Shown: piece by piece, positions 1 to 64,000 of the stretch
How the letters are laid out: every line of letters begins with the position of its first letter
Position numbering within the stretch: position 1 is the first letter of the stretch
Assembly: GCA_046350755.1 (NCBI GenBank)
Contig: JAXLZV010000001.1
Span: 160,216 to 224,215, forward strand
DNA from: Candidatus Saccharimonadota bacterium
GTDB taxonomy: Bacteria; Patescibacteriota; Saccharimonadia; CAILAD01; GCA-016700035
Direction of reading: 5' to 3'
DNA length: 64,000 bases
Position numbers and translations under genes: made by a program
Notes under the pieces: generated by a model
Told to the model about the DNA's origin: nothing
Database searches by the model: none
Seen by the model: only the letters and a program-made list of their open reading frames with translations

Positions 1-54
1 GTGGGCGATAATGCCGATATTACGGGTATTTTCGAGTGAGTATTCGCGAGCCAT
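1..54 (-). CDS. 5' end (first 18 codons) of a translational GTPase, most likely elongation factor G; the gene continues beyond the window start
   Basis: The reverse complement of 1..54 translates to MAREYSLENTRNIGIIAH, the canonical EF-G-type N-terminus leading into the G1 motif (AHIDAGKTT expected next). The ATG is at 54..52. Confidence 0.45.
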   Translation of the reverse strand, partial: MAREYSLENTRNIGIIAH

Positions 55-103
55 GATTGTCCTTGCTTATATAAGTGATAATGATTGGATGAAAGGGCGC
101 GAA

Positions 104-126
104 CGAAAAAAATAGCGCGCCGCGCT
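104..126 (-). terminator. Candidate rho-independent terminator downstream of the ClpB-like gene
   Basis: On the minus strand there is a GC-rich palindrome AGCGC-GGC-GCGCT (plus 114..126) followed by a T7 run (plus A-run 105..112). Confidence 0.35.
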
Positions 127-180
127 TATCAACACCTAATTTACCATATTTATTCCCTGGTAGCAATGATCGCTAGGTGA

Positions 181-2610
181 CTATTCCGGGTGACTCGGTG
201 GAGCCGATTCCAAATCTTTCCGATCCAATGTAATTGCCTGTCCAGCCTGGATCTCACCGGTTAAGAGCCCTTTACTCAGGCGATCTTCGACCAACTTCTG
301 AAGAGTCCGGCGCATCGGCCGAGCTCCCATCCGCGGGTCATTACCGACTTCCACGATATAGGCCTTGGCGGCATCCGTCAGCTCAATTGAGATTTGTTGG
401 GCTTCTAGGTTGTGGTTGAGTGAACGCATCATAATGGTGACCACCTGCACCAGCTCATCTGGCGTCAGTGGGCGGAATGTAACGATTTCATCAAACCGGT
501 TGAGAAGCTCGGGCTTGAAGATCTGCTCAGATATCAGTTTATCAATAAACTTATCATGCAGCTGTGCCAGGTCTTGCCCGGCCCCAACAGCCTGACGAAT
601 ATCATCGGCTAGCGCATTCGAGGTCAGGATAATAATGCAATCCTTAAAACTCACCGGCTTGCCGGCAGTGTCAGTAAGGCGAGCTTCATCGAGCAGTTGC
701 AAGATGAGATTCAGGATATCAGGGTGGGCCTTTTCGATTTCATCCAATAACACCACGCTATATGGTTGCGTCCGAATATGCTCGAGAAAACTCGACCCCG
801 CCCCAGACTCGGAAGCCGCGGCTAGCAAACGACTGACATCACTGGCCTGCTGATACTCAGACATATCCAGCCGAATCATCCTTTCTTCACCTCCAAAGTA
901 GACCGCCGCCAAGGATTTTGCGAGCTCAGTTTTCCCAACACCGGTTGGACCAAGAAACAGAAAACTGCCAATCGGCCGACGGCTGTCTTTGACCCCCGCC
1001 CGGGCCCGCCGCAGAGCTCCAGCCACCGCGCTGACAGCCTGGGTTTGGTTAATCATCCGCTGATGAATTAGCTCCTCTAGATTCAATAGCTGCTCAGCTT
1101 CGGCCTTGTTGGCAGTGCCGGTCTTCACCCCCGTACTGGTTTCGATAGCAGCCTGCACAGAACGCTCCGTCACAACTCCACCTTCGGCGTGCGCAAACGC
1201 CATTCGCAAGAGATCGATCGCCGCACCCGGCTGCTGCTTGGTGGTGACATAACGATCCGAGAGATTAGCGGTTTCTTGCAGGGCTCGTAAAGTCGACCCA
1301 ACACCAGTCTGCGTTTCAAGCTCAAGGGCGACATCTTCGAGAACGCGGATCACCCCGAGTCGATCGATTTCGGTTACCGTTAGCTTCGTCATCTGACCGA
1401 TAAGATTAGGTCGTAACTGCGCAAAATGCGTCCAGTCTTCTTCGGTAAAAGCAAAAATCATCGGCAATCGCGTTTGCTGCAAGATAGGCGCCAGAATCTC
1501 ACTAATATCAACCGCGCCGGGCTTATTCATAAAGAAGTCTTGGGCATCATCGAAAAACAAGACGACATTTTTTGCCCGTACCGCATCCCCCATCACTTCG
1601 TTGATGATCCGCTCAATCGGTATCTCGGGGGTGGCTGCCGATAGCAAGGCGCTGGCCGAGAGACGCATCACCTTCCGATACGTCAGTCGGCCCATGTCTA
1701 CCCGATTTAAGATTTGGTCAGTAAAGGCATACACTAATGTACTTTTTCCTGAGCCGGTTGGTCCCACCAGGGCTGCCGCTGGGTGAGCAGGCTGGTTCAA
1801 GGCTGACACCAAGCCATCAATCACCTCTTCCCGACCGAGGTATGAAAAAATTGGTGCACCGGCTTCTACCTCATCGCTCATGTTTACCCCAAAGCGATCA
1901 AGAAAATTGGTGTAACCAGCCGCAAAATCACGACCAATGCCACCGTAATTCTTGCGCTCATGTTTTTCGAGCCGGTCATGAATCAAATGCTCGAGCCAGA
2001 CCAAGCCTTCGCTCAGATCTTGCCTGGTAATGTGAGCCGCCGCCAAGAATGGTTGCTGTGCTTCGATCAACACGGAGCAAGCAATCATCAAGCTGCCGGC
2101 CGTGATATGACGCTGACCAGCCGTACGAGCTTCTTCAAGTGCAACCGCATAGATTTGATCAACGTTCAGTTTCGCCATCTGGTTATCAATCACCTCCAGC
2201 GGCAACCCAAGATGGCTGACGAGAAAGCCCGTTTGCCAGTGCTGACGTAAGACTGCCCAGAGGCCGGTTGCGTCACTGACTCGCTTGAGTGGTCGAACCA
2301 GATCGGCCGAGAGTAAATCTGACAGGTTGGTCGAGCCATCATTGATCGGCGTTTGACCAGCAAACTGCCGCATACCCCACTTCGCCCAAAATGCCAACGG
2401 GGCGAGTGAGAGGCCAACTATCGCCAACCAAGCGCCGACTCGTACTAGGCCAAACAGTCCGGCCAATACTGCCCCCACGAGACTTACTAATGCTAGGCCG
2501 ACGATAAGATTCTGACGCCACTTCTGCACAAACCAAGCTGTACCGGCGATCCGCGTCGCCCGTCGACTGGGCTGAAATGATAACGACGATTGTGGCCCGA
2601 CTGGATTCAT
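181..2610 (-). CDS. Atypical membrane-anchored ClpA/ClpB-family double AAA+ ATPase with a degenerate D1 Walker B
   Basis: Two TM-like hydrophobic helices sit at the N-terminus (LIVGLALVSLVGAVLAGLFGLVRV, AWLAIVGLSLAPLAFWAKW). D1 has a P-loop GPTGSGKST but its Walker B reads LFFDDAQD, that is DD rather than DE. D2 is canonical: [28 protein letters not shown], the sensor-2 GARPMRR and a ClpB-type C-terminus. The likely start is the ATG at 2610, overlapping the upstream stop as ATGA; the ORF-track start at 2835 is probably an over-extension. Confidence 0.75.
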   Translation of the reverse strand: MNPVGPQSSLSFQPSRRATRIAGTAWFVQKWRQNLIVGLALVSLVGAVLAGLFGLVRVGAWLAIVGLSLAPLAFWAKWGMRQFAGQTPINDGSTNLSDLLSADLVRPLKRVSDATGLWAVLRQHWQTGFLVSHLGLPLEVIDNQMAKLNVDQIYAVALEEARTAGQRHITAGSLMIACSVLIEAQQPFLAAAHITRQDLSEGLVWLEHLIHDRLEKHERKNYGGIGRDFAAGYTNFLDRFGVNMSDEVEAGAPIFSYLGREEVIDGLVSALNQPAHPAAALVGPTGSGKSTLVYAFTDQILNRVDMGRLTYRKVMRLSASALLSAATPEIPIERIINEVMGDAVRAKNVVLFFDDAQDFFMNKPGAVDISEILAPILQQTRLPMIFAFTEEDWTHFAQLRPNLIGQMTKLTVTEIDRLGVIRVLEDVALELETQTGVGSTLRALQETANLSDRYVTTKQQPGAAIDLLRMAFAHAEGGVVTERSVQAAIETSTGVKTGTANKAEAEQLLNLEELIHQRMINQTQAVSAVAGALRRARAGVKDSRRPIGSFLFLGPTGVGKTELAKSLAAVYFGGEERMIRLDMSEYQQASDVSRLLAAASESGAGSSFLEHIRTQPYSVVLLDEIEKAHPDILNLILQLLDEARLTDTAGKPVSFKDCIIILTSNALADDIRQAVGAGQDLAQLHDKFIDKLISEQIFKPELLNRFDEIVTFRPLTPDELVQVVTIMMRSLNHNLEAQQISIELTDAAKAYIVEVGNDPRMGARPMRRTLQKLVEDRLSKGLLTGEIQAGQAITLDRKDLESAPPSHPE

Positions 2611-2969
2611 AGCACCGCTCCATAGACAAACAGCCCAGCTATCAGTGCCGGTAACAATGGCCAAGCAACGAATAACGTAACGCCAGCCAGTATCATGACC
2701 ACAGACAGCAAAGCCCAGAACGCCACGATCATCAAGCGGACACTGAAGCCAACTAATCTGGCCACAAAGTTCATCACTAGGGCTCGCAGCATCTGATCGA
2801 GCCCCCGAGCTCCCGACACACGATCTTCCTTCCAAGGCGCAAACAAGGTTCGAAGCATCTGTCGAACCGAGAACACATTATAGAGCCGCACTAAGCGTCG
2901 CTTGAGTACTTCAAGAACGTGGAGCCAGCCCCAGCCATACCACCAGGAGACGGCGTCAATAATAGTCAT
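2607..2969 (-). CDS. Small hydrophobic membrane protein, translationally coupled to the ClpB-like ATPase
   Basis: A 120-aa ORF with a C-terminal hydrophobic stretch (LMIVAFWALLSVVMILAGVTLFVAWPLLPALIAGLFVYGAV). Its TGA stop overlaps the ATG of the downstream ATPase (ATGA). No recognisable motif. Confidence 0.45.
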   Translation of the reverse strand: MTIIDAVSWWYGWGWLHVLEVLKRRLVRLYNVFSVRQMLRTLFAPWKEDRVSGARGLDQMLRALVMNFVARLVGFSVRLMIVAFWALLSVVMILAGVTLFVAWPLLPALIAGLFVYGAVL

Positions 2970-3014
2970 GCTTATATGGTAGCAACCTGGGAGTAGTGTG
3001 GCAAACTTGCGACG

Positions 3015-4670
3015 CTATGAGGCGCCGATCGCGATAACTTGACCGCCTAAGCGTTTCGCGAAATAGCTATCGTGCGAGATATAGAGCACCGCCCCATCAT
3101 AACGAGCCAAGGCCGCTTCCAGCTCTTCGATCGATGGTAGGTCAAGATGGTTCGTCGGCTCATCGAGAATCAACAGATTCGGTCGAGCCGCAAACAGCGC
3201 GATCAGCTGAATACGAGCTTTTTGTCCGCCCGAAAGCTGTTTAACTGGTATCGCACGGTCACTCGCTTCAAACAGATACTCCGCTAAGACTTTATAGACT
3301 ACCTCCTCATTCACTTGTCGACCGGCTGCCCGATAAATGTCGATAATTGCTTCTTCAAGCGTCATCGTCAGATACGATGTATCGATTTCCTGCTCATAGC
3401 GACCAATCTTCAGTCCCTGGGCGCAGTCAATCAAACCACCAAATATCCGGGTGGCTAACTTCTGTCCGGCTGCCGAGGCACACAGCGCATCGACCAAGGT
3501 AGTTTTACCGGCCCCGTTGCGGCCAACAATCTGTACTCGCTCGCCGGCTCGCAACTCAAAACTCACCTCGGCAAAGAGCGGCTGACCATAGCCGAGCGAT
3601 AACTGCTCAACCGAGACCAGCCGTGAGGTGTGACCCGCGTTTGCTTCATGAGCACCACGCAAGGAAATTGACCGAGCTTTATACTTTTCATACTGTTCTG
3701 ACTGACCACGCTTGAGATCCTGAACTGAAGCTTGATCGATCCAGATCGTTGGCTTCGCGATGCGCTCTTCCAGTTCAGCAATCTCCCGCTGCAAGCGACG
3801 CACCAATGGCACAAATGGGTTCGGACTTTGTTTCGAGCGCAACTTCTTCTGTTCGGCCTGTTTAAGAGCCTCACGGCGATTGTCGAGCGTTTTGATATCG
3901 ATCTCATACTGGTGCATCGCGCTCGTCGAACTGACAGCGTTCTGCTTCAGATAAGCATCATAGTTGCCAGGAAAATTAAACAGCTTGCGATCCTTGAGCT
4001 CAATAATCCGATCGACGCCAGCCAAGACATCACGATCGTGTGAGATCACCAGCACAGCCGATTGGGTCGACTTGAGCCACTCAGTAAACTTTGCCTTCGC
4101 CACATAGTCCATGTGATTCGTCGGTTCATCCAGGATGAGTAGGTCGGCATTAGAAAATTCAACTTGCACGAGCTGCGCGAAACGTTTTTCGCCACCCGAA
4201 AGCTGCTCAAAAGGCCCAGAAATTTGGGCCTCCGTCAGCTGATAGGCTTTGAGAGCTTCAACCACGTGATCGCGCACGTGATAATAACCGCGCTCATCAT
4301 AAGTCTCAAGGGCGTTAGTGTATTCTTCGATCTTCCGCATATCACTCCCCATCAAGTCAGGGTGAGTTTCGATGATATGGGTTAGCTCTTCGTAGTCACG
4401 CAGGCCGGATAATACATACTCCAGTGTCGTCTGCTGACTGCCAACCGATTGTTCCTGTTCGGTCGTCAGAATAATTAGCCCCGCCTTGCGACGCACCTGA
4501 CCAATAAACTCCGCATCCTCACCAGTAAGAATACGCGTTAAGGTCGTTTTCCCGACGCCATTGCGACCGACGAAGCCAACCACTTCGCCGGCTTGAATCT
4601 GTAAGTCGGCATGATGAATAAGTAGCTTGGCTCCCGCCTGTTTTTCTTCGATTTTGGCTTCGAGTAACAT
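3015..4670 (-). CDS. ABC-F family ATPase (two tandem ABC domains, no TMD; EttA/Uup-like translation factor)
   Basis: Two Walker A motifs (GRNGVGKTT, GRNGAGKTT), two ABC signatures (LSGGEKRFAQL, LSGGQKARIQL) and two Walker B motifs (LLILDEPTNH x2), with an inter-domain linker and no membrane domain. Confidence 0.85.
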   Translation of the reverse strand: MLLEAKIEEKQAGAKLLIHHADLQIQAGEVVGFVGRNGVGKTTLTRILTGEDAEFIGQVRRKAGLIILTTEQEQSVGSQQTTLEYVLSGLRDYEELTHIIETHPDLMGSDMRKIEEYTNALETYDERGYYHVRDHVVEALKAYQLTEAQISGPFEQLSGGEKRFAQLVQVEFSNADLLILDEPTNHMDYVAKAKFTEWLKSTQSAVLVISHDRDVLAGVDRIIELKDRKLFNFPGNYDAYLKQNAVSSTSAMHQYEIDIKTLDNRREALKQAEQKKLRSKQSPNPFVPLVRRLQREIAELEERIAKPTIWIDQASVQDLKRGQSEQYEKYKARSISLRGAHEANAGHTSRLVSVEQLSLGYGQPLFAEVSFELRAGERVQIVGRNGAGKTTLVDALCASAAGQKLATRIFGGLIDCAQGLKIGRYEQEIDTSYLTMTLEEAIIDIYRAAGRQVNEEVVYKVLAEYLFEASDRAIPVKQLSGGQKARIQLIALFAARPNLLILDEPTNHLDLPSIEELEAALARYDGAVLYISHDSYFAKRLGGQVIAIGAS

Positions 4671-4730
4671 AGCTCGAACAGTATACCGGTTTATCAGATA
4701 GGCCGCAAAAATGGCCTAGCCTAGGATTAA

Positions 4731-5414
4731 TCAGTTAGCCGGCAGCGTGTAATCAAGTTCGGTGAAAAAACGGGCTTCGGCTGGCGCTTCGAGTAACTTA
4801 ATCAGATCCGGCATACTGGGCATCATTTTGTTATCTGACCAGTCCTGATCTGGTGTCGCCCAGAAGAGCTCCCCGGCCGGATGATGCGCGTGTGGATCGG
4901 TACTTGGCGCCACACCAGTAAAGAGATGAAAGAGAACTTCACTCACCGGCTCCTTATCTTCGGCCGAGCGAATGGTAATATAGCCGTCACCCCGGTGATG
5001 GAGAACAGCTTGCAATCCTGTCTTTTCAAACAGCTCACGAGCGGCAGCTTCGGCGATCTTCTCATCGCGATGCAGCTTCCCGTAGGGAAATCCGACCTTA
5101 CCAAGCAAGGGCTGAACCTTGCGCTTCATCAGCAACCACCGGCCAAGTCGATCATGACAGGCGAGGAGAATAATGATCTTTGGCTGTATGCGCGGCTTGA
5201 GATTCGACAGACTGAGGCTATCAACATAGCGTTTGCCAGCCGAGGTGAGGCCATAGGTTCCCCAGCTTGTCCGCATAACGTAACCCGAATCCTTCAATGA
5301 CTTGAGGTGATAGGCGAACACATTACTCTCCAAGCCTTTTGGTTTTATTTGCGCATACCGCAGGTTCTCGCCCTGCATAAGTTCCCCGAGTATCGTACGC
5401 TGAATATGATGCAT
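4731..5414 (-). CDS. Nudix hydrolase fused to an N-terminal winged-HTH domain (NrtR-like regulator architecture, inverted order)
   Basis: The N-terminus has an HTH-like segment (QRTILGELMQGENLRYAQI...HLKSLKDSGYV). The Nudix box is GKLHRDEKIAEAAARELFEKTGL (Gx5Ex7REUxEExGU). Confidence 0.65.
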   Translation of the reverse strand: MHHIQRTILGELMQGENLRYAQIKPKGLESNVFAYHLKSLKDSGYVMRTSWGTYGLTSAGKRYVDSLSLSNLKPRIQPKIIILLACHDRLGRWLLMKRKVQPLLGKVGFPYGKLHRDEKIAEAAARELFEKTGLQAVLHHRGDGYITIRSAEDKEPVSEVLFHLFTGVAPSTDPHAHHPAGELFWATPDQDWSDNKMMPSMPDLIKLLEAPAEARFFTELDYTLPAN

Positions 5415-5554
5415 ATCCCTAGATTACCATAAGTTGAGTCAATATTCTGTAGACAGATTAACCAATTAGCTTCTTCAATCAGTCATCATGCTTATTGTAT
5501 TTATCTATATTTATGGTAATATATACTTACTGTTCCCCAGAGAAAGGGCTCGAC

Positions 5555-6190
5555 ATGAGCCGCACCTTGCAACGTATCATCGAGTGGCTACTGACCGCCA
5601 TCTTACTCATCCCAGCCCTTGTCATCTCAGCAATTGCTGCCATAGTAATCATGCTTGTCGACGGTCACTCACCGTTTTTTCATCAAGAACGCATCGGTAA
5701 AAACGGCTCTCCTTTCCCATGCTTCAAACTGCAGACTATGCGACCAAAGCAGGATGGCGAGCATTACCACAATCCTGATGATGACGCCCGACGCGTTACT
5801 CCTCTCGGAGCATGCTTACGCGCTCACGCCATCGATGAACTCCCACAGTTTATCAATATCCTCCGGGGCGAGATGAGGCTCTTCGGACCTCGTCCGTTGG
5901 CAGTTGAAACAATTCACGAAATCCGCGAGTCGTGCACTGACGATCTGGCAATCTTCACCCAATGGAGCGCCCGGCGTCAAACACTTTCGCCCGGCCTGTG
6001 CGGCTGGTGGCAAGTCCACACCAGTGACAACCGCAGTCTGCACTACGACAATGAGTACTATGACGGCCTGACACTGCGTCAGTTCTGTAAGATGGTCGGC
6101 CTGTCATTCAAGATCTTGCCGTCCGGGAAAAGCTCCCTGCACGCCTGCAGCGAGCCAAGTAGCCCCCTGCCCACCGACCTCAGTCCATGA
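5555..6190 (+). CDS. Polyprenyl-phosphate sugar phosphotransferase (bacterial sugar transferase family, WbaP/PglC-like)
   Basis: An N-terminal TM helix is followed by FKLQTMRP (the KFRSM-like motif), LPQFINILRGEMRLFGPRPL and PGLCGWWQV. The preferred start is MSRTLQRIIEW at 5555; the ORF-track start at 5495 is an AT-rich over-extension. Confidence 0.8.
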   Translation: MSRTLQRIIEWLLTAILLIPALVISAIAAIVIMLVDGHSPFFHQERIGKNGSPFPCFKLQTMRPKQDGEHYHNPDDDARRVTPLGACLRAHAIDELPQFINILRGEMRLFGPRPLAVETIHEIRESCTDDLAIFTQWSARRQTLSPGLCGWWQVHTSDNRSLHYDNEYYDGLTLRQFCKMVGLSFKILPSGKSSLHACSEPSSPLPTDLSP

Positions 6191-6311
6191 GGTCGGTATA
6201 TTTTTGTCAATTTTCTTTGAGTCAAAACGTCTCGTCTAGAAGTTACTGTGGCTTTGCGTGATAGTAAGAGTGTAATCGCACCTTACAAAAAGAATCCCTT
6301 GAGGAGGATCC

Positions 6312-6815
6312 ATGCTAGACGCTACAGAGCTAACCAGCTTACTGTCTCAGATAGAGCACTCGCAGTTCGGACTGCAAACCAAACAAGCCGATCTGGAGAT
6401 AGCCGAACAACGAGTCAAGACCGCACGTAGTCAACTTTACAGCTTGCAGCAAGCATATCGTAGCGGGCGACGCGACTTCATCCACCAGGCGCTTGATGCT
6501 TACCAACGAGCTATGTGTGCTTACTGTAAGAAAATCCGCCCGCGTGAGCAAATGAAAACAGTCTGCGAAATGGGCTACTACGTCGACAGTGACTGCCGAT
6601 ACAATCGCTGGGAAGTCCCCTATGAGCATTACTTCCCGATCTGCTCGCGCTGTGCCCTTGAGAGAACATTTAGCACGAAGGAGGAAAATGGCTATATAGT
6701 TGGCAAGGCTCTCCTCGATTTCGATATTGCCGTACACGATCGGTGGATCGACTATGGCGACGAACAGCTCAATACAATCAACCATGCCATGAGCTTAGGC
6801 CTGCCTCAGCTCTAG
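6312..6815 (+). CDS. Hypothetical protein with an N-terminal coiled-coil and a C-terminal 4-Cys zinc-ribbon-like cluster
   Basis: There is a good RBS (GAGGAGGA) 5 nt upstream of the ATG and a strong terminator downstream. The Cys cluster reads CAYCKK...C...C...CSRC. No family recognised. Confidence 0.55.
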   Translation: MLDATELTSLLSQIEHSQFGLQTKQADLEIAEQRVKTARSQLYSLQQAYRSGRRDFIHQALDAYQRAMCAYCKKIRPREQMKTVCEMGYYVDSDCRYNRWEVPYEHYFPICSRCALERTFSTKEENGYIVGKALLDFDIAVHDRWIDYGDEQLNTINHAMSLGLPQL

Positions 6816-6843
6816 GTTAGCCCGTCCTTCATCCCTCATACGA

Positions 6844-6878
6844 GAAAATCCCTCGTCTGAGGGATTTTCTTCTTGTCT
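6844..6878 (+). terminator. Rho-independent terminator after the 6312..6815 gene
   Basis: Hairpin AAATCCCTC-GTCT-GAGGGATTT followed by TTCTTCTTG. Confidence 0.55.
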
Positions 6879-6891
6879 TCAGTGGCAAAGC

Positions 6892-7368
6892 TTAGTAGCG
6901 AGCAAAGTGCGCAAAGGCTTTATTAGCCTCGGCCATCTGATGCGTATCTGCCTTTTTCTTAATCGCATCACCCTGATTATTGTAAGCATCTAGGAGCTCA
7001 TTCGCTAAGCGCTTATCAAAGCTGCGGCCTTCTTTGGCTCGAGCGGCATCCAGCATCCAAATCATCGCGTAATGAATACGGCGATCAGGCTTCACTTCCA
7101 TCGGCACCTGATAGTTAGCGCCACCAACACGACGGGATTTCACCTGTACTTGTGGGCTAGCATTCTTAATCGCGCCTTCAAAGATCTCCATGGCGTCCTT
7201 CTTAGACTTGGTAGCCGCTTCATCGAGCGCACTGTAGACCAAGCGCTCAGCCAAGCGCTTCTTGCCATCTTTCATGACCTTATTGATCATGCGTGTCACA
7301 AGAATCGAATTGTACTGCAAATCAGCTGGCAATTCACGCTTGAGTGATTTCGTCTTCTTTCGTGGCAT
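6892..7368 (-). CDS. rpsG: 30S ribosomal protein S7
   Basis: MPRKKTKSLKRELPADLQYNS... is the canonical S7 sequence, and the gene lies directly downstream of rpsL. Confidence 0.95.
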   Translation of the reverse strand: MPRKKTKSLKRELPADLQYNSILVTRMINKVMKDGKKRLAERLVYSALDEAATKSKKDAMEIFEGAIKNASPQVQVKSRRVGGANYQVPMEVKPDRRIHYAMIWMLDAARAKEGRSFDKRLANELLDAYNNQGDAIKKKADTHQMAEANKAFAHFARY

Positions 7369-7371
7369 AGC

Positions 7372-7791
7372 TTATCCCTTGGCCTTTTCTAATTTAGCAC
7401 CATACTTTGAGCGTCCCTGCTTACGTGCGGCGACACCTGCCGTGTCGAGTGAACCACGCACGACGTGATAGCGCACACCCGGAAGGTCTTTCACACGACC
7501 ACCGCGCACCAGCACAACTGAGTGTTCTTGCAGGTTATGTCCAATACCACCGATATAGGCTGTAACTTCCATACCATTCGTCAAGCGTACACGAGCCACC
7601 TTACGAAGCGCCGAGTTTGGCTTCTTTGGGGTCTGAGTAAATACCTTCGTGCAAACACCACGTTTAAACGGCGCGTTTAATGAACGAGTCCGACCCTTGA
7701 GCGCATTGAGATTGCGACCGAGAGCTGGCGACTTACTCTTTTTGCGAGCAGCCGTCCGTGGTTTACGAATGAGTTGATTGATAGTTGGCAT
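7372..7791 (-). CDS. rpsL: 30S ribosomal protein S12
   Basis: [12 protein letters not shown]...[19 protein letters not shown] is the canonical S12 sequence. Confidence 0.95.
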
Positions 7792-7959
7792 AAAACTTGA
7801 TTATCTTACCAGATTAGGTTAATTGGGTCAACAGGTGTGGGAAACTTGAGTTGATATCAGGGCGAGATTTCGCGAGCCGGGTGTCGATGGAGAATGGCAG
7901 ACCAAGTAAGGACTTGCCACTCCCACATCAACACTGCATTTGGCGCGAGAGATCAGTGG

Positions 7960-10900
7960 CTACTCGTCATCATCGGTACGAAAACCGGTCCCGACAGGGA
8001 TCAATCGACCGATTATGACATTCTCTTTCAGGCCGCGGAGCTTATCGACTTTGCCTCGCAGACCGGCGCCAATCAACACCTTCATAGTTTCCTGGAATGA
8101 TGCGGCTGACAGCCAGCTATCCGAGCTGATCGAGATCTTTGAGATTGGCATCAACAGCTGCTCGTAAGTCGGAGCAGTCTTGCCAGATTCTTCGGCCGCC
8201 CGTCCGGTTTCCCAGAGGTTGGTCTTGGAAATCACATCGCCAGTGATGAACTCAGTGTCATTTGGCTCTTCGATACGCACTCGGCTGAACATTTGACGAA
8301 TGATCACTTCGATGTGCTTGGATGCAATTGTCTGACCCTGACTCGAGTAGATAGCCTGCACTTCGTCAACGATGTAACGCTCAACGGCTGCTTCGCCCAG
8401 GAGGCGCTGCATGTCTTGGAGATTCACCGAACCGCCAGTCAAGCGCTGACCGACCGTGACGAGATCACCGTGTGCCACCTTGAGGGTAACGTATTCAGGA
8501 ATGACATATTCCTTGATATTGCCACCTTCATGGGTCAATTCAATGCTGCCCTTGGCCACTTTAACCGTTCCGTCTGCACCAGCTTTGACAGTGCGCTTAC
8601 CGGATTCATTCTGAGCCAAGACATCACCTTTACTGACTTCGGCGCCAGTCTTCACAACCGGCTTCATGCCTTCTTTCAGATCATACGTCGTATGCTTCAT
8701 GTCGGCTGGAGCAATCCGTAGCGTCTGCTTGCTATCAGTGCTCTTCAGCGTCACCACGCCATCGATCTCGGCCAGAATAGCTTCACCGCGTGGGTTGCGA
8801 GCCTCAAAGATTTCTTCAACACGTGGCAGACCCTGTGTGATGTCGGCAGCCGAGGCTACTCCACCAGCGTGGAAGGTACGCATAGTGAGCTGCGTGCCCG
8901 GCTCACCGATCGACTGCGCAGCCATAATACCAACCGCTTCGCCCATTTCGACGATTTGACCACGGGCCAGATCAACACCATAACAGTGCTTACAGATACC
9001 CCAGGCGAGCTTACACTTGAGGATCGAGCGAATTGTTACGCTCTCAATCCCAAGCTCAGCGATCGTGCGGGCGGCGTCATCGCTGACGAGTTCACCAGCC
9101 TTCGCGATCGTCTTGCGACCATCCTTCACGTCCTTGGCAAGATAGCGACCGACAATCCATGGAGCCAGCGAGTCTTGTCCAGCGGCTTTCGCCTCAGACA
9201 TGTGGACGGTATAACCCTCGGTATCACCACAGTCGTCAGCCGCGATCATCACGTCCTGAGCCACGTCAACTAAGCGACGGGTCAAATAGCCGGATTCGGC
9301 TGTCTTTAAGGCGGTATCAGTCAGACCCTTACGAGCACCGTGTGAAGAGATAAAGTACTCCAGAATGGACAAGCCTTCTTTGTAGTTACTCTTCACTGGC
9401 AGCTCAATGGTTGAGCCTGTTGAGTTCAGTACCAAGCCTTTCATACCAGCCATCTGGTTCGCCTGACCAACTGTAGCTCGCGCGCCGGATTCGATATCCA
9501 TGGCGAGAGTCGAGCTGTTCGGATCGAGCTCTTGGGTCAACTCGGCCTCAATCTGCTCACCAACTTCTTTCCAGGTTTCTACCGTGCGCTCTTTGCGCTC
9601 ATCGTTGGTAATCAGACCTTGCTGATACTGTGAAGTGATCGAGAGCGTTCGCTTCTCACCCTCTTCAAGTAGCTGCGCCTTTTTCTTCGGCGTCTGCAAG
9701 TCATCCATACCAAGTGAGAAACCAGATTCGGTTGCATACTGATAGCCAATTTCCTTAATCGCATCAGCAACTTTGGCGGTTTCTTCCCCACCGAAGTTTG
9801 TGAATACCTGCGCCAGTACTGACTTCAGCTTTGACTTGGTCATCGCATCATTTTGGTATGGCATACCCTCAGGCAATACTTCGTTGAAGAGTAATCGACC
9901 GATTGATGTATCGACAATTTCGCCATTCATCTTGACCTTCACAGCAGCGCGCAAGTGAACGGCTTTCTGCTGATAGGCCATAACCGCTTCATTGCGATCG
10001 GCAAAGATCTTGCCTTCACCCTGAGCACCGGACTGGAAGTTCGTCATGTAGAAACAACCGAGTACGATTTCGTGTGAAGGGTTAATGATTGGCTCACCAC
10101 TAGCGGGTTTGAGGAGGTTTTTGGAAGCCAACATGATTTCGCGAGCTTCTTTCTGAGCAGCGTCCGACAATGGCACATGGACAGCCATCTGGTCACCGTC
10201 GAAGTCGGCGTTGAAAGCAGCACACACCAACGGATGAAGCTGGATGGCCTTACCTTCGATCAGTACTGGTCGGAAAGCCTGGATCGACAAACGATGCAGA
10301 GTCGGTGCGCGATTCAGCAGTACATACTTACCAGTAATGACTTCTTCGAGCGTATCCCATACTTCGGTTCGGGCCCGTTCGATCATACGTGCTGCACTCT
10401 TCACATTATGTGCATATTCTTTCTCAATCAGTTTCGAGATAACAAATGGCTTAAACAGTTCAAGCGCCATCATCTTCGGCAAACCACATTCGTCGAGCTT
10501 GAGGTGTGGCCCGATTACGATTACTGAGCGACCAGAGTAGTCGACACGCTTCCCTAAGAGGTTTTGGCGGAAACGCCCCTGCTTACCTTTGAGCAAGTCC
10601 GTTAAGCTCTTGAGCTTCTTGCGAGAGCCACCAACTGCGGTCACAGCTCGCTCACGACGAGCATTGTTGTCGATCAAGGCGTCAACCGCTTCCTGTAACA
10701 TGCGCTTTTCATTGCGGCAGATAACTTCTGGAGCTTCGAGATCATAGAGCTTTTTGAGACGGTTGTTGCGGTTGATTACGCGTCGATAGAGATCATTGAG
10801 ATCTGAAGCCGCAAAACGACCACCATCGAGCTGGACCATCGGACGCAAATCGGGTGGAATTACAGGGAGCTCTTGAGTAACCATCCACTCGGCTTTGAGG

Positions 10901-11739
10901 TCAGCCTGCTGCATACCTTCAACGGCTTTCAGGCGCTTCAAGGCCTTTCGCTTCCGCTGACCGGTTGTCGTATCAGCTTCTTCGCGCAAGTCTTTAGCGA
11001 GCTGCTCAAGATCGATTTCCGCTAACAGATCACGAATCGCTTCCGCACCAATACCAGCCTTAAAGACATTGCCGTATTTGATGTTGAGTTCGCGATAGGT
11101 ACCCTCTGGAAGCAGTTGGTACTTCGCCAGGTTTTCCAATTCATTCTTCGCAGTACTGTAGTTGATCTCTAGATCTGATAGGTCTTTAGCGGCCTCTTCT
11201 GTCAGATTGGTCTCATCTTTAACTTCGTGCTTGGTGATAATCTCTTTGCGTCGGCTTTGATAATCCGCAGAGAGCTCCTCAAGGACACGTGTCCGCGCCT
11301 CTTCATCAACCTTCTGCACGATGAAATTGGCAAAGTAGGTTACTCGCTCAAGGTCACGCACGCTCATGTTGAGCAGGGTGCCAATTGAGCTTGGGGTGCC
11401 GCGTAGGAACCAGATGTGAGTTACAGGTACGGCCAGGTGAATATGACCCATGCGCTCACGACGAACGATGGAGCGAGTGACCAAAACACCACATTTATCA
11501 CAGACAATGCCCTTATAACGAATGCCCTTATACTTACCGCAATAACACTGCCAGTCCTTGGTAGGACCGAAAATCTTCTCGCAGAAAAGGCCGTCTTTTT
11601 CCGGCTTCTGCGTCCGATAGTTGATAGTTTCTGGCTTCGTGACTTCACCATGACTCCAATCAAGTACTTGCTCTGGGCTTGCCAGGGACAATTTGATGGA
11701 GGTGAAATCAATCGCCGGAGTGTTGAAATCGTGTTGCAT
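7960..11739 (-). CDS. rpoC: DNA-directed RNA polymerase subunit beta'
   Basis: It has the Zn-binding CYCGKYKG...CDKCGV, the catalytic NADFDGD and the trigger-loop regions, and follows rpoB with a 2-nt gap. Confidence 0.97.
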
Positions 11740-11741
11740 GA

Positions 11742-14700
11742 TTATACCTCCTCTTCCTTAGTGCTTGATTCATCAGGGACAGCCTCAGCCTCAGCGAGAA
11801 CTTCAAAATCATCGAGTGAGGCAGTTTCGGACATATCTACAACTGCGTTTTCCTCTGGACCAGTGCCAACGATCAATTCTTCATCGGCCATATCTACGGC
11901 TTCGGCTTCAGTCTGTAATTCGAGTTCACGATCAGCGTCGACTTCGACGTGATTCTGCTCGAGCTCAACCGCCAAACCGAGTGACTGCAATTCTTTGACC
12001 AGCACGTTAAAGCTCTCCGGAACGCGTGGACCTTTGATCTCTTCGTTCTTGATGATCGACTCATAGGCTTTTGAGCGGCCGATGACATCATCTGATTTGA
12101 TCGTCAGGACTTCTTGCAGCGTGTGGGCTGCGCCATAGGCTTCGAGTGCCCAGACTTCCATTTCACCAAAGCGCTGTCCGCCCATCATTGCCTTACCACC
12201 GAGTGGCTGCTGTGTGACCATAGCGTATGGTCCAGTCGAGCGCGCGTGAATCTTGTCATCAACCATGTGATGCAGCTTCAGCATGTACTTGTAGCCAATG
12301 GTCGTCTTCTGGTCGAATGGTTCACCGGTAAAGCCGTGGTAAAGCTGGGCCTTACCGTCTTCGGACAGACCGGCTTTTTTCAATTCGGCCTTGATGGTAT
12401 CGATGTCCACGCCGTCGAGGACCGGGCTAGCGACTTTGTAGCCGAGCGCCTGAGCTGCCCATCCAAGGTGGGTTTCAAGAATCTGACCGATATTCATACG
12501 AGCGCCGATTCCAAGTGGGTTCAATACGATATCAACCGGCGTGCCGTCTTCTAGATAAGGCATATCTTCGACTGGCATTACCTTTGAGATCACACCCTTG
12601 TTACCGTGACGACCGGCCATCTTATCACCGACCGAGATCTTACGGAGCTGGGCCACAGCGATATAAATCTGCTGCATGACACCCGATGGCAAATCATCGC
12701 CGTTTTCGCCAGACAGAATCTTCACGCCGACGATCTTACCGGAGCTTCCATTTGGCATCCGCAAGGAAGTGTCCTTCACTTCACGGGCCTTCTCACCAAA
12801 GATAGCGCGCAACAGCCGCTCTTCGGAACTGAGTTCAGTCTCACCCTTCGGGCTAATCTTACCTACCAGAATATCACCGGCGGCGACTTCTGCACCGAGG
12901 CGTACGATCCCGCCCTCATCAAGATCCTTGAGCGCTTCATCTCCAACATTTGGGATATCCCGCGTCACGATTTCAGGACCAAGCTTGGTATCACGGACAT
13001 CAATCTGATGCGTTTCGATGTGGATTGAGCTATAACGATCATCCTGAACCAGGCGCTCCGAAATAATGATCGCGTCTTCGTAGTTATGACCGTCAAAAGC
13101 CATGAAGGCGACGAGCACGTTCTGTCCAAGGGCAAGTTCGCCATCGACTGTCGACATACCGTCCGCCAGCACATCACCCTTCTTGACCTTATCGCCAGCC
13201 GTTACAGCACAGCGCTGAGTCATGGCCGCACCCTGGTTGGAGCGGATAAAGCTCATGAGTTCATACGTAGCCGTCTTGCCATTCTTATATTTCACCGTAA
13301 TAGCATGAGCGGTAGCGCTGGTGACTTCTCCATCACCCTCGGCCAAGATAACCTGACCTGAGTCTTCGGCCACGCGGCGCTCGATACCGGTGCCTACAAT
13401 TGGAGCCTGAGGCTTCACTAAAGCCACGGCCTGCTTCTGCATGTTTGCACCCATCAGTGCACGACGAGCATCATCATGTTCCATGAATGGGATGAGCGCT
13501 GCTGAAACTCCAACAATCTGCTTTGAGGAGATATCTTGGTAGTTCACGTCGTCAGCTGACAGCTCGGCAGCTTCGCCACCGACACCTCGAGCTGAAACCA
13601 CTGCACTCGTAAAGTAGCCGTTATCGTCGATCGCGATGTTAGCCGGCGCAATCACTGCCCGCTCTTCGTCGAAAGCATCAAGGTATACAACTTCCTTGGT
13701 AACCCGAGCTTTGACTGGGATTTCTTGAATGTCAGCCTTTGCCAACTGCTTAGCGGCAGCCTCGGTGATTTTGTCACCAGCCTTCACGATCACCGCCCCC
13801 TTGGCGTCTTTGATTTGGCGTCGAGCAATTTCACCAGCGGCTTTAGCTGGCGTGACTGTGTTGACCACCTTCAGGTACGGAGTTTCGATGAAGCCATACT
13901 CGTTGACCTTGGCATAACTCGCCATGGTCGAAACCAAACCAATATTTGGTCCTTCCGGCGTTTCGATCGGACAAATACGGCCGTAGTGAGTACGGTGCAC
14001 GTCGCGAACTTCAAAGCCAGCCCGTTCGCGGTTGAGACCACCAGGGCCCATCGCGTTCAAGCGACGCTTGTGGACGATTTCATCAAGTGGGTTGGTCTGC
14101 GACAGGAATTGTGAGAGTTGGTGGGAGGCGAAGAATTCCTTCACGCTGGCAACAATCGGACGCACGTTGATCATCAGTGATGGCGTGACCGTCTCTGGAT
14201 CAGCCACTGACATACGATCTTTGACGATGCGCTCCATACGAGCGATACCAATGCGGAAGCGTGCTTGGATAAGCTCACCAACCATCTTCAAGCGGCGGTT
14301 ACCTAAGTGATCGATGTCTTCCGAAGGTGCGCCTTCGTTGGTCATGCGAATGACTTCCTTCACGATCGCCACAAAGTCTTCGACCCGCAGGATGCGGTTT
14401 TCACGAGTATTTTTGACGTTTAGTGCCAAGCGTTTATTAAGCTTATACCGACCAACCTTTGAGAGATCATAGCGCTTAAAGTCGAAGAACATAGAGTCAA
14501 TCAGGCTCTTTGAGTTCTCAACTGTCGCCAAGTCGCCAGGGCGAATCCGCTTATAGACCTCCATTAAGGCTTCGGCAGTCGTGCTTGATGAATCTTTAGC
14601 GATGGTTTCGGTAATAAAACGTGTCTCACCAGTATCAACATCTGAGAAGAGTTGCAAAAGATCAGAGTCCGTACCATAGCCAAAAGCCCGCAACAGTGTT

Positions 14701-15257
14701 GTCACAGGTAATTTACGCTTGCGGTCGATCTTCACACTCATCACGCCGTTGGCAGCCGTCTCGATCTCAAGCCAAGCTCCCCGCGATGGGATAATCTTAG
14801 CGCCAAAGTAGCCGGTACCTGAGTCGTTGGTAAAAAAGACACCAGCCGAACGAACCAGCTGGGAAACGACGACACGCTCAACACCATTGATAATAAAGGT
14901 GCCACGGCGGGTCATAATCGGATAATCACCCAAGAAGATTTCTTGCGTGCGAACTTCACCAGTTTCCTTAATGAGCAGCTCCATCTGGGCGCGGAGGCTG
15001 GCTTCATAGGTTGCGTTTTTCTCTTTGGCTTCAGCTTCGGTTAGTTTCGCTGGCTCAAAGTGATAGTCCTTAAATGACAGGGCGTAGAGCTTGCCCGTAA
15101 AGTCTTCGATTGGACTAATTTCTTCGAAGAGTTCGGTCAGACCCTCTCGGATTAACCAGTTATAGCTGGCGTGCTGGATCTCAACCAGATTCGGCAGCGG
15201 TAAAATGTCTTTATGTTGTTTGAGGTACACTCGCTCGGCAGCAGCGGATTTTGGCAT
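11742..15257 (-). CDS. rpoB: DNA-directed RNA polymerase subunit beta
   Basis: Rif-cluster-like region and conserved C-terminal modules, with an acidic C-terminal tail. Confidence 0.97.
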
Positions 15258-15488
15258 GCGTATTCGCTCCCTAAATAGATTATTGGTGATGATGATTTAT
15301 CGGGCACCACATGTGGCGTCCAGTCAGTATGAGATTTGTATTGTATTTAAGTTGTTGGATGAAATGGCGACGAGGGGTATCTAAACGCAAAAAAACGCGC
15401 GCACGCGAATGTAGCAGCTTGACGTGTTAACGTATGTAAGTTTAAGCATCCTCTTGTCCCTTATTCTACGGGGTATTTCTCCTGATTG

Positions 15489-16736
15489 TCAAGAGTATTG
15501 GCGAGCTATTCCGCGGAATTTGAAAAGTATAAAGAATCCCAAAGCGGCCAGAAGGAGCCCAATGCCACCCAGCACCGCCAATGCGTTAAATGTATCCGCC
15601 AAAATCCCGGCGATAAAGACGGGCAATAATGCCGCGATATTGATCATCATATTGAGAGTGCCAAAAATTTGCCCCCGTAGGCGGTCAGTTGAAGCGTACT
15701 GCAAGAGGGTCTGGGCCGAAACGAGCATAATGGCATCTAGTACACCAAGCGTAAAGGTAGCAACTGCCGTTGATGGTCGCAAGCTAGCAGAATTACCCAA
15801 GAGAGCGAGTAGCGGCAAGGCTGCCAGTAATACCGAAGCGGCAAACAGCGAGCCATAAATGACCTTCACTTTGTTGCGCTTAAACAGTAATCGCCCGGCA
15901 AATACCGAGCCCAGGACCAAACCAACACCAGCTGGAATCACCAAAAAGACGCTACTCTGCGCCAAGCCAACACTAAATAATTCCTGACTCATGGCTGGCG
16001 CGAGGGCAGCAACAATACCTACGATCGTTTGCGCCAACGATATCATAAGGATTGGAAACAATAGTGTCCGGGTACCGACGATCTCTAAAAAGTGACCTTT
16101 GAGATCGCGTCGTATCGATCGGATAATTGCCTTCAGCTCGAATCGATCTTGGCGAGCGGCGGGAATCTTCGGTAGTAGCGCCGAAAGCAAGGTTGCAACC
16201 AAAAATGCCACGGTGACGACTAGATACACGGAGTGTATGCCAAAGTTCGCGATAATCGGCCCTGCCATCGAGTAGCCAACAATAAAGCTTGCATTGAGCG
16301 TGAAGATAAACAGCGCATTTGCCGTCACGAGGTCGCGCTTCTTTACCAGTCGTGGCAAGGCTGCCCCTTCAGCTGGAACGAAAAACTGTGAGGCGATCGA
16401 AATAATAAAGGCGATCGCGTAAACCGCCAGCACCCGTGTATCGAGCACGATAAAGAGTGGCACCAGGGCTGCTCGTACTACATTTGTCCAAATTAATACC
16501 TTACGTCGGTCTTGGTGATCGACGTACGCACCTGCCGGTACTGCCAGTAAGATCGCCGGAATCCCAATCGCGATAATCAATAGCGACACCGCGCTATTAG
16601 CAAAGCTTGCCTTTGAGGCGATCTCATATATGCGAATGAGGAGCGCGTAGTTGAGTAACTGCGCAGCAATCTGGCTGGAGAGCTGAGCGCCCCAAAGCTT
16701 GAGAAACTGACGATTCCGCAGAACGTCACGATACAT
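15489..16736 (-). CDS. Major facilitator superfamily transporter
   Basis: About 12 predicted TM helices with MFS-like loop motifs (PAGAYVDHQDRRKVL). Confidence 0.75.
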   Translation of the reverse strand: MYRDVLRNRQFLKLWGAQLSSQIAAQLLNYALLIRIYEIASKASFANSAVSLLIIAIGIPAILLAVPAGAYVDHQDRRKVLIWTNVVRAALVPLFIVLDTRVLAVYAIAFIISIASQFFVPAEGAALPRLVKKRDLVTANALFIFTLNASFIVGYSMAGPIIANFGIHSVYLVVTVAFLVATLLSALLPKIPAARQDRFELKAIIRSIRRDLKGHFLEIVGTRTLLFPILMISLAQTIVGIVAALAPAMSQELFSVGLAQSSVFLVIPAGVGLVLGSVFAGRLLFKRNKVKVIYGSLFAASVLLAALPLLALLGNSASLRPSTAVATFTLGVLDAIMLVSAQTLLQYASTDRLRGQIFGTLNMMINIAALLPVFIAGILADTFNALAVLGGIGLLLAALGFFILFKFRGIARQYS

Positions 16737-16790
16737 TATAGTTACCCATTCAGCTATCTATTGTATCTGGGAAGTGGCGCGCTGGAAAGT

Positions 16791-17408
16791 CTAGACTTTT
16801 TTGGATTTCTTGGTGAGTACTTTATCTATCAGGCCATACTCTTTCGCCTCGGTGGCATTCATCCAGAAATCACGATCCGAGTCTGTAGCGATCTTCTCGA
16901 CAGTTTGGCCAGTACTTTCGGCAATCATCGCGTTGAGCTGCTCCCGTAATTTGATGACTTCTTTGGCAGCAATCTCGATATCGGCCGCAGTTCCCTCAAA
17001 TCCACTCGATGGCTGATGGATCATAATCTTGCTGTTAGGAAGCGCAAACCGCTTACCAGGTTCGCCCATAGTCAAGAGAAACGCGCCCATTGATGCCGCT
17101 AGACCCACACAGACCGTCGAAACATCTGGCTTGATATGGTTCATCGTGTCGAGAATGGCCAGCCCTGCTGATATACTCCCGCCCGGCGAATTAATGTAGA
17201 GCGTAATATCAGCATTTGGGTCCTCACTCTGGAGAAAAAGTAGCTGCGCGATGACCAGGTTGGCCACCGTGTTATCCACGCCAGTACCGAGAAAGATGAT
17301 GCGCTCTTTCAGGAGTCGCGAATAGATGTCATAGGCTCGCTCCCCCATGGCTGTCTTCTCGATGACAGTTGGCACGAGTATTGAGTTGTTGATTGAGTCC
17401 ATTTTCAC
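16791..17408 (-). CDS. clpP: ATP-dependent Clp protease proteolytic subunit
   Basis: [12 protein letters not shown]..., [14 protein letters not shown] (Ser nucleophile) and MIHQPSSG (His). Confidence 0.95.
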
Positions 17409-17423
17409 CTCCTACGATAGAAT

Positions 17424-18710
17424 TTAGCTTTTTGCCTGCTCACACAGCCAGTCAACGGCTTTTTGGGTGACCATCCGGTTGGCTAGATCATTCTTAAATT
17501 CATCCGCGTCGAGCTGCTTCAAAATCTGCGGATCAGAGTAGCTCATGCGCATTTTCTCGAGATTATCCTGCACTTCGTCGACTGTTACATTAAACTTCTG
17601 CTTCTCAATGATATCGCGAATTATCAGACCAATCGAAATCCGACGACGGGCCTCAACATGCAACTCGTCATGAAATGACTTCTCGTCCTTACCTTGTACT
17701 TTCAGCCAATCCTCGAGTTTCATGCCACTCGACGCAATCTGGTGCTCATACTGGTGCTCGAGTTCGTGCGCCTGATCATGCTCCAGCATTGGGCTGACTT
17801 CGAGCTTGATTTGCTTCATTGCTTCTTCGAGTACAGCGTTTTCGTACTCTTTCTTATAGTCGTCGTCTTTTCCGGCCACAAGATTCTTGCGTACATCATC
17901 CTTGAGCGCTTGGAGTGAATCCATCTGGGCAACAGTTTTTGCAAACGAGTCATCGAGTTTCGGCAGGTTCTTCTCTCGCACTTCATGAACCTTGGCAGTA
18001 AATGTCACGACCTTGCCTGCTAGATCTTCGGCGTGATACTCCTTGGGGAAGGTAATATCAAAAGTCTTTTCGTCACCTTTTTTCATGCCGATCAACTCAT
18101 CCTCGTAGCCTGGAATAAACTTACCGCTCCCCAGTTCGAGTAATGTGTTCTGTCCGGCCGCGCCCTCAACTGGTGACCCCTCGCGCACGCCTTCAAAGTC
18201 GAAGCGGACTTCATCGCCCTGCTTCGCCGCGCGATCAACCGTTATTGGCTCAGCTGCCTGACGCTGGAGTTCTTTCAGGGCCTCATCGACTTCCTTATCG
18301 GTGACTTTCGGGGCATCGTACTTCACTTTGAGCTTCTTGTAGTCAAAGTCGATCGTCGGCACAACCGCAATCTTGGCTGTGTACTCCATCTCATCAAACG
18401 GCACAAACTTCGTCACGTCGACCTTTGGCTCGGCCAGGGCTCGGATTTCATGCCCCTTGATAGCTTCAGAATAAGTTGCTGCCAAAACCTTCTCAACAAC
18501 TTCGAGCTGGAATTTCGCTTGATCAACATGACGTTCGGCAATATCATCGGGTGCTTTGCCTGGCCGGAAACCTGGTACTTTCAGCCCCTTCTTCATCTGC
18601 TCAAGGACAGCCTGCTTAGCGCTCGCTAGCTCGGCTTTGGTGACGACGACGGTCAGCTCGAGCTCAGCTTTGTCGCGTTTGGTAATGGTAGCTTTAGTCA
18701 TAATATCCAA
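17424..18710 (-). CDS. tig: Trigger factor
   Basis: Length and domain layout (ribosome-binding N-domain, FKBP-like PPIase with GKFIPGYEDELIGMKKGD, C-domain); lies upstream of clpP. Confidence 0.9.
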   Translation of the reverse strand: MDIMTKATITKRDKAELELTVVVTKAELASAKQAVLEQMKKGLKVPGFRPGKAPDDIAERHVDQAKFQLEVVEKVLAATYSEAIKGHEIRALAEPKVDVTKFVPFDEMEYTAKIAVVPTIDFDYKKLKVKYDAPKVTDKEVDEALKELQRQAAEPITVDRAAKQGDEVRFDFEGVREGSPVEGAAGQNTLLELGSGKFIPGYEDELIGMKKGDEKTFDITFPKEYHAEDLAGKVVTFTAKVHEVREKNLPKLDDSFAKTVAQMDSLQALKDDVRKNLVAGKDDDYKKEYENAVLEEAMKQIKLEVSPMLEHDQAHELEHQYEHQIASSGMKLEDWLKVQGKDEKSFHDELHVEARRRISIGLIIRDIIEKQKFNVTVDEVQDNLEKMRMSYSDPQILKQLDADEFKNDLANRMVTQKAVDWLCEQAKS

Positions 18711-18861
18711 ATTTTACCAAACTGTGGATAAAAAAACTAGCACTCTGTGATGTGGAGTGCTAATAGTTTAAAAAGTGCAGCTTACAGGATTACTACGGGT
18801 GCACTCGCGGCGTGCTCGGGATACTATACTGCGCGCTAAGGTTCGAATCTCGTTATGCAAA

Positions 18862-18882
18862 TAAAAAACACCCTTTCGGGCG
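18862..18882 (-). terminator. Rho-independent terminator downstream of tRNA-Leu(TAG)
   Basis: On the minus strand, CGCCC-GAAA-GGGTG (GNRA loop) is followed by TTTTTT. Confidence 0.5.
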
Positions 18883-18891
18883 TTCATTATT

Positions 18892-18976
18892 TGGTGCGGA
18901 TGAAAGGACTCGAACCTTCACACCTTTCGGCACCAGCTCCTAAGGCTGGCGTGTCTACCAATTCCACCACATCCGC
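18892..18976 (-). tRNA. tRNA-Leu (anticodon TAG)
   Basis: Cloverleaf with acceptor GCGGATG/CATCCGC, anticodon loop CUUAGGA, a long variable arm, T-loop GGTTCGAGTCC and a 3' ACCA. Confidence 0.85.
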
Positions 18977-18994
18977 AGGTTGCAAATATGTGCG

Positions 18995-19534
18995 TTATTT
19001 ATAATACCCTATTTGTGTGCCTCCATATATCTTTACCTTGACAAGCTGATGCTCGGCGACTGTTGCCGGTAGTTTTTCTCGACCACCACACGACACCACC
19101 AACGTACCAACTTCACTCACGTGAGTGAGAGCCGATCCCACCAAATCAGCGCTAAACTCAGCGTAGGGTGGGTCAAGAAAAACTAGATCAAACTTCGCTT
19201 GACTGGTTGCGAGCCAAGCGGCAACCTCGGCTTGCATGACAGCCGTCTGCGCATCAGCCTTGAGCTCCTTCACATTTGCTCGCAAGAAACTCACCGCAAA
19301 ACTCGACTGCTCAACAAATGTCACCCGTTCGGCACCTCGGCTCAACGCCTCGAGACCCAGGGCCCCACTACCAGCATACAGATCAAGTACCGTCAGCCCC
19401 TTGAGTTCATCACCAAGGACATTAAAAATCGCTTGACGTACCTTTTGTGAGACTGGCCGCGTACCCTCGCCAGGCTGCTTGAGAACCTTATAACGAAAGT
19501 CGCCTGCCGTGATTCGTGTAGTATGCTGGGCCAT
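18995..19534 (-). CDS. rsmD: 16S rRNA (guanine966-N2)-methyltransferase RsmD-like
   Basis: SAM-binding LDLYAGSGALGLEALSRGA and DLVFLDPPY motifs. The start is taken at the internal ATG at 19534 (MAQHTT), 2 nt after the upstream gene's stop. Confidence 0.8.
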   Translation of the reverse strand: MAQHTTRITAGDFRYKVLKQPGEGTRPVSQKVRQAIFNVLGDELKGLTVLDLYAGSGALGLEALSRGAERVTFVEQSSFAVSFLRANVKELKADAQTAVMQAEVAAWLATSQAKFDLVFLDPPYAEFSADLVGSALTHVSEVGTLVVSCGGREKLPATVAEHQLVKVKIYGGTQIGYYK

Positions 19535-19536
19535 AA

Positions 19537-20334
19537 CTATTTCGCAATCGGCGCGGCGGGAGATTTTGGCAAAGGCGCAAGCTGCTTTTTCGGCTCGGTA
19601 CACCAGGCAGTTTCATAAGCAGCCAACCAGGCGGCTGCAATCATCTGGGGAATGCGTGGCACAACCGTAGCCCGCACGGCCTTAGCTAGCTTCGTCGTCC
19701 AACCATGCGCGATGAATTCTTCATACAAGCCGAGCTGTGCAATCTTGAGCGACTCAGTCTTGATCGTAGCTTCGATACCTTGAGCCTTGATTGCGTCTAC
19801 CAGCGCCATGTCAAACTTCACTCGCAACGGCGAGAACGTCGTCGCCGTCGAGATACCAGATTCAAAAGCCACATGTGAGCTCTTCCAGCCCTTCGAGCCC
19901 CAGGTCTTCCAGCGACGGGTGAGTTTCGAAGCATCAGCATACTCCTCGGCAATCAGCTTATAGCTAATATGATGGGCCGGCGTCAGTGAGTCGGTAATAT
20001 AATGTGCCATCCAGCCAGCATGGAAACCTGCCTCGATATAATCTCGCTTACGGAGACTGGCAATCAGATTATCATTATGAATCGCGATCCACTGCGGCAG
20101 ATGGCCGATCTCATTCACGGGATCCCACAGATGATCGGTACTATAATTACCCTTCACCTTCAGTCCATCCGGCCCACCATAGCCTTCAAAATTCAGAATA
20201 TCTCGACGACGCGCAAACCGTTGCCGATTAATCATTGGGGCCAACATACGATAAGCCTCCCGGTCCAGCTTCTGATGAGTGCCAGACCAAGTGATGCGAC
20301 CTTTCGAGGCGAATGATGCAAATCCTGAGTTCAT
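19537..20334 (-). CDS. Hypothetical protein; possible zinc-dependent phospholipase C / S1-P1 nuclease-fold protein
   Basis: HLWDPVNE and GWMAHYITDSLTPAHH resemble the HFYDP and HYLGD..P.H zinc-ligand segments of the B. cereus PLC family. This is weak, motif-level evidence only. Confidence 0.35.
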   Translation of the reverse strand: MNSGFASFASKGRITWSGTHQKLDREAYRMLAPMINRQRFARRRDILNFEGYGGPDGLKVKGNYSTDHLWDPVNEIGHLPQWIAIHNDNLIASLRKRDYIEAGFHAGWMAHYITDSLTPAHHISYKLIAEEYADASKLTRRWKTWGSKGWKSSHVAFESGISTATTFSPLRVKFDMALVDAIKAQGIEATIKTESLKIAQLGLYEEFIAHGWTTKLAKAVRATVVPRIPQMIAAAWLAAYETAWCTEPKKQLAPLPKSPAAPIAK

Positions 20335-20343
20335 AGTGTGAGT

Positions 20344-22377
20344 TTAGTCGAGCGAAGTGACCGTTTTGAGACGATTTACTACTTCAAGCGTCTGTGGATA
20401 TTTTACAATGCTTTCGCTTGTTTGGAAAGCCGCCACCGCCTGCTGAGCCCTCTCTAAAGCCGGAGCATCGGTAATACGCGCAAAGCGTAGATCAAGCTCT
20501 CCTGATTGACGCAGTCCAAATCGCTGCCCGGGACCACGTGTTTCCAGGTCAAGTTGGGCTAGGCGAAAGCCATCAGTCGTACGCTCCATTGCCTGCACCC
20601 GCGCCGGAGCGTCCTTGGCGTCAGGACTCATAAAAAGATAACAGTAAGCTTGATGAGCGCTCCGGCCAACCCTACCACGCAACTGATGCAGACTTGCCAA
20701 GCCAAACCGTTCGGCCGACTCAACAATCATCACTGTCGCATTATCGGCGTGCACGCCGACTTCAATGACGGTCGTACTAATGAGAATATCTAGCTCACCA
20801 TTTACAAAGGCCTGCATCACCTCGGCTTTTTCATCACTCGACAGCTTGCCATGCATCAACCCGATGCGTCGATGGGCAAAAATTGTTCGACTTAATCGTT
20901 CATATTCAGCCTTGACGGCTTTTGAGCCTGAGATATCATTCTCATCAATCATCGGGCACACGATATAAGCTTGCTGCCCGGTAGTAATCAATTGATCGAT
21001 ATGCTTGTAGACTTTCGCGCGGTCATTTTCAGCAACCACTGTCGTCTTAATTGGCTTCCGGCCGGGTGGTAATTCGCGCAATATCGATATATCCAAATCA
21101 CCGTAAACCACCAATGCCAACGAGCGCGGAATCGGCGTCGCAGTCATCGTTAAGACATGCGGTAAACGACCAGCCTTATCTTTGAGCGCCAGTCGCTGCT
21201 GCACGCCAAAGCGATGTTGCTCGTCGACTACTACCAGCCCGAGACTGGCAAATTCGGTCCCCTTCGTCAGCAAAGCTTGCGTCCCAATAACCAGATCGAC
21301 CTTGCCGGCAGATACGTCCTCACGCACCGATCGCTTACGAGCCACCGGTAACCGACTAGTCAGGAGCTCAACCCGCACCTGCCAAGCTGCCAGCAAGTCA
21401 CGAAACGACTGTAAGTGCTGCTGCGCTAGTACTTCAGTCGGCACCATGACCGCCACTTGATGGCCGGCGCGAATGGACATCAGGGCTGCAAACGCCGCCA
21501 CTACCGTCTTACCGGAGCCTACGTCGCCCTCGAGCAGACGACTCATCGGATGATTGCGTCGCATATCAGCAAATATCTGCCAGGCCGCTGCTCGTTGCGA
21601 ATCGGTTAGCGTAAACGCTAACTTGGCCACAAAGTCTTTAGCCAGCGACTCGTCAAATACAATTGGTAAACCAGGTTCGGTCATCCACTGCTCGCGCAAG
21701 ACGCGACTAGCTAGCATATGTAAAAAAAGCTCAGTAAAGGCCATTCGCTCCCGAGCTCGCTCTAGTGAAGTGGTATCGGTGGGTTGATGGAGCGCTCGTA
21801 CGGCTTCCGAGCGCGGCATTAACTGTTCGCGCAGTCGCACCGGCTCAGGCAGCTCGTCAACCAACTCAGTAGCCACACCTAAACACTGCGAGATTAGTCC
21901 GCGCAACAGTTTTGAATGCACTTTGGCCGACTCTGGATAAATCGCCACGATTCGACCAGCTTTATCGGTTGCCTCTGGTTTCTCATAACTAGGCTGAATT
22001 ATCCCAAAGTGCCCGGCCGAGTATTTGAGTTCACCCACAAAAAAGTATTCTTCACCTTGCGTGAGCTGCTGAGCCACAAAGGGCGAATTAAACCAAGTCA
22101 GCTTCAGGGAGCCGGTCTCATCGGTCACGATCACCTCAGTAATCATCATCCGCCGTCGCCGTTGGGCCGGACGCGAGCTGATATGGTCAACTTTGGCCTT
22201 TAAGCTGACAGGGCCAGGGCGTAACTGAGCGATCGGCTTGACTTGCGAATAATCTTCATAGCGTCGTGGGAAATAGTTCAGCAGATCACCAACCGTCTCG
22301 AGACCGAGTTTTTTCAGTTCAGCACGTAAGACCTCTCCGACTCCCGTGAGCCGTGCCAGCTGAGTCCCTAAATGCAT
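20344..22377 (-). CDS. recG: ATP-dependent DNA helicase RecG
   Basis: Wedge-domain N-terminus, helicase motif I DVGSGKT and motif II VVDEQHRFG. The start is taken at MHLGTQ (22377) to abut the tyrS stop. Confidence 0.9.
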   Translation of the reverse strand: MHLGTQLARLTGVGEVLRAELKKLGLETVGDLLNYFPRRYEDYSQVKPIAQLRPGPVSLKAKVDHISSRPAQRRRRMMITEVIVTDETGSLKLTWFNSPFVAQQLTQGEEYFFVGELKYSAGHFGIIQPSYEKPEATDKAGRIVAIYPESAKVHSKLLRGLISQCLGVATELVDELPEPVRLREQLMPRSEAVRALHQPTDTTSLERARERMAFTELFLHMLASRVLREQWMTEPGLPIVFDESLAKDFVAKLAFTLTDSQRAAAWQIFADMRRNHPMSRLLEGDVGSGKTVVAAFAALMSIRAGHQVAVMVPTEVLAQQHLQSFRDLLAAWQVRVELLTSRLPVARKRSVREDVSAGKVDLVIGTQALLTKGTEFASLGLVVVDEQHRFGVQQRLALKDKAGRLPHVLTMTATPIPRSLALVVYGDLDISILRELPPGRKPIKTTVVAENDRAKVYKHIDQLITTGQQAYIVCPMIDENDISGSKAVKAEYERLSRTIFAHRRIGLMHGKLSSDEKAEVMQAFVNGELDILISTTVIEVGVHADNATVMIVESAERFGLASLHQLRGRVGRSAHQAYCYLFMSPDAKDAPARVQAMERTTDGFRLAQLDLETRGPGQRFGLRQSGELDLRFARITDAPALERAQQAVAAFQTSESIVKYPQTLEVVNRLKTVTSLD

Positions 22378-22378
22378 C

Positions 22379-23566
22379 TTAGACCTGTACTTTGATATAT
22401 CGCCGTTTGCCCAATTGAGCAATTTGACCGGATCGCAAGCGAATCGTATCCAGCGATTCGACTACCTCACCGTCAATCCGCACGCCACCCTGTTCGAGTA
22501 ACCGACGAACCTCCGACTTGGTAACGCCAAACGCGTTCGCCAGCAGACCGACGACATCTGCGAGCTCCTTATCGTCGGCTCGATAGACCGGAATATCGTC
22601 AGGCATGCCGCCATCGCGGAACTGTTTCTCCCAAGCTTCTTCGGCCGCCCGGGCCACCTTTTCGCCATGGTATCGAGCGACGATCTCACGTGCCAAGCTT
22701 GCCTTCGTATCGCGCGGGTTGGCCCCGCGAGCCATATCGCCTTCGACTGACTCGATTACGTCCATCGGTACAGCGGTTGCTAAGCGGTAGTATTCCGGGA
22801 TCAGTTCGTCATCAATCGCCATCAGCTTGCCGTACATCTCGACCGGCGCATCAGTCACGAAAACACAGTTTGGTTGTGTTTTACTCATCTTCCGGCCATC
22901 GGTACCAACCAAGAGTTGTGTCACCAGCACGGCCTGAGGCTTTTGGCCAGCACGTTTTTGGAGCGTCCGACCGGCCATCATATTGAAGAGTTGATCATTC
23001 CCACCCAATTCCACATCGGCATGCAGCGCCACCGAGTCATAACCTTGCATGACAGGATAGAGAAATTCCTGCAAGCCGACTGGCTTGCCAGCTTCGTAGC
23101 GTAAGCGGAAGTTATCACGCTCCAGCATCTGCGCAACCTTAAATTCGCTAGCTAGCTCGATAATGTCGATAAATTCCAACTTCTTCAGCCACTCCGAGTT
23201 ATAGCGAATTTCAGCCTTCTCTAGATCAATAATCTGACCAATCTGTTTCAGATAGCTCTTCATGTGCTGACGGACAGTGTCGGCCTTCAACTGCGACCGC
23301 TCAGCGTCCTTATCAGAGGTATCGCCAATCATGGCAGTATAATCACCGATCAAGATAATTACCTCGTGCCCAAGCTCCTGAAAGGCGCGTAACTTCCAGT
23401 ACACCACGGCGTGCCCGATGTGAATCTTGTCACCAGTCGGATCAATACCAAACTTAACCCGTAGTTTTTTACCACTTTTCAGCGCTTTCTCAAGCTCTTC
23501 ACGGACAATAACATCCTCAACGCCTCGCGTGAGAAGTTCTGCCAGCTGTTGTTCTCGCTTTGTCAT
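22379..23566 (-). CDS. tyrS: Tyrosyl-tRNA synthetase
   Basis: HIGH motif (KIHIGHAV), KMSKT motif and a C-terminal S4-like domain (VRIDGEVV...). Confidence 0.88.
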   Translation of the reverse strand: MTKREQQLAELLTRGVEDVIVREELEKALKSGKKLRVKFGIDPTGDKIHIGHAVVYWKLRAFQELGHEVIILIGDYTAMIGDTSDKDAERSQLKADTVRQHMKSYLKQIGQIIDLEKAEIRYNSEWLKKLEFIDIIELASEFKVAQMLERDNFRLRYEAGKPVGLQEFLYPVMQGYDSVALHADVELGGNDQLFNMMAGRTLQKRAGQKPQAVLVTQLLVGTDGRKMSKTQPNCVFVTDAPVEMYGKLMAIDDELIPEYYRLATAVPMDVIESVEGDMARGANPRDTKASLAREIVARYHGEKVARAAEEAWEKQFRDGGMPDDIPVYRADDKELADVVGLLANAFGVTKSEVRRLLEQGGVRIDGEVVESLDTIRLRSGQIAQLGKRRYIKVQV

Positions 23567-23660
23567 AACCTGATTTTACCAGAGAGACCGGCTTGCCGCC
23601 AAAAACCAGCCAAAGATATAAATATTCCCAACTTATTGATATAATAGGAACTATAAATTT

Positions 23661-26357
23661 ATGGCAAAACGAACTGCCAAAAGCCGAGCTCGACGCGTCG
23701 TCCACCGCGGATCCAATACGCATCCCGAAGCGGCCAAGCTATCCACCTCTTCTCGTCCTAAGGGGTGGGATCGTTTACGTCCGAAAAATATCTGGGCCGC
23801 TATCTCTTCCAAGAAGGGCCGACGGATTATCGCTGGCACCGCCGCTGGTATCTTTCTTGCTATCTTGGCACTTTTCCTCTGGATAGCCAAAGATCTACCC
23901 AGCCCAAATAAGATCAACTCCAAGATCTCGGCCCAAACCACTAAGCTCTATGATCGCACTGGGCAAACCGTTCTGGTAGAAATCTATGGCGATAAAAATC
24001 GGTCGGTTGTCGAGCTTGATCAAGTCGCGCCAGATTGTCGTAATGCGACAATTGCTCTCGAGGATAAGAATTTCTATAAGCAAGGTGCCTTTTCTGTTTC
24101 CGGCATTGGCCGCGCCTTTTCGGGTATTATCTTTCGCGACCCATCTCGAGGTGGTGGGTCAACGATCACCCAGCAGTACGTGAAGAATGCCTTTTTAACG
24201 AGCGAGCGCACGCCGACCCGCAAGCTCAAAGAGCTGATTCTGGCGATTCAGATCGAGCTGCTCTACAAAAAGGATGATATTCTCAAGCTCTACCTCAATG
24301 AAATCCCCTACGGCTCAACCGCTTATGGTATTCAAGCCGCCTCTAAGACCTATTTTGATAAAAACGCAAAAGACCTGACGCTCGCGGAATGCACGACCTT
24401 AGCCGCCCTACCTCAAGCTCCTAGCTACTACAATAAAAATCGTGAAGCTTTGGCCGCTCGCCAAGCCGTCGCTCTCGACTATATGGTGGAGCAAGGCTAC
24501 GCCACAAAAGAACAGGCTGAGGCCGCGAAAACAGAGAACGCAATTGCTAAGATGCAGACCAATAACTTTGCCGCCAATGTGACCGCGCCCCATTTTGTGC
24601 AATACGTGCGCGATCAGCTAGAAGAAAAATATGGCGTCAAGCGCGTCAACGAAGGTGGCCTGAAGGTTATCACCACGCTCGACATCAATAAGCAACAAAT
24701 TGCCGAAGATGTCGTCAAAAAGAACATTGCCGGAGTACGCAAATACGGCGGTAGTAATGCCGCGCTGGTCTCAGAAGATGTTGCCACCGGCGAAATGCTG
24801 TCGATGGTCGGTAGCTACGACTACAATGACCCAACGGTCGGAAACTTCAACGTCGCGGCTGCAAACCGACAACCCGGTTCGAGTTTTAAGCCCATCGTCT
24901 ATGCTTCATTGTTTAAGGGGAATTGGGGGCCCGGCTCAACAATGTATGACGTTAAAACCGACTTTGGTGGCGGCTACACACCTAAGAACTACACCGGGCG
25001 TTTCTACGGTGTCCAATCTGTGCGTACGGCTCTAGCCAGCTCACTCAACATCCCGGCCGTGAAAGCGCTGTATATCGCCGGTATCGGCAACACCATTCAG
25101 ACTGCCAACGATCTCGGTATCAGTACGTTCACAAAGGAAGACCAGAGCCGCCTCGGCCTTTCGATGGCCCTAGGTGCTGGCGAGGTCAAGCTAACCGAAA
25201 TGGTCAATGCATTTTCAGCCTTCCCGGCTGGTGGCGACATTCGTAAACAGGTCACCATTCTGTCTGTGACTGACTCAACCGGCAAAGTAATCGAAAAGAA
25301 CACGCCTGACACCAATAAGCCAAAACAAGTCCTTGATCCCCAGGTCTCATACGAGATAAATTCCATTCTCTCTGATAACCAGGCTCGCTGTTCGCTTGGC
25401 GTCTTTACATGCAATAACCCACTGACCCTCAAGGGCAAAACAGTCGCCGCCAAAACCGGAACCACCGAAGACTATAAAGACGCCTGGACTATGGGCTACA
25501 CTACAAAAACCGTCACGGGAGTATGGGCCGGTAACAACAATAACAAGCCAATGACGCAAGCGGCGTCAATCGTATCGGCCCCGATCTGGCAAGACTATAT
25601 GTCTCAAGTCACTGCAACCGAACCAAATGAACAGTTCGCCAAACCCAGCGGGATCAAGCAGGCCACCCTTGACGCCGACACTGGTAAGCTGCCAAACGCT
25701 GGCACAAAGAAGCAGCGAACCGACATTTTTGCGGCCTGGTATAAGCCCGTCCCCGCCCCTGCCAGTGCCTCCGGCAAGATCAATAAGCTCGACGGCAAAC
25801 TCGCGACCGAATGTACGCCAGCCGATGCCCTCCAAGACGTGACAGCTAATGCTATCACCGCTGAAATTCCTTCGACCGATATCTCCTACCCTCGTTGGCA
25901 ACCACCAGTCGCCGCACTGGCCAGTAGCTTGGGTTTAGCTTCGGGGGCGGGGATCCCAACCGAGAAGAGTACGATGCACAACTGCAGCGATGTGAAGCCG
26001 ACAGTGACGATATCAGTGACACCAAGCAGTGGCGCAAATTTTATCGTCAGCAGTATCGTGACCAGCGGGACTAACCCCGCCACCAAACTCGTTTACTACG
26101 CCAATGATCAAGAACTCACCAGCCAGCAGATTGGTGGTAGTGGCGTCTTCCCACTGGCGATCAAGCCCGGTATCGAAGGCCCGATTAAGATCCAAGTCAA
26201 AGTCGTCGACTCCGTACTCTACACCGGCTCTTCAAATGTTGAAACTGTTATCGGTACCGCAGCGACCGTCGGCCTGAATAGTTATCAGGGCCAGCCTGCA
26301 GCGGTGGTAGCCACAGTCAGCGACCGCGTTAATCGATTCCTCCGTAGCCTTCAATAA
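23661..26357 (+). CDS. Class A penicillin-binding protein (PBP1A; transglycosylase plus transpeptidase) with a ~250-aa C-terminal extension
   Basis: An N-terminal TM segment is followed by the GT51 motifs (ALEDKNFYKQGAFS, RGGGSTITQQYVKN), then transpeptidase SxxK (SSFKP), SxN and KTGT, then a Ser/Thr/Gly-rich tail. Confidence 0.9.
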   Translation: MAKRTAKSRARRVVHRGSNTHPEAAKLSTSSRPKGWDRLRPKNIWAAISSKKGRRIIAGTAAGIFLAILALFLWIAKDLPSPNKINSKISAQTTKLYDRTGQTVLVEIYGDKNRSVVELDQVAPDCRNATIALEDKNFYKQGAFSVSGIGRAFSGIIFRDPSRGGGSTITQQYVKNAFLTSERTPTRKLKELILAIQIELLYKKDDILKLYLNEIPYGSTAYGIQAASKTYFDKNAKDLTLAECTTLAALPQAPSYYNKNREALAARQAVALDYMVEQGYATKEQAEAAKTENAIAKMQTNNFAANVTAPHFVQYVRDQLEEKYGVKRVNEGGLKVITTLDINKQQIAEDVVKKNIAGVRKYGGSNAALVSEDVATGEMLSMVGSYDYNDPTVGNFNVAAANRQPGSSFKPIVYASLFKGNWGPGSTMYDVKTDFGGGYTPKNYTGRFYGVQSVRTALASSLNIPAVKALYIAGIGNTIQTANDLGISTFTKEDQSRLGLSMALGAGEVKLTEMVNAFSAFPAGGDIRKQVTILSVTDSTGKVIEKNTPDTNKPKQVLDPQVSYEINSILSDNQARCSLGVFTCNNPLTLKGKTVAAKTGTTEDYKDAWTMGYTTKTVTGVWAGNNNNKPMTQAASIVSAPIWQDYMSQVTATEPNEQFAKPSGIKQATLDADTGKLPNAGTKKQRTDIFAAWYKPVPAPASASGKINKLDGKLATECTPADALQDVTANAITAEIPSTDISYPRWQPPVAALASSLGLASGAGIPTEKSTMHNCSDVKPTVTISVTPSSGANFIVSSIVTSGTNPATKLVYYANDQELTSQQIGGSGVFPLAIKPGIEGPIKIQVKVVDSVLYTGSSNVETVIGTAATVGLNSYQGQPAAVVATVSDRVNRFLRSLQ

Positions 26358-26402
26358 AATACTAGCTGCGAGCAGTCCAAGCAGCTAGCGATGAACTACA
26401 CC

Positions 26403-27395
26403 TTAAGCGCTTTTTGTGGCACGACCGGCTTTACTGCGAGAACCAGAGCTATTTTTCGTCGCCGATGAGGTTGGCTGTTTGGGGGCCGCAAAAATCATCT
26501 TTCCAGCCACCGTCTGAAAGATGCGCGTTACTTCTGTGGCGACTTCTCGACCAATCAATTTATCACCGCCCTCTACCACAATCATCGTGCCGTCCTCTAG
26601 GTAGCCAACCCCCTGATTCTTCTCTTTACCAGGCTGAACAACCTTCACTACCATCTCTTCACCCGGCAATACCACCGCTCGAATCGCCTGAGAGAGCTCA
26701 TTAATATTCAGTACTCGCACCGATTCGATGGTTGCGACTCGGTTCAAGTTATAGTCGGTTGTTAAGATATCAGTCTTGAACTTCTTGGCGAGATACACCA
26801 GCTTGTGATCGACTTCCTTTACTTTCTCTGGATTGTCTTCGACGATATCGATCTCAACCGCTTCATTCTTACGTAAACTATTCAGCATCTCCAAGCCACG
26901 TCGCCCGCGACTGCGTCGCATGGCATCCTCAGAGTCGGCGATATTCTGTAACTCAGCCAAGACAAAACGTGGCACGAGAAGCTTCCCTGGCACGAAGCCA
27001 GTGGCCGCAATATCGGCGATCCGACCATCGATAATCGCGGAGGTGTCGACCAAGATTTGATTCTTCTTAGCGGCTGGAGTGCTAGCCTTCTTCGTCGATG
27101 CGGCATCGCCAGCCAAACGCGGAAAGAGATTACTCACGAATTTATGTTGCTGATAAAAAACTTCCGCCATAGCAATCGCAGCCATCAGGGTGATCGTGAT
27201 TGGCAGGATGGTTTTGTAAGGATCTGGTAGATTACTGATGGGAATCGAAATCAGTACGCCAGCCAAGGCGCCAAAGACAAAACCAATCGTCGTGAGCAAG
27301 AGTTTTTGAAAATTTAAACGCATCAAGCGCAGAGCGATATAGCAGACGACGAGGACTGCGATCGCTACGATCGGAATGATAAATGAGTATGGCAC
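26403..27395 (-). CDS. Membrane-anchored PIN-domain plus TRAM-domain protein (YacL-like)
   Basis: N-terminal TM helices, a PIN-like ILVDTSAIIDGRI and a C-terminal TRAM-like region. The GTG start overlaps the radA stop (TAGTG). Its position after clpC-radA matches Firmicutes-type synteny. Confidence 0.7.
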   Translation of the reverse strand: MPYSFIIPIVAIAVLVVCYIALRLMRLNFQKLLLTTIGFVFGALAGVLISIPISNLPDPYKTILPITITLMAAIAMAEVFYQQHKFVSNLFPRLAGDAASTKKASTPAAKKNQILVDTSAIIDGRIADIAATGFVPGKLLVPRFVLAELQNIADSEDAMRRSRGRRGLEMLNSLRKNEAVEIDIVEDNPEKVKEVDHKLVYLAKKFKTDILTTDYNLNRVATIESVRVLNINELSQAIRAVVLPGEEMVVKVVQPGKEKNQGVGYLEDGTMIVVEGGDKLIGREVATEVTRIFQTVAGKMIFAAPKQPTSSATKNSSGSRSKAGRATKSA

Positions 27396-28750
27396 TAAGT
27401 ATTTCCTTTCTTCCGAGATGATGAGCTCTTAATCTTAGTGAGGGCTGTAGCAATGTCGGTAATACCAACAACACCAGACTGCTTTAAAGCAGCTGGGGCT
27501 AGGATGTGATGAAACCCTAGCTTGCGCGCCTCACGCGCTCTCGCGTCCATGAGCTGGACGGAACGAATTTCACCGGCAAGCCCGACTTCACCAAAGCTGG
27601 CGAGTGACCCTGGGATGGTCGTCCCATAATAGGCCGAGGCAATTGCCAAAATAAGTGCGAGATCAATAGCTGGCTCGGTAATCTTTAAGCCACCTACAAT
27701 GCTAACATAGATGTCCTGATCAGATAAAGGCAGGCCGGCCCGCTTCGTGAGGACGGCAGCTAAGAGGCTCAAGCGATTTTGGTCGACACCCACGGCGGCC
27801 CGCTTCGGATAGCTCAATACTGAGGGAGAGACTAGCGCCTGAACTTCGACCATCAGCGGACGTGTACCCTCGAGAGCTACAAACACCGCGCTACCCGGCA
27901 ACTCGCGCCTCTCGGCTAATAATATTTTTGATGGATTCTCAACCTGTTTAAAACCTCGCTCACCCATCTCCAACAGAGCCACATCACTGGTCGCGCCGAA
28001 GCGATTCTTACTGGCCTTCACCACTCGCAAACTACCATACTGATCACCTTCCATCGACAGCACGACGTCGACCAAGTGTTCGAGGAGTTTTGGCCCCGCC
28101 AGTGTGCCTTCTTTGGTGACATGCCCAATAATGATACAGGCAGTATGAGTCGACTTGGCAGCCGCCATAAGCTGGTTGACTATGGTCGTAATCTGACTAG
28201 GACTGCCAGGAGCCGATGGCAACTCTGGCGCACTCAGCGTTTGAATCGAATCAATTATCGCTAAATCATAACCACCCGTCTGAATCATATCAGCCGCATC
28301 AGCCGCCGAAGTCGTCGGCATGAGCTCCAGCCCGGTGGCCGCCACGCTCATGCGATCGGCCCGCAGTTTGATTTGACGGGCTGACTCTTCTCCAGAGACA
28401 TACAATACCTTGCCTTTAGCTGCAATCGTACTAGCTACCTGCAAGACAAGCGTCGATTTACCAACTCCCGGATCACCCGACAGCAGAACCAACGAACCTG
28501 GCACCACGCCATCACCGAGCACCCGATCAAGTTCGCTCACACCAGTCGTGAAGCGCGTCAACGATTCTTGCTCGACATCCGCTAAAGCAATTGGCTTGAC
28601 CACGGCACTACCGCGCCGACCGGCGGCGGTCGGAGCTGACCGCTGCTCGATAAAGCTATCCCAGCTACCACACTGCGTGCAGCGGCCGGCCCACTTGGAA
28701 GATGTGGCGCCGCAGGTTTGGCAGACATATTGAGTTGTTGACTTAGCCAT
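27395..28750 (-). CDS. radA: DNA repair protein RadA/Sms
   Basis: N-terminal C4 zinc finger (CQTCG...CTQCG), RecA-like Walker A GDPGVGKST, a KNRFG motif and a Lon-like C-terminus. Confidence 0.92.
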   Translation of the reverse strand: MAKSTTQYVCQTCGATSSKWAGRCTQCGSWDSFIEQRSAPTAAGRRGSAVVKPIALADVEQESLTRFTTGVSELDRVLGDGVVPGSLVLLSGDPGVGKSTLVLQVASTIAAKGKVLYVSGEESARQIKLRADRMSVAATGLELMPTTSAADAADMIQTGGYDLAIIDSIQTLSAPELPSAPGSPSQITTIVNQLMAAAKSTHTACIIIGHVTKEGTLAGPKLLEHLVDVVLSMEGDQYGSLRVVKASKNRFGATSDVALLEMGERGFKQVENPSKILLAERRELPGSAVFVALEGTRPLMVEVQALVSPSVLSYPKRAAVGVDQNRLSLLAAVLTKRAGLPLSDQDIYVSIVGGLKITEPAIDLALILAIASAYYGTTIPGSLASFGEVGLAGEIRSVQLMDARAREARKLGFHHILAPAALKQSGVVGITDIATALTKIKSSSSRKKGNT

Positions 28751-28807
28751 ATACCCCTATTCTACCTGAAACTCGGGCAGATTTGTACGGCTTTTATTCG
28801 TAGTAAC

Positions 28808-31288
28808 CTACTTCACGCTGGCAACGCGATTACTAACCTCTAGCTTTACTTCGCCCTTGATAGCTTTCACGGTTACCACATCCCCCTCAACGATATATTC
28901 ATGTAGGAGCGCTTCGGCAAGCGGATCCTCCACGAGTGTTTGGATAGCTCGACGCATTGGCCGCGCGCCGTTATTTACGTCGTACCCCTTCTTTATCAGC
29001 AGGGCCTTCAAGCTCGGGGCGAATTTCAGTACCACGTCTTTTTCGCGCAGTCGCTTACCGAGATCCTTGAGCTGCAGATCGATAATCGAGCGAACATCTA
29101 TCTTTGAAAGAGCCTTAAAGATCACGATATGATCGACTCGGTTTAAGAATTCTGGACGGAAAGTGCGCTTAAGCTCCTGCTGAATGGTGCTCTTAGTGGC
29201 AATATGCAGTCGTTCGAGTTCTTTTTGCTCATCGGCAGTATCGGTTGTAAAGCCAATTTTTGCCTCTTGGTAGAGCGATTTAGCCCCAACATTACTAGTC
29301 ATAATGATGATAGTATTACGAAAATCAATCGCTCGACCTTTCGCATCGGTCAGCTGCCCATCTTCGAGGATCTGCAACAGCATATTGAAGACGTCCGGGT
29401 GAGCCTTTTCGATCTCGTCAAACAAAATCAGGCTGTATGGACGACGGCGAACTTGCTCAGTCAGCTGGCCGGCATCTTCGTAACCGACATAACCAGCCGG
29501 CGCCCCAACCAGGCGGGACACGTTGTGCCGCTCCATAAACTCAGACATATCGACCTTAATCAGTGCATCTTTATCATGAAAAACTTCTTGCGCCAGCACG
29601 CGGGCTAGTTCAGTCTTGCCAACTCCGGTAGGCCCGAGAAAAATGAATGAGCCAATCGGCCGATCGGCGTGCGCAATGCCGGTACGGCTGCGACGAATCG
29701 CCTTTGCAATCGACTCAACTGCTTCATCTTGCCCAATAACGTGACGCTTCATGGTTTTATCAAGCCGCTTGAGCTGCTCAGTCTCAATCTTTACCAGACG
29801 GGTCAACGGTATGCCGGTAGTCTGCGAGATAACCCGAGCGATTTGCTCCTGATCAACGGTAATCAGCTTACGTGAGGTATCGACCTTTTCTTGAGCCGCA
29901 ATCTTCTCCTCGAGGACACTAGCCTCCGCTTTCAAACGGGCGGCGTATTCAAAGTCTTGATTGTAAACTGCCTCTTCGATCTGTTCGTTAACATCCTCGA
30001 GTCGTACTTGTAATACCTTTAATTTCTTGGAAGTACCACCCCGTTCAATCCGAGCTAGCGAGGCAGCTTCGTCAATCAGGTCAATCGCTTTATCCGGCAA
30101 GAATCGATCCGAGATATACCGCTTGGCAAGCTTAGCTGCCTCCTCAATCGCCTCGTCGGTAATCACGACTTGATGGTGATCTTCGTAGCGAGACTTGAGA
30201 CCCTTGAGCACCTCAATCGTCTCATCGACCGTCGCTTCTGGCACAATCACCGGCTGGAAACGACGCTCCAGGGCGGCATCTTTTTCGATATGCTTACGAT
30301 ATTCGTCCAGCGTAGTAGCGCCGATAACCTGCACCATTCCCCGCGATAGAGCGGGTTTCAAAATATTGGCTGCATCGATAGCTCCCTCAGCCGAGCCAGC
30401 GCCCACGACGGTATGAAGCTCATCGATAAAGAGAATGATATCTTTATTATCAGTTACCTCTTCGATCAGCTTTTTCAAGCGTTCTTCGAATTCACCACGA
30501 TACTTCGTACCGGCGATAACGGTCGCCATATCCAGCATCACAATACGCTTACCATGCAGCACATCGGGCACTTCTTCATTGATTATTCTTTCCGCCAAAC
30601 CTTCAACAATCGCCGTCTTGCCCACACCCGGCTCACCGATGAGGACAGGGTTATTTTTCTGACGACGATTCAGAATCGAAATCATCCGATCAAGCTGCAC
30701 CTTACGACCAACCATCGGATCGAGCTCGCCAGCTTTGGCTTTTTCGGTCAGATCGATGCCAAAGTGGTCAAGAGCCGGTGTATCGCTATCTCGATTCTTG
30801 CGCCGGCCTGCTCGCTTGTCGTTATCACCATAGACTGGTGTCTGAGCATTTAAATATTGTTCGAGTTCAGAGCGAACATTATTTGGATTAACAGAAATCT
30901 CCCGCAACAATACATTCGCGCGCGCATTCTTCTGCGTCAGAATCGCGTAGAGTAAGTGCTCCGTTCCCGCATACGGCTGGCCGAATTCTTGCGCGATGCG
31001 TAAGGATAGGGCGATGGTTTTTTTGGCAGTCTGTGAGAGAGACTGCAGAGTATGCGTCGACACGACACCAGTTGGCGCCAGGGTCAGCTCAAGTTTATCA
31101 AGCGTTACACCTGACTGAGCCAGGATCTTTGAGCCGATCGAACCCTGGGTCTTGAGAACTCCAAGTAGCAGATGCTCAGTACCGACATAGACCGAGCCGA
31201 GCCCGGCAGCAATCATACTGGCATGCTCAAGACTGCGTTTAGCATTCTCAGTGAAACGGTCAAATTGTGGGGGCAGATTCTGATCCAT
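28808..31288 (-). CDS. clpC: ATP-dependent Clp protease ATP-binding subunit ClpC
   Basis: Two Clp-N repeats, D1 ([23 protein letters not shown]), a UVR-like linker, D2 ([25 protein letters not shown]) and GARPMRR. Confidence 0.92.
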
Positions 31289-31348
31289 AATGACCTCCTT
31301 TTCCTCTTATGGTAAGCCCATACTGTCGACGATTAGCCGACGTAGGTA

Positions 31349-32578
31349 CTAAGCCGACTCTTCTGTGTCGGACGGCGTGGCAGCAATTTCAGAACTTTCA
31401 GGAGTATCAGATTCTTCAGATGTATCGGTTTCGGCCGACTCACCGGCGGACGGCTTCTCAACCGCGGCGATGAGCTCATCTTCAGGATTTATCTTCTTTT
31501 TGGGTGTCTCAGCGGCAGCTTCCGCTACTTCTTCGATCCCAGCAGCGTCCGAACCATCGATGTCGATATTCCAGTCAGTCAGCTTGGCAGCCAAGCGGAC
31601 ATTCTGTCCAGAGCGGCCGATAGCTAAGGAAAGCTGATCCTCAGGGACTTTCACTGATGCACGATGCTCAGTTTCATCAACTGTCACTTCGGCGATATTT
31701 TTGGCTGGTGAGAGAGCGTTGGCGATATAGTGCTTAATATCCTCGTCAAAGGGAATAATATCGATTTTCTCATCGCCGATATTGGCCATCACAGCCTGAA
31801 CACGGGTCCCGCGTCCACCGACAAACGTACCAACGGGATCAACGCCTTCGACATTGCTTTTGACTGCTATCTTCGTACGCGCACCAGCCTCACGAGCGAT
31901 ATTGACGATTTCAACATTACCGGTGGCAATCTCTGGTACTTCCATCTCAAACAGTCGCCGAATCAGATTCGGGTGACTGCGGCTGACAACAATCTGTGGA
32001 CCCTTGAGGGTATTCTCAACGCGCACAACATAAACCTTCACGCGCTGACCCGGGTAGTACCGCTCGCCGTGGATTTGTTCAGATGGGAACATGATGCCAG
32101 TCGTGCGACCGAGATCAACGAAGACATTGCCGTGCTCGACGCGCTGAACTGAGCCATTCATGATGGTATCTTCTTTATCCTGATACTCGTTATAAATCAC
32201 CTCACGTTCGGCTTCGCGAATGCGCTGGATGATAACCTGCTTGGCGGTTTGGGCAGCTACCCGACCAAAGTCCTTATTCACATCTTCGTATTCAACCGTC
32301 TCGCCGACTGCGGCCGACTTGCGAATAACCTGCGCATCACCTACCGAAATCTCTAAATGAGGATTCTCGACCTCAGCCACAACTTCCTTCGTAATAAAGA
32401 TACGTGGATCGCCGGTCGATGGGTCAACCTCAACTCGTACTTCCTGATCCTTATCACCGAAGTCTTTTTTATACGCGGCAATGAGGGCCATCTCAATCGT
32501 CTCCATGACGATGTCCTTAGAGATGCCTTTTTCTTCGCAAATTTGCTCGATAGCTGAAATGAATTGATTCTGTTGCAT
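31349..32578 (-). CDS. nusA: Transcription termination/antitermination factor NusA
   Basis: An N-terminal NusA domain, S1 and two KH domains, plus an acidic C-terminal tail. Confidence 0.9.
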   Translation of the reverse strand: MQQNQFISAIEQICEEKGISKDIVMETIEMALIAAYKKDFGDKDQEVRVEVDPSTGDPRIFITKEVVAEVENPHLEISVGDAQVIRKSAAVGETVEYEDVNKDFGRVAAQTAKQVIIQRIREAEREVIYNEYQDKEDTIMNGSVQRVEHGNVFVDLGRTTGIMFPSEQIHGERYYPGQRVKVYVVRVENTLKGPQIVVSRSHPNLIRRLFEMEVPEIATGNVEIVNIAREAGARTKIAVKSNVEGVDPVGTFVGGRGTRVQAVMANIGDEKIDIIPFDEDIKHYIANALSPAKNIAEVTVDETEHRASVKVPEDQLSLAIGRSGQNVRLAAKLTDWNIDIDGSDAAGIEEVAEAAAETPKKKINPEDELIAAVEKPSAGESAETDTSEESDTPESSEIAATPSDTEESA

Positions 32579-32752
32579 GATTCTTATATTCCTAATGTTA
32601 TTCTACTGTGTCTAGCTCGTGCTGTGGGCGATTTTGGGTCGAAAAAAGCCGCTCGCTGTTAATTATGTAGCGACCGACTCTGACAACAGCTCGATGTATG
32701 CTCACTAGTATACGGTCTGACAATTAGCACTGTCAAGTGGCGAGTGCCAATT

Positions 32753-33118
32753 TTATCCATCGAGTACTAGGCAATCTGGGTAATGTTGAAGTGTGCAGTT
32801 ATCGATTTCGCCGCCAGCCACCACGACATCAAATCGCACCGATCGATCTTCCCAGCCATACTCAACCAGCCAGGCTTGAGCACCTGCCAGCAGGCGGCGC
32901 TGTTTATCAAGCGAAATCGCTGCCTCACCGCCACCAAAATCAGCATTTGCCCGGTACTTCACCTCCACGAATACCACCGTCTCACCATCAAGCATCACTA
33001 GATCAAGCTCGAAAAAGCGCCTGCGAGCATTGTGCTCCACCAGTTGCAACCCGCGCGTTGTCAGCCACGCTAAAGCCTGAGCTTCAGCGACTTGCCCGAC
33101 GGCCGTTGTATTCGCCAT
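32753..33118 (-). CDS. yraN: YraN-family (UPF0102) endonuclease-fold protein
   Basis: GE..A..WL...G and ELDLV...VVFVEVK motifs typical of UPF0102; it sits immediately downstream of rnhB, as in many bacteria. Confidence 0.75.
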   Translation of the reverse strand: MANTTAVGQVAEAQALAWLTTRGLQLVEHNARRRFFELDLVMLDGETVVFVEVKYRANADFGGGEAAISLDKQRRLLAGAQAWLVEYGWEDRSVRFDVVVAGGEIDNCTLQHYPDCLVLDG

Positions 33119-33725
33119 ACTCCACCCCCTTCATAAATGACCGCCGGTGCAAGGGTGTTAACCCATGCTTGCGAAGCGCCGCCAAATGCCGGGGCGTACC
33201 ATAGCCGACATGCGTCTCAAAGCCATACTCCGGATAAATGAGGGCTTGCTCGCGCATGTAGCTATCCCGTTCGACTTTTGCCAAAATCGACGCTGCTGCG
33301 ATAGATGCACATACCTGGTCACCTTTCACAAGCGTTCGTACCGGCACATCATAACGTAAATAATTGTGTCGCCCATCTAGGTACACCACGTCGGGTGTCA
33401 GCTCGATTTGCGACCAAGCCTGTCGACCGGCGGCGATCAGGCTAGCGGTCAAACCATGCTGATCGATATACTCAGGCGCGATATGCACCACCACCCAACT
33501 GGTCGCGCTGGCCCGAATCACGATCGCCTTCTCTTCACGCTGCTTGGCTGATAACAACTTCGAATCCACCACCGGCTCAGAAAAGTCCTCTGGCAAGATG
33601 ACTAGCCCAAGTGAAACTGGGCCAGCCAATGGTCCGCGACCGACTTCATCCACGCCGGCCACCAGAGCAAACCCCTCGATTCGAGCGGCTTCTTCCACCT
33701 CATGCGTCGCCCATGTCCTTGCCAT
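33084..33725 (-). CDS. rnhB: Ribonuclease HII
   Basis: GVDEVGRGPLAGPV (DEVGRG active site); length and remaining motifs are consistent. Confidence 0.88.
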   Translation of the reverse strand: MARTWATHEVEEAARIEGFALVAGVDEVGRGPLAGPVSLGLVILPEDFSEPVVDSKLLSAKQREEKAIVIRASATSWVVVHIAPEYIDQHGLTASLIAAGRQAWSQIELTPDVVYLDGRHNYLRYDVPVRTLVKGDQVCASIAAASILAKVERDSYMREQALIYPEYGFETHVGYGTPRHLAALRKHGLTPLHRRSFMKGVEYGEYNGRRASR

Positions 33726-33810
33726 ATAACTAGTTTACTACGAACAAAATACGAATGTCTAGTCTAAAAAAATCGGGCCTCACGTACACGCGAGACCCTG
33801 ATTGGGCTGA

Positions 33811-34734
33811 TCATGTATCGACCCACTGCGCCACAAGCCGCTCCATGCTAGACGGACCGTATTGCCAGTAGTTCGCTGCTACCTGTACAGCCGCGGCACC
33901 GCAGGCCAGAAACTCCGAGACATCACTCCCCGATGTGATCCCTCCGACGCCGACCACCGGGATCGGTGAACCGCAGCCGCGCAAGGCTTCGACCCACTGC
34001 AGGACTTGGCCGAGGGCAATCGGCTTGTAGGCTGGTCCGGAAAAGCCACCATACTTGGTCGATAGATATGGCTTGCCATCGTCGATGACGACGGCGTTGG
34101 GGAACGTATTGGTAGAAGCGATATAGAGCCGATTCTCAACCGTGCCAGCAGCCAAGCCAGCAATTCGCTCCGCGACGTGAGCAAGCTCTACCGGATTTGA
34201 ATAAGGTGAGACCTTTAGACCAATCGGCCCCCTCCAGAAGGTGGCGAGATCCAAGAGATGAGTCTCAATCCCTTCGATGTCAAAGCTCAAGATCAGCTTT
34301 TGCTGCCGTTCTGACCAAACGTTCGGACAGCCGAGATTCAGCTCGATTGCATCCAGCTGCCAGTCCTTGAAGTGCTTCAGGAGCCCATACCAACCAACCG
34401 GGTATTCCATCGGAGCAAACGAGAGAATCACCCGCTTGCCAGCTTCGCGAGCCATACCCAGCAGCATCAGCCAACGCGAATGCCAATAGTCGTAGTAATC
34501 AAGGCCAGGATCAGGCAAGCCCATGGCATTGAGCATATAGCCAAGCTCATGGTCGTAATACGAGCGCGGCTCTGGATTTCCTACCCGCTCGCTATACGTA
34601 CCGGTCAGCGACCCAAGCACAATAGCGCTGGCAGACGAGTTGACTGCCGCTTCGAACTCTGCGAGGGTCTTGACCATGCCGGGAGCAACCATGATGGGGT
34701 GCTCAAGTTCCATACCTGCAAGCTTGATCGTCAT
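33811..34734 (-). CDS. pyrD: Dihydroorotate dehydrogenase, class 1A-like (catalytic Cys)
   Basis: RVGNPEPRSYYDHELGYMLNAMGLPDPGLDYY, ELNLGCPNV (Cys base), GGFSGPAYKPIALGQV and VVGVGGITSG all resemble L. lactis PyrDA closely. Confidence 0.8.
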   Translation of the reverse strand: MTIKLAGMELEHPIMVAPGMVKTLAEFEAAVNSSASAIVLGSLTGTYSERVGNPEPRSYYDHELGYMLNAMGLPDPGLDYYDYWHSRWLMLLGMAREAGKRVILSFAPMEYPVGWYGLLKHFKDWQLDAIELNLGCPNVWSERQQKLILSFDIEGIETHLLDLATFWRGPIGLKVSPYSNPVELAHVAERIAGLAAGTVENRLYIASTNTFPNAVVIDDGKPYLSTKYGGFSGPAYKPIALGQVLQWVEALRGCGSPIPVVGVGGITSGSDVSEFLACGAAAVQVAANYWQYGPSSMERLVAQWVDT

Positions 34735-34808
34735 GTTAGCTACTTTCGTAAAAGGTACATTCGGTCCGGGTTATTCTGCAAGACTATTGATAATATCTCA
34801 AGCATAAA

Positions 34809-34838
34809 AAGAACCGGTCTGGAGAAAAAACTCCAAAC
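34809..34838 (-). terminator. Candidate terminator between pyrC and pyrD
   Basis: On the minus strand, CCGGTTTGGAG-TTTTTT-CTCCAGACCGG (10 of 11 bp) is followed by a T-rich run. Confidence 0.4.
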
Positions 34839-34853
34839 CGGCTATGTACCAGA

Positions 34854-35921
34854 TCAATCAGCGTTATTACCAAGATCACTGAACCAGAGAACTGATTCGA
34901 CTTGCCAATCGAGGATCTCGCCGGCCTTCCAAGGCTTCATGCCAAAGTATTCCTCCGGCACTCGCCATGGCTGGCGCCACAGAGTGATGCGGGGCCGCCG
35001 CTCGAGTGAGGGTCCGACCCCATAGAAGCTCGCGCCATTTGCGCACATGAAAGCCAAGAAATTCTCCCACTTTTCCGCACCGCCCTGTGCGTCGAAGTGC
35101 TGCCAGAGCACCGGAATTGCCACTGGGCTCGACCACACGCCGGCCGCTCCACCGAGCTTGCGTTCGATGAGATGTGGCGCGGAATCTGAGCCGAAGAAGA
35201 TCTTCGGTCGCCCAGCCGCCTCGAGGATGATGCGCGCCAAGTAGTCACGATCATCTGGCGTCTTGGCGATCGGCATGCAATTGCAATGCGGATCCTGTAT
35301 GGCATCCATCTGGGTGATGAATGGATGATGAGCCGTGATGCTGGCCGCCACCGTCTCCGGCGACGTCAACACATAATCGAGCATGCGCCGGTCGGACACG
35401 TGTTCGACAACGATCTTGAGCTCAGGGTAGGCGTCCACCAACCACTGAAGATGAGGAATGAAGCCGAATTCTCGCTTTTGAGGATCCGACTCCACGTCAG
35501 GTGTCAGCTCAGCGTGAAGACACAACACCATGCCAACGTCTTGCATCGCAGCCAGAACCTCTGGCTGAAGATCACGCGGCGAAGATAGGCCGCTGCCCGA
35601 GTTGGTCGTACCACCATGCGGATAATACTTGGCGGCAATAGCCAGCGGATGGGCGGCCTCGATATCCGACGCCGTCGTGTCGGGCGTGAGATACAGGGCC
35701 ATCCGCGTCCCAATCGAGTTGAGCGCACGCGAGTGGCCAACCAGCCGACCGTAATAGTCGGCCACCGCCTCGGCGGTCGTCACTGGCGGTGTCAGGTTCG
35801 GCATCACCAGATTGTTCAAGAACTGATGTCCGGATAGATCCACGACCCGTTCCATGAGAATGCCGTCGCGCAGGTGGACGTGCCAATCGTCCGGTATCGG
35901 CATTTCGATTCGAATAGTCAT
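34854..35921 (-). CDS. pyrC: Dihydroorotase, class II (E. coli PyrC type)
   Basis: N-terminal DWHVHLRDG metal-ligand motif; the 355-aa length and overall similarity match type II DHOase. GC is visibly elevated, shown by the many long antisense ORFs here. Confidence 0.85.
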   Translation of the reverse strand: MTIRIEMPIPDDWHVHLRDGILMERVVDLSGHQFLNNLVMPNLTPPVTTAEAVADYYGRLVGHSRALNSIGTRMALYLTPDTTASDIEAAHPLAIAAKYYPHGGTTNSGSGLSSPRDLQPEVLAAMQDVGMVLCLHAELTPDVESDPQKREFGFIPHLQWLVDAYPELKIVVEHVSDRRMLDYVLTSPETVAASITAHHPFITQMDAIQDPHCNCMPIAKTPDDRDYLARIILEAAGRPKIFFGSDSAPHLIERKLGGAAGVWSSPVAIPVLWQHFDAQGGAEKWENFLAFMCANGASFYGVGPSLERRPRITLWRQPWRVPEEYFGMKPWKAGEILDWQVESVLWFSDLGNNAD

Positions 35922-35992
35922 CTCGATGTCTTTCGGTTCGTAGGTACAAGAACTCGCCTATTCTGCCACTTTTTGACTCAATTTTCAAGCAT

Positions 35993-36016
35993 AACAAAAA
36001 CGCCCTGAACGGGCGT
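35993..36016 (-). terminator. Rho-independent terminator after rplS
   Basis: On the minus strand, ACGCCC-GTTCA-GGGCGT is followed by TTTTTGTT. Confidence 0.5.
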
Positions 36017-36035
36017 AGTTGAGTGAGTAGTAAGT

Positions 36036-36650
36036 CTACTTCTTGGCTTGGCTTTTATCGTCTTCGGCGTCAGCCTTATCAAGACCTGATTGCGTTTCGT
36101 CAGCTGGCAAGGCTTTTTCGTCATCGCCATCAGCCGAGTCGGTGTCGGCTTCTACTGCTTTGGTCTCTTCTTTGGCCAGATCTTCGGTTGATTCAACAAC
36201 GGCATCTTCGTTGTCGGTAATATCAGCTTCGTTGGCAGCGACTTCAGCTTCGAGGGCAGCAATCTCATCGGTTGTACGATGATCAGCTTCATTAGCTCCC
36301 GCCTTATCAAAATCCTGCTCAACCAAGCGAGCCTTCTTACCGCGCAAACCACGCATATACGAAAGAAAGGCACGACGCACTTTAGCTCGACGCATGACTT
36401 CAATCTTTTCAACGTTTGGCGAGTGCACAAACCAGCTCTTCTCAACACCAACACCCGAAGCAATCTTGCGTACGGTCAAGTAGGCATTGCCTTCATTCGG
36501 CTTGCGGTAGCGGATAACCAGGCCTTCAAATACCTGAGTACGGGTCTTATTTCCTTCGCGAATAATCTGGTGAACCCGGACGGTGTCACCTGGCTTAATC
36601 ACGGGCAGCTTGGCTTTGAGCTGCGACTTTTGCATAACATTGGCTTGCAT
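36036..36650 (-). CDS. rplS: 50S ribosomal protein L19 with a ~90-aa acidic C-terminal extension
   Basis: The first ~115 aa are canonical L19 (VIKPGDTVRVH...GNKTRTQVFEG...RKIASGVGVEK). Then comes an Asp/Glu/Ala-rich tail ending in KK. Confidence 0.9.
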   Translation of the reverse strand: MQANVMQKSQLKAKLPVIKPGDTVRVHQIIREGNKTRTQVFEGLVIRYRKPNEGNAYLTVRKIASGVGVEKSWFVHSPNVEKIEVMRRAKVRRAFLSYMRGLRGKKARLVEQDFDKAGANEADHRTTDEIAALEAEVAANEADITDNEDAVVESTEDLAKEETKAVEADTDSADGDDEKALPADETQSGLDKADAEDDKSQAKK

Positions 36651-36715
36651 AACTCGAGTATTCTATCAGGTTTACTCCGGAATATCAAGACTACTTACGC
36701 AACATATCCTAATTA

Positions 36716-36744
36716 TTGACATCAAGGATATTTTTTATCATAAT
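36716..36744 (+). promoter_or_regulatory. Sigma-70-type promoter driving high-GC island 1
   Basis: TTGACA (36716..36721), a 17-nt spacer and CATAAT (36739..36744), about 33 nt upstream of the ATG at 36778 with an AAAGG RBS. Confidence 0.5.
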
Positions 36745-36777
36745 ATTGAACCTTGTACCTCTACGAAAGGCTATTGC

Positions 36778-37188
36778 ATGCCTCAGCAGCACGTCACCCA
36801 CATCCGCACCATCAAGCGGATCTACGGCAACGCCTACGTCCGCCTCAACGGCAAGCGACCGGTCATCTTCGGTGATCGGGAGGACGTCGAAGTCCTGAAT
36901 GCCACCGGCATCGATCACCCCATGGAGCTCGAGGAACGCGTTCTCAGCGCCATCGAGCTCCTTCCTGGCCATTCCCAAGAGCCCATGCTCCTTTCCATGT
37001 CCGGTGCCCAGGGCGTTGAGATCACTCGCCACCACGGGGTGAACTACTACCGCATCGAGATCTGTGTGAAGGGCAGGTGGCGGCGCCTGCATGGCACCAA
37101 GGCCCAGCGTGCCATCGAGCACGACCTGGCGCTGGCGAAGAAGGCCAGGGTCGACCTCGCTTCTGATGCGACCGCCCCATCTGTGTGA
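36778..37188 (+). CDS. Small hypothetical protein P1 (136 aa), the first of three tandem related small proteins
   Basis: ATG with RBS; GC-rich codon usage. EICVKGRWRRLHG and AIEHDLALAKKA loosely echo the ECxCG and A..HY..VL..AL segments of P2 and P3. Confidence 0.5.
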   Translation: MPQQHVTHIRTIKRIYGNAYVRLNGKRPVIFGDREDVEVLNATGIDHPMELEERVLSAIELLPGHSQEPMLLSMSGAQGVEITRHHGVNYYRIEICVKGRWRRLHGTKAQRAIEHDLALAKKARVDLASDATAPSV

Positions 37189-37303
37189 CTTCACTAGTCA
37201 CCCGCCCGCAACCATTCATTTGGTTGCGGGCATTGTTATTGATCACGCATGATATCTATGTTTTAATCACGGCAGTACCTACGACCCTCCTGGAGGAATT
37301 GTT

Positions 37304-37603
37304 ATGCCCGGTTTCATCTTCCCTGAAGGACTTTTCATCTGCGGCCACACGGTCAAGCGGCTCATGGTGCCACAGAAGCAAGGCACGGTTCCGCTTATCC
37401 GACACTTCGCGGAGTGCAGTTGTGGCGAGCGCGTCGAAGTCACCGGTGTGATCGGTGACGAGATCACCGCTGAGTATGAACGAGCCCGCCTCACGCATTA
37501 CGTCATGGTTCTCAACGAAGCCCTGACGGAAGCAAGCTTCAGCGGTGGTGGCGAGTTGCTGGCCGGATCAGATGCCGATGACGGCGAACGGCTCGGTGGC
37601 TGA
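37304..37603 (+). CDS. Small hypothetical Cys/His protein P2 (99 aa)
   Basis: ICGHTV...ECSCGERVEV...ARLTHYVMVLNEAL is clearly paralogous to P3. Its TGA stop is followed 1 nt later by the P3 ATG. Confidence 0.55.
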   Translation: MPGFIFPEGLFICGHTVKRLMVPQKQGTVPLIRHFAECSCGERVEVTGVIGDEITAEYERARLTHYVMVLNEALTEASFSGGGELLAGSDADDGERLGG

Positions 37604-37604
37604 G

Positions 37605-38009
37605 ATGGACCTTTCCTTCTCGCTCAATAAGGGTATTCTCGGCCATCGCGTGCACAGCTACGCCTCGGCGACACCAACCGGACGTTGGTTTCGGGTCGAG
37701 CGAATAGCCACTGTCGAATGCAAGTGCGGCGCCAAGCTGGAGCTGGACTGGCGAGACCTACCCGAACACTTCACTACATGGGGCGAGCGGATGGCGCTAG
37801 CACACTACCTGAATGTGCTTCACGCAGCGCTCGCACAAGGCATTCAGGCTACCAGTTGGCCGCCGCCGGAACCAGTTCCGCACTCAGGCGAACTCGGGCG
37901 AGACACACTCGCGCCCGATCACGACTACGAAGCCGATGATGATTTCGGTTTTCCCGATCCAGACGCACCAATCCCACGACGCCAACATCCACCCGGCACC
38001 ATTGGGTAA
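37605..38009 (+). CDS. Small hypothetical Cys/His protein P3 (134 aa), paralog of P2
   Basis: ILGHRV...ECKCGAKLEL...MALAHYLNVLHAAL aligns with P2 motif-for-motif. It has an acidic, proline-rich C-terminal tail. Confidence 0.55.
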   Translation: MDLSFSLNKGILGHRVHSYASATPTGRWFRVERIATVECKCGAKLELDWRDLPEHFTTWGERMALAHYLNVLHAALAQGIQATSWPPPEPVPHSGELGRDTLAPDHDYEADDDFGFPDPDAPIPRRQHPPGTIG

Positions 38010-38018
38010 AAAACTTCA

Positions 38019-38054
38019 CCCGCTACCGAATACAACGGTAGCGGGCTTATTATT
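38019..38054. terminator. Bidirectional terminator between the convergent P3 and gmk-like genes
   Basis: A perfect 10-bp stem CCCGCTACCG-AATACAA-CGGTAGCGGG with T-rich flanks. Confidence 0.55.
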
Positions 38055-38065
38055 ACTGACGAAAA

Positions 38066-38794
38066 TCAGCGGCCGTGATGACCAAGCGTCTCGATCTGAA
38101 CTGCTTCATCCAGACAATCCGACACGATTCCACAGAGCTCATCAGCAGCCTCATCCAGCCGATCGTTGATGACTACATGAGGCCATGTGCCAAGGATCTC
38201 CGGGATCTCCCACCTGGCGCGCATGAGTTTTTGCTCGATGACCGTCTCCTCGTCTCCGCGACCGACCAAGCGCATTTCGAGCGCTCCCAGCATTTCGGTC
38301 TGAACGATGATCGATCCGGCAATGGCGAACCAGTAGCGACCCTGCCCATCGTCAAGCAATGCTAGACGCTGGGCTTCCTGCAGCCGACTCGTTCCGGCTG
38401 GCGTCAGACAGGGCGGCAGGATGCCGATCAGATGAACGGCCGGGAAATTCTCCACCAACATTGACTTGGCGAATAGCTGGAGGGCGCCATTGACATCGAG
38501 ATCTCGCAACTCGATGCCTGGCGTGCTCGGATTGACGTAGGAGCCGTAGTAGCCGCCAGTGGCATTCTGCGAGTGCTCGACGATACTGCCGGCCGCGCGT
38601 TCGCGCATGAAGTCTTCGACCGACAGATAGACGTACTTCGAATTGCCGGCGTCGTCATAGTCGTCTTCGCGCGGTTGGCGCGTCGTCGCCTTGCGGCCGA
38701 CAATCAGTTGCGGGAACTGCTTCATGAGGTACTTCATCAGCGTGTCCTTGCCGACACCTTCCGGCCCAGAGATACAGAAAATGTGCGAAGTCAT
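38066..38794 (-). CDS. gmk: Guanylate kinase homolog with a ~35-aa insertion
   Basis: ISGPEGVGKDTL (P-loop), ATTRQPREDDYDDAGNSKYVYLSVEDF (GMP-binding TTRxPRxGE..G.DY.FVS.E.F), EH...GGYYG, ILPP and RGDEETVIEQKLMRA...VVINDRLDEA all match E. coli Gmk segment-for-segment. It is GC-rich like the rest of island 1. Confidence 0.8.
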   Translation of the reverse strand: MTSHIFCISGPEGVGKDTLMKYLMKQFPQLIVGRKATTRQPREDDYDDAGNSKYVYLSVEDFMRERAAGSIVEHSQNATGGYYGSYVNPSTPGIELRDLDVNGALQLFAKSMLVENFPAVHLIGILPPCLTPAGTSRLQEAQRLALLDDGQGRYWFAIAGSIIVQTEMLGALEMRLVGRGDEETVIEQKLMRARWEIPEILGTWPHVVINDRLDEAADELCGIVSDCLDEAVQIETLGHHGR

Positions 38795-38868
38795 AGCCTT
38801 CTTCCCTCATTTGCGTATAAGGTACGATTACCGGGGATTATATCGGCCCGAAGCGTTTTGGCGCAAGC

Positions 38869-41800
38869 TTACTCGACAAGCAAGGCGTCTTCGGCAACGA
38901 CGTCGGCTAATTGACTTTTGAGCTTTTCGGACACCGCGACTTTGAAGGGTAAGCGAATCTTTTGTCCGGTCGAGGCCAGCTGGACCATAGTTTCAGTTTG
39001 TCCAGGTGCAGCCTGCAGAACCGTCTTGAGTCGGAGCAGCACGACTTGATCTTTGAGATCCTGAAGCGTGATAACAATTCGCGCCGCTTCCTGGGCAGCT
39101 GACGGATCAAGCTCGGGCACTAGAGCTTCACCGGTAGCGATATAGTGCTTGAGTACGCTAGCATCAATCTTCTTGGCTTTGTCAGCCATAACCTTGATGT
39201 CTTCAGTGGTCTTGCCGTCGCGATCTTTAGCGTTGACCTTACCCTGCACCACTACCAGCTGATCTGCCACCCAGAGATCCGGCGTAGCATCATAGGCCCG
39301 TGGGAACACGATCAGCTCGATATCACCTTGTATCGTCTCAAGGCCAACGAACGCCATCGCATCACCTTTCTTGGTCACGATCTTACGAACGGTGGTGATG
39401 ACGCCGCCGACGGTTACCTTTTCACCGTCCATACCTGGCTTAAGCGCTACCGCTGGCGTAGTCTTTTCGCGCAGCCACGCTTCGACTTCGCGCAATGGAT
39501 GACTGGAGAGATACAACCCAAGCAGTTCTTTCTCCCACTGCAAGAATTCTCGCTCCCCAAGGATTTCGCTCGGAGCATCAAGCGGCAATGACGGCACATC
39601 TTCGGTCGCCCCCATGCTGCCAAAGATATCGATCTGGCCCGATAAGGCATTCTTCTGCACTTTACTCATATAGATAACGATCTTATCGAGGTTCGCAAAC
39701 AGCGTGGCGCGATCGCCGATCGAGTCAAAGGCCCCCACCTTCATGAGTGCTTCAATGGCTTTTTTATTAATCTCCCGGGCATCAACCCGCCGGACAAAGT
39801 CCTCAATCGAAGTAAATGACCCACCTTCCTCACGCGCTGCCAGAATGGCGTTGACTGGACCGACTCCGACATTTTTAATCGCCGCGAGACCAAAGCGAAT
39901 CACGTCCTTGCCCTCTCCACTCGAGTCTTTGACGACCGCAAATTCCGCGAATGACTCATTGACATCTGGTGGCAAAACCTCCATGCCCATCTTGCGACAT
40001 TCCGAGACCTCAATAGCCACGCGATCTAAATTGCCATGATCAGAGGTCAACAGAGCCGCCATAAAAGCGGCCGGATAGTGTGCCTTAAGATAGGCGGTTT
40101 GCACGGCGATCAAGGCGTAACAAGCCGCATGGCTCTTATTAAAACAATAGGCCGCAAAGTCTTCGATCGAGCCCCATAGCTGTTCGACAAAACTCCGATC
40201 GGCATCAGAGTGTTTAATCGCCCCTTCAATAAAATCCTTTTTCATCTTGGCGATGACTTCAGGGATCTTCTTGCCAATTCCTTTACGCAAGGTGTCGGCC
40301 TGGCCACCAGTAAAGCCGCAGAGATCTTTTGAAATCTGCATAACCTGCTCTTGATAAACGATGATGCCGTAGGTTTCCTTGAGGGCCGCTTCCATCTTTG
40401 GGTGGTCAAAATGTATGCGCTCCGGGTGGTGCTTACGACCAATGAAGTCTTCGATCCACTGCATTGGACCTGGGCGATACAGCGCCACCATAGCGATAAT
40501 ATCCTCGAAGCGATCAGGCTTGAGTTCGCGAATATAGCGCTTCATGCCAGCTGATTCCAACTGGAAGACACCGGTAGTATCGCCGCGGGCTAAGAGTTCA
40601 TACGTTGCCGTATCATCAATTGGAATCTCCCCGACATCGATCGTCTTGCCATACACACGCTTGATGATGCGCAGGGCATTCTTGATGATCGTCAAGTTCG
40701 ACAGCCCCAAAAAGTCGAACTTCAACAGGCCCAAATCCTCCATGGTTGTGCCAATGTACTGCGTCGACACGCCACCCTTTGAGGCGCGAGTTAATGGCAC
40801 ATACTCCACTAGCGGTTCGGGCGCAATCACCACCCCAGCAGCGTGAGTCCCGGCGTTGCGAATTGTCCCCTCGAGCTGCATAGCGATATCGATCAAGCGC
40901 TTGGTACGCGGATTCGTATCATATTCTTTCTTCAGGTCTGGATCATCGACGATCGACTTCTTGAGCGGAATATGGCGACCCTGAATCGGCGCTGGAATCA
41001 GCTTGGCGATCGCGTCAACCTCACCGTATGGCATCGCGAGCACACGACCCGTATCGCGCACAGCGTTTCGCGCCGCCATTACGCCGAAGGTGATGATCTG
41101 GGCGACTTTCTCCTGCCCATACTTCTCAGTGGCATAGGCGATCACCTCTTCGCGTCGGTCGTCAGCAAAGTCCATGTCGATATCGGGCATAGAGATGCGA
41201 TCTGGATTCAAGAAGCGCTCGAATAGTAGTTCATACTTCAATGGATCCAGATCAGTAATATTCGTCACATAGGCCACGATCGAACCAGCCGCCGAGCCCC
41301 GACCCGGCCCACAGACGATGCCTTGATTCTTTGACCAGTTCAACAGATCAGCAACAATGAGGAAGTAGCCGTCGTAGCCCATGCGCGCAATGACCTCAAG
41401 CTCATACTCGATTCGTTCGACGACTTCTTTCGGCAACTTCGGGCGAGCAGTTTTCTCGCCATAATGACTGATGTCTTCCTTGGGTATGTTGCCGTACCGC
41501 CACATCGCGCCCTGATAGACCAACTCGCGCAAATATTCACGCTCGGTTCGACCTTCTGGCACTTCAAACTTCGGAATCAAAATCTTGCCGAGCTCAATTT
41601 CAAGATTGCATCGCTCAGCGATCTTGACGGTATTCTCGAGTGCATCCAGATCATCGGGAAAACGTTCGGCAATCGAGTCGCCGGAGTGGATCGACAGGTC
41701 TTGGTCAAGCTTGAAGCGGTTCGGGTCCTCAATAGTTGAACCGGTTTGCACGCACAGTAAAATGTCATGGGCGTAGTGTTGCGATTCTTTTGAGTAGTGA

Positions 41801-42489
41801 GCATCACCGGTAACGACCTTGCCGAGTCCCAGCTCCTGGGCAAGCTTTCGTAAGCCAGCGTTTACCTTATCCTGCGGCTCCCAGCCAATATGTGGCTGCA
41901 TTTCCAGATAATAATTATCCTTCCCGAAAGTCTGTGCATACCACTCGGCCGCCAGCTTGGCTTCTGCATAATTATCCGCTAGCAAATGGGTGCCAACCTC
42001 GCCACCAATACAACCGGTAAGGGCAATGAGGCCTTCGTGATACTTCTCGATCAGCTCACGATCGATCCGTGGCTTGTAGTAAAAGCCCTCGAGGTTTGCG
42101 ATAGTAGACAGCTGCATAAGATTCTTGTAGCCTGTTTCATTCATGGCTAGAAGCGTGAGGTGATAGGGACTGCGGTCTTCGCGCGTACTCTTATCAGTGT
42201 GTTTGCGTGGTGCGACGTAGGCCTCCATGCCAATAATCGGCTTAATATCGCGCTTCTTGCACTGTGTGTAGAACTCAATTGCTCCCGACAACGTACCGTG
42301 ATCGGTAATCGCGACTGCTGTTTGGCCCAGCTCTTGTACCCAATCCAGCATATCGGGAATCTTCTGTAAGCCATCGAGTAGCGAATAATGGGTGTGATTA
42401 TGTAGGTGTACAAAAGGTACCGACTGTTTTTTCACAGTCGTAGCCTTCCCCTGCTCTGTCGCCGCCGCACGTGTCATATCACTTACCAT
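38869..42489 (-). CDS. dnaE: DNA polymerase III alpha subunit (DnaE)
   Basis: N-terminal PHP domain (HLHNHTHYSLLDG), the polymerase core (Pol III alpha) and an OB fold at the C-terminus; 1206 aa. Confidence 0.95.
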   Translation of the reverse strand: MVSDMTRAAATEQGKATTVKKQSVPFVHLHNHTHYSLLDGLQKIPDMLDWVQELGQTAVAITDHGTLSGAIEFYTQCKKRDIKPIIGMEAYVAPRKHTDKSTREDRSPYHLTLLAMNETGYKNLMQLSTIANLEGFYYKPRIDRELIEKYHEGLIALTGCIGGEVGTHLLADNYAEAKLAAEWYAQTFGKDNYYLEMQPHIGWEPQDKVNAGLRKLAQELGLGKVVTGDAHYSKESQHYAHDILLCVQTGSTIEDPNRFKLDQDLSIHSGDSIAERFPDDLDALENTVKIAERCNLEIELGKILIPKFEVPEGRTEREYLRELVYQGAMWRYGNIPKEDISHYGEKTARPKLPKEVVERIEYELEVIARMGYDGYFLIVADLLNWSKNQGIVCGPGRGSAAGSIVAYVTNITDLDPLKYELLFERFLNPDRISMPDIDMDFADDRREEVIAYATEKYGQEKVAQIITFGVMAARNAVRDTGRVLAMPYGEVDAIAKLIPAPIQGRHIPLKKSIVDDPDLKKEYDTNPRTKRLIDIAMQLEGTIRNAGTHAAGVVIAPEPLVEYVPLTRASKGGVSTQYIGTTMEDLGLLKFDFLGLSNLTIIKNALRIIKRVYGKTIDVGEIPIDDTATYELLARGDTTGVFQLESAGMKRYIRELKPDRFEDIIAMVALYRPGPMQWIEDFIGRKHHPERIHFDHPKMEAALKETYGIIVYQEQVMQISKDLCGFTGGQADTLRKGIGKKIPEVIAKMKKDFIEGAIKHSDADRSFVEQLWGSIEDFAAYCFNKSHAACYALIAVQTAYLKAHYPAAFMAALLTSDHGNLDRVAIEVSECRKMGMEVLPPDVNESFAEFAVVKDSSGEGKDVIRFGLAAIKNVGVGPVNAILAAREEGGSFTSIEDFVRRVDAREINKKAIEALMKVGAFDSIGDRATLFANLDKIVIYMSKVQKNALSGQIDIFGSMGATEDVPSLPLDAPSEILGEREFLQWEKELLGLYLSSHPLREVEAWLREKTTPAVALKPGMDGEKVTVGGVITTVRKIVTKKGDAMAFVGLETIQGDIELIVFPRAYDATPDLWVADQLVVVQGKVNAKDRDGKTTEDIKVMADKAKKIDASVLKHYIATGEALVPELDPSAAQEAARIVITLQDLKDQVVLLRLKTVLQAAPGQTETMVQLASTGQKIRLPFKVAVSEKLKSQLADVVAEDALLVE

Positions 42490-42604
42490 TGTACGCCAAG
42501 AACGCGAGCGTTTTAATCTTGACTTTTATGCTCATTTATGATATCGTGCGCGAGTTCTATGTAATCGCATGGATAACCTTCACAACCTAGAGAAAGAGGA
42601 CGCC

Positions 42605-43288
42605 ATGAAGTCTTCAGGTGAGTTGCTCCGAGAATATCTCGAGCAGCAGCCCGAGAAGATCAAGGATGTGCGCAATTTCTGTAATGTTGCTAGCAAGACC
42701 GTGAGATCGTGGCTCAAGGGTACCAACCCGAAGGGCATCACACAGTGTAGACTCTTCGTCTACCTACTCGAACAGCAGCTAGCGCCAGCAGAGTTGCTCA
42801 AGACCGAACCCGACATCATTCTCCTTGCCGTTCTGGTGGCTCACGACTATGTGAGCTCTCAAGAGGCCATGAAGGTGATGGGCTCTACCTCCAAGTCTGA
42901 TCAGCAGCTCTGGGGTTGGATCCGTAGCGACACACAGCCGCTGCCCAAAGCCCTAGAGCTCCTGCAAGACTGGCTGGATGCAGTCGATGGCGATCGCTCA
43001 CGAAGACTGATCGCCGCAGAATTTCTCGGTACGACAACCGTGGCGGAGCAATCCCCCGCAAACGTCATTCCGTTGTCGTTCGACTCGAGCGACCAGATCA
43101 TCGAGAATTTGGCAGCATTGTTGTCAGCGGTCTACCCACTCGCCAAGCGCGTGGAAGCCGATGACTTCAGTAATGCCGACCGTGAACGCCTTCGGGCGCT
43201 GATCGGTGAAGACCAGTTCTTCAAGCTCACGAACGCCCTGACCCGCCTCTCCGGCACCAAGGCACGTTCGTACACCCAGTCCATTTAA
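42605..43288 (+). CDS. Hypothetical protein with a putative N-terminal helix-turn-helix
   Basis: An AAAGAGGA RBS lies 6 nt before the ATG at 42605 (alternative ATG at 42569). EYLEQQPEKIKDVRNFCNVASKTVRSWLKG resembles an XRE-type HTH. The C-terminus is unknown. Confidence 0.5.
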   Translation: MKSSGELLREYLEQQPEKIKDVRNFCNVASKTVRSWLKGTNPKGITQCRLFVYLLEQQLAPAELLKTEPDIILLAVLVAHDYVSSQEAMKVMGSTSKSDQQLWGWIRSDTQPLPKALELLQDWLDAVDGDRSRRLIAAEFLGTTTVAEQSPANVIPLSFDSSDQIIENLAALLSAVYPLAKRVEADDFSNADRERLRALIGEDQFFKLTNALTRLSGTKARSYTQSI

Positions 43289-43311
43289 CCCAACACCCCA
43301 AGGAGTACGGC

Positions 43312-45009
43312 ATGACCCGCCGTCGACGTCCCCGTCCAACCCAGGGTGGCCGTAAGGCCCCCGCGACCCCGGCGACACCTCAGCCCATTCGGGATAAGGT
43401 GTCGTTCAACCAGGGCAAGGTCATCATGCACCTTGCCAAGTCGACCTACACCACGTTGATCCAGGTGATCGCTGAGTGCGTCCAGAACGCACTCGACGCC
43501 GGTGCAACCGTCATCGACATCGCTGTCGATGAGAAGCGGCGCAGCATCGTCGTTGCCGACAACGGCGGTGGCGTGACTCTGGAGAAGTTCCACGAGGCCC
43601 TTGGCTCCGTTGGGCATGGGATCAAGGATCCCGGCTCACTCGGACGCTTCGGCCTCGGCCTCATCTCGCCGCTCGATAAGTGCGACTACTACACCTTCAG
43701 CTCCTGGCTTCCCGGCGAGTCGAAGGGGTGGTGCTGGACCTTCCGGGCCGGTGAGATCGAGGCGATGGCCGACGAAGTCGACATCCCTCGGGCTGGTGCC
43801 AAGCGTCACGCTGGCGCTGAGTGGAATACCATCGTGCGCATCCACCGCTACACCTCCGACTCGCAGACGGCCGCAATGACGGCTGAACGCGTCGAGGAAT
43901 TCGTGCAGTCCAAGCTGGGACCCACCATGCGCAAGCGCGGTGTGACCTGCCGGCTGCACTTCGGTGGCCCAGACGGCGAGGTCGTCCAGAAGACGATCAA
44001 GCCGACCGACTTCACCGGTGAGCCTTTCGAGATCACGATCTACACCGAGCCCGACGCGGGCGAAGTGGAGTTCGAGCTCTACCGCGCCCGCAAGACGACC
44101 AAGGGTCGTCAGGGCATGGTGAGTCTCTCGGAAGCGGATGCCCCATACCCGATCACCTTCACCGAGTTCAAGCGGCAGGCTCACGCCTTCCTCGGCGACG
44201 ACGTGAAGAAGGCTCTCAGCTCCGGCTACTTTGAGGGCATCATTCGAGCCAAGAAGGTGGAGCTGCATCCCAACCGCCGCAAGTTCGTCTGGAATGACGC
44301 GGTTGTCGGGCTCTGCATCGCCATCGAACAGTGGTTCGAAGACATCGGGCACAAGCTCTACACCGATGAGCAGGTCCAGGAAGAGGAGGCTCGCCTCCAG
44401 CGCCTGGGCGTGCAGACGCTCGACCGGCTGAAGGATCTCCTCAAGCTGGAAGAGTCGGAACACCTGCGCAAGATCATCGAAAGCCTGCATGTCGGCTCGA
44501 TCGGCAGTGGGCACAACGAGCTCCCCAGCTCGGGGGACATGGATGAGCGTGGTTTGCGCTCTGGTCAGGGCGGCACGGGCAAGCCCCGCAACCGCAATGG
44601 TCAGACCAAGCCACGTGATCCGTCGAAGCCCAAGCAGCCCGAACGGACCGGCGACAAGCCGGGTGTCTCGGTTGGCCCCGAGGGCCAGCACCGCAAGGTG
44701 GTGCGCGACAGCTCGACCGGTATCTCCATCTGCCACGAGATCCTGCCCGGTTCCGACCGACTGTGGGAGATCGACGCAGCGTCGGCGATGATCTACATCA
44801 ACGTGCGTCACCCGGTGTTCTTGCTCGTCGAGCACGCCGACACGTACGTCTTGCAGCTGCAGGAGTGGATCGTGCTGCAGGCGCTGTCGTTGCTGATGTT
44901 CCCGGTCGACAGCCGAGAGCTCCTCCACGACTACGCAGACAGCTACGCTCGCGAGTTCGTGGTGGTCTCGATCCTCGGATCGAGACAGCGCCGCCGCGGT
45001 AGCGTCTGA
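43312..45009 (+). CDS. GHKL/Bergerat-fold ATPase (MORC / MutL-N / HATPase_c_3-like) with an unknown C-terminal region
   Basis: AAGGAG RBS. The N-box is IAECVQNALDAGAT, the G1 box is VADNGGGVT and the G2 box is LGRFGLGLISP. Downstream is a Gly/Lys/Pro/Arg-rich low-complexity linker, then a C-terminal domain of unknown function. Confidence 0.7.
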   Translation: MTRRRRPRPTQGGRKAPATPATPQPIRDKVSFNQGKVIMHLAKSTYTTLIQVIAECVQNALDAGATVIDIAVDEKRRSIVVADNGGGVTLEKFHEALGSVGHGIKDPGSLGRFGLGLISPLDKCDYYTFSSWLPGESKGWCWTFRAGEIEAMADEVDIPRAGAKRHAGAEWNTIVRIHRYTSDSQTAAMTAERVEEFVQSKLGPTMRKRGVTCRLHFGGPDGEVVQKTIKPTDFTGEPFEITIYTEPDAGEVEFELYRARKTTKGRQGMVSLSEADAPYPITFTEFKRQAHAFLGDDVKKALSSGYFEGIIRAKKVELHPNRRKFVWNDAVVGLCIAIEQWFEDIGHKLYTDEQVQEEEARLQRLGVQTLDRLKDLLKLEESEHLRKIIESLHVGSIGSGHNELPSSGDMDERGLRSGQGGTGKPRNRNGQTKPRDPSKPKQPERTGDKPGVSVGPEGQHRKVVRDSSTGISICHEILPGSDRLWEIDAASAMIYINVRHPVFLLVEHADTYVLQLQEWIVLQALSLLMFPVDSRELLHDYADSYAREFVVVSILGSRQRRRGSV

Positions 45010-45030
45010 TCCTTTCTCTCTAGTTGTTTC

Positions 45031-45062
45031 GCCGGAGCCCTTTGGGCTCCGGTTTTCTTTTT
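45031..45062 (+). terminator. Strong rho-independent terminator after the GHKL ATPase gene
   Basis: GCCGGAGCCC-TTT-GGGCTCCGG followed by TTTTCTTTTT. Confidence 0.65.
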
Positions 45063-45081
45063 ATTCAGCGTCATGAATCTA

Positions 45082-45110
45082 TTGACTTTAAACCCTTATG
45101 ATTGTAATAT
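45082..45110 (+). promoter_or_regulatory. Candidate sigma-70 promoter for the 45155..45835 gene
   Basis: TTGACT, a 17-nt spacer and TAATAT, with an AAGGAG RBS before the GTG at 45155. Confidence 0.4.
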
Positions 45111-45154
45111 ATTTTTACTGTTCGCCCGAACATTCGTACCTTACAAGGAGCACT

Positions 45155-45835
45155 GTGGATACACCAACCGAACCCACCAAACGACAGCCGGGAGCCGCAT
45201 CGACGCGCTCCTGCAGCCTGAACGAAGCTCTGTCGAGCTTCTATGCCCTCAAGGGATGGCTCAGACGGCGCCAGCTCGATGACTGGCTGCCACAGCTCGC
45301 CATCGTCTGGACCGACCGCAACGGCCATGCCGTTCTGGCAATCCGTGGCGACAACGCCATGGGCCCTGCACCGCAGGATGCCAATCAGGCGGCCCAAGCC
45401 GCATTGCGCCCGCACTGCATCGAGCAGGGAGCTGCCACCATTCAGACAGCCGCCAAGCAGGTGCTGGGGGCAGTTGGGGTCTACGGACGCAGTCCAGCCG
45501 ACAACCATCTCGTCGCCTGCCTGGCAGCGGAGTTGGTCTTCGAGCCAGATATGCCAGCAGAACTCCTTGAGGTCTGCGTCGAGGAGCGCTTCCAGCAAGA
45601 CGGCCTCGAAGTCCCAGACGTGCCATTGGCGGTCTCGCCAGGTGTGTCATCATTCGCAGGTTTGCAAGCGGTGATGGCTGGAGCTGGCGTGTTGAGGCTC
45701 TTGCCTGGCCAAACCTACGGCTGGCCGAGCCAGCTCGATCCGCCGCTGACGCAACCACAAGCCGGTGTCAGACTCATCACCGAGCGTGACATCCCCGGCC
45801 ACGTACCGGGGCATGGTGGTGGACTCTTCGGCTGA
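45155..45835 (+). CDS. Hypothetical GC-rich protein (last gene of island 2)
   Basis: A GTG start 5 nt after the AAGGAG RBS; Ala/Gly/Pro-rich with no recognisable motif. The ORF-track start at 45098 runs into the AT-rich promoter and is unlikely. Confidence 0.45.
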   Translation: MDTPTEPTKRQPGAASTRSCSLNEALSSFYALKGWLRRRQLDDWLPQLAIVWTDRNGHAVLAIRGDNAMGPAPQDANQAAQAALRPHCIEQGAATIQTAAKQVLGAVGVYGRSPADNHLVACLAAELVFEPDMPAELLEVCVEERFQQDGLEVPDVPLAVSPGVSSFAGLQAVMAGAGVLRLLPGQTYGWPSQLDPPLTQPQAGVRLITERDIPGHVPGHGGGLFG

Positions 45836-45904
45836 TCATTCTCACACAACCTCTCAGGGCGGGTACCATCACGGTACTCGCCCCTCATTATGTCTTTAAT
45901 AAAC

Positions 45905-46198
45905 TTATTTTACGGTTTGCGTGGTGGCGTTTTGCTCAATTGAGCGGAAGAAGTCACCGATATATGGCAGACCACCAAAAACTGTCACCGCCCACCCTAA
46001 AGCGACGATAATAAGTGCCACACCGATGGTCAGACCAATACCGCGATAAATGCCAGCTCGAAAGTTTAACCAAGCAAAACGCCAGCGGTCATTGAGTAAT
46101 TCCATAAACTCTTCGGCACCTACGAGGCTAGCCGCTGCCCGACTGGCATCGAGCTGCTGTTCGCGCGTCGATTGTGGCTTACTTTTTCGCGCCGCCAC
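45905..46198 (-). CDS. Small membrane protein, hypothetical
   Basis: A 97-aa ORF with two hydrophobic helices, overlapping the upstream YtxH-like gene by 20 nt. Confidence 0.35.
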   Translation of the reverse strand: MAARKSKPQSTREQQLDASRAAASLVGAEEFMELLNDRWRFAWLNFRAGIYRGIGLTIGVALIIVALGWAVTVFGGLPYIGDFFRSIEQNATTQTVK

Positions 46199-46745
46199 GA
46201 GGAGTTGTCTTCTTTGCTGGAGTCTTCTTCGTAGTCGATTTCGCCGCCGGCTTCTTTGCAGTTGACTTTGGCTGGGCGATCTTCTTGGCAGAGGTTGCCA
46301 CCTGCTCAGCCGACTTGGTAACTTGCTTCGAGACCTGCTTCACTTCGCGCTGAGTACTTGCTCCGACTTTCTTGGCCACAACTTCTAGCTCGGCAAGCAC
46401 AGCTCGACCTTCGTCGATCAGCTTTTTCGCTTCTTCGGTGAGTTCGGCCTTTGTCTCTGAACCCGAGCTGGAGAGCTTGAGCGCAGTCGCATTCATCTGA
46501 TCCTTGAGCTTTTCGGCTCGCTTGATGAGCTCCTTGGTTTCAACTACCGACTCGTCTTTCACGCGTACGCTAGCTTCCTTTACTCGATCCAGACCCTTAC
46601 CGAGCTGAGTCTTCACATCGTCAAAGGTATGATGTATGTCTTCTCGCGTTTCCTTGCCGCTTTTTGGGGCAAAGAGCAAAGCTCCAGCACCAGCAATAGC
46701 GGCTCCGATACCTAACCCCTTAATAAATCCGCCTTTTTTTGCCAT
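46179..46745 (-). CDS. YtxH-like (DUF948-type) protein with a lysine-rich, histone-like C-terminal tail
   Basis: MAKKGGFIKGLGIGAAIAGAGALLFAPKSGKETREDI is the characteristic YtxH N-terminus. A GGAGGA RBS precedes the ATG at 46745, and the C-terminus is KKPAAKSTTKKTPAKK. Confidence 0.6.
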   Translation of the reverse strand: MAKKGGFIKGLGIGAAIAGAGALLFAPKSGKETREDIHHTFDDVKTQLGKGLDRVKEASVRVKDESVVETKELIKRAEKLKDQMNATALKLSSSGSETKAELTEEAKKLIDEGRAVLAELEVVAKKVGASTQREVKQVSKQVTKSAEQVATSAKKIAQPKSTAKKPAAKSTTKKTPAKKTTPRGGAKK

Positions 46746-46746
46746 C

Positions 46747-47010
46747 TTACTTTCTCCTCCCGCGACGTCGCGTATTATCGCGCATGATCTGCGCAAAAAT
46801 TGCACTCATTGTCATCGGGTTAATAATCTTTTCTTTCACTTCATGCACGATATCGGCCGCTGTCTTCGTGCCATCTTGGGCAATCTCGGCAATATTTTGA
46901 ATCGTCTTCATCAGCTTATTGGCACCAATGAAGAAGGCAATCATAATTCCGAGCAGCACAAGCACTGCAACCGACAGTACAATAATCAGAATAAACAGTG
47001 TCACTTCCAT
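46747..47010 (-). CDS. Small DUF948-like membrane protein
   Basis: An N-terminal TM helix followed by an amphipathic helix. It sits in the minus-strand gene run between the MscS-like and YtxH-like genes. Confidence 0.45.
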   Translation of the reverse strand: MEVTLFILIIVLSVAVLVLLGIMIAFFIGANKLMKTIQNIAEIAQDGTKTAADIVHEVKEKIINPMTMSAIFAQIMRDNTRRRGRRK

Positions 47011-47012
47011 AA

Positions 47013-47675
47013 TTACTTCCCTTTCTTTGTTCGCATTGTAGCAGGTTTGCGCGATACAACGGAAGCGGCTTTGGCACGAGCGGTGGCTATTCGACTCTCT
47101 GGCGGCTTACCGTGATGCCCGCGCTCAATTAGCTCAAAGGTATTCTTATCGATCAAACTGTTTGGCACCACAAATATTACGCCCGCCTCGTCCTTGAGTC
47201 GTGTCTTCCGCACGTCCATGTCAATAATGATGCCTTCGACCTTTTGATCAACGCCAACTTTTACGCGATCACCGATGCGAAAATGACGATCGCGAGACAG
47301 ATTAATGCCCGATATCGTATCGCCGACCGTGGCCGAAAAGCCATTTGAAAAGGCCAGCGCCAAGACAGCAAAGGCGCCTGAGATCGCAAATGCTACATTC
47401 GACAGCCCAGCTAGCTGCAGGAAGGCGATGATCAGCAGCATCCACAGTACAATATCGACCAGCTTAACCGTTACCTTAATGGTCGCCTTTGGCAAACGAG
47501 CGACCCCCAAGACTCGAACCATGATCTTTGAGACGATCCGAATCGTAATAATCCCGACGATGACCAGGATAATCGCCTTCGGCAGACTCGGCACCGTACC
47601 ACCCAGCCAGGAGCTCACCGATTGTGTCATCGTCTGAGTGATTGAGGTTGCAGTCGCATTCGTGGCTGGATTCAT
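47013..47675 (-). CDS. Small-conductance mechanosensitive channel (MscS family)
   Basis: A pore-lining helix (GLSNVAFAISGAFAVLALAFS) and a beta-domain (IGDRVKVGVDQKVEGIIIDMDVRKTRL). Confidence 0.75.
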   Translation of the reverse strand: MNPATNATATSITQTMTQSVSSWLGGTVPSLPKAIILVIVGIITIRIVSKIMVRVLGVARLPKATIKVTVKLVDIVLWMLLIIAFLQLAGLSNVAFAISGAFAVLALAFSNGFSATVGDTISGINLSRDRHFRIGDRVKVGVDQKVEGIIIDMDVRKTRLKDEAGVIFVVPNSLIDKNTFELIERGHHGKPPESRIATARAKAASVVSRKPATMRTKKGK

Positions 47676-47691
47676 ACCAACATCATACAGC

Positions 47692-49152
47692 TTATGCTTT
47701 TTCTAGGGTAGTCCGCAGAATGTTATTGACGATCTGCGGATTAGCTTGGCCGCGCGTCTCTTTCATCACCTGACCAACAAAAAACCCGAGCGCCTTGGCA
47801 TTACCAGATCGATAATCGGCTACCGCTTGCGGATGAGCTGCAACAATTCGCTGAATAATCGCCTCCAGCTCTCCGGTATCCGAAATCTGCTTCATGCCGC
47901 GAGCTTCGATGATTGACTGCGGGTCTTCGCCAGTCTCGCACATTACCATGAAGACTTCCTTAGCCTGGGTGGAAAACAATTCGCCAGAATGCTGCTTGTC
48001 GATCAGCGCTGCTAGTTGCTCCGAGGTAAATTTTGGTGCGATGCTGGCAGCCGCAAAGTCATCCTCGCCGCCAGTTTGCGTCTTGAGCCAAGCCTGATAG
48101 TCGCCCACCAGCCAATTTACTAACCGCTTCACACTTTCGGCTGGCAATAATTCGCGAGCTTCGGCAAAAAGCTGGCTCGTCAGACGCTGGCCAATGAGCA
48201 CATCTTGCTCGTCGACATTGAGACCAAGCTCAACCAGCTCGCGGCGAACGACAATCGGCAATACACCGACATACTTGTCTTGAGCATCACGCATATCTTG
48301 CGTGATTACGAGCGGCGGAATATCGGGTTCTGGAAAGTAACGATAATCATGTGCTTCTTCTTTCGAACGCTGTGAGAAGGTCTTGCCTTTGGCATCATCC
48401 CAGCCACGAGTCTCTTGGTCGATTACCCCACCCTTCTCAAGCACCGCAATCTGTCGCTCGATTTCGTAGGCCACGGCCCGCTCGGCGTTACGGAAGCTAT
48501 TGAGATTCTTTGTCTCAGTCCGGGTTCCAAGCTCATCCGAAGCCGAGACCGACACGTTCAAGTCAAATTTCATATTACCGTGCTGCATATCGCCAAGAGT
48601 GACGCCCAGCGTCGTAGCAATCGCATATATTTCCTGCAAATAGCGCTTGGCTTCCTGCGGAGTATGCATATCAGGGCGCGACACAATCTCAAGCAGCGGT
48701 GTACCAGCTCGATTCAGATCTACTAAAGAATAGGATTTGCCAGCTGGATGAATCAGTTTGCCAGCGTCCTCTTCCAAATGAGCTCGTTCAATGCCAATGC
48801 GGCGAAACTCACCATTCAGAAAGATTTCCACCCAGCCATCTTCGAGAATTGGCTTATCGAACTGCGTGATCTGATAGCCTTTTGGATTATCCGGATAAAA
48901 ATAATTTTTTCTATCAAACTTCGTATCTTCGCGGACCCGAGCGTTCAGTCCCTTGCCAAGTCGAATGGCCAGCTCAACAGCTCGCGCGTTCGGCAAGGGC
49001 AGTGTTCCCGGGTAGCCCAAACACACCGGACAAACGTGTGTGTTTGGAGCGGCCGCAATCGAGTTGTTGTCACAGGCACAAAACATCTTTGACTGGGTGG
49101 CCAGCTGGACATGGATCTCAATACCAATGGTCGGCGTATAGTGAGTACTCAT
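47692..49152 (-). CDS. gatB: Asp/Glu-tRNA amidotransferase subunit B
   Basis: MSTHYTPTIGIEIHVQL...MFC.C at the N-terminus and a GatB/YqeY C-terminal domain. Confidence 0.93.
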   Translation of the reverse strand: MSTHYTPTIGIEIHVQLATQSKMFCACDNNSIAAAPNTHVCPVCLGYPGTLPLPNARAVELAIRLGKGLNARVREDTKFDRKNYFYPDNPKGYQITQFDKPILEDGWVEIFLNGEFRRIGIERAHLEEDAGKLIHPAGKSYSLVDLNRAGTPLLEIVSRPDMHTPQEAKRYLQEIYAIATTLGVTLGDMQHGNMKFDLNVSVSASDELGTRTETKNLNSFRNAERAVAYEIERQIAVLEKGGVIDQETRGWDDAKGKTFSQRSKEEAHDYRYFPEPDIPPLVITQDMRDAQDKYVGVLPIVVRRELVELGLNVDEQDVLIGQRLTSQLFAEARELLPAESVKRLVNWLVGDYQAWLKTQTGGEDDFAAASIAPKFTSEQLAALIDKQHSGELFSTQAKEVFMVMCETGEDPQSIIEARGMKQISDTGELEAIIQRIVAAHPQAVADYRSGNAKALGFFVGQVMKETRGQANPQIVNNILRTTLEKA

Positions 49153-49604
49153 GACAGCGTTACTCCGAGATCCTGTATGCCACGACCAAGTTTTCGTACG
49201 GCATCTTCGACCTGTGATTTGACGATATCAATCGCGACCTCGTGAGCGATCTGGTTGCGCAATTTATGAGCTGTCCAAATACCATTCAGATCCGAGAAAC
49301 GATCACCGTTGAGCTTCAGTCGATCACCCATAGTGTCGCCCTGAAACCCCTTAGCCTGCATGATGTAATCGAGCAGCTTGTCGGCCTCTAAGAGCGCGTT
49401 GCGTAAACCAGCTCCACCCTGCGTCTGCATCGCCTGGATCTCAGCCCAGCGCTGGTGCACTAGATCGAGATCCAGTCCTGACTGAGTTTGAGACGGCGGA
49501 GCTTCAAATTCGCTTGACCGACTTGATTTTGGATTCTGTCCACGCATGTACATCAATAAGCCACCGATCACGAGAGTCGCCAGAATTAATGAAACAAATG
49601 TCAT
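49149..49604 (-). CDS. Hypothetical single-pass membrane protein encoded between gatA and gatB
   Basis: N-terminal TM helix (FVSLILATLVIGGLLMYM). Its stop overlaps the gatB start by 4 nt and its own start overlaps the gatA stop by 4 nt. Confidence 0.5.
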   Translation of the reverse strand: MTFVSLILATLVIGGLLMYMRGQNPKSSRSSEFEAPPSQTQSGLDLDLVHQRWAEIQAMQTQGGAGLRNALLEADKLLDYIMQAKGFQGDTMGDRLKLNGDRFSDLNGIWTAHKLRNQIAHEVAIDIVKSQVEDAVRKLGRGIQDLGVTLS

Positions 49605-51040
49605 ACTGCCGTTACCTCGAGTCGAGTGTTGAGAATTGACTCCGCATCGCGGGCAGCGGCAAACAATGCTGTCTCACCTTTCTGTGGAGCGATTAGCTGC
49701 AGCCCCAGCGGTAAAGTCTTTACTCCTGCAATTGGCAGAGAAATCGCTGGCACTCCCGCCAGATTTGCCCCGACTGTCATGACATCAGCTAAATACATCT
49801 GCACAGGATCGTGAGTATTGGCACCAAATGCAAAAGCCGAGTCGGGGGTGGTTGGACCAATCAGAATATCAAACTCACCAAACGCCCGCCTAAAGTCCTC
49901 AATAATTAGCGTTCGTACCTGCATCGCTTTCTTATAGTAGGCGTCATAGTAGCCAGCCGAAAGAGTGTATGTACCAGTCAATACGCGACGCTGCACTTCA
50001 GGGCCTAAATGACGACCGCGCGTCTGACGATAGACTTCCTCTAGGCTATCTACATTGCGTTCACTCGAACCATAGCGAATGCCGTCATAGCGTTCGAGAT
50101 TGGAAGAAATCTCCGACGGAGTAACGATGTAATAACAAGGCAAAGCGTCAACCAAACGCGGTAATGATACAGTTTCAATCGCCCAACCAGCTTGACGCAA
50201 CTCTGCTAAAACCGCCTCATAGCGCAGGCGCACCGACTCCTCGAGGCCGTTCATATACTCCTCAATCAGGCCGACTTTTTTCGGCCGGGCAGCTGATGAA
50301 AAATCCGTCGACTCAAGGTCGATAGTTGTGGCATCGTGGGTATCCCGACCAGCAATAATCTCCGTTACCAGCGCCGCATCAGCGACAGTCCGCGCCAGTG
50401 GCCCAACCACATCGAGCGAGCTGGCCATCGCCACCACTCCGTAGCGACTGACGGCACCGTAGGTCGGCTTGACTCCAACCACGCCACAATAAGCCGCCGG
50501 CTGACGAATGCTGCCACCTGTATCAGTACCCAGCGAAAAGAGTCCGATCCCAGCCGCTACTGCCGCTGCTGAGCCGCCAGAGCTACCCCCTGGCACATGT
50601 CCTAGCTCATGTGGATTTTTACTCGGCCCATAGGCTGAATACTCGGTAGAGCCACCGTGAGCAAACTCATCCTGATTCACCTTAGCAATTAAAACCGCGT
50701 CCTCTGCGAGCAAAGCCTGCATCGCCGTTCCCGTGTAGGGAGCAATGAATTCATCGAGGATTTTACTAGCTGCAGTAGTGCGCGTACCAGCCACTAAAAA
50801 CATATCTTTCGCCGTGAATGGAATCCCCGCTAACACACCCAACTTATCGCCGGCTGCTCGACGGCGGTCAATGTCACGAGCTGCTTCAAGCGCCGCCTCA
50901 TCCAGTCGCGTCAGTACGGTCTGCAAACCATCATCGACCGCATCAATCCGGTCTAAATGGTCGCGGACAAGTTGTTCGGCTGTAATCTCACCGGCGGCCA
51001 GTCCCGCCAGCGCTTCATGAATCGTCGCAGGCTGGTTCAC
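49601..51040 (-). CDS. gatA: Glutamyl-tRNA(Gln) amidotransferase subunit A
   Basis: Amidase signature GGSSGGSAAAVA with Ser-cisSer-Lys triad context. The proposed start is the GTG at 51040, overlapping the gatC stop as GTGA; the ORF-track start at 51121 would overlap gatC by 84 nt. Confidence 0.9.
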   Translation of the reverse strand: MNQPATIHEALAGLAAGEITAEQLVRDHLDRIDAVDDGLQTVLTRLDEAALEAARDIDRRRAAGDKLGVLAGIPFTAKDMFLVAGTRTTAASKILDEFIAPYTGTAMQALLAEDAVLIAKVNQDEFAHGGSTEYSAYGPSKNPHELGHVPGGSSGGSAAAVAAGIGLFSLGTDTGGSIRQPAAYCGVVGVKPTYGAVSRYGVVAMASSLDVVGPLARTVADAALVTEIIAGRDTHDATTIDLESTDFSSAARPKKVGLIEEYMNGLEESVRLRYEAVLAELRQAGWAIETVSLPRLVDALPCYYIVTPSEISSNLERYDGIRYGSSERNVDSLEEVYRQTRGRHLGPEVQRRVLTGTYTLSAGYYDAYYKKAMQVRTLIIEDFRRAFGEFDILIGPTTPDSAFAFGANTHDPVQMYLADVMTVGANLAGVPAISLPIAGVKTLPLGLQLIAPQKGETALFAAARDAESILNTRLEVTAV

Positions 51041-51330
51041 TTCAATACCCTCGGAACCTGAATATAGCCGTCGACGTGCAAGGGCGCTCGCTGCAATAAT
51101 TCCTCTCTGGGAATAGAGCATGCTACCACCTCGTCTGGCCGCAAGACATCTACCAAGCCCGTCACCTGGCTGGTTTCGGCCACCCCCTCAGTTTCAACTG
51201 ACTGCAATTGATCAACAAAACCGACCACTTCACTCAGCTCTTTTGTGAGGGCTGGTAAAGTATTGTCCTCAACGCGAACTCTTGCCAAGCGAGCAATTCG
51301 CGCCACATCAGCTTCAGTTAGTCTACTCAT
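51037..51330 (-). CDS. gatC: Glutamyl-tRNA(Gln) amidotransferase subunit C
   Basis: MSRLTEADVARIARLARVRV... is the typical GatC N-terminus. The ATG at 51330 sits directly behind a TATAAT, so the transcript may be leaderless. Confidence 0.8.
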   Translation of the reverse strand: MSRLTEADVARIARLARVRVEDNTLPALTKELSEVVGFVDQLQSVETEGVAETSQVTGLVDVLRPDEVVACSIPREELLQRAPLHVDGYIQVPRVLK

Positions 51331-51372
51331 CAGATTATAGTATACCAATTCTGACGATATGATTCGAGCCGG

Positions 51373-52494
51373 CTATTGGCCGTAGCGCTGCGAATTGACC
51401 AGCCATTTCTTTGTCGAGCTGTCTTGCGCTATCAGCAGGATGTAATTTTGCGTGTAGGTGGTATCCGGAGCGTAGTCTGACTTTGTCACAAATGTCACGG
51501 TTTCGATGATCTCATACTGATCGCCTTTCTTCTCGGTATTTACCCGGCGATAGGTTGTTGGATAATTGAATTTTCGAGCCGAGGGACTGACTTGACCGAA
51601 ATCATATTCGGCGGCGAAGGCTGTCGTCATATACTTGCGCATTTCTGTCGTATTCCCTGCGATAAAGGCCTGGGTCCAGCTGGCCATCGCCTCTTCAGCA
51701 TTGGCTTGGTTTTGCTTCTGCTGATCAGCTGCAGTCTTCTCGGCTTCCGCCTTAGCGTCAGCTTCGCTAAGCGTTGATTTGTGAGCTGATATCACTGTCG
51801 TCATACGTTCTGACAGGGTGAAATAACTATCGGGAAAATTCTCCTTCAGAACCGATATTTCTTGCTTCGCATCATCGACAGTCAGCTTCGTCTTCGTGGC
51901 CAGACTTTTGAGTTCATCAAGGTTGGATTCGCTGGCCTGACTCAGATCACCAGCTAACTTACGCGAGGCAACGGTATACTCCTTGAGCTCAGTCACCGTC
52001 GCGCTATATTGCCGCAAAGCCGCCGCATCGGTAAATAATTTTGGTAATTTTGCTTCGGCATCGAGACTATCATCAAGCCGATCCTGCATATCACCAAGAC
52101 TATTTTCTACGGCACCAAAACTATCATAGGTAGCCTTCTCAGCTTCGACCGCAACTCGATCAGCCGCCGCCGCAAGTCGTCGCCAATCGGAGCTCATGTA
52201 GTCCTGGGCGAGCTGACGATTGCGTAGCCACAGCCCCACGATGGCAAGTGCAATCAAGACCGATACCACTCCTAATATAATGCCCCACACTTTTGGTCGT
52301 TTATACCAGGGCCGCAAATCAGTCTTCTTTGGCTTCTCCATGCCATCGGTCAGTTCAGCCGCTTGAGGCGCATTCGTTTCCGGTGGGGATACAGCATCGG
52401 TCTCGGCCGATTCAGCCTGAGGCGTATCCTCGAGGCCAAGCTCATCCTCGAGAATTGGTTTATGCTGCGGCTCGTCCGCACCAGACGTATTCAT
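51373..52494 (-). CDS. Hypothetical membrane protein (acidic N-terminus, one TM helix, coiled-coil-rich extracytoplasmic region)
   Basis: TM helix VWGIILGVVSVLIALAIVGLWL; no motif recognised. Confidence 0.45.
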   Translation of the reverse strand: MNTSGADEPQHKPILEDELGLEDTPQAESAETDAVSPPETNAPQAAELTDGMEKPKKTDLRPWYKRPKVWGIILGVVSVLIALAIVGLWLRNRQLAQDYMSSDWRRLAAAADRVAVEAEKATYDSFGAVENSLGDMQDRLDDSLDAEAKLPKLFTDAAALRQYSATVTELKEYTVASRKLAGDLSQASESNLDELKSLATKTKLTVDDAKQEISVLKENFPDSYFTLSERMTTVISAHKSTLSEADAKAEAEKTAADQQKQNQANAEEAMASWTQAFIAGNTTEMRKYMTTAFAAEYDFGQVSPSARKFNYPTTYRRVNTEKKGDQYEIIETVTFVTKSDYAPDTTYTQNYILLIAQDSSTKKWLVNSQRYGQ

Positions 52495-52526
52495 TACCCT
52501 TATGCTACGCTGCTACGGCGCTGGGT

Positions 52527-55283
<2,757 letters not shown>

Positions 55284-55287
<4 letters not shown>

Positions 55288-56246
55288 GCGTGTTTGCCCA
55301 TTTCTTCCAGTCGTTGGATGCGTTCGGTGGTTGGTGGATGTGTTGAAAAAAGCTTTGCCGCAAAGCCGCGCTGGTCCTTAGCCTTCACATTGTCGCGCAA
55401 AGGGTTGATGATGTACATATTGGCCGTGGCTTTATTGGCTGCTTCTAGCGGCTCAGTATCGGCGGATATTTTCTTCAGGGCATTGGCAAGCCCTTCTGGA
55501 TAGCGCGTCAACAATGCACCCGAAGCGTCCGCAAGAAATTCACGTTTACGGCTTACTGCCAGCTGAATCAAAACCCCAATGATTGGCGCCACAATCGCCA
55601 AGGCCAGGGCTACAAACATAAACAGCGCGTTATTATTACCGCCGCCACCACCATCACCGTCGTCGCCGCCGCCAAACATCCAGCCCCAGCGCAAAAATAA
55701 ATCCGACAGCAATGCGATCACCGACACTAGAACTGCAATCAAGCTCATCAATCGAATATCATAGTTACCGACGTGCGAAAGCTCGTGAGCGATAACGCCT
55801 TCGAGTTCTGTTTTACTCAGCTTGGTGAGCAACCCTGACGTCACACAGATAACTGCATGTTGCGGATCACGACCAGTCGCGAAGGCATTGGGCGCTGTGT
55901 CATCGATAATATAGACCCGTGGTGTCGGCAAACCGGCCGTGATTGCCAAATTCTCGACGATTCGATACAGCTCCGGCGCGGACTTTTTATCAACTTGCTT
56001 AGCGCCCGACGCCGCCAGCACCATCTTGTCGGAGTTATAGTAGCTAATCCAGGTATACAGGATTGATGAACCAACTGCAAAATACAAAATCGCTGGGTTT
56101 CCGGTAGCCCGCGAAAATACCCAGCCGATACCGACCGTAATCAGTAAAAAGGCAATAACCAAGAACGTAGAATTACGTTTGTTGCGCGCGACCTCAGTGT
56201 ACATACTACTATTATACCGTTTTCTCGCTTGAGATGGGGATGTCAT
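55284..56246 (-). CDS. htpX: Zinc metalloprotease HtpX (M48) with a Gly/Asp-rich insertion
   Basis: HELSHVGNYD (HExxH), TM helices and a GGGDDGDGGGGGNNN loop. Confidence 0.88.
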
Positions 56247-56311
56247 CAGCTTAAGCGAGCACTAAAAAGCCCCCGCTCAGCAGGGGACTTTTTAGGTTTG
56301 GATCGTTTAAT

Positions 56312-56902
56312 CTATGCTTTTGGTGTCGTATCGTCAAACTTCACATCAACTGGCTTTTCGACCGCGGCCTTCTCGTCAGCAGCAACTTCGAAGAATTCGT
56401 AGGTATGGAAGCCGAGTGAGTTAGCGATCATATTCGTCGGGAAGACCTTCAGCTTAATATTGAAGTCACGCACGTTGCCATTATAGAAGCGACGCGAAGC
56501 CTGGATCTTATCCTCAGTGTCGACCAGCTCTTGCTGTAGCTGTAGGAAGTTCTGATTAGCCTTCAGGTCTGGGTAGTTTTCAGCTACCGCAAACAAACTT
56601 TTGAGCGTCCCAGACAGCATATTATCAGCCTCGGCTTGCTTGGCCAGATCGCCCTCTGGAGCTGCAATCGCCTGATTACGAGCCTTTGTCACATTCTCGA
56701 GAACTTCTTTTTCGTGCTTGGCATAGCCCTTCACGGTCTCGACAATGTTTGGAATCAGATCGAGTCGACGCTTCATCTGAACGGTGATGTCTGACAGCGC
56801 CTCATCGACTCGGGTGTGTGCCTTGACGAGACCATTGTAGGTCGCCCACAACCAAATCGCGATCACTACGACCAGTGCTAAAACGATATAAATAATGACC
56901 AT
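56312..56902 (-). CDS. lemA: LemA family protein
   Basis: An N-terminal TM helix and a LemA-type coiled-coil body; the lemA-htpX adjacency is common. Confidence 0.8.
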   Translation of the reverse strand: MVIIYIVLALVVVIAIWLWATYNGLVKAHTRVDEALSDITVQMKRRLDLIPNIVETVKGYAKHEKEVLENVTKARNQAIAAPEGDLAKQAEADNMLSGTLKSLFAVAENYPDLKANQNFLQLQQELVDTEDKIQASRRFYNGNVRDFNIKLKVFPTNMIANSLGFHTYEFFEVAADEKAAVEKPVDVKFDDTTPKA

Positions 56903-57020
56903 TGATAACTCCTTACTAGATTGCTTTCATTGTAACGCAACCGACAAGCCACTACTAGAGAATTTCTACAGCTCATCGACCTATTTACCCCAGGATATGA
57001 CCAGCACGCCGACCAGATCC

Positions 57021-57094
57021 TGGAGGCACCTACCGGAATTGAACCGGTGTACGCGGTTTTGCAGACCGCTGCGTAACCACTCCGCCAAGGTGCC
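57021..57094 (-). tRNA. tRNA-Cys (anticodon GCA)
   Basis: Anticodon loop CUGCAAA, T-loop GGTTCAATTCC and a U73 discriminator (a Cys identity element) followed by CCA. Confidence 0.85.
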
Positions 57095-57132
57095 GAAGCG
57101 CGTTGACATTATACCTTATCAGGTGGGAAACA

Positions 57133-57161
57133 TTGAAATTTATCTGAAAATCGGCTACTAT
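57133..57161 (+). promoter_or_regulatory. Candidate promoter for the tRNA-Phe/tRNA-Gly operon
   Basis: TTGAAA, a 17-nt spacer and TACTAT, about 30 nt upstream of tRNA-Phe. Confidence 0.4.
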
Positions 57162-57190
57162 TATGCAGTTCGCACCTTCTGTTTTGACGA

Positions 57191-57266
57191 GGCACCTTAG
57201 CTCAGTTGGTAGAGCGACGGCCTGAAGAGCCGTGCGTCGTAGGTTCGATTCCTACAGGTGCCACCA
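57191..57266 (+). tRNA. tRNA-Phe (anticodon GAA)
   Basis: GGCACCTTAGCTCAGTTGGTAGAGC..., anticodon loop CUGAAGA and a 3' ACCA. Confidence 0.9.
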
Positions 57267-57280
57267 GAATATTTTTGCAC

Positions 57281-57356
57281 GCGGGTGTAGCTCAGCTGAT
57301 AGAGCGCTTCCTTGCCAAGGAAGAGGCCCCGGGTTTGAGTCCCGGTACCCGCACCA
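57281..57356 (+). tRNA. tRNA-Gly (anticodon GCC)
   Basis: GCGGGTGTAGCTCAGCTGATAGAGC..., anticodon loop UUGCCAA and a 3' ACCA. Confidence 0.9.
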
Positions 57357-57369
57357 GTTTTTTTCATTA

Positions 57370-57393
57370 GACCCTGCGCGGGTCTTTTTATTT
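57370..57393 (+). terminator. Rho-independent terminator after the tRNA-Phe/Gly pair
   Basis: GACCC-TGCGC-GGGTC followed by TTTTTATTT. Confidence 0.6.
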
Positions 57394-57407
57394 GCTATAC
57401 TCCTGCT

Positions 57408-57860
57408 ATGAGTAAGGCCGACGAACGGAATGACATCACTGTCGAGCAGTACATTGCCTCTCTCGAAGATGCAACGCTGCAAAACGACGCGCTAACTATC
57501 GCCGAGATCATGCAGCGCATCAGTGGCGAAAAGTCTCAACTGTACGGCTACGGCACGATAGGCTTCGGTGTCTACAAATATCATTACGAGAGTGGCCGCA
57601 AGGGTGAAGCCCACACCCTCGCCTTCTACCCTAGGAAAGGTAAAATTACCGTTTATCTCATGGATGGCACGACACGTCACGCACAGCTCCTCGCCAAACT
57701 CGGGAAGCACATGATTACCGGCTACTGCATTTATTTCAAGCGGCTCAGCGACATCGAGCTACCGATCCTCGAGCAGATCATTCAAGCTTCCTACGATCAC
57801 ATTACTGACCTTTCGAAGGATGGTCCCATCACTCAGAACATGTGGCGAACCGAGAAATAG
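57408..57860 (+). CDS. DUF1801 (YdhG-like) domain protein
   Basis: A 150-aa ORF with an A..Y.A...DATLQND layout typical of DUF1801; family assignment is from memory of the domain pattern only. Confidence 0.45.
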   Translation: MSKADERNDITVEQYIASLEDATLQNDALTIAEIMQRISGEKSQLYGYGTIGFGVYKYHYESGRKGEAHTLAFYPRKGKITVYLMDGTTRHAQLLAKLGKHMITGYCIYFKRLSDIELPILEQIIQASYDHITDLSKDGPITQNMWRTEK

Positions 57861-57864
57861 TCAC

Positions 57865-58329
57865 CTACTCCGCCAGCTGCACGAATACATAATCCAGCGA
57901 CTCTTTGACTACCGTCATAGTGATGATGATTACGAGCAAGCCGACGAAGCCACTCACCTCCACTGCCCCGCCAAACACTAGCTCAATCACCCAGAGAAAC
58001 ACAAACTTCGAGCCGAAGAGCACTAGCCAGCTGCCGAACCAGAAGCCAGCGTTCTTCGGCGCTTTCGTCAGCTGTTGTACCCAGCTGGCGAAGCTTTTTT
58101 TAAAACGCAGAGTCAGGTAAGTTAGAACCTGCATAACGAGCGCGACCAGAAAGGTCGTCGAATATGAACGAGTAGTGAGAATATTCGTGTAGTCATTAAA
58201 GAAGCCGAGCACGACGGCATACACCAGCGTGCCGAACACCATCTCACGAAACAGGGCTTGGCGCGGAGTCATAGCGCGTAATGAGGCTTTCATGACGTCA
58301 TTATAGCTGGTCCCTGAAGCTAAAAGCAT
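57865..58329 (-). CDS. Hypothetical membrane protein
   Basis: Four hydrophobic helices; no motif recognised. Confidence 0.4.
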   Translation of the reverse strand: MLLASGTSYNDVMKASLRAMTPRQALFREMVFGTLVYAVVLGFFNDYTNILTTRSYSTTFLVALVMQVLTYLTLRFKKSFASWVQQLTKAPKNAGFWFGSWLVLFGSKFVFLWVIELVFGGAVEVSGFVGLLVIIITMTVVKESLDYVFVQLAE

Positions 58330-58375
58330 AATCTTATTCGCAACTTTTGCAACTTTTATCTATACTTAAGCACAA

Positions 58376-59356
58376 ATGCGCCACTACAACGCCATCTCAC
58401 GCATCAAAAAGGGTCGAAAATTCGTCTACATTGGCAAAGATGGTGAGGTGCGCAACAAAAAGACACTGGCCTATATCGAGTCGCTCGCCATTCCGCCGGC
58501 TTGGGATGCGGTAACGATCTCCAGTTCACCAAATGCCAAGGTTCTCGCCACCGGCCAAGACGCAGCTGGACGCTCACAGTCGATATACAACCCAAAGTTT
58601 CGCGCTCGGCAGGAAAAGCTAAAGTTTGACCGCATTCTCCGCTTTGCCGATGCTCTGCCTCGCCTGCGCCGTCAAATCAATACCGACCTGAGTCGCAAGC
58701 GCTTAGTCAAAGAAAAAGTATTAGCCTGTATCGTACGGCTCATCGATGAAGCCTATTTCCGCGTCGGCAACGAAAAATACGCCCGTGAAAACCACAGCTA
58801 TGGCATCACTACCCTACGCTCTAAGCACACCGACGTAACCGGCAGCACTGTGACGTTTGATTTTATCGGCAAAAGCGGCAAGCAACACATTAAGTCCATC
58901 ACCGATAAGCAGGTGGCGCGGATCGTCAAGCAGCTCGATGAGCTCCCTGGCTATGAGGTTTTTCGCTATATCGATCACGAAGGTAAGCTACACGACATCG
59001 ATAGCGCCGACGTCAATGAGTACATCAAGCAATACATGGGCGAAGAATTCAGCGCCAAGGATTTTCGAACCTGGGGCGGTACACTACTCGCCACCAGTGA
59101 ACTCCTAGCCTGCGAGCGCTTTCGCCACCGAGCCGATCGACAGCGCCAGGTGGTTGAGGTCGTACGTAATGTCGCCGAGCGACTCGGTAATACCCCAGCC
59201 GTCGCCCGCGGTAGCTACATCGATCCACGCGTGATTGAAGCCTACACCGAATCAACCCGACTGGAGAAAATCAAAGTCGCCATGGAAAAGATGCGCCCTA
59301 AAAAATACATGAGTCGCGACGAACAGGCAGTCTTGCGCCTCTTAGAAATCAGTTAA
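58376..59356 (+). CDS. DNA topoisomerase IB (bacterial/poxvirus-type)
   Basis: N-terminus YIGKDGEVRNKKTLAYIESLAIPPAWDAV, the catalytic pentad context (K...R...KDFRTWGG...H) and an active-site Tyr in ARGSYIDP; ~326 aa, as for Deinococcus TopIB. Confidence 0.75.
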   Translation: MRHYNAISRIKKGRKFVYIGKDGEVRNKKTLAYIESLAIPPAWDAVTISSSPNAKVLATGQDAAGRSQSIYNPKFRARQEKLKFDRILRFADALPRLRRQINTDLSRKRLVKEKVLACIVRLIDEAYFRVGNEKYARENHSYGITTLRSKHTDVTGSTVTFDFIGKSGKQHIKSITDKQVARIVKQLDELPGYEVFRYIDHEGKLHDIDSADVNEYIKQYMGEEFSAKDFRTWGGTLLATSELLACERFRHRADRQRQVVEVVRNVAERLGNTPAVARGSYIDPRVIEAYTESTRLEKIKVAMEKMRPKKYMSRDEQAVLRLLEIS

Positions 59357-59374
59357 GCCAACAACCGAGACTAT

Positions 59375-60397
59375 TTATGAGAAACTTTGCTGACTAAGCT
59401 TAATCATCTTGCGGTAATACGCATATGGGTAATTCAGCTTTCCGAAGCCTGGCAGTCCATGCTTTAACAGCAGATAACGCACCTGAGCGGGTGAGAGTAC
59501 ACGTACTTCCGCTAGTTCAGCAGGCTGAATCACAAAGTTTGGTGTACTATCGAGGTGAATGTGGTATGACCAAAGATGAGTTTTTGAGTAGCGACGGAAT
59601 TGTGGATGGGAGTGGTTCCAACGCCGCCGCTCGAGTAGCCGCATCGCATCAGTTTTGACCTCTATGCCGAGTTCTTCGGCTATTTCCCGCCGCATCGCCC
59701 GCTCCGGCGTCTCACCACCATCAACCGCTCCACCGACCGAAATGTCTAGTCGGCCTGGCGACAGAATAATTTGTGGTGAGCGTTTCTCCACGACAAAGCC
59801 AGCTGGAGTCGTAATGATGGCATGACAAGATCTGTGCCATAAGTCTGGATCCGCACTGGCCCATGATATTGGCAGCTGATAACCAAGCTCCCGGTCATCC
59901 CGATCTACGATATCAACCCAGCCCAACTGCGTGACCTCACGCACGAGCTCATCAACGCGCTGAGTAATCGTTCTGTATGTTCGCTCTGCAATATCGTCCT
60001 GCGCGCGGTGATCCGCGAGGTTGAGCCGATGCTTATGACCAAACTCATACCAATCATCGATATGCCAGCTTTTGGCTTTATGATGGTTAAACTCGAATCG
60101 TTTTTTCGCATCACGTAGAATGTCAGTTTGCATAAAAATAATAAGGTCCGGCCGAGATAGGCTCTCATGAGTGGTCTGAATCCTCACTGGCGACAGCCTG
60201 AGATCTAGCTTGTGATGCTGCGCGATGTGAGCAACCAGCGGTGAAATAGTGTGACGATGAGGGTAATGCTTGGAAGCTTCAATGCCACTGCACGAAAACT
60301 CAACGTTTTTCAGCTTGAGCGTCTGGGCGTAGAGTAAGGCCAAGCGACTGCGGTAGATATTCCCCCGACACACAAAATGAATATGTCTTTTTGTCAT
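59375..60397 (-). CDS. Fusion protein: low-molecular-weight phosphotyrosine phosphatase-like (arsenate-reductase fold) N-domain plus a Nudix hydrolase C-domain
   Basis: HFVCRGNIYRS is the CX5R(S/T) P-loop, and GGAVDGGETPERAMRREIAEELGI is the Nudix box. The start is taken at MTKRHIHFV (60397). Confidence 0.65.
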   Translation of the reverse strand: MTKRHIHFVCRGNIYRSRLALLYAQTLKLKNVEFSCSGIEASKHYPHRHTISPLVAHIAQHHKLDLRLSPVRIQTTHESLSRPDLIIFMQTDILRDAKKRFEFNHHKAKSWHIDDWYEFGHKHRLNLADHRAQDDIAERTYRTITQRVDELVREVTQLGWVDIVDRDDRELGYQLPISWASADPDLWHRSCHAIITTPAGFVVEKRSPQIILSPGRLDISVGGAVDGGETPERAMRREIAEELGIEVKTDAMRLLERRRWNHSHPQFRRYSKTHLWSYHIHLDSTPNFVIQPAELAEVRVLSPAQVRYLLLKHGLPGFGKLNYPYAYYRKMIKLSQQSFS

Positions 60398-60466
60398 AAT
60401 ACTTATCCTTAGTATATCAGCCAGCAAATTTGCTTAGAACCTTAAGTAGAACAGGGTTTAAATATA

Positions 60467-60495
60467 TTGCTTTTTTATACCTTTTATGCTATAAT
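60467..60495 (+). promoter_or_regulatory. Sigma-70-type promoter upstream of the metallopeptidase leader
   Basis: TTGCTT, a 17-nt spacer and TATAAT (60490..60495). Confidence 0.45.
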
Positions 60496-60513
60496 ATGAG
60501 CCTCACCTTGAGA

Positions 60514-60640
60514 AGGCGGCTATCTGGTATCTCTCCTGGAATCAACTAGGAAACACTTATCTGATACTAATCTGTCCAACAGATAGCAGATAGCCGTCTT
60601 CACCTGAAGGCGCGTCCACTCTGGATCCGCCCTAGGAGGG
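60514..60640 (+). promoter_or_regulatory. Structured ~130-nt 5' leader with nested inverted repeats and five TATCTG/CAGATA hexamer copies; candidate riboregulator or MITE-like insert
   Basis: CGGCTATCTG (60517..60526) pairs with CAGATAGCCG (60587..60596), and GTATC pairs with GATAC inside it. CAGATAG is tandemly duplicated. A CACC segment can pair with the GGTG of the AGGAGGGTG RBS region. Confidence 0.35.
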
Positions 60641-60645
60641 TGAAA

Positions 60646-61662
60646 ATGAACCTGAACAAGAAGATGCTGAGTCGGCTCATGCTGGTTCTGATGCTGGCCC
60701 TCGGGCTGACATCGGCCGCCTGTGCCGCACCATCCCCTCCCACCTGGGAGAACCCAACCACGTGGGATTTCACGCTGCACGTCAGCGTGACTTCTGACAT
60801 GGTCACCAAGTACGGTGGCCTGACTGGCGTCCGCGCCAAGGTCGACCAACAGCTCGTCACCGTGAACCAGCACTACGCTGGCTTCGACAAGCCCATCCGT
60901 TGGATCGTCAAGGACCTGGTGGTCTACTCTGGATCCGCATTGACCCAAGCTCAGCTCGGGACAAATGGGGCCAACTACTCCCTCACCTACACCGAACAAC
61001 CGGTGCCCGAGAATGGTGGTTGGCGGCCATGGATCTACTCGATCATCATCAATTGGCTTCCGACCGACGGTGGTGTCTTCGGACAGTACGGTGCCTCCTC
61101 GCTGATCCACGAACTGGGTCACGCGCGAGGCGGTATCGACATGTATGGACTGCGAGTCGATGGGGTGAACAATCCCGTCAATGGTGCAGCCTATGTGCCA
61201 CCGGCCAGCTGGATGAATCTGTGGTACCTCCCCGAGCAGCAGCTCTGGGATCAGTACACCAGGAACATCGTCAACGCTTCGGCGACGACGGTGTACAATG
61301 ACGACCGAGTCGTCATGAACTCGCTGCCTGCAACCTATCGGGTCAAGGTGGTGAATTCCAGCGGCAACCTGGTTCCCAACGCGACAGTGTCGGTCTACCC
61401 GGTGGATTGGTTCGCCTACAAGGTGACGCCAACCGCCATCATGGCCGGTACCAGTGCTACGAACGGTCTCTGGACTCTCCCGTCCGACCCGTTCGGTCCA
61501 TCGCTGAGTGCTCCCAAGTGGCACCTCTGGCGCCCGCTCGTCTTGGTGACGGCTTCGGTCGGCACCCAGAAGGGCTACGCCTGGCTGTCACTGCCAGACG
61601 CCGGGAACGCGTACTTCGCGAACCCGACCGCACCCTTCCAGCTGACCGTCGTGGTTGGCTAA
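60646..61662 (+). CDS. Secreted (signal peptide, possible lipoprotein) zinc metallopeptidase with an HExxH motif and a C-terminal beta-rich domain
   Basis: An AGGAGG RBS lies 6 nt before the ATG at 60646. The signal peptide is MLSRLMLVLMLALGLTSAACAAP, the zinc motif is SLIHELGHARGG, and the C-terminus has Ig-like YRVKVVNSSGNLVPNATVSVYPV. Confidence 0.65.
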   Translation: MNLNKKMLSRLMLVLMLALGLTSAACAAPSPPTWENPTTWDFTLHVSVTSDMVTKYGGLTGVRAKVDQQLVTVNQHYAGFDKPIRWIVKDLVVYSGSALTQAQLGTNGANYSLTYTEQPVPENGGWRPWIYSIIINWLPTDGGVFGQYGASSLIHELGHARGGIDMYGLRVDGVNNPVNGAAYVPPASWMNLWYLPEQQLWDQYTRNIVNASATTVYNDDRVVMNSLPATYRVKVVNSSGNLVPNATVSVYPVDWFAYKVTPTAIMAGTSATNGLWTLPSDPFGPSLSAPKWHLWRPLVLVTASVGTQKGYAWLSLPDAGNAYFANPTAPFQLTVVVG

Positions 61663-61684
61663 GCTTCTGTCCTGTTTCATAAGG

Positions 61685-61720
61685 CCCCTGGGGCGCTTCG
61701 GCGCCCTTGGGGTCTTCTAC
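61685..61720 (+). terminator. Candidate terminator after the metallopeptidase gene
   Basis: GGGCGC-TTCG-GCGCCC (with flanking CCCCT/TGGGG extension) followed by TCTTCTACTTT. Confidence 0.45.
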
Positions 61721-61769
61721 TTTATACTCATGGCTGGTCAAGGTATAATCACTCGGTAGTAGGCAACTT

Positions 61770-61846
61770 GGGTAATTAGCTCAGCTGGTTAGAGCGCTGC
61801 ATTCACATTGCAGAGGTCACAGGTTCGAGTCCTGTATTACCCACCA
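61770..61846 (+). tRNA. tRNA-Val (anticodon CAC)
   Basis: GGGTAATTAGCTCAGCTGGTTAGAGC..., anticodon loop UUCACAU and a 3' ACCA. Upstream there is a TTTATA, a 17-nt spacer and TATAAT. Confidence 0.9.
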
Positions 61847-61847
61847 C

Positions 61848-61923
61848 GGGGCTATAGCTCAGCTGATAGAGCGCTGCATTCGCATTGCAGAGGTCGGGAG
61901 TTTGAATCTCCCTAGCTCCACCA
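61848..61923 (+). tRNA. tRNA-Ala (anticodon CGC)
   Basis: GGGGCTATAGCTCAGCTGATAGAGC..., a G3:U70 pair in the acceptor stem (GGGGCTA/TAGCTCC), anticodon loop UUCGCAU and a 3' ACCA. Confidence 0.9.
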
Positions 61924-61926
61924 CCG

Positions 61927-61955
61927 TTGAAATCTCGATTATTTCAGGTTATAAT
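61927..61955 (+). promoter_or_regulatory. Consensus sigma-70 promoter for tRNA-Val(TAC)
   Basis: TTGAAA (61927..61932), a 17-nt spacer and TATAAT (61950..61955), 10 nt before the tRNA 5' end. Confidence 0.5.
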
Positions 61956-61965
61956 ATGTCGACTT

Positions 61966-62042
61966 GGGTGATTAGCTCAGCTGGCTAGAGCATCTCGTTT
62001 ACACCGAGAGGGTCGGGGGTTCGAGTCCCTCATCACCCACCA
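61966..62042 (+). tRNA. tRNA-Val (anticodon TAC)
   Basis: GGGTGATTAGCTCAGCTGGCTAGAGC..., anticodon loop UUUACAC and a 3' ACCA. Confidence 0.9.
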
Positions 62043-62050
62043 TAAAAAGT

Positions 62051-62074
62051 GCCCCTTGCGGGGCTCTTTTTTTT
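62051..62074. terminator. Bidirectional terminator (tRNA cluster on plus; the 62073..62384 gene on minus)
   Basis: GCCCC-TTGC-GGGGC, with TTTTTTTT on plus and an A-run giving TTTTTAT on minus. Confidence 0.6.
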
Positions 62075-62384
62075 ACGATTTCTGCTGAGTATCTGGGTTT
62101 TCTGCTGGTGAAACAACTGGCGTTTGCCCCGTCTCATACCGCTCAGCCGCCGGCACTACCGGGACCTCCCCACTATCGGCTCGCGTCTGAAGATCCTGCA
62201 CGCGGGCTTCCTGACGGGCCTTCATCGCGACATCATCCTCCGCCTTAGCTTGTGCTAGTTCGGCCGGGGTTGCAGCCCTTTCGCCTAACATCATCTTCTT
62301 AAGTCGATCAGCTAGTCCGATGTGCTCTCGCTTATCTTTGAGCTGACCTTCTCCGTTGCCTGGCTGTGATTGTTCTGGGTTCAT
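62073..62384 (-). CDS. Small hypothetical hydrophilic protein
   Basis: A 103-aa ORF with plausible coding character and a charged, Ala/Glu-rich sequence; no motif recognised. Confidence 0.35.
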   Translation of the reverse strand: MNPEQSQPGNGEGQLKDKREHIGLADRLKKMMLGERAATPAELAQAKAEDDVAMKARQEARVQDLQTRADSGEVPVVPAAERYETGQTPVVSPAENPDTQQKS

Positions 62385-62441
62385 AGTAAGACTCTCCTTT
62401 TCTTCGAGAATAGTGTATCATAGTGGCGTTCCCGCTATCTC

Positions 62442-62526
62442 GGGCGAGTGGTGGAATTGGTATACACGACGGACTTAAAATCCGTTGCCGCAAGGCTTGT
62501 GGGTTCGAGTCCCACCTCGCCCACCA
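62442..62526 (+). tRNA. tRNA-Leu (anticodon TAA)
   Basis: Acceptor GGGCGAG/CTCGCCC, anticodon loop CUUAAAA, a long variable arm and a 3' ACCA. Confidence 0.9.
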
Positions 62527-62585
62527 TACTTATGAATATGCCCCAGACCTCGATGAGGCCTGGGGCATGGTCGTAAAGAAACGAG

Positions 62586-62885
62586 CTAGTCGCGCGGATC
62601 CATGGCAGCAACAGCGCCACCCGTGACAATGATTGTCCGGCGTGTCTCGACTCGGCTGAGCCGGTCTGTCAGCTCACCAACCAAGTCTTCAAGCTCGGCT
62701 ATGCGCCGATCCTTATGTCGATGCCGGACATTAGCGGCGTGCAGCTGCGACTGAACCTCGAGAAAACGAGTATGTCCTGCATCGAGACGCCGCTCAAGCT
62801 CAACGATTTGACGCTTGGCGCGCAATGCGCAGTCTTCATGACAACATGGTTGCTCGATTCCATTCTGGGGTTCTGAATGAGACAT
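62586..62885 (-). CDS. Small hypothetical coiled-coil protein
   Basis: A 99-aa ORF with heptad-like VELERRLDAGH...IAELEDLVGELTDRL. A stem-loop (62536..62566) lies downstream. Confidence 0.3.
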   Translation of the reverse strand: MSHSEPQNGIEQPCCHEDCALRAKRQIVELERRLDAGHTRFLEVQSQLHAANVRHRHKDRRIAELEDLVGELTDRLSRVETRRTIIVTGGAVAAMDPRD

Positions 62886-63020
62886 TTCTGCCTTTCACAT
62901 AAGGTACACGGACTCACCATAGTAGCGAATATCTTAGCTTTACTCAAGCCCAAACGAGTTGGGGCAATTGCAAAAAATCGTGGTACAGTCTAGACTTAAG
63001 CATAAGAAATATCCAGCAAC

Positions 63021-63638
63021 ATGTCACGTAAGAAAGCCAACCTCTCCATCACACACGCCCTCCAGCACGGCTGGGAAGCGACTTCGAAGTACATTGGCTT
63101 CTATATTACTTTCGTCCTCTTGATTGTGCTGTTTAGTCTCCTGCCGCCGGTATTTTCGTCTTTCTTTGACAACAGCATCTACACCCCGGTCATTCAAGGT
63201 ATCTTCATTGTCCTGATCGCGATGCTGACACTCGGAATCGTCCGCACAACTCTCCGCAGCATCGACAAAAAAGAAGAGCCGACCATCAAAGAGCTCTTTC
63301 GCATGCATATGTTCTTCCGCTACATGGGCGCCGCCCTACTGTATCTATTCATGTTTATCGGCGGACTCTTCCTGTTCATCGTGCCAGGCATCTACTGGGG
63401 ACTCAAGTATCAATTCGCCACATATCTAGTGATAGATAAAAAGCTGAGCATCATGGATTCATTTGAAGAATCGGCTAAACTTGTCGAAGGTTATGAATGG
63501 GATCTCTTCGGCTACTGGCTGGTGATGTTTCTCTTAAACCTCGTCGGTCTACTCTTCTTCGTAGTCGGGCTCGTGATCACCTTACCCGTGACATTAGCCG
63601 GCTACACTTACTTGTATCGCCAGCTTCGCAAGGCCTAA
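63021..63638 (+). CDS. Hypothetical polytopic membrane protein
   Basis: Five to six hydrophobic helices; ends at the bidirectional terminator. Confidence 0.5.
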   Translation: MSRKKANLSITHALQHGWEATSKYIGFYITFVLLIVLFSLLPPVFSSFFDNSIYTPVIQGIFIVLIAMLTLGIVRTTLRSIDKKEEPTIKELFRMHMFFRYMGAALLYLFMFIGGLFLFIVPGIYWGLKYQFATYLVIDKKLSIMDSFEESAKLVEGYEWDLFGYWLVMFLLNLVGLLFFVVGLVITLPVTLAGYTYLYRQLRKA

Positions 63639-63655
63639 TACTCCTAATCCCAATG

Positions 63656-63682
63656 AAAAAACACCCTATTTGGGTGCTTTTT
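63656..63682. terminator. Bidirectional terminator between the 63021..63638 gene and tRNA-Leu(GAG)
   Basis: AAAAAA-CACCC-TATTT-GGGTG-CTTTTT. Confidence 0.6.
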
Positions 63683-63685
63683 CAT

Positions 63686-63775
63686 TGGTGCGGACGAGAA
63701 GACTCGAACTTCCACGCCCTAAACGGGCACCAGCCCCTCAAGCTGGCGTGTCTACCAGTTCCACCACGTCCGCAC
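63686..63775 (-). tRNA. tRNA-Leu (anticodon GAG)
   Basis: The reverse complement gives acceptor GTGCGGA/TCCGCAC, anticodon loop UUGAGGG, a long variable arm, T-loop GGTTCGAGTC and a 3' ACCA. Confidence 0.88.
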
Positions 63776-63841
63776 GTAGTTAGCTGCTATGCGTCAATTC
63801 ACGCAAAACAGCGCTTATTCTATCAGAAAAGCCGGTACCTG

Positions 63842-64000
63842 TCAGCCCCACAGATTGATGTACGGTGTGACTACCAAGGCCAGGCCCATAGCAATCGCCA
63901 ACGGCACGAGCACAACCATATTGAAATAGTAATACACTTCTTTCGGCTCATTCCAGATCGTCTTCTGTGACTTTGGTAGCTTTTTCCAATCAGCTCGATA
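63842..64000 (-). CDS. 3' end of a membrane-protein gene that starts beyond the window end
   Basis: The reverse complement reads ...WKKLPKSQKTIWNEPKEVYYYFNMVVLVPLAIAMGLALVVTPYINLWG then stop (TGA at 63844..63842). It is below the ORF-track length cut-off. Confidence 0.3.
   Translation of the reverse strand, partial: YRADWKKLPKSQKTIWNEPKEVYYYFNMVVLVPLAIAMGLALVVTPYINLWG

What the first reader, a model, noticed from the sequence alone, without database searches (positions are those of the whole stretch)
181..2969. Membrane-anchored ClpB/ClpC-like unfoldase with a degenerate D1 Walker B, translationally coupled to a small membrane protein
This double-AAA+ protein starts with two TM-like helices instead of the usual Clp-N repeats. 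D1 retains the P-loop but reads DD where the catalytic DE should be, which predicts an ATP-binding, hydrolysis-poor ring. D2 is canonical. Its ATG overlaps the stop of a 120-aa hydrophobic ORF (ATGA), which implies a stoichiometric membrane partner. A genuine ClpC sits elsewhere in the window (28808..31288), so this is an extra specialised paralog, perhaps a membrane-protein extractase. It does not match an architecture I know by name.
Basis: seen in the sequence. Interest (0 to 1): 0.55.

Follow-up and report, generated by a model that had tools for sequence, protein, structure and literature searches.

The report
Membrane-anchored Clp-like ATPase with small partner
This is a two-gene operon found across the ultrasmall Patescibacteria (CPR): a small membrane protein coupled to a membrane-tethered ClpB/ClpC-like ATPase that keeps one working motor ring but has lost the tyrosine loops such machines normally use to pull on proteins, so it probably works in an undescribed way.

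Summary
On the minus strand, a 120-aa hydrophobic ORF (2607..2969) overlaps by ATGA an 809-aa double-AAA+ gene (181..2610). That gene has an N-terminal TM hairpin and reads DD at the D1 Walker B.

The interpretation needs correcting:
- The TM hairpin is added in front of a degenerate Clp_N domain; it does not replace it.
- DD is not a family trait, because relatives read DE, DN or PD.
- The universal D1 defects are loss of both arginine fingers and of the pore-loop tyrosine (0 of 33 members).
- D2 keeps every catalytic motif (33 of 33), but its GYVG pore loop is shortened and has no tyrosine (0 of 33).
- There is no M-domain and no ClpP-docking loop.

The small gene sits directly upstream in all 18 loci checked (Saccharimonadia, Parcubacteria, Falkowbacteria, CPR2). 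Its family has about 2,150 representatives at 50% identity. It has no Pfam model, no relative among solved structures, and I found no paper on it.

The apparent Southlakia epibionticum orthologs (SEML1_0701/0700) are both non-essential in published Tn-seq and both show a late growth defect.

Best reading: a CPR-wide, ClpP- and DnaK-independent, D2-driven membrane AAA+ machine with a fixed membrane subunit. It probably does not thread substrates in the canonical way. It is a new variant of the Hsp100 family, and its function is untested.

The parts
2976..3004 (-). Promoter-like site (TTGCCA, 17 nt spacer, TG-TACCAT) just upstream of the small ORF. The -10 element ends 6-7 nt before the ATG, so the mRNA may be leaderless.
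   Evidence: Weak evidence: the scan found 4 sites in the region against 4.2 expected by chance.
2607..2969 (-). Small membrane protein, 120 aa. It has an N-terminal cytoplasmic helical part (WWYGWGW, LFAPWKED, ARLVGFSVR motifs), a long helix that runs into the first TM segment, a WP turn, and a second TM segment.
   Evidence: AF2 pLDDT is 94, with helices 2-11, 13-32, 35-40, 57-102 and 105-119. The family has 2,150 representatives. No Pfam, NCBIfam or PDB relative was found.
2664..2732 (-). First TM segment of the small protein (aa 80-102).
2610..2657 (-). Second TM segment of the small protein (aa 105-120), after the conserved WPLLP turn.
2607..2621 (-). Translational-coupling junction: GGAG (2618..2621), a 7-nt spacer, then ATGA (ATG 2610..2608 and TGA 2609..2607).
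   Evidence: The junction is tight in all related loci.
181..2610 (-). Membrane-anchored Hsp100/Clp-type double AAA+ ATPase, 809 aa (NCBI MFO0955091.1, 'AAA family ATPase').
2383..2511 (-). N-terminal TM hairpin: TM1 is aa 34-56 (nt 2443..2511) and TM2 is aa 58-76 (nt 2383..2439). It follows a basic, conserved segment LSFxxSRRxTRIAGTAW (nt 2533..2583). The inferred topology places both the N-terminus and the ATPase body in the cytoplasm.
1999..2286 (-). Degenerate Clp_N-like domain (about aa 109-204).
   Evidence: hhalign of the family profile against canonical Clp_N gives probability 96%, E 2.9e-9. Pfam Clp_N scores 22.2 bits in the Falkowbacteria homolog. The AF2 helical domain 88-222 has pLDDT 83-93.
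1909..1947 (-). Family-specific conserved motif YGGIGRDFAAGYT (aa 222-234) in a flexible linker. Its function is unknown.
1186..1842 (-). D1 AAA+ module, degenerate. Walker A GPTGSGKS is at nt 1741..1764. Walker B VVLFFDD is at 1546..1566. The pore-loop equivalent SAATPEIPIE (no Tyr) is at 1612..1641. The Arg-finger equivalent LIGQMTK (no Arg) is at 1384..1404.
229..978 (-). D2 AAA+ module plus D2-small domain, catalytically complete. Walker A is at nt 928..951, Walker B DE at 739..756, sensor-1 TSN at 616..627, Arg finger NRFD at 490..507 and sensor-2 GARPMRR at 307..327. The pore loop LAAASESGAGSSF (787..825) is shortened and lacks GYVG. The ClpP-loop region (562..609) lacks IGF/VGF.
114..135 (-). 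Terminator-like GC hairpin followed by a T run, 45-67 nt after the TAG stop (181..183).

Best explanation
Window 181..2969 (-) is a bicistronic operon for a two-component membrane AAA+ machine that is conserved across Patescibacteria (CPR).

Anatomy, shown by the analyses here:
- The large subunit is an Hsp100/Clp derivative. In order it has a basic N-terminus, a TM hairpin, a degenerate Clp_N domain, a degenerate D1, no M-domain, D2, and the D2-small domain.
- D1 keeps the P-loop but has no Arg fingers and no pore-loop Tyr, and its Walker B varies across the family.
- D2 has a fully conserved ATPase site, a shortened pore loop without tyrosine, and no ClpP-docking loop.

Mechanism, inferred:
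- D1 binds nucleotide without turning it over. Together with the TM hairpins it holds a hexamer at the cytoplasmic face of the membrane, with the N-domain/D1 side facing the bilayer.
- D2 is the only motor.
- The 120-aa protein is made in fixed proportion by translational coupling and serves as a permanent membrane subunit or adaptor. It probably docks through its cytoplasmic helices on the Clp_N-like domain, through TM-TM contacts, or both.
- The complex remodels membrane-associated clients, or its own partner, by ATP-driven conformational change. It does this independently of ClpP (no proteolysis) and of DnaK (no M-domain), and not by the canonical tyrosine-paddle threading of ClpB, ClpC or FtsH.
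For: Census of 33 family members:
- D2 Walker A GPTGVGKT is present in 33 of 33, and so are Walker B DE, sensor-1 TSN, the Arg finger NR and sensor-2 GAR.
- The D2 GYVG tyrosine is present in 0 of 33, and the loop is 3-6 residues shorter.
- A D1 Arg finger is present in 0 of 33, and a D1 pore-loop aromatic in 0 of 33.
- The D1 P-loop glycines are invariant across deep divergence.

The distance from the D1 lid to the D2 Walker A is 93-101 residues, against 154-157 in ClpC and 221 in a ClpB-type protein. The ClpP-loop region carries a deletion.

The partner gene lies immediately upstream on the same strand in the window, L001-L004, L007, L012, L016 and L081-L093. The partner family has 2,150 representatives at 50% identity, of uniform length near 120 aa, and a confident fold with pLDDT 94.

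Tn-seq in Southlakia epibionticum (PMC10633639 Table S1) calls both SEML1_0700 and SEML1_0701 NE, NE, GD. Normalised reads fall from 4124 to 1638 for SEML1_0700 and from 258 to 51 for SEML1_0701. FtsH and DnaK are essential in the same organism, so the pair is not a substitute for them.
Against: - No physical interaction, oligomeric state, ATPase activity or client has been measured, and no multimer prediction could be run.
- Loss of the aromatic pore-loop residue argues against canonical threading but does not prove its absence. Nine of 33 members keep a Tyr two to three residues further along (LGYL), and the alignment of this loop is ambiguous.
- The shared Tn-seq phenotype could come from polarity of insertions in 0701 on 0700.
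- Orthology of SEML1_0700/0701 rests on matching domain coordinates and gene arrangement in the supplement, not on a sequence alignment.
- TM helices were judged from hydropathy and AF2, not from a dedicated predictor.
- The AF2 model of the large subunit is only moderate (pLDDT 74, pTM 0.55).
Confidence: 0.5

Rival explanations
1. Membrane-protein extractase. The hexamer threads membrane or tail-anchored proteins out of the bilayer through its central channel in the D1-to-D2 direction, like Msp1/ATAD1 or the AAA ring of FtsH. The small protein acts as substrate receptor.
For: The N-terminal TM hairpin places the N-domain/D1 entry face against the membrane. D2 is a complete ATPase. The overall fold is that of threading Hsp100s. 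The partner is conserved.
Against: Neither ring has the pore-loop-1 aromatic residue that established threading AAA+ proteins use (0 of 33 in D1, 0 of 33 at the GYVG position in D2). The D2 loop is shortened. FtsH is present and essential in Southlakia, so a general extraction and quality-control role is already covered.
Confidence: 0.2
2. Torsin-like switch acting on its own partner. The small protein oligomer is the client rather than an adaptor, for example a membrane pore, gate or membrane-shaping assembly. D2 ATP hydrolysis opens, closes or disassembles it.
For: The D2-type AAA+ ring has no aromatic pore loop and is membrane-associated with an obligate membrane cofactor. This resembles torsin with LAP1/LULL1 (my own knowledge of that system). 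The coupling is tight. The partner has a long helical hairpin fold that suits oligomerisation. Both proteins have minimal extracytoplasmic loops.
Confidence: 0.2
3. Membrane-tethered ClpB-type disaggregase that rescues aggregated proteins at the membrane under heat or envelope stress, together with DnaK.
For: The best NCBIfam match for D2 is ClpB. In Falkowbacteria-type loci the pair lies next to a CIRCE-controlled canonical Clp gene.
Against: There is no M-domain, which is the element that couples ClpB to DnaK. There are no pore-loop tyrosines. In those loci the CIRCE element and the TTGACA belong to the neighbouring gene's side. No CIRCE element is found near the pair in the window.
Confidence: 0.07
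4. Decaying or non-functional paralog, or a gene-calling artefact.
For: D1 is degenerate. All curated NCBIfam scores are far below their cut-offs.
Against: D2 catalytic motifs are invariant across 33 deeply diverged members. The pair is conserved across CPR classes, with about 2,150 partner representatives. There is a Tn-seq fitness effect. NCBI's gene models are identical to mine.
Confidence: 0.02

Closest known systems
ClpA / ClpC (class I Clp/Hsp100 unfoldases that feed ClpP)
   Same: Both have Clp_N, D1, D2 and D2-small in one chain. ClpC structures are the best sequence and fold matches in the PDB. The short linker without an M-domain resembles ClpA: the ClpA model aligns in a single stretch, residues 143-795.
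   Different: This protein has an N-terminal TM hairpin and no IGF/VGF ClpP loop. It has no D1 Arg fingers and no pore-loop tyrosine in either ring. It scores 350 bits against a cut-off of 993 for the ClpA model.
ClpB / Hsp104 disaggregases
   Same: Both are double-ring Hsp100s that do not dock ClpP. The D2 region matches TIGR03346.
   Different: There is no coiled-coil M-domain (93 residues against 221 between the D1 lid and the D2 Walker A). It scores 403 bits against a cut-off of 1232. It has no pore-loop tyrosines, it is membrane-anchored, and it has an obligate small partner.
Torsin with LAP1/LULL1 (eukaryotic Clp-D2-like AAA+ with membrane cofactors; from my own knowledge)
   Same: Both have a Clp-D2-clade ATPase that lacks the aromatic pore loop, is membrane-associated, and is paired with a membrane-spanning partner.
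   Different: Torsin has a single ring, sits in the ER lumen, lacks its own Arg finger, and has a cofactor with an AAA-like fold. Here D2 has its own Arg finger, there is an extra degenerate D1, and the partner is a 120-aa helical hairpin. No homology of the partners was detected.
FtsH (with HflKC), the bacterial membrane AAA+ protease
   Same: Both have two N-terminal TM helices that tether an AAA+ hexamer to the cytoplasmic face. Both are accompanied by membrane partner proteins.
   Different: FtsH has one AAA ring with an aromatic pore loop and a fused metalloprotease. This protein has neither. FtsH coexists with the apparent Southlakia orthologs of this pair and is essential there.
Msp1 / ATAD1 (membrane-anchored extractase; from my own knowledge and PMC12793716)
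   Same: Both have an N-terminal TM anchor and an AAA+ hexamer at the cytosolic membrane face.
   Different: Msp1 has a single ring with aromatic pore loops that are essential for extraction. This protein has a Clp-type double ring without them.
PTEX HSP101 with EXP2 (Plasmodium Hsp100 docked on a membrane pore; PMC7355975)
   Same: Both pair an Hsp100-type ATPase functionally with a membrane protein.
   Different: HSP101 is soluble, has tyrosine pore loops, and pushes substrates out of its D2 face into the pore. Here the membrane anchor is on the N-terminal/D1 side and the loops lack tyrosine.

Membership tests
Clp/Hsp100 class I AAA+ (ClpA/B/C superfamily) | Two AAA+ modules (D1 and D2) plus a C-terminal D2-small domain in one polypeptide | tested here: met
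   Pfam gives AAA_2 at 545-709 (E 8e-48), ClpB_D2-small at 715-794 (E 2e-23), AAA_lid_9 at 421-491 and D1 P-loop hits. The top Foldseek matches are ClpC and ClpB.
Clp/Hsp100 class I AAA+ (ClpA/B/C superfamily) | N-terminal Clp_N repeat domain | tested here: met
   Pfam does not detect it on this protein. The family profile against a canonical Clp_N profile gives hhalign probability 96%, E 2.9e-9. Pfam Clp_N scores 22.2 bits (cut-off 20.7) in the L081 homolog.
Clp/Hsp100 class I AAA+ (ClpA/B/C superfamily) | Aromatic pore-loop-1 residue in D1 (KYRGEFE) and D2 (GYVG) | tested here: not met
   D1 reads SAATPEIPIE. D2 reads LAAASESGAGSSF and is 3 residues shorter. The count is 0 of 33 members at either position.
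Clp/Hsp100 class I AAA+ (ClpA/B/C superfamily) | D1 trans-acting arginine fingers (ERRF) | tested here: not met
   This protein reads IGQM. None of 33 family members has an Arg at either position.
ClpB (TIGR03346 equivalog) | Score above the curated cut-off, and a coiled-coil M-domain between D1 and D2 | tested here: not met
   The score is 403 bits against a cut-off of 1232, and only D2 aligns. The D1 lid to D2 Walker A distance is 93 residues, against 221 in a ClpB-type neighbour.
ClpA / ClpC (ClpP-coupled unfoldases) | IGF/VGF-type ClpP-docking loop in D2, and a score above the curated cut-off | tested here: not met
   The region reads AVGAGQD and carries a deletion of about 10 residues. 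The window's own ClpC has IGF at residue 678. TIGR02639 scores 350 bits against a cut-off of 993.
FtsH-type membrane AAA+ protease | N-terminal TM helices, a single AAA module and a C-terminal M41 peptidase | tested here: not met
   The TM hairpin is present, but no peptidase domain is found and the AAA modules are Clp-type.
Torsin-like AAA+ | A single Clp-D2-like ring that lacks both the aromatic pore loop and its own Arg finger, activated by a membrane cofactor | tested here: not met
   The pore loop lacks an aromatic residue and a membrane partner is present. However, the D2 Arg finger (NRFD) is conserved in 33 of 33 members and there is a second ring. This is an analogy only.
Patescibacterial 'small membrane protein + TM-anchored Clp' pair (family defined here) | A gene of about 120 aa with the WWY / LF.PW / SR..GF..R / WP motifs immediately upstream of a TM-anchored double-AAA+ gene, on the same strand | tested here: met
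   This arrangement holds in the window and in 17 further distinct loci. The Southlakia pair SEML1_0701/0700 shows the same gene arrangement; the motifs could not be checked there because no sequence was available.

The most novel reading that the evidence does not exclude
The pair is a CPR-wide, previously unrecognised type of membrane AAA+ machine. An Hsp100 ring has given up polypeptide threading. Its D2 ATP hydrolysis instead drives the TM hairpins of itself and of its 120-aa partner. A 6+6 assembly would give up to 24 TM helices. This would make it an ATP-powered membrane gate, transporter or membrane-remodelling device, possibly tied to the envelope or the epibiotic lifestyle of these bacteria.
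Probability: 0.2. Interest if true: 0.85.

Novelty: new variant of a known kind. Interest (0 to 1): 0.62.

Why it matters
Patescibacteria make up a large share of bacterial diversity, have tiny genomes, and are mostly made of unexplained genes. This is a conserved two-gene module that databases label only 'AAA family ATPase', 'ClpC' or 'hypothetical protein'.

For AAA+ mechanism, it is a natural experiment. A double-ring Hsp100 keeps a perfectly conserved D2 motor but has lost the substrate-gripping tyrosines in both rings. It has also lost the D1 arginine fingers, the M-domain and the ClpP loop, and it has gained a membrane anchor and an obligate membrane subunit. Working out what it does would show whether Hsp100 rings can work without threading.

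For CPR biology, it is directly testable. Southlakia epibionticum is genetically tractable, and published Tn-seq already shows a fitness cost for the apparent orthologs of both genes.

Tried and rejected
- A third homolog search, using a profile of the N-terminus plus D1, was swamped by canonical ClpB/ClpC. Family size is therefore inferred from the partner protein.
- The afdb50 fold library was unavailable.
- PADLOC gave only generic AAA_2-type hits such as DolB and PDC-M37B, and nothing for the partner. A defence-system reading was therefore rejected.
- Heat-shock regulation was tested through CIRCE elements. There is none near the pair in the window. In Falkowbacteria-type loci, the CIRCE element and its TTGACA belong to the divergent canonical Clp gene.
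- Eight literature searches found no description of a membrane-anchored Clp/Hsp100 or of this family in Patescibacteria. The TM7x transcriptome paper mentions only a generic 'clp protease'.
- The longer ORF that starts at TTG 2835 (884 aa) was rejected. It overlaps the small ORF, and both the homologs and NCBI start at ATG 2610.
Full report
**Observation**

On the minus strand, a 120-aa ORF (2607..2969) ends in a TGA that overlaps the ATG (2610..2608) of a large ORF ending at 181. A GGAG lies 7 nt upstream of that ATG. The 809-aa and 120-aa products are exactly NCBI's models: MFO0955091.1 'AAA family ATPase' and MFO0955092.1 'hypothetical protein U0526_00930', from a Candidatus Saccharibacteria MAG. 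A promoter-like site precedes the small ORF (2976..3004), and a GC hairpin with a T run follows the large one (114..135). This fits a bicistronic operon, although the promoter scan is at chance level.

Hydropathy gives two strong N-terminal TM-like segments in the large protein (aa 34-56 and 58-76). The C-terminal half of the small protein is hydrophobic. AlphaFold2 models these as helices with pLDDT 82-90 in the large protein, and the small protein has pLDDT 94 overall. D1 reads GPTGSGKS and VVLFFDD, and D2 reads GPTGVGKT and VVLLDE. The ClpC at 28808..31288 (-) is genuine and has the [16 protein letters not shown] and IGF motifs.

**Anatomy of the large protein**

- Pfam finds AAA_2 (545-709), ClpB_D2-small (715-794), AAA_lid_9 (421-491) and weak D1 P-loop hits, but no Clp_N.
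- All curated NCBIfam models score far below their cut-offs: ClpB 403 against 1232, ClpA 350 against 993, ClpV 294 against 885.
- A profile of residues 84-222 from 23 family members matches a profile of canonical Clp_N domains (hhalign probability 96%, E 2.9e-9). Falkowbacteria-type homologs reach Pfam's Clp_N threshold (22.2 bits).
- The TM hairpin is therefore added in front of a degenerate Clp_N domain and does not replace it.
- HMMER alignment to B. subtilis ClpC and a MAFFT alignment with four canonical Clp proteins show four changes:
  - The D1 pore-loop Tyr is replaced (KYRGEFE becomes TPEIPIE).
  - Both D1 arginine fingers are gone (ERRF becomes IGQM).
  - The D2 GYVG loop is shortened and has no tyrosine.
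  - The ClpP-docking IGF/VGF loop is deleted.
- The distance from the D1 lid to the D2 Walker A is 93 residues, against 154-157 in ClpC and 221 in a ClpB-type protein. There is therefore no M-domain.

**The family**

A homolog search finds only 15 full-length clusters (38-98% identity, 803-816 aa, none with Pfam Clp_N). Scores then drop sharply to ordinary ClpB/ClpC, which match D2 only. A genome scan places close relatives in Saccharimonadales. More distant relatives occur in Parcubacteria, other Patescibacteria, and a few MAGs labelled Gammaproteobacteria.

Census across 33 members:

| Feature | Members with the feature |
|---|---|
| D2 Walker A GPTGVGKT | 33 of 33 |
| D2 Walker B DE | 33 of 33 |
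| D2 sensor-1 TSN | 33 of 33 |
| D2 Arg finger NR | 33 of 33 |
| D2 sensor-2 GAR | 33 of 33 |
| D2 GYVG tyrosine | 0 of 33 |
| D1 Arg finger | 0 of 33 |
| D1 pore-loop aromatic | 0 of 33 |

The D1 Walker B reads DE in 9 members, DD in 11 and DN in 8. The other 5 read PD, RN or NN. The D1 P-loop glycines are invariant even among the most diverged members. The defining traits are a nucleotide-binding but catalytically crippled D1, and a fully competent D2 without the gripping tyrosine. All members have N-terminal TM-like peaks.

**The partner**

The small protein aligns with ORFs found immediately upstream of the ATPase gene in every locus examined:
- L001-L004, L007, L012 and L016
- L081-L086
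- L087-L090
- L091-L093

In every case it is on the same strand, either overlapping or at most 11 nt away. Shared motifs are WWY..GW, LF.PW, SR..GF..R and a WP turn between two TM segments.

A profile search of 1.84 billion representatives finds 2,150 members at E <= 1e-3 and 1,475 at E <= 1e-10, almost all 115-135 aa. The sources that name an organism give Saccharibacteria, CPR2, Falkowbacteria and 'Patescibacteria group'. The family has no Pfam, NCBIfam or PADLOC model and no sequence or fold relative among solved structures.

**Experimental data from the literature**

In the Tn-seq table of Wang et al. 2023 (PMC10633639, Table S1), Southlakia epibionticum carries two adjacent minus-strand genes:
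- SEML1_0701 is a hypothetical protein of 384 bp.
- SEML1_0700 is an 'AAA family ATPase' of 2583 bp. It has Pfam AAA_2 at 544-706 and D2-small at 713-792, has no Clp_N, and is flagged 'core family'.

The two genes overlap by 22 nt, and both are called NE, NE, GD over three passages. Normalised reads fall from 4124 to 2517 to 1638 for SEML1_0700, and from 258 to 157 to 51 for SEML1_0701. In the same organism FtsH and DnaK are essential, while ClpP and the canonical ClpC are not.

I infer orthology from the matching domain coordinates and gene arrangement, not from an alignment. Polarity could explain the shared phenotype. The main text of that paper does not discuss these genes. Eight full-text searches found no description of a membrane-anchored Clp/Hsp100.

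**Mechanism**

The following is shown: the domain order, the motif states, the conserved coupling to the partner, the phyletic breadth and the Tn-seq fitness effect.

The following is inferred:
- The basic N-terminus and the hairpin topology put the ATPase body in the cytoplasm, with the N-domain/D1 face towards the membrane.
- D1, with its P-loop kept and its Arg fingers lost, acts as a nucleotide-stabilised assembly ring. Inactive rings of NSF, p97 and Pex1/6 do the same (my own knowledge).
- D2 is the sole motor.
- The machine works without ClpP (no docking loop) and without DnaK coupling (no M-domain).
- Both rings lack the aromatic pore-loop residue that known threading AAA+ proteins need, so the output is probably ATP-driven remodelling rather than processive threading.
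- The small protein is a stoichiometric membrane subunit or adaptor, plausibly bound by the Clp_N-like domain. ClpS, MecA and VipB bind the N-domains of ClpA, ClpC and ClpV in a comparable way (my own knowledge).

The rivals are a conventional extractase, a torsin-like switch acting on the partner itself, a membrane-tethered disaggregase, and a decaying paralog. Each is weighed in its own section. The conservation data essentially exclude the decaying paralog.

**Comparison and novelty**

The protein is a member of the Clp/Hsp100 superfamily by fold and domain content. It fails the defining tests for ClpB, ClpA/ClpC, FtsH and torsin. It is best described as a new, uncharacterised variant of a known kind, with an obligate partner from a family that no database describes. 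I give it moderately high interest. The loss of both tyrosine loops beside a perfectly conserved D2 site would surprise AAA+ specialists, and the system can be tested directly in a cultivable Saccharibacterium.

Noticed in passing
window 18737-18763 and 32724-32750: Two CIRCE-like inverted repeats (TTAGCACTC-N9-GAGTGCTAA with 1 and 2 mismatches; 0.02 expected by chance). One lies just upstream of the trigger factor gene (17424..18710, -). The other lies upstream of nusA (31349..32578, -), which precedes clpC. This suggests an HrcA-type regulon that does not include the membrane-Clp pair.
   Followed up: partly
L081:4790-5010, with the same region in L083, L087, L088 and L090: In Falkowbacteria-type genomes the pair lies divergently next to a canonical 878-aa Clp ATPase. 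The intergenic region holds a perfect CIRCE element and a TTGACA on that gene's strand. A Glycos_transf_4 (MraY/WecA-like) gene, often fused or adjacent to QueH, follows the membrane-Clp gene.
   Followed up: partly
window 5495-6190 (+); L091:9013-10635; L004:8160-9574; Southlakia SEML1_0702/0703: Envelope-precursor genes recur near the pair: polyprenyl glycosylphosphotransferase (Bac_transf), MraZ/RsmH and MurT/GatD. This may be a weak functional hint or may simply reflect small genomes. It was not tested statistically.
   Followed up: no
L006:107-2914: One distant homolog carries an N-terminal zinc-ribbon-like motif (CPQCHGSG...CDNCQGMG) ahead of the TM region. It recalls the zinc fingers of ClpE, ClpX or DnaJ.
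   Followed up: no
window 1909-1947 (aa 222-234 of the ATPase): The family-specific motif YGGIGRDFAAGYT has invariant G223, G224, R227, D228 and G232 among close relatives, and reads 'GGMxRA' in distant ones. It sits in a low-confidence loop between the Clp_N-like domain and D1. Its role is unknown.
   Followed up: partly
window 42000-46000: A GC-rich stretch (0.57-0.61 against about 0.52 elsewhere) holds a 565-aa GHKL-type ATPase (HATPase_c_3; 43312..45009, +). The flanking ORFs have no Pfam hit. It may be an acquired island.
   Followed up: no
window 2969-3004: The -10-like TACCAT ends 6-7 nt before the small ORF's ATG, and no Shine-Dalgarno sequence is visible. The operon's first gene may therefore be translated from a leaderless mRNA.
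   Followed up: no
window 57021-63773: Eight of the window's nine tRNA genes lie in its last 7 kb (Cys, Phe, Gly, Val, Ala, Val, Leu, Leu).
   Followed up: no

Follow-up and report, generated by a model that had tools for sequence, protein, structure and literature searches.

The window, the whole 64-kb stretch of DNA that was analysed, belongs to a 643,864-bp contig of a Candidatus Saccharibacteria metagenome-assembled genome. Positions 33811-35921 correspond exactly to two reverse-strand genes, pyrD (33811-34734, 307 aa, NCBI MFO0955115.1) and pyrC (34854-35921, 355 aa). On the same strand, pyrC is preceded by rplS, encoding ribosomal protein L19 (36036-36650; TIGR01024, 116 bits; GC 0.502, GC3 0.49), and pyrD is followed by rnhB, encoding RNase HII (33084-33725; NF000595, 209 bits). 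A gmk-like guanylate kinase gene is found at 38066-38794, also on the reverse strand (TIGR03263, 86 bits, under the cut-off of 160; GC3 0.70).

Each of the two pyr genes appears to carry its own transcription signals. The preliminary description had separated pyrC from pyrD by a terminator, and folding supported this: the intrinsic-terminator-like hairpin between them (34812-34843, reverse strand), a 13-bp stem followed by a T-run, has a free energy of -22.3 kcal/mol (z -5.6), and 0 of 200 shuffled sequences folded as well. Another such hairpin lies 3′ of pyrD (33775-33798, reverse strand; 10-bp stem and T7, -20 kcal/mol, z -4.7), and a terminator-like hairpin lies 3′ of rplS (36000-36016, reverse strand; -13.2 kcal/mol, z -4.3). 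Sigma-70-like matches, on the reverse strand as well, precede pyrD (34773-34801, TTGAGA-17-CAGAAT, 9/12, a consensus match only) and pyrC (35960-35988, TTGAAA-17-CAGAAT with TG, 9/12), and a promoter-like site is also present upstream of rnhB. With a promoter-like site and a strong terminator each, pyrC and pyrD are predicted to be separate transcription units. An Rfam scan of the 32-39 kb interval found no regulatory RNA.

Profile and PDB comparisons were used to classify PyrC. TIGR00856 matches it over its full length (residues 5-341 against model positions 2-340) with 263.3 bits, under the equivalog cut-off of 292.95, and the E-value of 3e-78, compared with 1e-5 for pyrC_multi, places the protein nearer class II than class I. 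The best PDB matches are class II dihydroorotases (5vgm, 195 bits; E. coli 1j79, 157 bits), all matches listed being chains of about 337-372 aa, and the alignment to 5vgm spans the binuclear-metal ligands. These ligands (H14, H16, K98, H136, H174, and D246) show no variation among 22 clade members, nor do the substrate and flexible-loop residues R18, N42, T105, T106, and H250; we take R18, N42, H250, and T105-T106 to be the counterparts of E. coli R20, N44, H254, and T109-T110. PyrC is thereby predicted to be a zinc-dependent class II (E. coli-type) dihydroorotase converting N-carbamoyl-L-aspartate to dihydroorotate, the class to which it had first been assigned. It shares with E. coli PyrC and 5vgm a length of about 350 aa, the full-length match, the metal ligands, the substrate residues, and the Thr-Thr loop, and, as for the E. 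coli-type enzymes, its gene stands alone, neither fused to nor beside that of an ATCase. Unlike them, it is about 40% identical at best to members from outside the Saccharibacteria, and it falls in a rapidly evolving clade, confined to Saccharibacteria, whose alleles diverge deeply.

PyrD matches PF01180 (125 bits) and the class 1A model NF002702 (142 bits, under its cut-off of 301). Against PDB sequences (phmmer), class 1A enzymes scored 98-103 bits, class 1B 65, and class 2 no more than 47. AF2 models the protein, which begins at the barrel, as a single domain (pLDDT 95), and the 50 best Foldseek matches of this model are all class 1A enzymes (TM 0.78-0.83). The predicted catalytic base is a cysteine, C136 in the motif NLGCPNV, invariant in 40 sequences; class 2 dihydroorotate dehydrogenases carry a serine as catalytic base. 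The residues of the FMN and orotate sites, N69, N133, N138, K174, and N209, whose counterparts in the Lactococcus lactis enzyme are N67, N127, N132, K164, and N193, are invariant too. Together these features, which agree with the class and the catalytic cysteine first proposed, identify PyrD as a putative class-1A-like FMN dihydroorotate dehydrogenase oxidizing dihydroorotate to orotate, probably with a soluble acceptor such as fumarate. As in L. lactis PyrDa (1dor, 1jub) and the fumarate-dependent enzymes of trypanosomatids, the protein has the Cys in NLGCPN, the Asn/Lys set, and the GNPEPR loop; it also lacks an N-terminal membrane domain, and no pyrK-like gene was named in the 64-kb window. 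In contrast to these enzymes, to which it is only 24-30% identical, it has no equivalent of L. lactis Lys43: the site reads VLGSLTG versus ITKSST, and Lys is missing from it across the subfamily, including the PyrD of a Patulibacter pyr operon. Decay of pyrC and pyrD into pseudogenes was considered and rejected, given the intact reading frames, the invariant catalytic residues, and a close-relative dN/dS of 0.08-0.20.

Analysis of base composition revealed a GC content of 56.6% for the pyrC/pyrD region versus 52.4% for the window. Calculated gene by gene, pyrC (GC 0.585, GC3 0.683) and, to a lesser degree, pyrD (GC 0.564, GC3 0.640) are GC-richer than their neighbors, as the preliminary description had stated. 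Measured against the 31 ORFs that reach 200 aa or more and lie outside GC-rich islets (GC 0.516±0.014, maximum 0.544; GC3 0.554±0.038), pyrC deviates from the mean by +4.8 SD in GC and +3.4 SD in GC3 and pyrD by +3.3 and +2.2 SD, on a baseline that is partly circular because the islets were left out by their GC. With robust statistics on all 54 ORFs, the deviation is z=2.7 for pyrC (rank 6/54) and z=1.8 for pyrD. The excess sits mainly in third codon positions, GC1 and GC2 being raised by only about 0.03. Raised GC and GC3 in genes that each form their own transcription unit would suit a recent and separate import of pyrC, pyrD, and gmk from high-GC donors, for example actinobacterial hosts, with a GC not yet ameliorated. 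However, the codon-usage distance from the core is ordinary (B=0.32 for pyrC and 0.28 for pyrD versus 0.26±0.07), and of the traits of a genomic island, atypical composition is the one found: the pyr slot is occupied in relatives, no tRNA lies near the locus (the nearest is about 15 kb off), no flanking direct repeats were found around it, and no mobility genes occur at its borders, the neighbors being rplS and rnhB. A genuinely window-specific insertion (42569-45835) differs from the pyr genes, with a GC3 of up to 0.83 and no counterpart in relatives.

Overlapping pyrC are eight alternative-frame ORFs that are 60 aa or longer, or 7.5 per kb, the second highest density in the window (median 3.2). 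The pile-up first noted as at least six long antisense ORFs is therefore present in a different number, four being antisense and four on the same strand. That the antisense ORFs are real genes was rejected, since their codon-position GC follows a shadow-frame pattern and their density tracks GC (r=0.52). Elsewhere in the window, the GC statistics of two ORFs at 57408-58329 are mirror images of each other; an inverted duplication was suspected, but no inverted repeat was found.

Comparison with 11 other related Saccharibacteria loci revealed a conserved gene order, dnaE…rplS, pyrC(-pyrD), rnhB-yraN-nusA-clpB, in which rplS always adjoins pyrC and rnhB always follows the pyr genes. This slot holds pyrC in 11/11 of these loci and pyrD in 8/11. 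The pyrC-pyrD state of the window recurs in L005, L006, L007, L009, L019, and L104, and L105 adds a reverse-strand pyrF to the pair. In L004, pyrC is alone, its terminator joined cleanly to the rnhB leader, and no pyrD remnant was found in the junction. L008 and L017 combine pyrC with reverse-strand genes for a DHOD-like protein, a PyrE-like protein, a type-2 PyrF, a hypothetical protein, and an AstE/AspA-family protein, and L016 retains pyrC alone with a 35-aa stump of the same DHOD-like gene (77% identity, E 7e-15). In every locus, the pyr genes and gmk are richer in GC3 (0.53-0.80) than their neighbors (0.37-0.62), the excess ranging from +0.03 to +0.26 among lineages.

Within the window, no pyr gene other than pyrC and pyrD was detected, either by tblastn with PyrB, CarA, CarB, PyrR, PyrE, and PyrF from related loci or by NCBIfam and Pfam scans of the ORFs, in agreement with the preliminary description. 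A search with the PyrF of L008, together with cluster membership, gave no close relative on the 643,864-bp contig, and none of the matches of that search bore the U0526 locus tag, a weak negative. In a metagenome scan with the PyrF alignment, the CPR homologues among the matches listed reached at most 48% identity and none was on a relative's 645-kb contig, which is uninformative; the PyrF relatives in L100 and L102 sit at other loci, and no link from them to window-type genomes was found.

With additional pyr genes in sister subclades and deletions in two lineages, the slot seems to be changing by loss. From these 12 loci and parsimony, the slot looks like an old cluster lost piecemeal rather than gained piecemeal. 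The shared slot and composition in 11 of 11 related loci, together with this direction of change, speak against the piecemeal horizontal acquisition into this genome that had been proposed. The preliminary description had also named a complete, syntenic pyr pathway of like composition in close relatives as evidence against a foreign origin; syntenic pyr genes of that composition are largely what the relatives display, a complete pathway having not been seen in them.

The gmk gene, first described as foreign too, behaves like pyrC and pyrD in being GC3-rich (0.60-0.80 in relatives), fast-evolving, and mosaic. Its product is 79-90% identical between relatives where core proteins are 97-99% identical, and the gene is missing from its window position in L008, L016, L017, and L105. 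A recent high-GC import was not borne out for it: the window Gmk is only 26-28% identical to that of Patulibacter.

Phylogenetic analysis was restricted to neighbor-joining trees in which most sequences carry no taxon label. The PyrC proteins of Saccharibacteria form one exclusive clade (100/100 bootstraps), and the generic class II sequences as a whole are its sister group. The clade stands on a long stem, its sister assemblage is mixed and includes Sphingomonas-type sequences, and its nearest outside relatives are 40-43% identical. The nesting within a high-GC clade that the preliminary description had envisaged does not occur for any labelled high-GC group. In the PyrD tree, which has a very distant outgroup and no support values, the Saccharibacteria clade falls outside the labelled actinobacterial cluster. 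Among the labelled PyrD relatives (37-40% identity), high-GC Actinomycetota predominate (Patulibacter, Solirubrobacteraceae, Frankia, and Acidimicrobiales), and in Patulibacter this PyrD type lies in a pyr operon adjoining gmk, both of which count in favor of recent import. Against it, outside homologues are at most 43% identical and the dihydroorotase of the Patulibacter operon is of another type, a 448-aa PF12890 protein and not class II.

Closely related loci revealed exchange at the slot itself. L104 and L005 are 97-100% identical over rplS and the spacer up to the pyrC start codon, 42-85% identical from the first pyrC codon, 80-89% identical across pyrD, and 100% identical from the pyrD 3′ end. 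Mosaics also occur within the gene: in residues 1-120, L009 PyrC is 47-48% identical to L005 but 82-87% identical to P0007 and P0008, and in residues 300-370 it is 93% identical to L005. dN and dS climb together in the same segments. Metagenome contigs may be strain chimeras that mimic such recombination, while the divergent alleles at the same locus are real in either case. Of the lateral movement first claimed, exchange among Saccharibacteria by cassette replacement and intragenic mosaics is thus what stands, and a high-GC outside donor is what does not. The dN/dS of pyrC, pyrD, and gmk is 0.08-0.22 versus 0.01-0.05 for core genes, and pyrC and pyrD are under real but relaxed purifying selection.

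Between the window and its relatives, dS is saturated. Since synonymous sites are saturated between lineages and the GC3 excess nevertheless persists, it is kept by a current substitution bias, a persistence at odds with recent import. Synonymous changes were polarized by parsimony in L005 and L007 with L009 as outgroup. The AT-to-GC rate per AT site was 0.217 in pyrC, pyrD, and gmk versus 0.118 in core genes (Fisher p=4e-6), and the GC-to-AT rate per GC site was equal (0.136 versus 0.139, p=0.85), implying an equilibrium GC3 of 0.62 versus 0.46; NG86 dS and parsimony polarization are crude at such divergence and skewed composition, and imported tracts confound the polarization. The L005/L007/L009/L104 group supplied the measurements of both recombination and AT-to-GC bias, which are carried to the window by homology. 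Gene-wise nucleotide identity correlates negatively with GC3 (Spearman -0.71, p=0.01, n=12), but divergence alone fails to explain GC3, because yraN and the PIN gene, though rather quick to evolve, are not GC3-rich. The pattern resembles GC-biased gene conversion, a concept put forward for recombining bacterial genes, in that the recombining genes are higher in GC3 and show an AT-to-GC excess at an unchanged GC-to-AT rate. It differs in that the same counts would be expected here from the import of GC-richer alleles or from selection.

On balance, we consider it fairly probable that the locus is an old, slot-bound pyr cluster subject to piecemeal loss and intra-clade cassette swapping, with a standing GC3 excess. 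Here pyrC and pyrD, both intact and each predicted to form a transcription unit of its own, would provide the enzymes of steps 3 and 4 of UMP synthesis, in a slot that is fixed in one Saccharibacteria clade and, by parsimony, would formerly have held a larger pyrimidine cluster. Genes would have been lost one by one, leaving pyrC, pyrD, pyrF, and the pyrE-like gene in differing sets across sister subclades, and related lineages would trade cassettes of ~2 kb, or parts of a gene, by way of homologous recombination in the conserved flanking sequences. The GC3 excess appears long-standing in every lineage examined, with about twofold AT-to-GC synonymous substitutions relative to the core among close relatives, and may be caused by GC-biased gene conversion where recombination is frequent or by GC-richer alleles imported repeatedly. 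A recent transfer whose composition has not yet ameliorated does not account for it. What the data show are the identity of the enzymes, the synteny, the common composition, the deletions, the mosaics, and the substitution bias, whereas the larger former cluster, the origin of the bias, and the physiological part played by the genes in this genome are deduced from them.

The cluster could have entered the clade by a single ancient acquisition, by the clade ancestor and from outside the phylum, followed by vertical descent, loss, and within-clade exchange, which we hold to be possible though doubtful. This reading is about where the genes came from and does not conflict with the preferred account of how they stand today. 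[quoted passage not shown] Against an acquisition, other CPR carry kin genes: Uhrbacteria have a PyrC of 42% identity, CPR relatives of PyrF are abundant, and L014, which bears no taxon label, has a pyrD-pyrC-pyrF-pyrE operon whose PyrC clears the TIGR00856 cut-off (376 bits). Near-complete de novo nucleotide synthesis has moreover been described in Ca. Lutisaccharimonas (Saccharimonadia, UBA4665; bioRxiv 10.64898/2026.09.16.751625). There too, against the CPR norm, some Saccharimonadia keep pyrimidine biosynthesis genes, but the KEGG module is near complete, whereas the window holds steps 3 and 4 only, in a slot that is losing genes. Vertical retention from a CPR ancestor with widespread loss is therefore equally possible.

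It is also conceivable, if rather unlikely, that PyrC and PyrD work outside canonical UMP synthesis and, in a genome devoid of pyrB, carAB, pyrE, and pyrF, would only interconvert carbamoyl-aspartate, dihydroorotate, and orotate from or to the host. Such a pair could pass metabolites on, act as a redox valve linked to fumarate, or break orotate down reductively, a route used by Clostridium oroticum. The absence of further pyr genes from the 64 kb and of a close PyrF relative from the contig would fit, as would pyrC standing alone in L004 and L016 and as an orphan in Uhrbacteria, the relaxed selection, and the AstE/AspA-family amidohydrolase of the L008 and L017 cluster, a plausible N-carbamoyl-aspartate hydrolase. 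However, the additional genes of the slot are pyrF and pyrE-like, that is, in the biosynthetic direction; the same PyrD family sits in the Patulibacter pyr operon, and L014 joins all four genes. The absence of pyrE and pyrF applies to the 64 kb, beyond which lie about 580 kb more of this contig, plus whatever further contigs there are.

We judge it improbable that the GC3 excess merely reflects expression-linked codon usage, in which strongly expressed informational genes would favor codons ending in A or U, with metabolic genes of low expression at a GC-richer baseline. The GC3 minimum in rplS, rpsL, and nusA and the values of 0.63-0.70 reached by hypothetical and accessory ORFs in the window are as this reading predicts, and pyr genes exceed their neighbors in GC3 in unrelated CPR loci too. 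Nonetheless, yraN, PIN, pbp, radA, and rnhB have core-like GC3 though not expected to be highly expressed, and the excess varies by lineage and coincides with recombination tracts. Recent import, finally, is very improbable on the evidence given above, even though cultured Saccharibacteria live on Actinobacteria.

An extension of the slot-bound cluster reading, which we put forward with little confidence, is that pyrC, pyrD, and gmk form a recombination hot spot in epibiotic Saccharibacteria, where divergent functional alleles are swapped as promoter-to-terminator cassettes under host-linked selection, with a GC3 marked by GC-biased gene conversion. The driver might be diversifying or frequency-dependent selection tied to host metabolite supply or inhibitors. 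If this is so, composition would single out the genes that a CPR genome exchanges, not those of foreign origin.

Our literature search found no report joining Saccharibacteria or CPR with dihydroorotase or dihydroorotate dehydrogenase, and a G6-clade paper holds nothing specific on these genes. For composition-based calls of horizontal transfer, the locus is a caution, as the GC excess here marks genes recombining between related lineages. CPR bacteria and Saccharibacteria are commonly portrayed as lacking nucleotide synthesis, and yet this clade keeps a part-pathway at a fixed locus. Should pyrE and pyrF prove absent from the whole genome, an orphan PyrC-PyrD pair would suggest that pyrimidine intermediates are traded with the host. 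The related genomes, which show several stages of loss, offer a concrete series for the erosion of a biosynthetic pathway in epibionts.

The flagged interval (33811-35921) contains exactly two genes, both on the minus strand: pyrC (34854-35921, 355 aa; NCBI U0526_01055) and pyrD (33811-34734, 307 aa; NCBI MFO0955115.1), and their products are found in dozens of metagenome assemblies as well as on a 643,864-bp contig; the window derives from a Candidatus Saccharibacteria MAG. PyrC aligned over its full length with the class II dihydroorotase model TIGR00856 at 263 bits, just below the 293-bit cut-off. Among solved structures, its best matches are class II enzymes (5vgm, 195 bits; E. coli 1j79, 157 bits), and no metal ligand or substrate-binding residue varies among 22 clade members. 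PyrD matches DHO_dh and is closest to class 1A (about 100 bits, against 65 for class 1B and at most 47 for class 2), with a score well short of the NCBIfam class 1A cut-off (142 vs 301 bits). It retains the catalytic Cys together with the conserved Asn and Lys residues, and the 50 best Foldseek hits of its AlphaFold model (pLDDT 95) are all class 1A (TM 0.78-0.83). These results agree with the preliminary description, which had assigned PyrC to class II and PyrD to class 1A with a catalytic Cys; by sequence, both appear to be new members of known enzyme kinds. One difference concerns Lys43 of the L. lactis enzyme: no lysine is found at the aligned position of PyrD, nor anywhere in its subfamily, including the Patulibacter enzyme. 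As the latter is encoded inside a canonical pyrR-pyrB-pyrC-carA-carB-pyrD operon, the loss is compatible with dihydroorotate dehydrogenase (DHOD) function.

Locally, the genes are ordered dnaE, gmk, three small ORFs on the opposite strand, rplS, pyrC, pyrD, rnhB, yraN, nusA, clpB and radA. Strong terminator-like hairpins lie 3′ of rplS, of pyrC (-22.3 kcal/mol, z -5.6), where a terminator separating it from pyrD had been proposed, and of pyrD (-20 kcal/mol, z -4.7), and a promoter-like match precedes each of pyrC, pyrD and rnhB. With a promoter-like match and a hairpin of its own, each of the two genes looks monocistronic. As had also been noted, the other pyr genes are missing: pyrB, carA, carB, pyrR, pyrE and pyrF were all undetectable in the 64-kb window. 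The three small ORFs between gmk and rplS (36778-38009; 136, 99 and 143 aa; GC 0.55-0.61) have no family matches, and one of the three has a detectable homologue in relatives (loci L009 and L019). This segment is hypervariable among otherwise near-identical genomes, with 5-40% identity between L009 and loci L005 and L007. Both L19 (rplS, 36036-36650, 204 aa) and NusA (31349-32578, 409 aa) carry a long acidic low-complexity C-terminal tail past their conserved domains; the length of the L19 tail is kept across relatives.

The window has a GC content of 52.4%. The baseline consisted of 31 ORFs, each 200 aa or longer, lying outside GC-rich islets, the islets left out having been picked by GC (GC 0.516 ± 0.014, maximum 0.544; GC at third codon positions, GC3, 0.554 ± 0.038). 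Relative to it, pyrC (GC 0.585, GC3 0.683) lies at +4.8 SD in GC and +3.4 SD in GC3, and pyrD (GC 0.564, GC3 0.640) at +3.3 and +2.2 SD, confirming that both genes are GC-richer than their neighbours. Robust statistics over all 54 ORFs gave z=2.7 for pyrC (rank 6) and z=1.8 for pyrD. The excess sits at third codon positions, and synonymous codon usage hardly departs from that of core genes. The pile-up of ORFs over pyrC is real, with eight overlapping ORFs of 60 aa or more in alternative frames (7.5 per kb vs a median of 3.2), but four are antisense and four same-strand, instead of the six or more antisense frames first counted. Since the density of such ORFs follows GC (r=0.52), they were set aside as shadow frames.

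A scan of species-representative genomes, combined with homologue look-ups, yielded 11 other Saccharibacteria loci with the same backbone, whose DnaE, NusA and ClpB are mostly 76-91% identical to those of the window. The slot between rplS and rnhB holds pyrC in every one of them, and its companions vary. The pair pyrC-pyrD occupies it in the window, L005, L006, L007, L009, L019 and L104, and is joined by a reverse-strand pyrF in L105. Only pyrC is present in L004, where its terminator directly abuts the rnhB leader, and in L016, which keeps a stump of the DHOD-like gene that L008 and L017 carry (35 aa, 77% identity, E 7e-15). In L008 (11185-15575) and L017 (9200-13590), pyrC stands beside a reverse-strand cluster encoding a very divergent DHOD-like protein (ACPNSG motif, 59 bits), a PyrE-like PRTase, a type-2 PyrF, a 189-aa hypothetical protein and an AstE/AspA-family amidohydrolase, which could, speculatively, act on N-carbamoyl-aspartate. 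Outside this group, L014 has a pyrD-pyrC-pyrF-pyrE operon whose PyrD is of the same subfamily and whose PyrC is class II. The simplest reading, by parsimony, is that the slot represents an old pyrimidine cluster from which lineages would have dropped genes singly. In the CPR-like genome of L013, a pyrD-pyrF-(split pyrE) cluster (8001-13318) adjoins a diversity-generating-retroelement-like pair (bAvd and reverse transcriptase) as well as a prophage-like block that includes terminase and methyltransferases.

All loci show raised GC3 in pyrC, pyrD and gmk compared with the genes around them, and pyrF and the pyrE-like gene share this trait wherever they occur. GC3 of these genes is, for example, 0.63-0.67 vs 0.38-0.50 for neighbours in L005, 0.75-0.80 vs 0.46-0.60 in L006 and 0.62-0.72 vs 0.43-0.59 in L017. 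The excess also occurs in L014 and in an orphan pyrC of Uhrbacteria. Between the window and these relatives, synonymous sites have diverged to saturation. If the composition were a remnant of a single ancient transfer, it should no longer be visible. The gmk-like gene (38066-38794, 242 aa; 86 bits vs a 160-bit cut-off) is patterned as pyrC and pyrD, being GC3-rich in all relatives, fast-evolving and mosaic, and is not at its window position in L008, L016, L017 and L105.

Among L005, L007 and L009, identity is 97-99% in NusA, ClpB, DnaE and RadA, compared with 67-84% in PyrC, 85-90% in PyrD and 79-90% in Gmk. The dN/dS ratios of pyrC, pyrD and gmk (0.08-0.22 vs 0.01-0.05 for core genes) correspond to relaxed yet real selection. 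Between L104 and L005, rplS and the spacer are 97-100% identical, identity is 42-85% from the first pyrC codon and 80-89% in pyrD, and it is back to 100% by the 3′ end of pyrD and in rnhB. Residues 1-120 of L009 PyrC are 82-87% identical to the homologues P0007 and P0008 and 47-48% to L005, but over the final 70 residues identity to L005 is 93%. dN and dS climb together in the same segments. This patchy divergence appears to be homologous replacement by divergent alleles from other Saccharibacteria, with the caveat that metagenomic contigs can be strain chimeras, in which case the divergent alleles still occupy the same locus in one population. Over the whole 21-kb loci, L104 is also almost indistinguishable from L005 at about 7.8-13 kb and from L007 at about 14.7-21 kb, which indicates either that the population recombines often or that the metagenomic contig is a chimera.

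With L009 as outgroup, synonymous changes at third positions in L005 and L007 were assigned a direction, and nine core genes served for comparison. AT→GC changes per AT site reached 0.217 in pyrC, pyrD and gmk vs 0.118 in the core genes (Fisher p=4e-6), whereas GC→AT changes per GC site were equal (0.136 vs 0.139, p=0.85), implying equilibrium GC3 values of 0.62 and 0.46, respectively. This one-sided surplus means that the GC3 excess is currently maintained. Across 12 genes of four close genomes, nucleotide identity and GC3 were negatively correlated (-0.71, p=0.01). The excess is most likely upheld by GC-biased gene conversion (gBGC), the locus being prone to recombination, or by GC-richer alleles imported repeatedly. 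Codon usage linked to expression accounts for less of it, given the core-like GC3 of yraN, the PIN gene, pbp and radA.

Regarding origin, PyrC belongs to a clade comprising about 24 clusters (50-77% identity), whose labelled members are Saccharibacteria. Beyond it, identity drops sharply to 40-43%, with generic class II enzymes including those of Uhrbacteria and Sphingomonas; the clade was recovered as monophyletic in 100/100 NJ bootstraps, with the generic set as a whole as its sister group. PyrD forms a similarly small clade, whose next relatives (37-43% identity) belong to unlabelled CPR-like genomes, Patescibacteria and high-GC Actinomycetota, and it falls outside the actinobacterial cluster in an NJ tree without support values. 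An ancient transfer into the ancestor of the clade is possible, and a recent one from outside into the window genome is excluded. The horizontal acquisition suggested in the preliminary description finds partial support: genes are exchanged laterally, but among Saccharibacteria, at a probably ancestral locus from which genes are being lost.

In contrast to pyrC and pyrD, the segment at 42569-45835, between dnaE and a DUF5665-YtxH-MscS-GatB block, is a lineage-specific insertion. It holds three ORFs (239, 565 and 245 aa; GC 0.55-0.63, GC3 up to 0.83), in place of which L017, L019, L104 and L105 carry short unrelated ORFs. The 565-aa product is a GHKL ATPase (HATPase_c_3) whose N-terminus weakly resembles TmtA and type II restriction enzymes, and the segment may be a defence or mobile module. 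A 340-aa ORF at 60640-61662 (GC 0.60, GC3 0.77; no family match), directly followed by four tRNA genes (Val, Ala, Val, Leu; 61770-62526), may represent a further insertion, in this case at a tRNA hot spot. The window also encodes a bacterial type IB topoisomerase (58376-59356; PF01028 at 147 bits plus a Top1B_N_bact domain) in a reduced CPR genome, and two ClpB/ClpC-like AAA+ chaperones (181-2835 and 28808-31288), the first at 403 bits, far under the ClpB cut-off of 1232.

PyrC and PyrD are predicted to convert carbamoyl-aspartate into dihydroorotate and then orotate, and the pyrF and pyrE-like genes in the slots of sister subclades point towards UMP as the direction. PyrF homologue searches gave none attributable to the window genome among the matches listed. 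The literature searched contained no paper on dihydroorotase or dihydroorotate dehydrogenase in Saccharibacteria; near-complete de novo pathways are described for Ca. Lutisaccharimonas (bioRxiv 10.64898/2026.09.16.751625). Given that pyrC is kept alone in two lineages and is an orphan in Uhrbacteria, a role of pyrC and pyrD in the exchange of pyrimidine intermediates with the host is possible. The locus would gain in interest if an orphan status of the pair in the window genome, or the link between recombination and gBGC, were established.

What the first reader, a model, noticed from the sequence alone, without database searches (positions are those of the whole stretch)
36760..38830. High-GC island carrying a xenologous guanylate kinase plus three tandem small proteins, driven by a consensus AT-rich promoter
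Directly after the rplS start the sequence switches to strongly GC-rich coding DNA for about 2 kb. A textbook TTGACA-17-CATAAT promoter (36716..36744) sits in AT-rich DNA right at the boundary. The minus-strand gene (38066..38794) matches E. coli Gmk segment-for-segment (P-loop, the TTRxPRxGE..DY GMP site, YYG, ILPP and the lid RG region) but carries a ~35-aa insertion. Its composition is unlike that of the neighbouring dnaE and rplS. If this is the only gmk, an essential nucleotide-salvage enzyme has been replaced or acquired horizontally from a high-GC donor. For a host-dependent small-genome bacterium the donor could be the host lineage; that is inference.
Basis: partly seen in the sequence, partly recalled or inferred. 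Interest (0 to 1): 0.7.

Follow-up and report, generated by a model that had tools for sequence, protein, structure and literature searches.

The report
Lineage-specific guanylate kinase, not recent transfer
The GC-richer 2-kb stretch holds a divergent guanylate kinase and three orphan small-protein genes that a whole subgroup of Saccharibacteria carries at this same spot, so it is an old lineage-specific feature and not a freshly imported foreign gene.

Summary
Region 36778..38794 is 58.7% GC against a 52.5% window mean. The TTGACA-17-CATAAT promoter is there. The minus-strand gene 38066..38794 encodes a guanylate kinase (Gmk) fold with a 39-aa insertion before the lid.

Recent transfer from a high-GC donor is not supported. 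All 14 related Candidatus Saccharibacteria loci show dnaE–gmk–(small ORFs)–rplS. In relatives of 45–53% GC, gmk is again 3–9 GC points above dnaE and rplS. Silent sites between them are saturated, so the offset is maintained locally and is not a donor relic.

Two outgroup Saccharibacteria have dnaE next to rplS with no gmk. The gene therefore entered this locus once, in the subgroup's ancestor, by relocation or ancient transfer. Which one is unresolved.

The clade is isolated: 4 clusters among 1.84 billion representatives, and no phage, plasmid or labelled actinobacterial relative as sister. Most catalytic residues are kept and pN/pS is 0.12–0.30, so it is probably the working Gmk.

The small proteins form two orphan families. 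B and C share an invariant His/Cys/Cys/His pattern. Gene A has its own terminator, and B–C have their own promoter.

A subgroup-specific GTACCT box follows the −10 element of gmk, A, B and two pyrimidine-type genes.

The parts
36036..36650 (-). rplS (ribosomal protein L19 with acidic C-terminal extension); flank of the locus
   Evidence: PF01245 homologues at 52-100% identity; syntenic in all related loci
36660..36688 (-). rplS promoter-like site, TTGATA-17-TAGAAT with TG extension. The -10 ends 9 nt before the ATG, so the mRNA is leaderless or has a leader of about 3 nt.
   Evidence: the sequence is conserved across relatives
36716..36744 (+). Promoter-like site TTGACA-17-CATAAT for gene A, divergent from rplS
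   Evidence: 11/12 match. An equivalent TTGAC[AT]-17-[CT]A[TGC]AAT site lies at the same distance from rplS in 10 related loci
36755..36760 (+). GTACCT box, 10 nt after the -10 and 17 nt before the ATG of A
36778..37188 (+). Gene A, 136 aa orphan protein, GC3 0.82
   Evidence: 82% identical orthologue in L005, pN/pS 0.33. Homologous to the 116-159 aa proteins at the same position in L001, L011, L012, L013 (hhalign probability 90.9%, E 1.2e-6). No Pfam, NCBIfam, PHROG or PADLOC match
37204..37231 (+). Terminator-like hairpin after A (11-bp stem, 8 GC pairs, T-rich tail)
37239..37280 (+). Promoter-like site for B-C: TTGATC-17-TTTAAT (37239..37267) followed by a GTACCT box (37275..37280)
   Evidence: sequence read; motif analysis
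37304..37603 (+). Gene B, 99 aa, member of the B/C small-protein family (putative His/Cys/Cys/His metal site)
   Evidence: Alignment A3: invariant G14, H15, C38, C40, H65 in 11 members from 8 loci. tblastn hits in L001-L004 and L007. GGAGG ribosome-binding site 6 nt before the ATG
37605..38009 (+). Gene C, 134 aa, paralogue of B with a Pro/Asp-rich tail. Its start is 1 nt after the stop of B.
   Evidence: 37% identical to B. 86% identical orthologue in L005, pN/pS 0.14. A 133-aa counterpart exists in L009
38018..38046 (.). Bidirectional terminator-like hairpin between convergent C and gmk
   Evidence: found on both strands
38066..38794 (-). gmk: divergent guanylate kinase, 242 aa
   Evidence: PF00625 43.1 bits, above cutoff; TIGR03263 85.6 bits, below cutoff 160. 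PDB sequence hits are Gmk. AlphaFold model pLDDT 85, and the 50 best Foldseek PDB hits are all Gmk. pN/pS 0.12-0.30
38294..38410 (-). 39-aa clade-specific insertion (residues 129-167) between the ILPP strand and the lid motif RLxGRG
   Evidence: Alignment A1 against canonical Gmk. Modelled as helix 131-145 plus a low-confidence loop. Its sequence varies within the clade.
38820..38866 (-). gmk promoter-like site: TTGCGC (38866..38861), 18 nt, TATAAT (38842..38837), 11 nt, GTACCT box (38825..38820)
   Evidence: A -10-like hexamer plus G[TC]ACCT is conserved upstream of gmk in all 12 loci compared
38869..42489 (-). dnaE (DNA polymerase III alpha); flank of the locus
   Evidence: Pfam architecture in relatives; 80-92% identity to relatives

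Best explanation
The window comes from a Candidatus Saccharibacteria genome. The gene at 38066..38794 is the lineage's own divergent guanylate kinase (GMP + ATP -> GDP + ADP). It has a 39-aa helical/loop insertion in front of the lid and a few clade-specific active-site changes: yeast Ser34 -> Lys, P-loop GPEGVGKD, and PRxGE -> PRxDD.

The gene came to lie between dnaE and rplS once, in the common ancestor of a Saccharibacteria subgroup. It has been inherited vertically there since, under purifying but relaxed selection, with its own promoter.

The space between gmk and rplS is a variable accessory slot. It carries one to three genes of two orphan small-protein families, transcribed away from rplS from a conserved strong promoter.

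The GC (mainly GC3) excess is a locally maintained property of these genes in every member of the subgroup. It is not the scar of a recent import.

Shown: fold, motifs, synteny, distribution, composition, selection. Inferred: enzymatic activity, that this is the only gmk, and the cause of the GC3 excess (local recombination with GC-biased repair, or codon selection).
For: Identity as Gmk:
- PF00625 scores above its cutoff.
- All significant PDB sequence hits above E 1e-4 are guanylate kinases, apart from one large multidomain chain, FAP42.
- The AlphaFold model has pLDDT 85 and pTM 0.81, and the 50 best PDB fold matches are all Gmk with probability 1.0.
- P-loop G-x-x-G-x-G-K, TTR, R38, R41, Y53 (yeast Y50), E72 (E69), Y82-G83-S84 (Y78-G79-S80) and the lid RLxxRG are invariant or nearly so in 24 clade members, as is D99 (D100); D99 is Gly in the divergent L014 member.

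Lineage and vertical inheritance:
- There are 24 homologue clusters at 46-100% identity, all 230-246 aa.
- Seven GTDB species carry it, all titled Candidatus Saccharibacteria.
- dnaE-gmk-[0.1-2.9 kb]-rplS is found in all 14 loci examined.
- pS of gmk equals that of dnaE and rplS in close pairs: L001/L003 0.39 vs 0.32 and 0.25; L007/L008 0.41 vs 0.41 and 0.38.

Single ancient arrival:
- Outgroups L016 (dnaE, 46 nt, rplS) and L015 (two unrelated small ORFs) lack gmk here.
- Their DnaE is 65-67% identical to every gmk-carrying locus and to each other. Identity within the gmk-carrying group is at least 78%.

Composition is not a fresh scar:
- gmk exceeds dnaE and rplS by 3-9 GC points in genomes of 45%, 50%, 52% and 53% GC.
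- It has the highest GC3 of 12 syntenic genes in both the window and L001.
- Silent sites between those genomes are saturated, pS 0.78.

Native regulation: gmk carries a -10 element plus the subgroup-specific GTACCT box in every locus.

No mobile-element signs:
- No flanking repeats, and no tRNA within 18 kb.
- No match in plasmids, phages or viral contigs.

Functional constraint: pN/pS is 0.12-0.30.
Against: - The NCBIfam equivalog TIGR03263 scores only 85.6 bits against a cutoff of 160.
- Ser34, a guanine-contacting residue in yeast Gmk by my recollection of the 1GKY literature, is Lys in the whole clade. The Asp100 equivalent is Gly in the most divergent member, L014. Altered specificity or partial loss of function is therefore possible.
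- Amino-acid change is 5-14 times faster than in dnaE, although UPF0102 is equally divergent.
- The absence of a second, canonical gmk elsewhere in these genomes was not tested.
- The origin of the gene before it reached this locus is unresolved. Sister-group bootstrap support is at most 48%.
- Between the window and L005, the island has lower silent divergence (pS 0.34-0.48) than dnaE (0.74). This hints at exchange between relatives and not strictly vertical descent.
Confidence: 0.68

Rival explanations
1. Ancient xenologous replacement. In the ancestor of the subgroup, a foreign gmk from an unsampled donor was inserted between dnaE and rplS and replaced the native gene. Everything afterwards was vertical.
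For: - Outgroups lack gmk at this locus.
- The clade is separated from all other Gmk sequences by a large score gap, 261 to 119 bits.
- gmk has accessory-like composition.
- The word-indexed search returned high-GC Actinomycetota-type Gmk at about 34% identity. One example is P0025, in a mihF-gmk-rpoZ context at 72% GC.
Against: - In the exhaustive profile search and the NJ tree, the nearest sequences are 182-190 aa Gmk proteins; the group that could be placed (P0389 type) lies on 42-48% GC contigs. They share the WP..(I/V)(I/V)ND motif and a lengthened PP..RL linker.
- Labelled Actinomycetota are not among the 25 most frequent sister-set members in 200 bootstraps.
- In those nearest groups, gmk is also GC-richer than its neighbours. 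The GC excess therefore looks like a property of the gene family in these genomes and not a donor trait.
- A donor signature cannot persist through saturated silent sites.
Confidence: 0.2
2. One reading: a recent horizontal acquisition of a high-GC island (gmk plus three small genes) from a high-GC donor such as the actinobacterial host.
For: Local GC is 0.587 against 0.525, with an abrupt boundary at an AT-rich promoter region.
Against: - The same genes sit at the same place in relatives whose DnaE is only 78-93% identical.
- The relative GC excess recurs in 45% GC genomes.
- No close homologue exists outside the subgroup among 1.84 billion representatives.
- There are no repeats, integrase or nearby tRNA, and no plasmid or phage match.
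- gmk uses the lineage-specific promoter layout.
Confidence: 0.02
3. A neofunctionalised Gmk-like paralogue. The housekeeping gmk lies elsewhere, and this copy has taken a new role: different nucleotide specificity, a regulatory or binding role like MAGUK GK domains, or a function tied to the neighbouring small-protein genes.
For: - The score is below the equivalog cutoff.
- Clade-specific changes occur at the guanine-contacting Ser34 and in the P-loop, and Asp100 is lost in L014.
- Amino-acid evolution is fast.
- The convergent pairing with the B/C family genes is constant in most loci.
Against: - All phosphate-binding and lid arginines, E69, Y50 and Y78 are kept.
- Purifying selection acts on the gene.
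- JGI annotators and Pfam call it guanylate kinase.
- L014 keeps gmk but has no small ORFs, and L011-L013 lack the B/C family, so the pairing is not obligatory.
- No second gmk appeared in the 64-kb window. None of the listed hits had a longest contig of 916,044 or 700,989 bp, which is weak evidence.
Confidence: 0.1

Closest known systems
Canonical bacterial and yeast guanylate kinase (Gmk/GUK1; Pfam PF00625, NCBIfam TIGR03263; e.g. PDB 1GKY, 2AN9, 10SR)
   Same: - Same three-part fold of core, GMP-binding domain and lid (Foldseek probability 1.0, target-normalised TM about 0.7).
- P-loop, TTRxPR, Y50, E69, YYGS, D100 and the RLxGRG lid motif are conserved.
   Different: - 242 aa instead of 180-210.
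- 39-aa variable insertion between the ILPP strand and the lid.
- Ser34 -> Lys; GPSG -> GPEG; PRxGE -> PRxDD; QG -> NG; second lid Arg -> Lys; a clade-specific WEIPEIL motif.
- Only 22-26% identity to solved structures.
- Below the TIGR03263 cutoff.
Short Gmk group P0243/P0389, P0245, P0253, P0256 (182-190 aa, unnamed metagenomic proteins; loci L017-L019)
   Same: - Best non-clade scores in the exhaustive search, 94-119 bits.
- Members share individual clade traits: the WP-x-(I/V)(I/V)ND motif (P0243, P0245), GKDT in P0253, and a linker a few residues longer between PP and RL.
- In the two genomes examined for this group (L017, L019) gmk is GC-richer than its neighbours.
- They are the NJ sister candidates.
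   Different: - No 39-aa insertion, and Ser34 is retained.
- Different genomic context: glycosyltransferases, MFS, aldolase, SmpB.
- Their taxon was not established.
- Only about 30-34% identical to the clade.
Core-flanked accessory hot spots ('integration hot spots') in bacterial genomes, named from general knowledge
   Same: - A slot between two conserved core genes whose content varies among relatives: zero to four small genes, and a 425-aa extra gene in L005.
- Atypical composition.
- A second such slot lies on the other side of dnaE at 42.5-45.9 kb.
   Different: - No integrase, tRNA or repeats.
- The content is orphan small-protein families, not recognisable mobile or defence genes.

Membership tests
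Guanylate kinase (Pfam PF00625) | Score above Pfam's gathering threshold | tested here: met
   43.1 bits against 25.2, but only residues 6-87 are matched in one stretch
Guanylate kinase equivalog (NCBIfam TIGR03263) | Score above the curated equivalog cutoff | tested here: not met
   85.6 bits against 160.45. The insertion splits the match into two stretches.
Guanylate kinase | P-loop G-x-x-G-x-G-K for ATP | tested here: met
   G9-P-E-G12-V-G14-K15-D-T. G12, G14 and K15 are invariant in the clade.
Guanylate kinase | GMP phosphate and guanine ligands (yeast numbering: S34, R38, R41, Y50, E69, Y78, S80, D100) | tested here: inconclusive
   R38, R41, Y50, E69, Y78, S80 and D100 equivalents are conserved. 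S34 is Lys in all 24 members, and D100 is Gly in L014. The roles of these residues are recalled from the 1GKY literature and were not re-derived here.
Guanylate kinase | Lid motif RLxGRG with catalytic arginines | tested here: met
   R174, L175, R178, G179 are invariant. The following lid Arg is replaced by an invariant Lys188.
Guanylate kinase | Gmk fold | tested here: met
   AlphaFold model pLDDT 85.1. The top 50 Foldseek PDB hits are all Gmk, E 3e-15 to 4e-13.
Guanylate kinase | GMP kinase activity; sole essential copy in the genome | not testable with these tools
   No whole-genome access to the window's organism or to CP064998.1, and no assay.
Recently transferred genomic island | Absent from close relatives, or present in other contexts | tested here: not met
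   Present at the same locus in all 14 related loci.
Recently transferred genomic island | Mobility marks: integrase, flanking direct repeats, tRNA target, similarity to plasmids or phages | tested here: not met
Recently transferred genomic island | Close homologue in a compositionally matching donor lineage | tested here: not met
   The best non-clade hit is 119 bits, about 30-34% identity.

The most novel reading that the evidence does not exclude
The dnaE-rplS spacer of this Saccharibacteria subgroup may be a lineage-specific accessory slot. An essential nucleotide kinase was relocated or anciently replaced there and remodelled (lid insertion, Ser34Lys). It sits next to an orphan, probably metal-binding, small-protein operon. 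Together with two pyrimidine-type genes, these units share a previously undescribed promoter-proximal GTACCT element. On this reading they form one regulon of nucleotide-metabolism and accessory genes, and their elevated GC3 is actively maintained, for example by recombination-associated biased repair. The kinase itself may have altered specificity or regulation.
Probability: 0.15. Interest if true: 0.5.

Novelty: new variant of a known kind. Interest (0 to 1): 0.25.

Why it matters
As a claim of host-to-epibiont gene transfer it would have been notable, but the evidence points away from that.

What remains is a small, previously undescribed Gmk subfamily restricted to one Saccharibacteria subgroup. 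It scores below the equivalog cutoff that annotation and marker-gene pipelines use. By my recollection TIGR03263 is also a GTDB bac120 marker. These genomes may therefore be scored as lacking gmk, which affects metabolic reconstructions and completeness estimates for these ultra-small bacteria.

The case also shows that a compositional island can be a stable, lineage-wide property and not a sign of transfer.

The GTACCT promoter-proximal box and the orphan His/Cys small-protein families are leads for gene regulation in an almost unstudied phylum.

Tried and rejected
1. Structure prediction of C with only B as its alignment gave pLDDT 48.5 and is unusable.
2. Pfam, NCBIfam, PHROGs and PADLOC gave nothing for A, B or C, including member-by-member scans of the family alignments at E up to 5.
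3. Rfam found no RNA family in 35800..39000.
4. The idea that GTACCT pairs with the Shine-Dalgarno sequence to form a 5'UTR hairpin was rejected. Seven leaders folded with no consistent structure, and five of seven z-scores lay between -0.4 and +0.9.
5. The idea that GC3 tracks evolutionary rate across genes was rejected. Spearman rho was about -0.1 over 12 syntenic genes.
6. Naming the organisms of the nearest short Gmk sequences failed.
7. A Foldseek search against AFDB50, meant to give taxon labels, was unavailable.
8. A viral-contig scan for the B/C family was impossible because no stretch is conserved enough.
9. A literature search for Saccharibacteria plus guanylate kinase returned nothing on this variant.
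10. A second gmk could only be excluded within the 64-kb window.
Full report
**1. Observation**

The 64-kb window averages 52.4% GC. The stretch 36778..38794 is 58.7% GC. That is +2.6 sd for 2-kb windows, and only 3.5% of such windows are as rich. Almost all of those lie in a second, richer block at 42.4-46.4 kb.

The excess is mainly at third codon positions. GC3 is 0.70 for gmk, 0.82 for A, 0.67-0.68 for B and 0.63 for C. Core genes range from 0.49 to 0.60, including dnaE at 0.59 and rplS at 0.49.

The promoter TTGACA-17-CATAAT is at 36716..36744, an 11/12 match. It sits in the 127-bp AT-rich spacer shared with a divergent rplS promoter-like site.

The ORFs are:
- A: 36778..37188 (+)
- B: 37304..37603 (+)
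- C: 37605..38009 (+)
- A 242-aa gene: 38066..38794 (-)

Terminator-like hairpins follow A (37204..37231) and lie between the convergent C and gmk (38018..38046). B is preceded by its own TTGATC-17-TTTAAT site. The 'consensus promoter' therefore serves A only.

**2. The 242-aa protein is a guanylate kinase fold**

- Pfam PF00625 is above threshold, 43.1 against 25.2 bits. NCBIfam's equivalog TIGR03263 is well below its cutoff, 85.6 against 160 bits.
- PDB sequence hits are guanylate kinases in two blocks separated by the insertion.
- An AlphaFold model built on the 24-sequence clade alignment has pLDDT 85 and pTM 0.81. Its 50 best Foldseek PDB matches are all guanylate kinases.

Against canonical sequences, the protein has a 39-aa insertion (residues 129-167) between the ILPP strand and the RLxGRG lid. 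It is modelled as a helix plus a low-confidence loop, and its sequence varies within the clade.

Conserved features are the P-loop glycines and lysine, TTR, R38, R41, Y53, E72, Y82-G83-S84, D99, R174 and R178.

Clade-specific changes are Lys at the yeast Ser34 position, GPEG for GPSG, PRxDD for PRxGE, NG for QG, Lys188 for a lid Arg, and a WEIPEIL motif.

**3. Whose gene is it**

The word-indexed search found 24 clusters of 230-246 aa at 46-100% identity. There is then a jump to canonical 180-195 aa Gmk at no more than 34% identity.

A scan of one genome per GTDB species found seven carriers. All are titled 'uncultured Candidatus Saccharibacteria bacterium'.

In every locus fetched, 14 in total, the order is dnaE-gmk-(0.1-2.9 kb)-rplS. 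These include a 916-kb complete genome (CP064998.1) and a 701-kb JGI contig.

An exhaustive profile search of 1.84 billion representatives found only four clusters of this type. After them the score falls from at least 261 bits to 119 bits. No relative occurs in viral contigs, plasmids or phages. There are no flanking repeats and no nearby tRNA.

**4. Composition is a lineage-wide property**

| Locus | gmk GC | dnaE GC | rplS GC |
|---|---|---|---|
| L001 | 0.505 | 0.447 | 0.472 |
| L003 | 0.502 | 0.446 | 0.481 |
| L005 | 0.594 | 0.505 | 0.501 |
| L014 | 0.558 | 0.511 | 0.532 |

Among 12 syntenic genes, gmk has the highest GC3 both in the window and in L001. Silent sites between the window and L001 are saturated (pS 0.78-0.80). 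A signature inherited from a donor could not have survived that much turnover, so the offset must be maintained locally.

GC3 does not correlate with protein divergence across the 12 genes.

In the contexts examined for the nearest short Gmk groups, gmk is also GC-richer than its neighbours: L017 at 0.50 against about 0.43, L019 at 0.55 against about 0.46, and L020 at 0.58 against 0.54.

**5. How it got to this locus**

Two outgroup Saccharibacteria lack gmk here:
- L016 has dnaE, 46 nt, then rplS.
- L015 has two unrelated small ORFs between them.

Their DnaE is 65-67% identical to all gmk-carrying loci and to each other. The gmk-carrying loci are at least 78% identical among themselves. The simplest history is one arrival in the ancestor of the subgroup. 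This is an inference, because no rooted species tree was available.

An NJ tree of 141 Gmk sequences recovers the clade in 200 of 200 bootstraps. Its sister is unresolved:
- P0256: 48%
- P0253: 42%
- The P0389 group: 24%

Labelled Actinomycetota are not among the 25 most frequent sister-set members. These are P0096, P0418, P0498, and P0025 with its mihF-gmk-rpoZ context at 72% GC.

The candidate sisters are 182-190 aa proteins; the one group with retrievable DNA (P0389 type, L017-L019) lies on 42-48% GC contigs. They share derived-looking traits with the clade, namely the WP..IIND motif, GKDT, and a longer PP..RL linker. Their taxon could not be established. Relocation of a native gene and ancient transfer therefore both remain possible. 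Recent transfer from a high-GC donor does not.

**6. Selection**

In unsaturated pairs, gmk has pN/pS of 0.12-0.30, against 0.015-0.08 for dnaE. In the close pairs L001/L003 and L007/L008 its pS is similar to that of its flanks. It is a constrained gene but a fast-evolving one. At 52% identity to L001 it ties with UPF0102 as the most divergent of the 12 syntenic genes.

One oddity remains. Between the window and its closest relative L005, silent divergence is 0.34-0.48 for A, C and gmk, but 0.74 for dnaE and 0.60 for rplS. Nucleotide identity is 0.83-0.89 in the island against about 0.79 in dnaE. This suggests either exchange of the slot between related lineages or constraint on GC3. It was not resolved.

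**7. The small proteins**

B and C are paralogues, 37% identical. With counterparts in L001/L003, L005, L007, L008, L009 and L010 they form a family with invariant Gly14-His15, Cys38, Cys40 and His65. This is a plausible metal site, but that is an inference. B-type members often end in ELLGG.

A is homologous to the 116-159 aa proteins at the equivalent position in L001, L011, L012 and L013 (hhalign probability 90.9%, E 1.2e-6).

Copy number and content of the slot vary from none (L014) to four genes (L005, which has an extra 425-aa gene). The outward-facing promoter is conserved wherever small ORFs are present.

None of the three proteins matches Pfam, NCBIfam, PHROGs or PADLOC. Their function is unknown. 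They are cytoplasmic-looking, lineage-specific and under purifying selection (A 0.33, C 0.14).

**8. A shared promoter layout**

GTACCT lies 7-14 nt after a -10-like hexamer and 13-25 nt before the start codon of seven separate genes in the window:
- gmk
- A
- B
- The pyrD-like gene
- The amidohydrolase (pyrC-like) gene
- The ORF starting at 45155
- A 99-aa ORF at 62586..62885

By my own estimate, about 0.4 such placements are expected by chance.

Thirty-six instances occur in ten loci of the subgroup, including upstream of gmk in 7 of the 12 loci compared; the other five have GCACCT there. None occur in promoter context in the outgroups or in the contigs of the nearest short Gmk sequences. 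gmk is thus wired into a lineage-specific promoter architecture. The leaders do not fold into a consistent hairpin, and the role of the box is unknown.

**9. Verdict**

The identification as a Gmk with an insertion is confirmed.

The finding is a new sequence variant of a known enzyme in a poorly studied phylum, sitting in a variable accessory slot. Interest is modest. Whether this is the only gmk in the genome is the main untested point.

Noticed in passing
window 34753..34758(-), 35942..35947(-), 36755..36760(+), 37275..37280(+), 38820..38825(-), 45136..45141(+), 62902..62907(-); also L001, L005, L007, L009-L014: GTACCT box. The hexamer lies 7-14 nt after a -10-like element and 13-25 nt before the start codon of separately transcribed, mostly GC-rich genes. 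There are 36 instances in ten loci of the subgroup and none in promoter context in the outgroups. It may be an operator, an initiator or a 5'UTR element of a subgroup-specific regulon. No consistent RNA hairpin was found.
   Followed up: partly
window 36650..36688 (-): The TG-extended -10 of rplS (TAGAAT) ends 9 nt before the ATG. The L19 mRNA is therefore probably leaderless or has a leader of about 3 nt. The sequence is almost invariant across relatives.
   Followed up: no
window 42569..45835: This is the GC-richest block of the window (0.60-0.66). It holds a 239-aa orphan, a 565-aa HATPase_c_3 (GHKL ATPase) protein with GC3 0.83, and a roughly 226-aa orphan. It lies on the other side of dnaE, in a slot that holds different genes in L001 and L005. 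It looks like a second variable accessory slot.
   Followed up: partly
window 33811..35921 (-): A dihydroorotate-dehydrogenase gene (PF01180) and an amidohydrolase (dihydroorotase-like) gene lie downstream of rplS. Both are GC3-rich (0.64 and 0.68) and each has its own GTACCT promoter. The pair is also present in L014, L007 and L009. In L001, L003 and L010 it is replaced by two to three paralogous 130-166 aa orphan genes.
   Followed up: partly
window 36778..38794 vs L005: Silent-site divergence of A, C and gmk (pS 0.34-0.48) is much lower than that of the flanking dnaE (0.74) and rplS (0.60). B, in the middle, is only 37% identical at the protein level. This is a mosaic pattern suggesting exchange of parts of the slot between related lineages.
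   Followed up: partly
window 37304..37603; L005, L007, L009, L010 counterparts: B-type small proteins end in a conserved ...(G/S)ELLGG C-terminus. The next gene (C type) starts 1 nt after or overlapping the stop. This recalls diglycine termini of ubiquitin-like or leader peptides, but there is no supporting evidence.
   Followed up: no
window 37204..37231 and 38018..38046; L014 about 7930..7960: The terminator hairpins share the stem CCCGC(A/T)ACC...GGT(T/A)GCGGG. A near-identical hairpin follows gmk in L014. This may be a recurrent terminator or REP-like element.
   Followed up: no
L019 12141..13563: On the contig carrying the nearest short Gmk, purC and purE have GC3 of 0.86 and 0.79, against about 0.45 for their neighbours. 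This compositional outlier is much stronger than the finding itself.
   Followed up: no
L008 2163..5929: dnaE of this MAG appears interrupted. The tblastn match is split into two pieces and stops appear in the extracted frame. This is probably an assembly or frameshift artefact.
   Followed up: no
window 57021..57356 and 61770..62526: There are two tRNA clusters: Cys/Phe/Gly and Val/Ala/Val/Leu. The GC-rich orphan gene 60640..61662 (GC3 0.77) abuts the second cluster.
   Followed up: no
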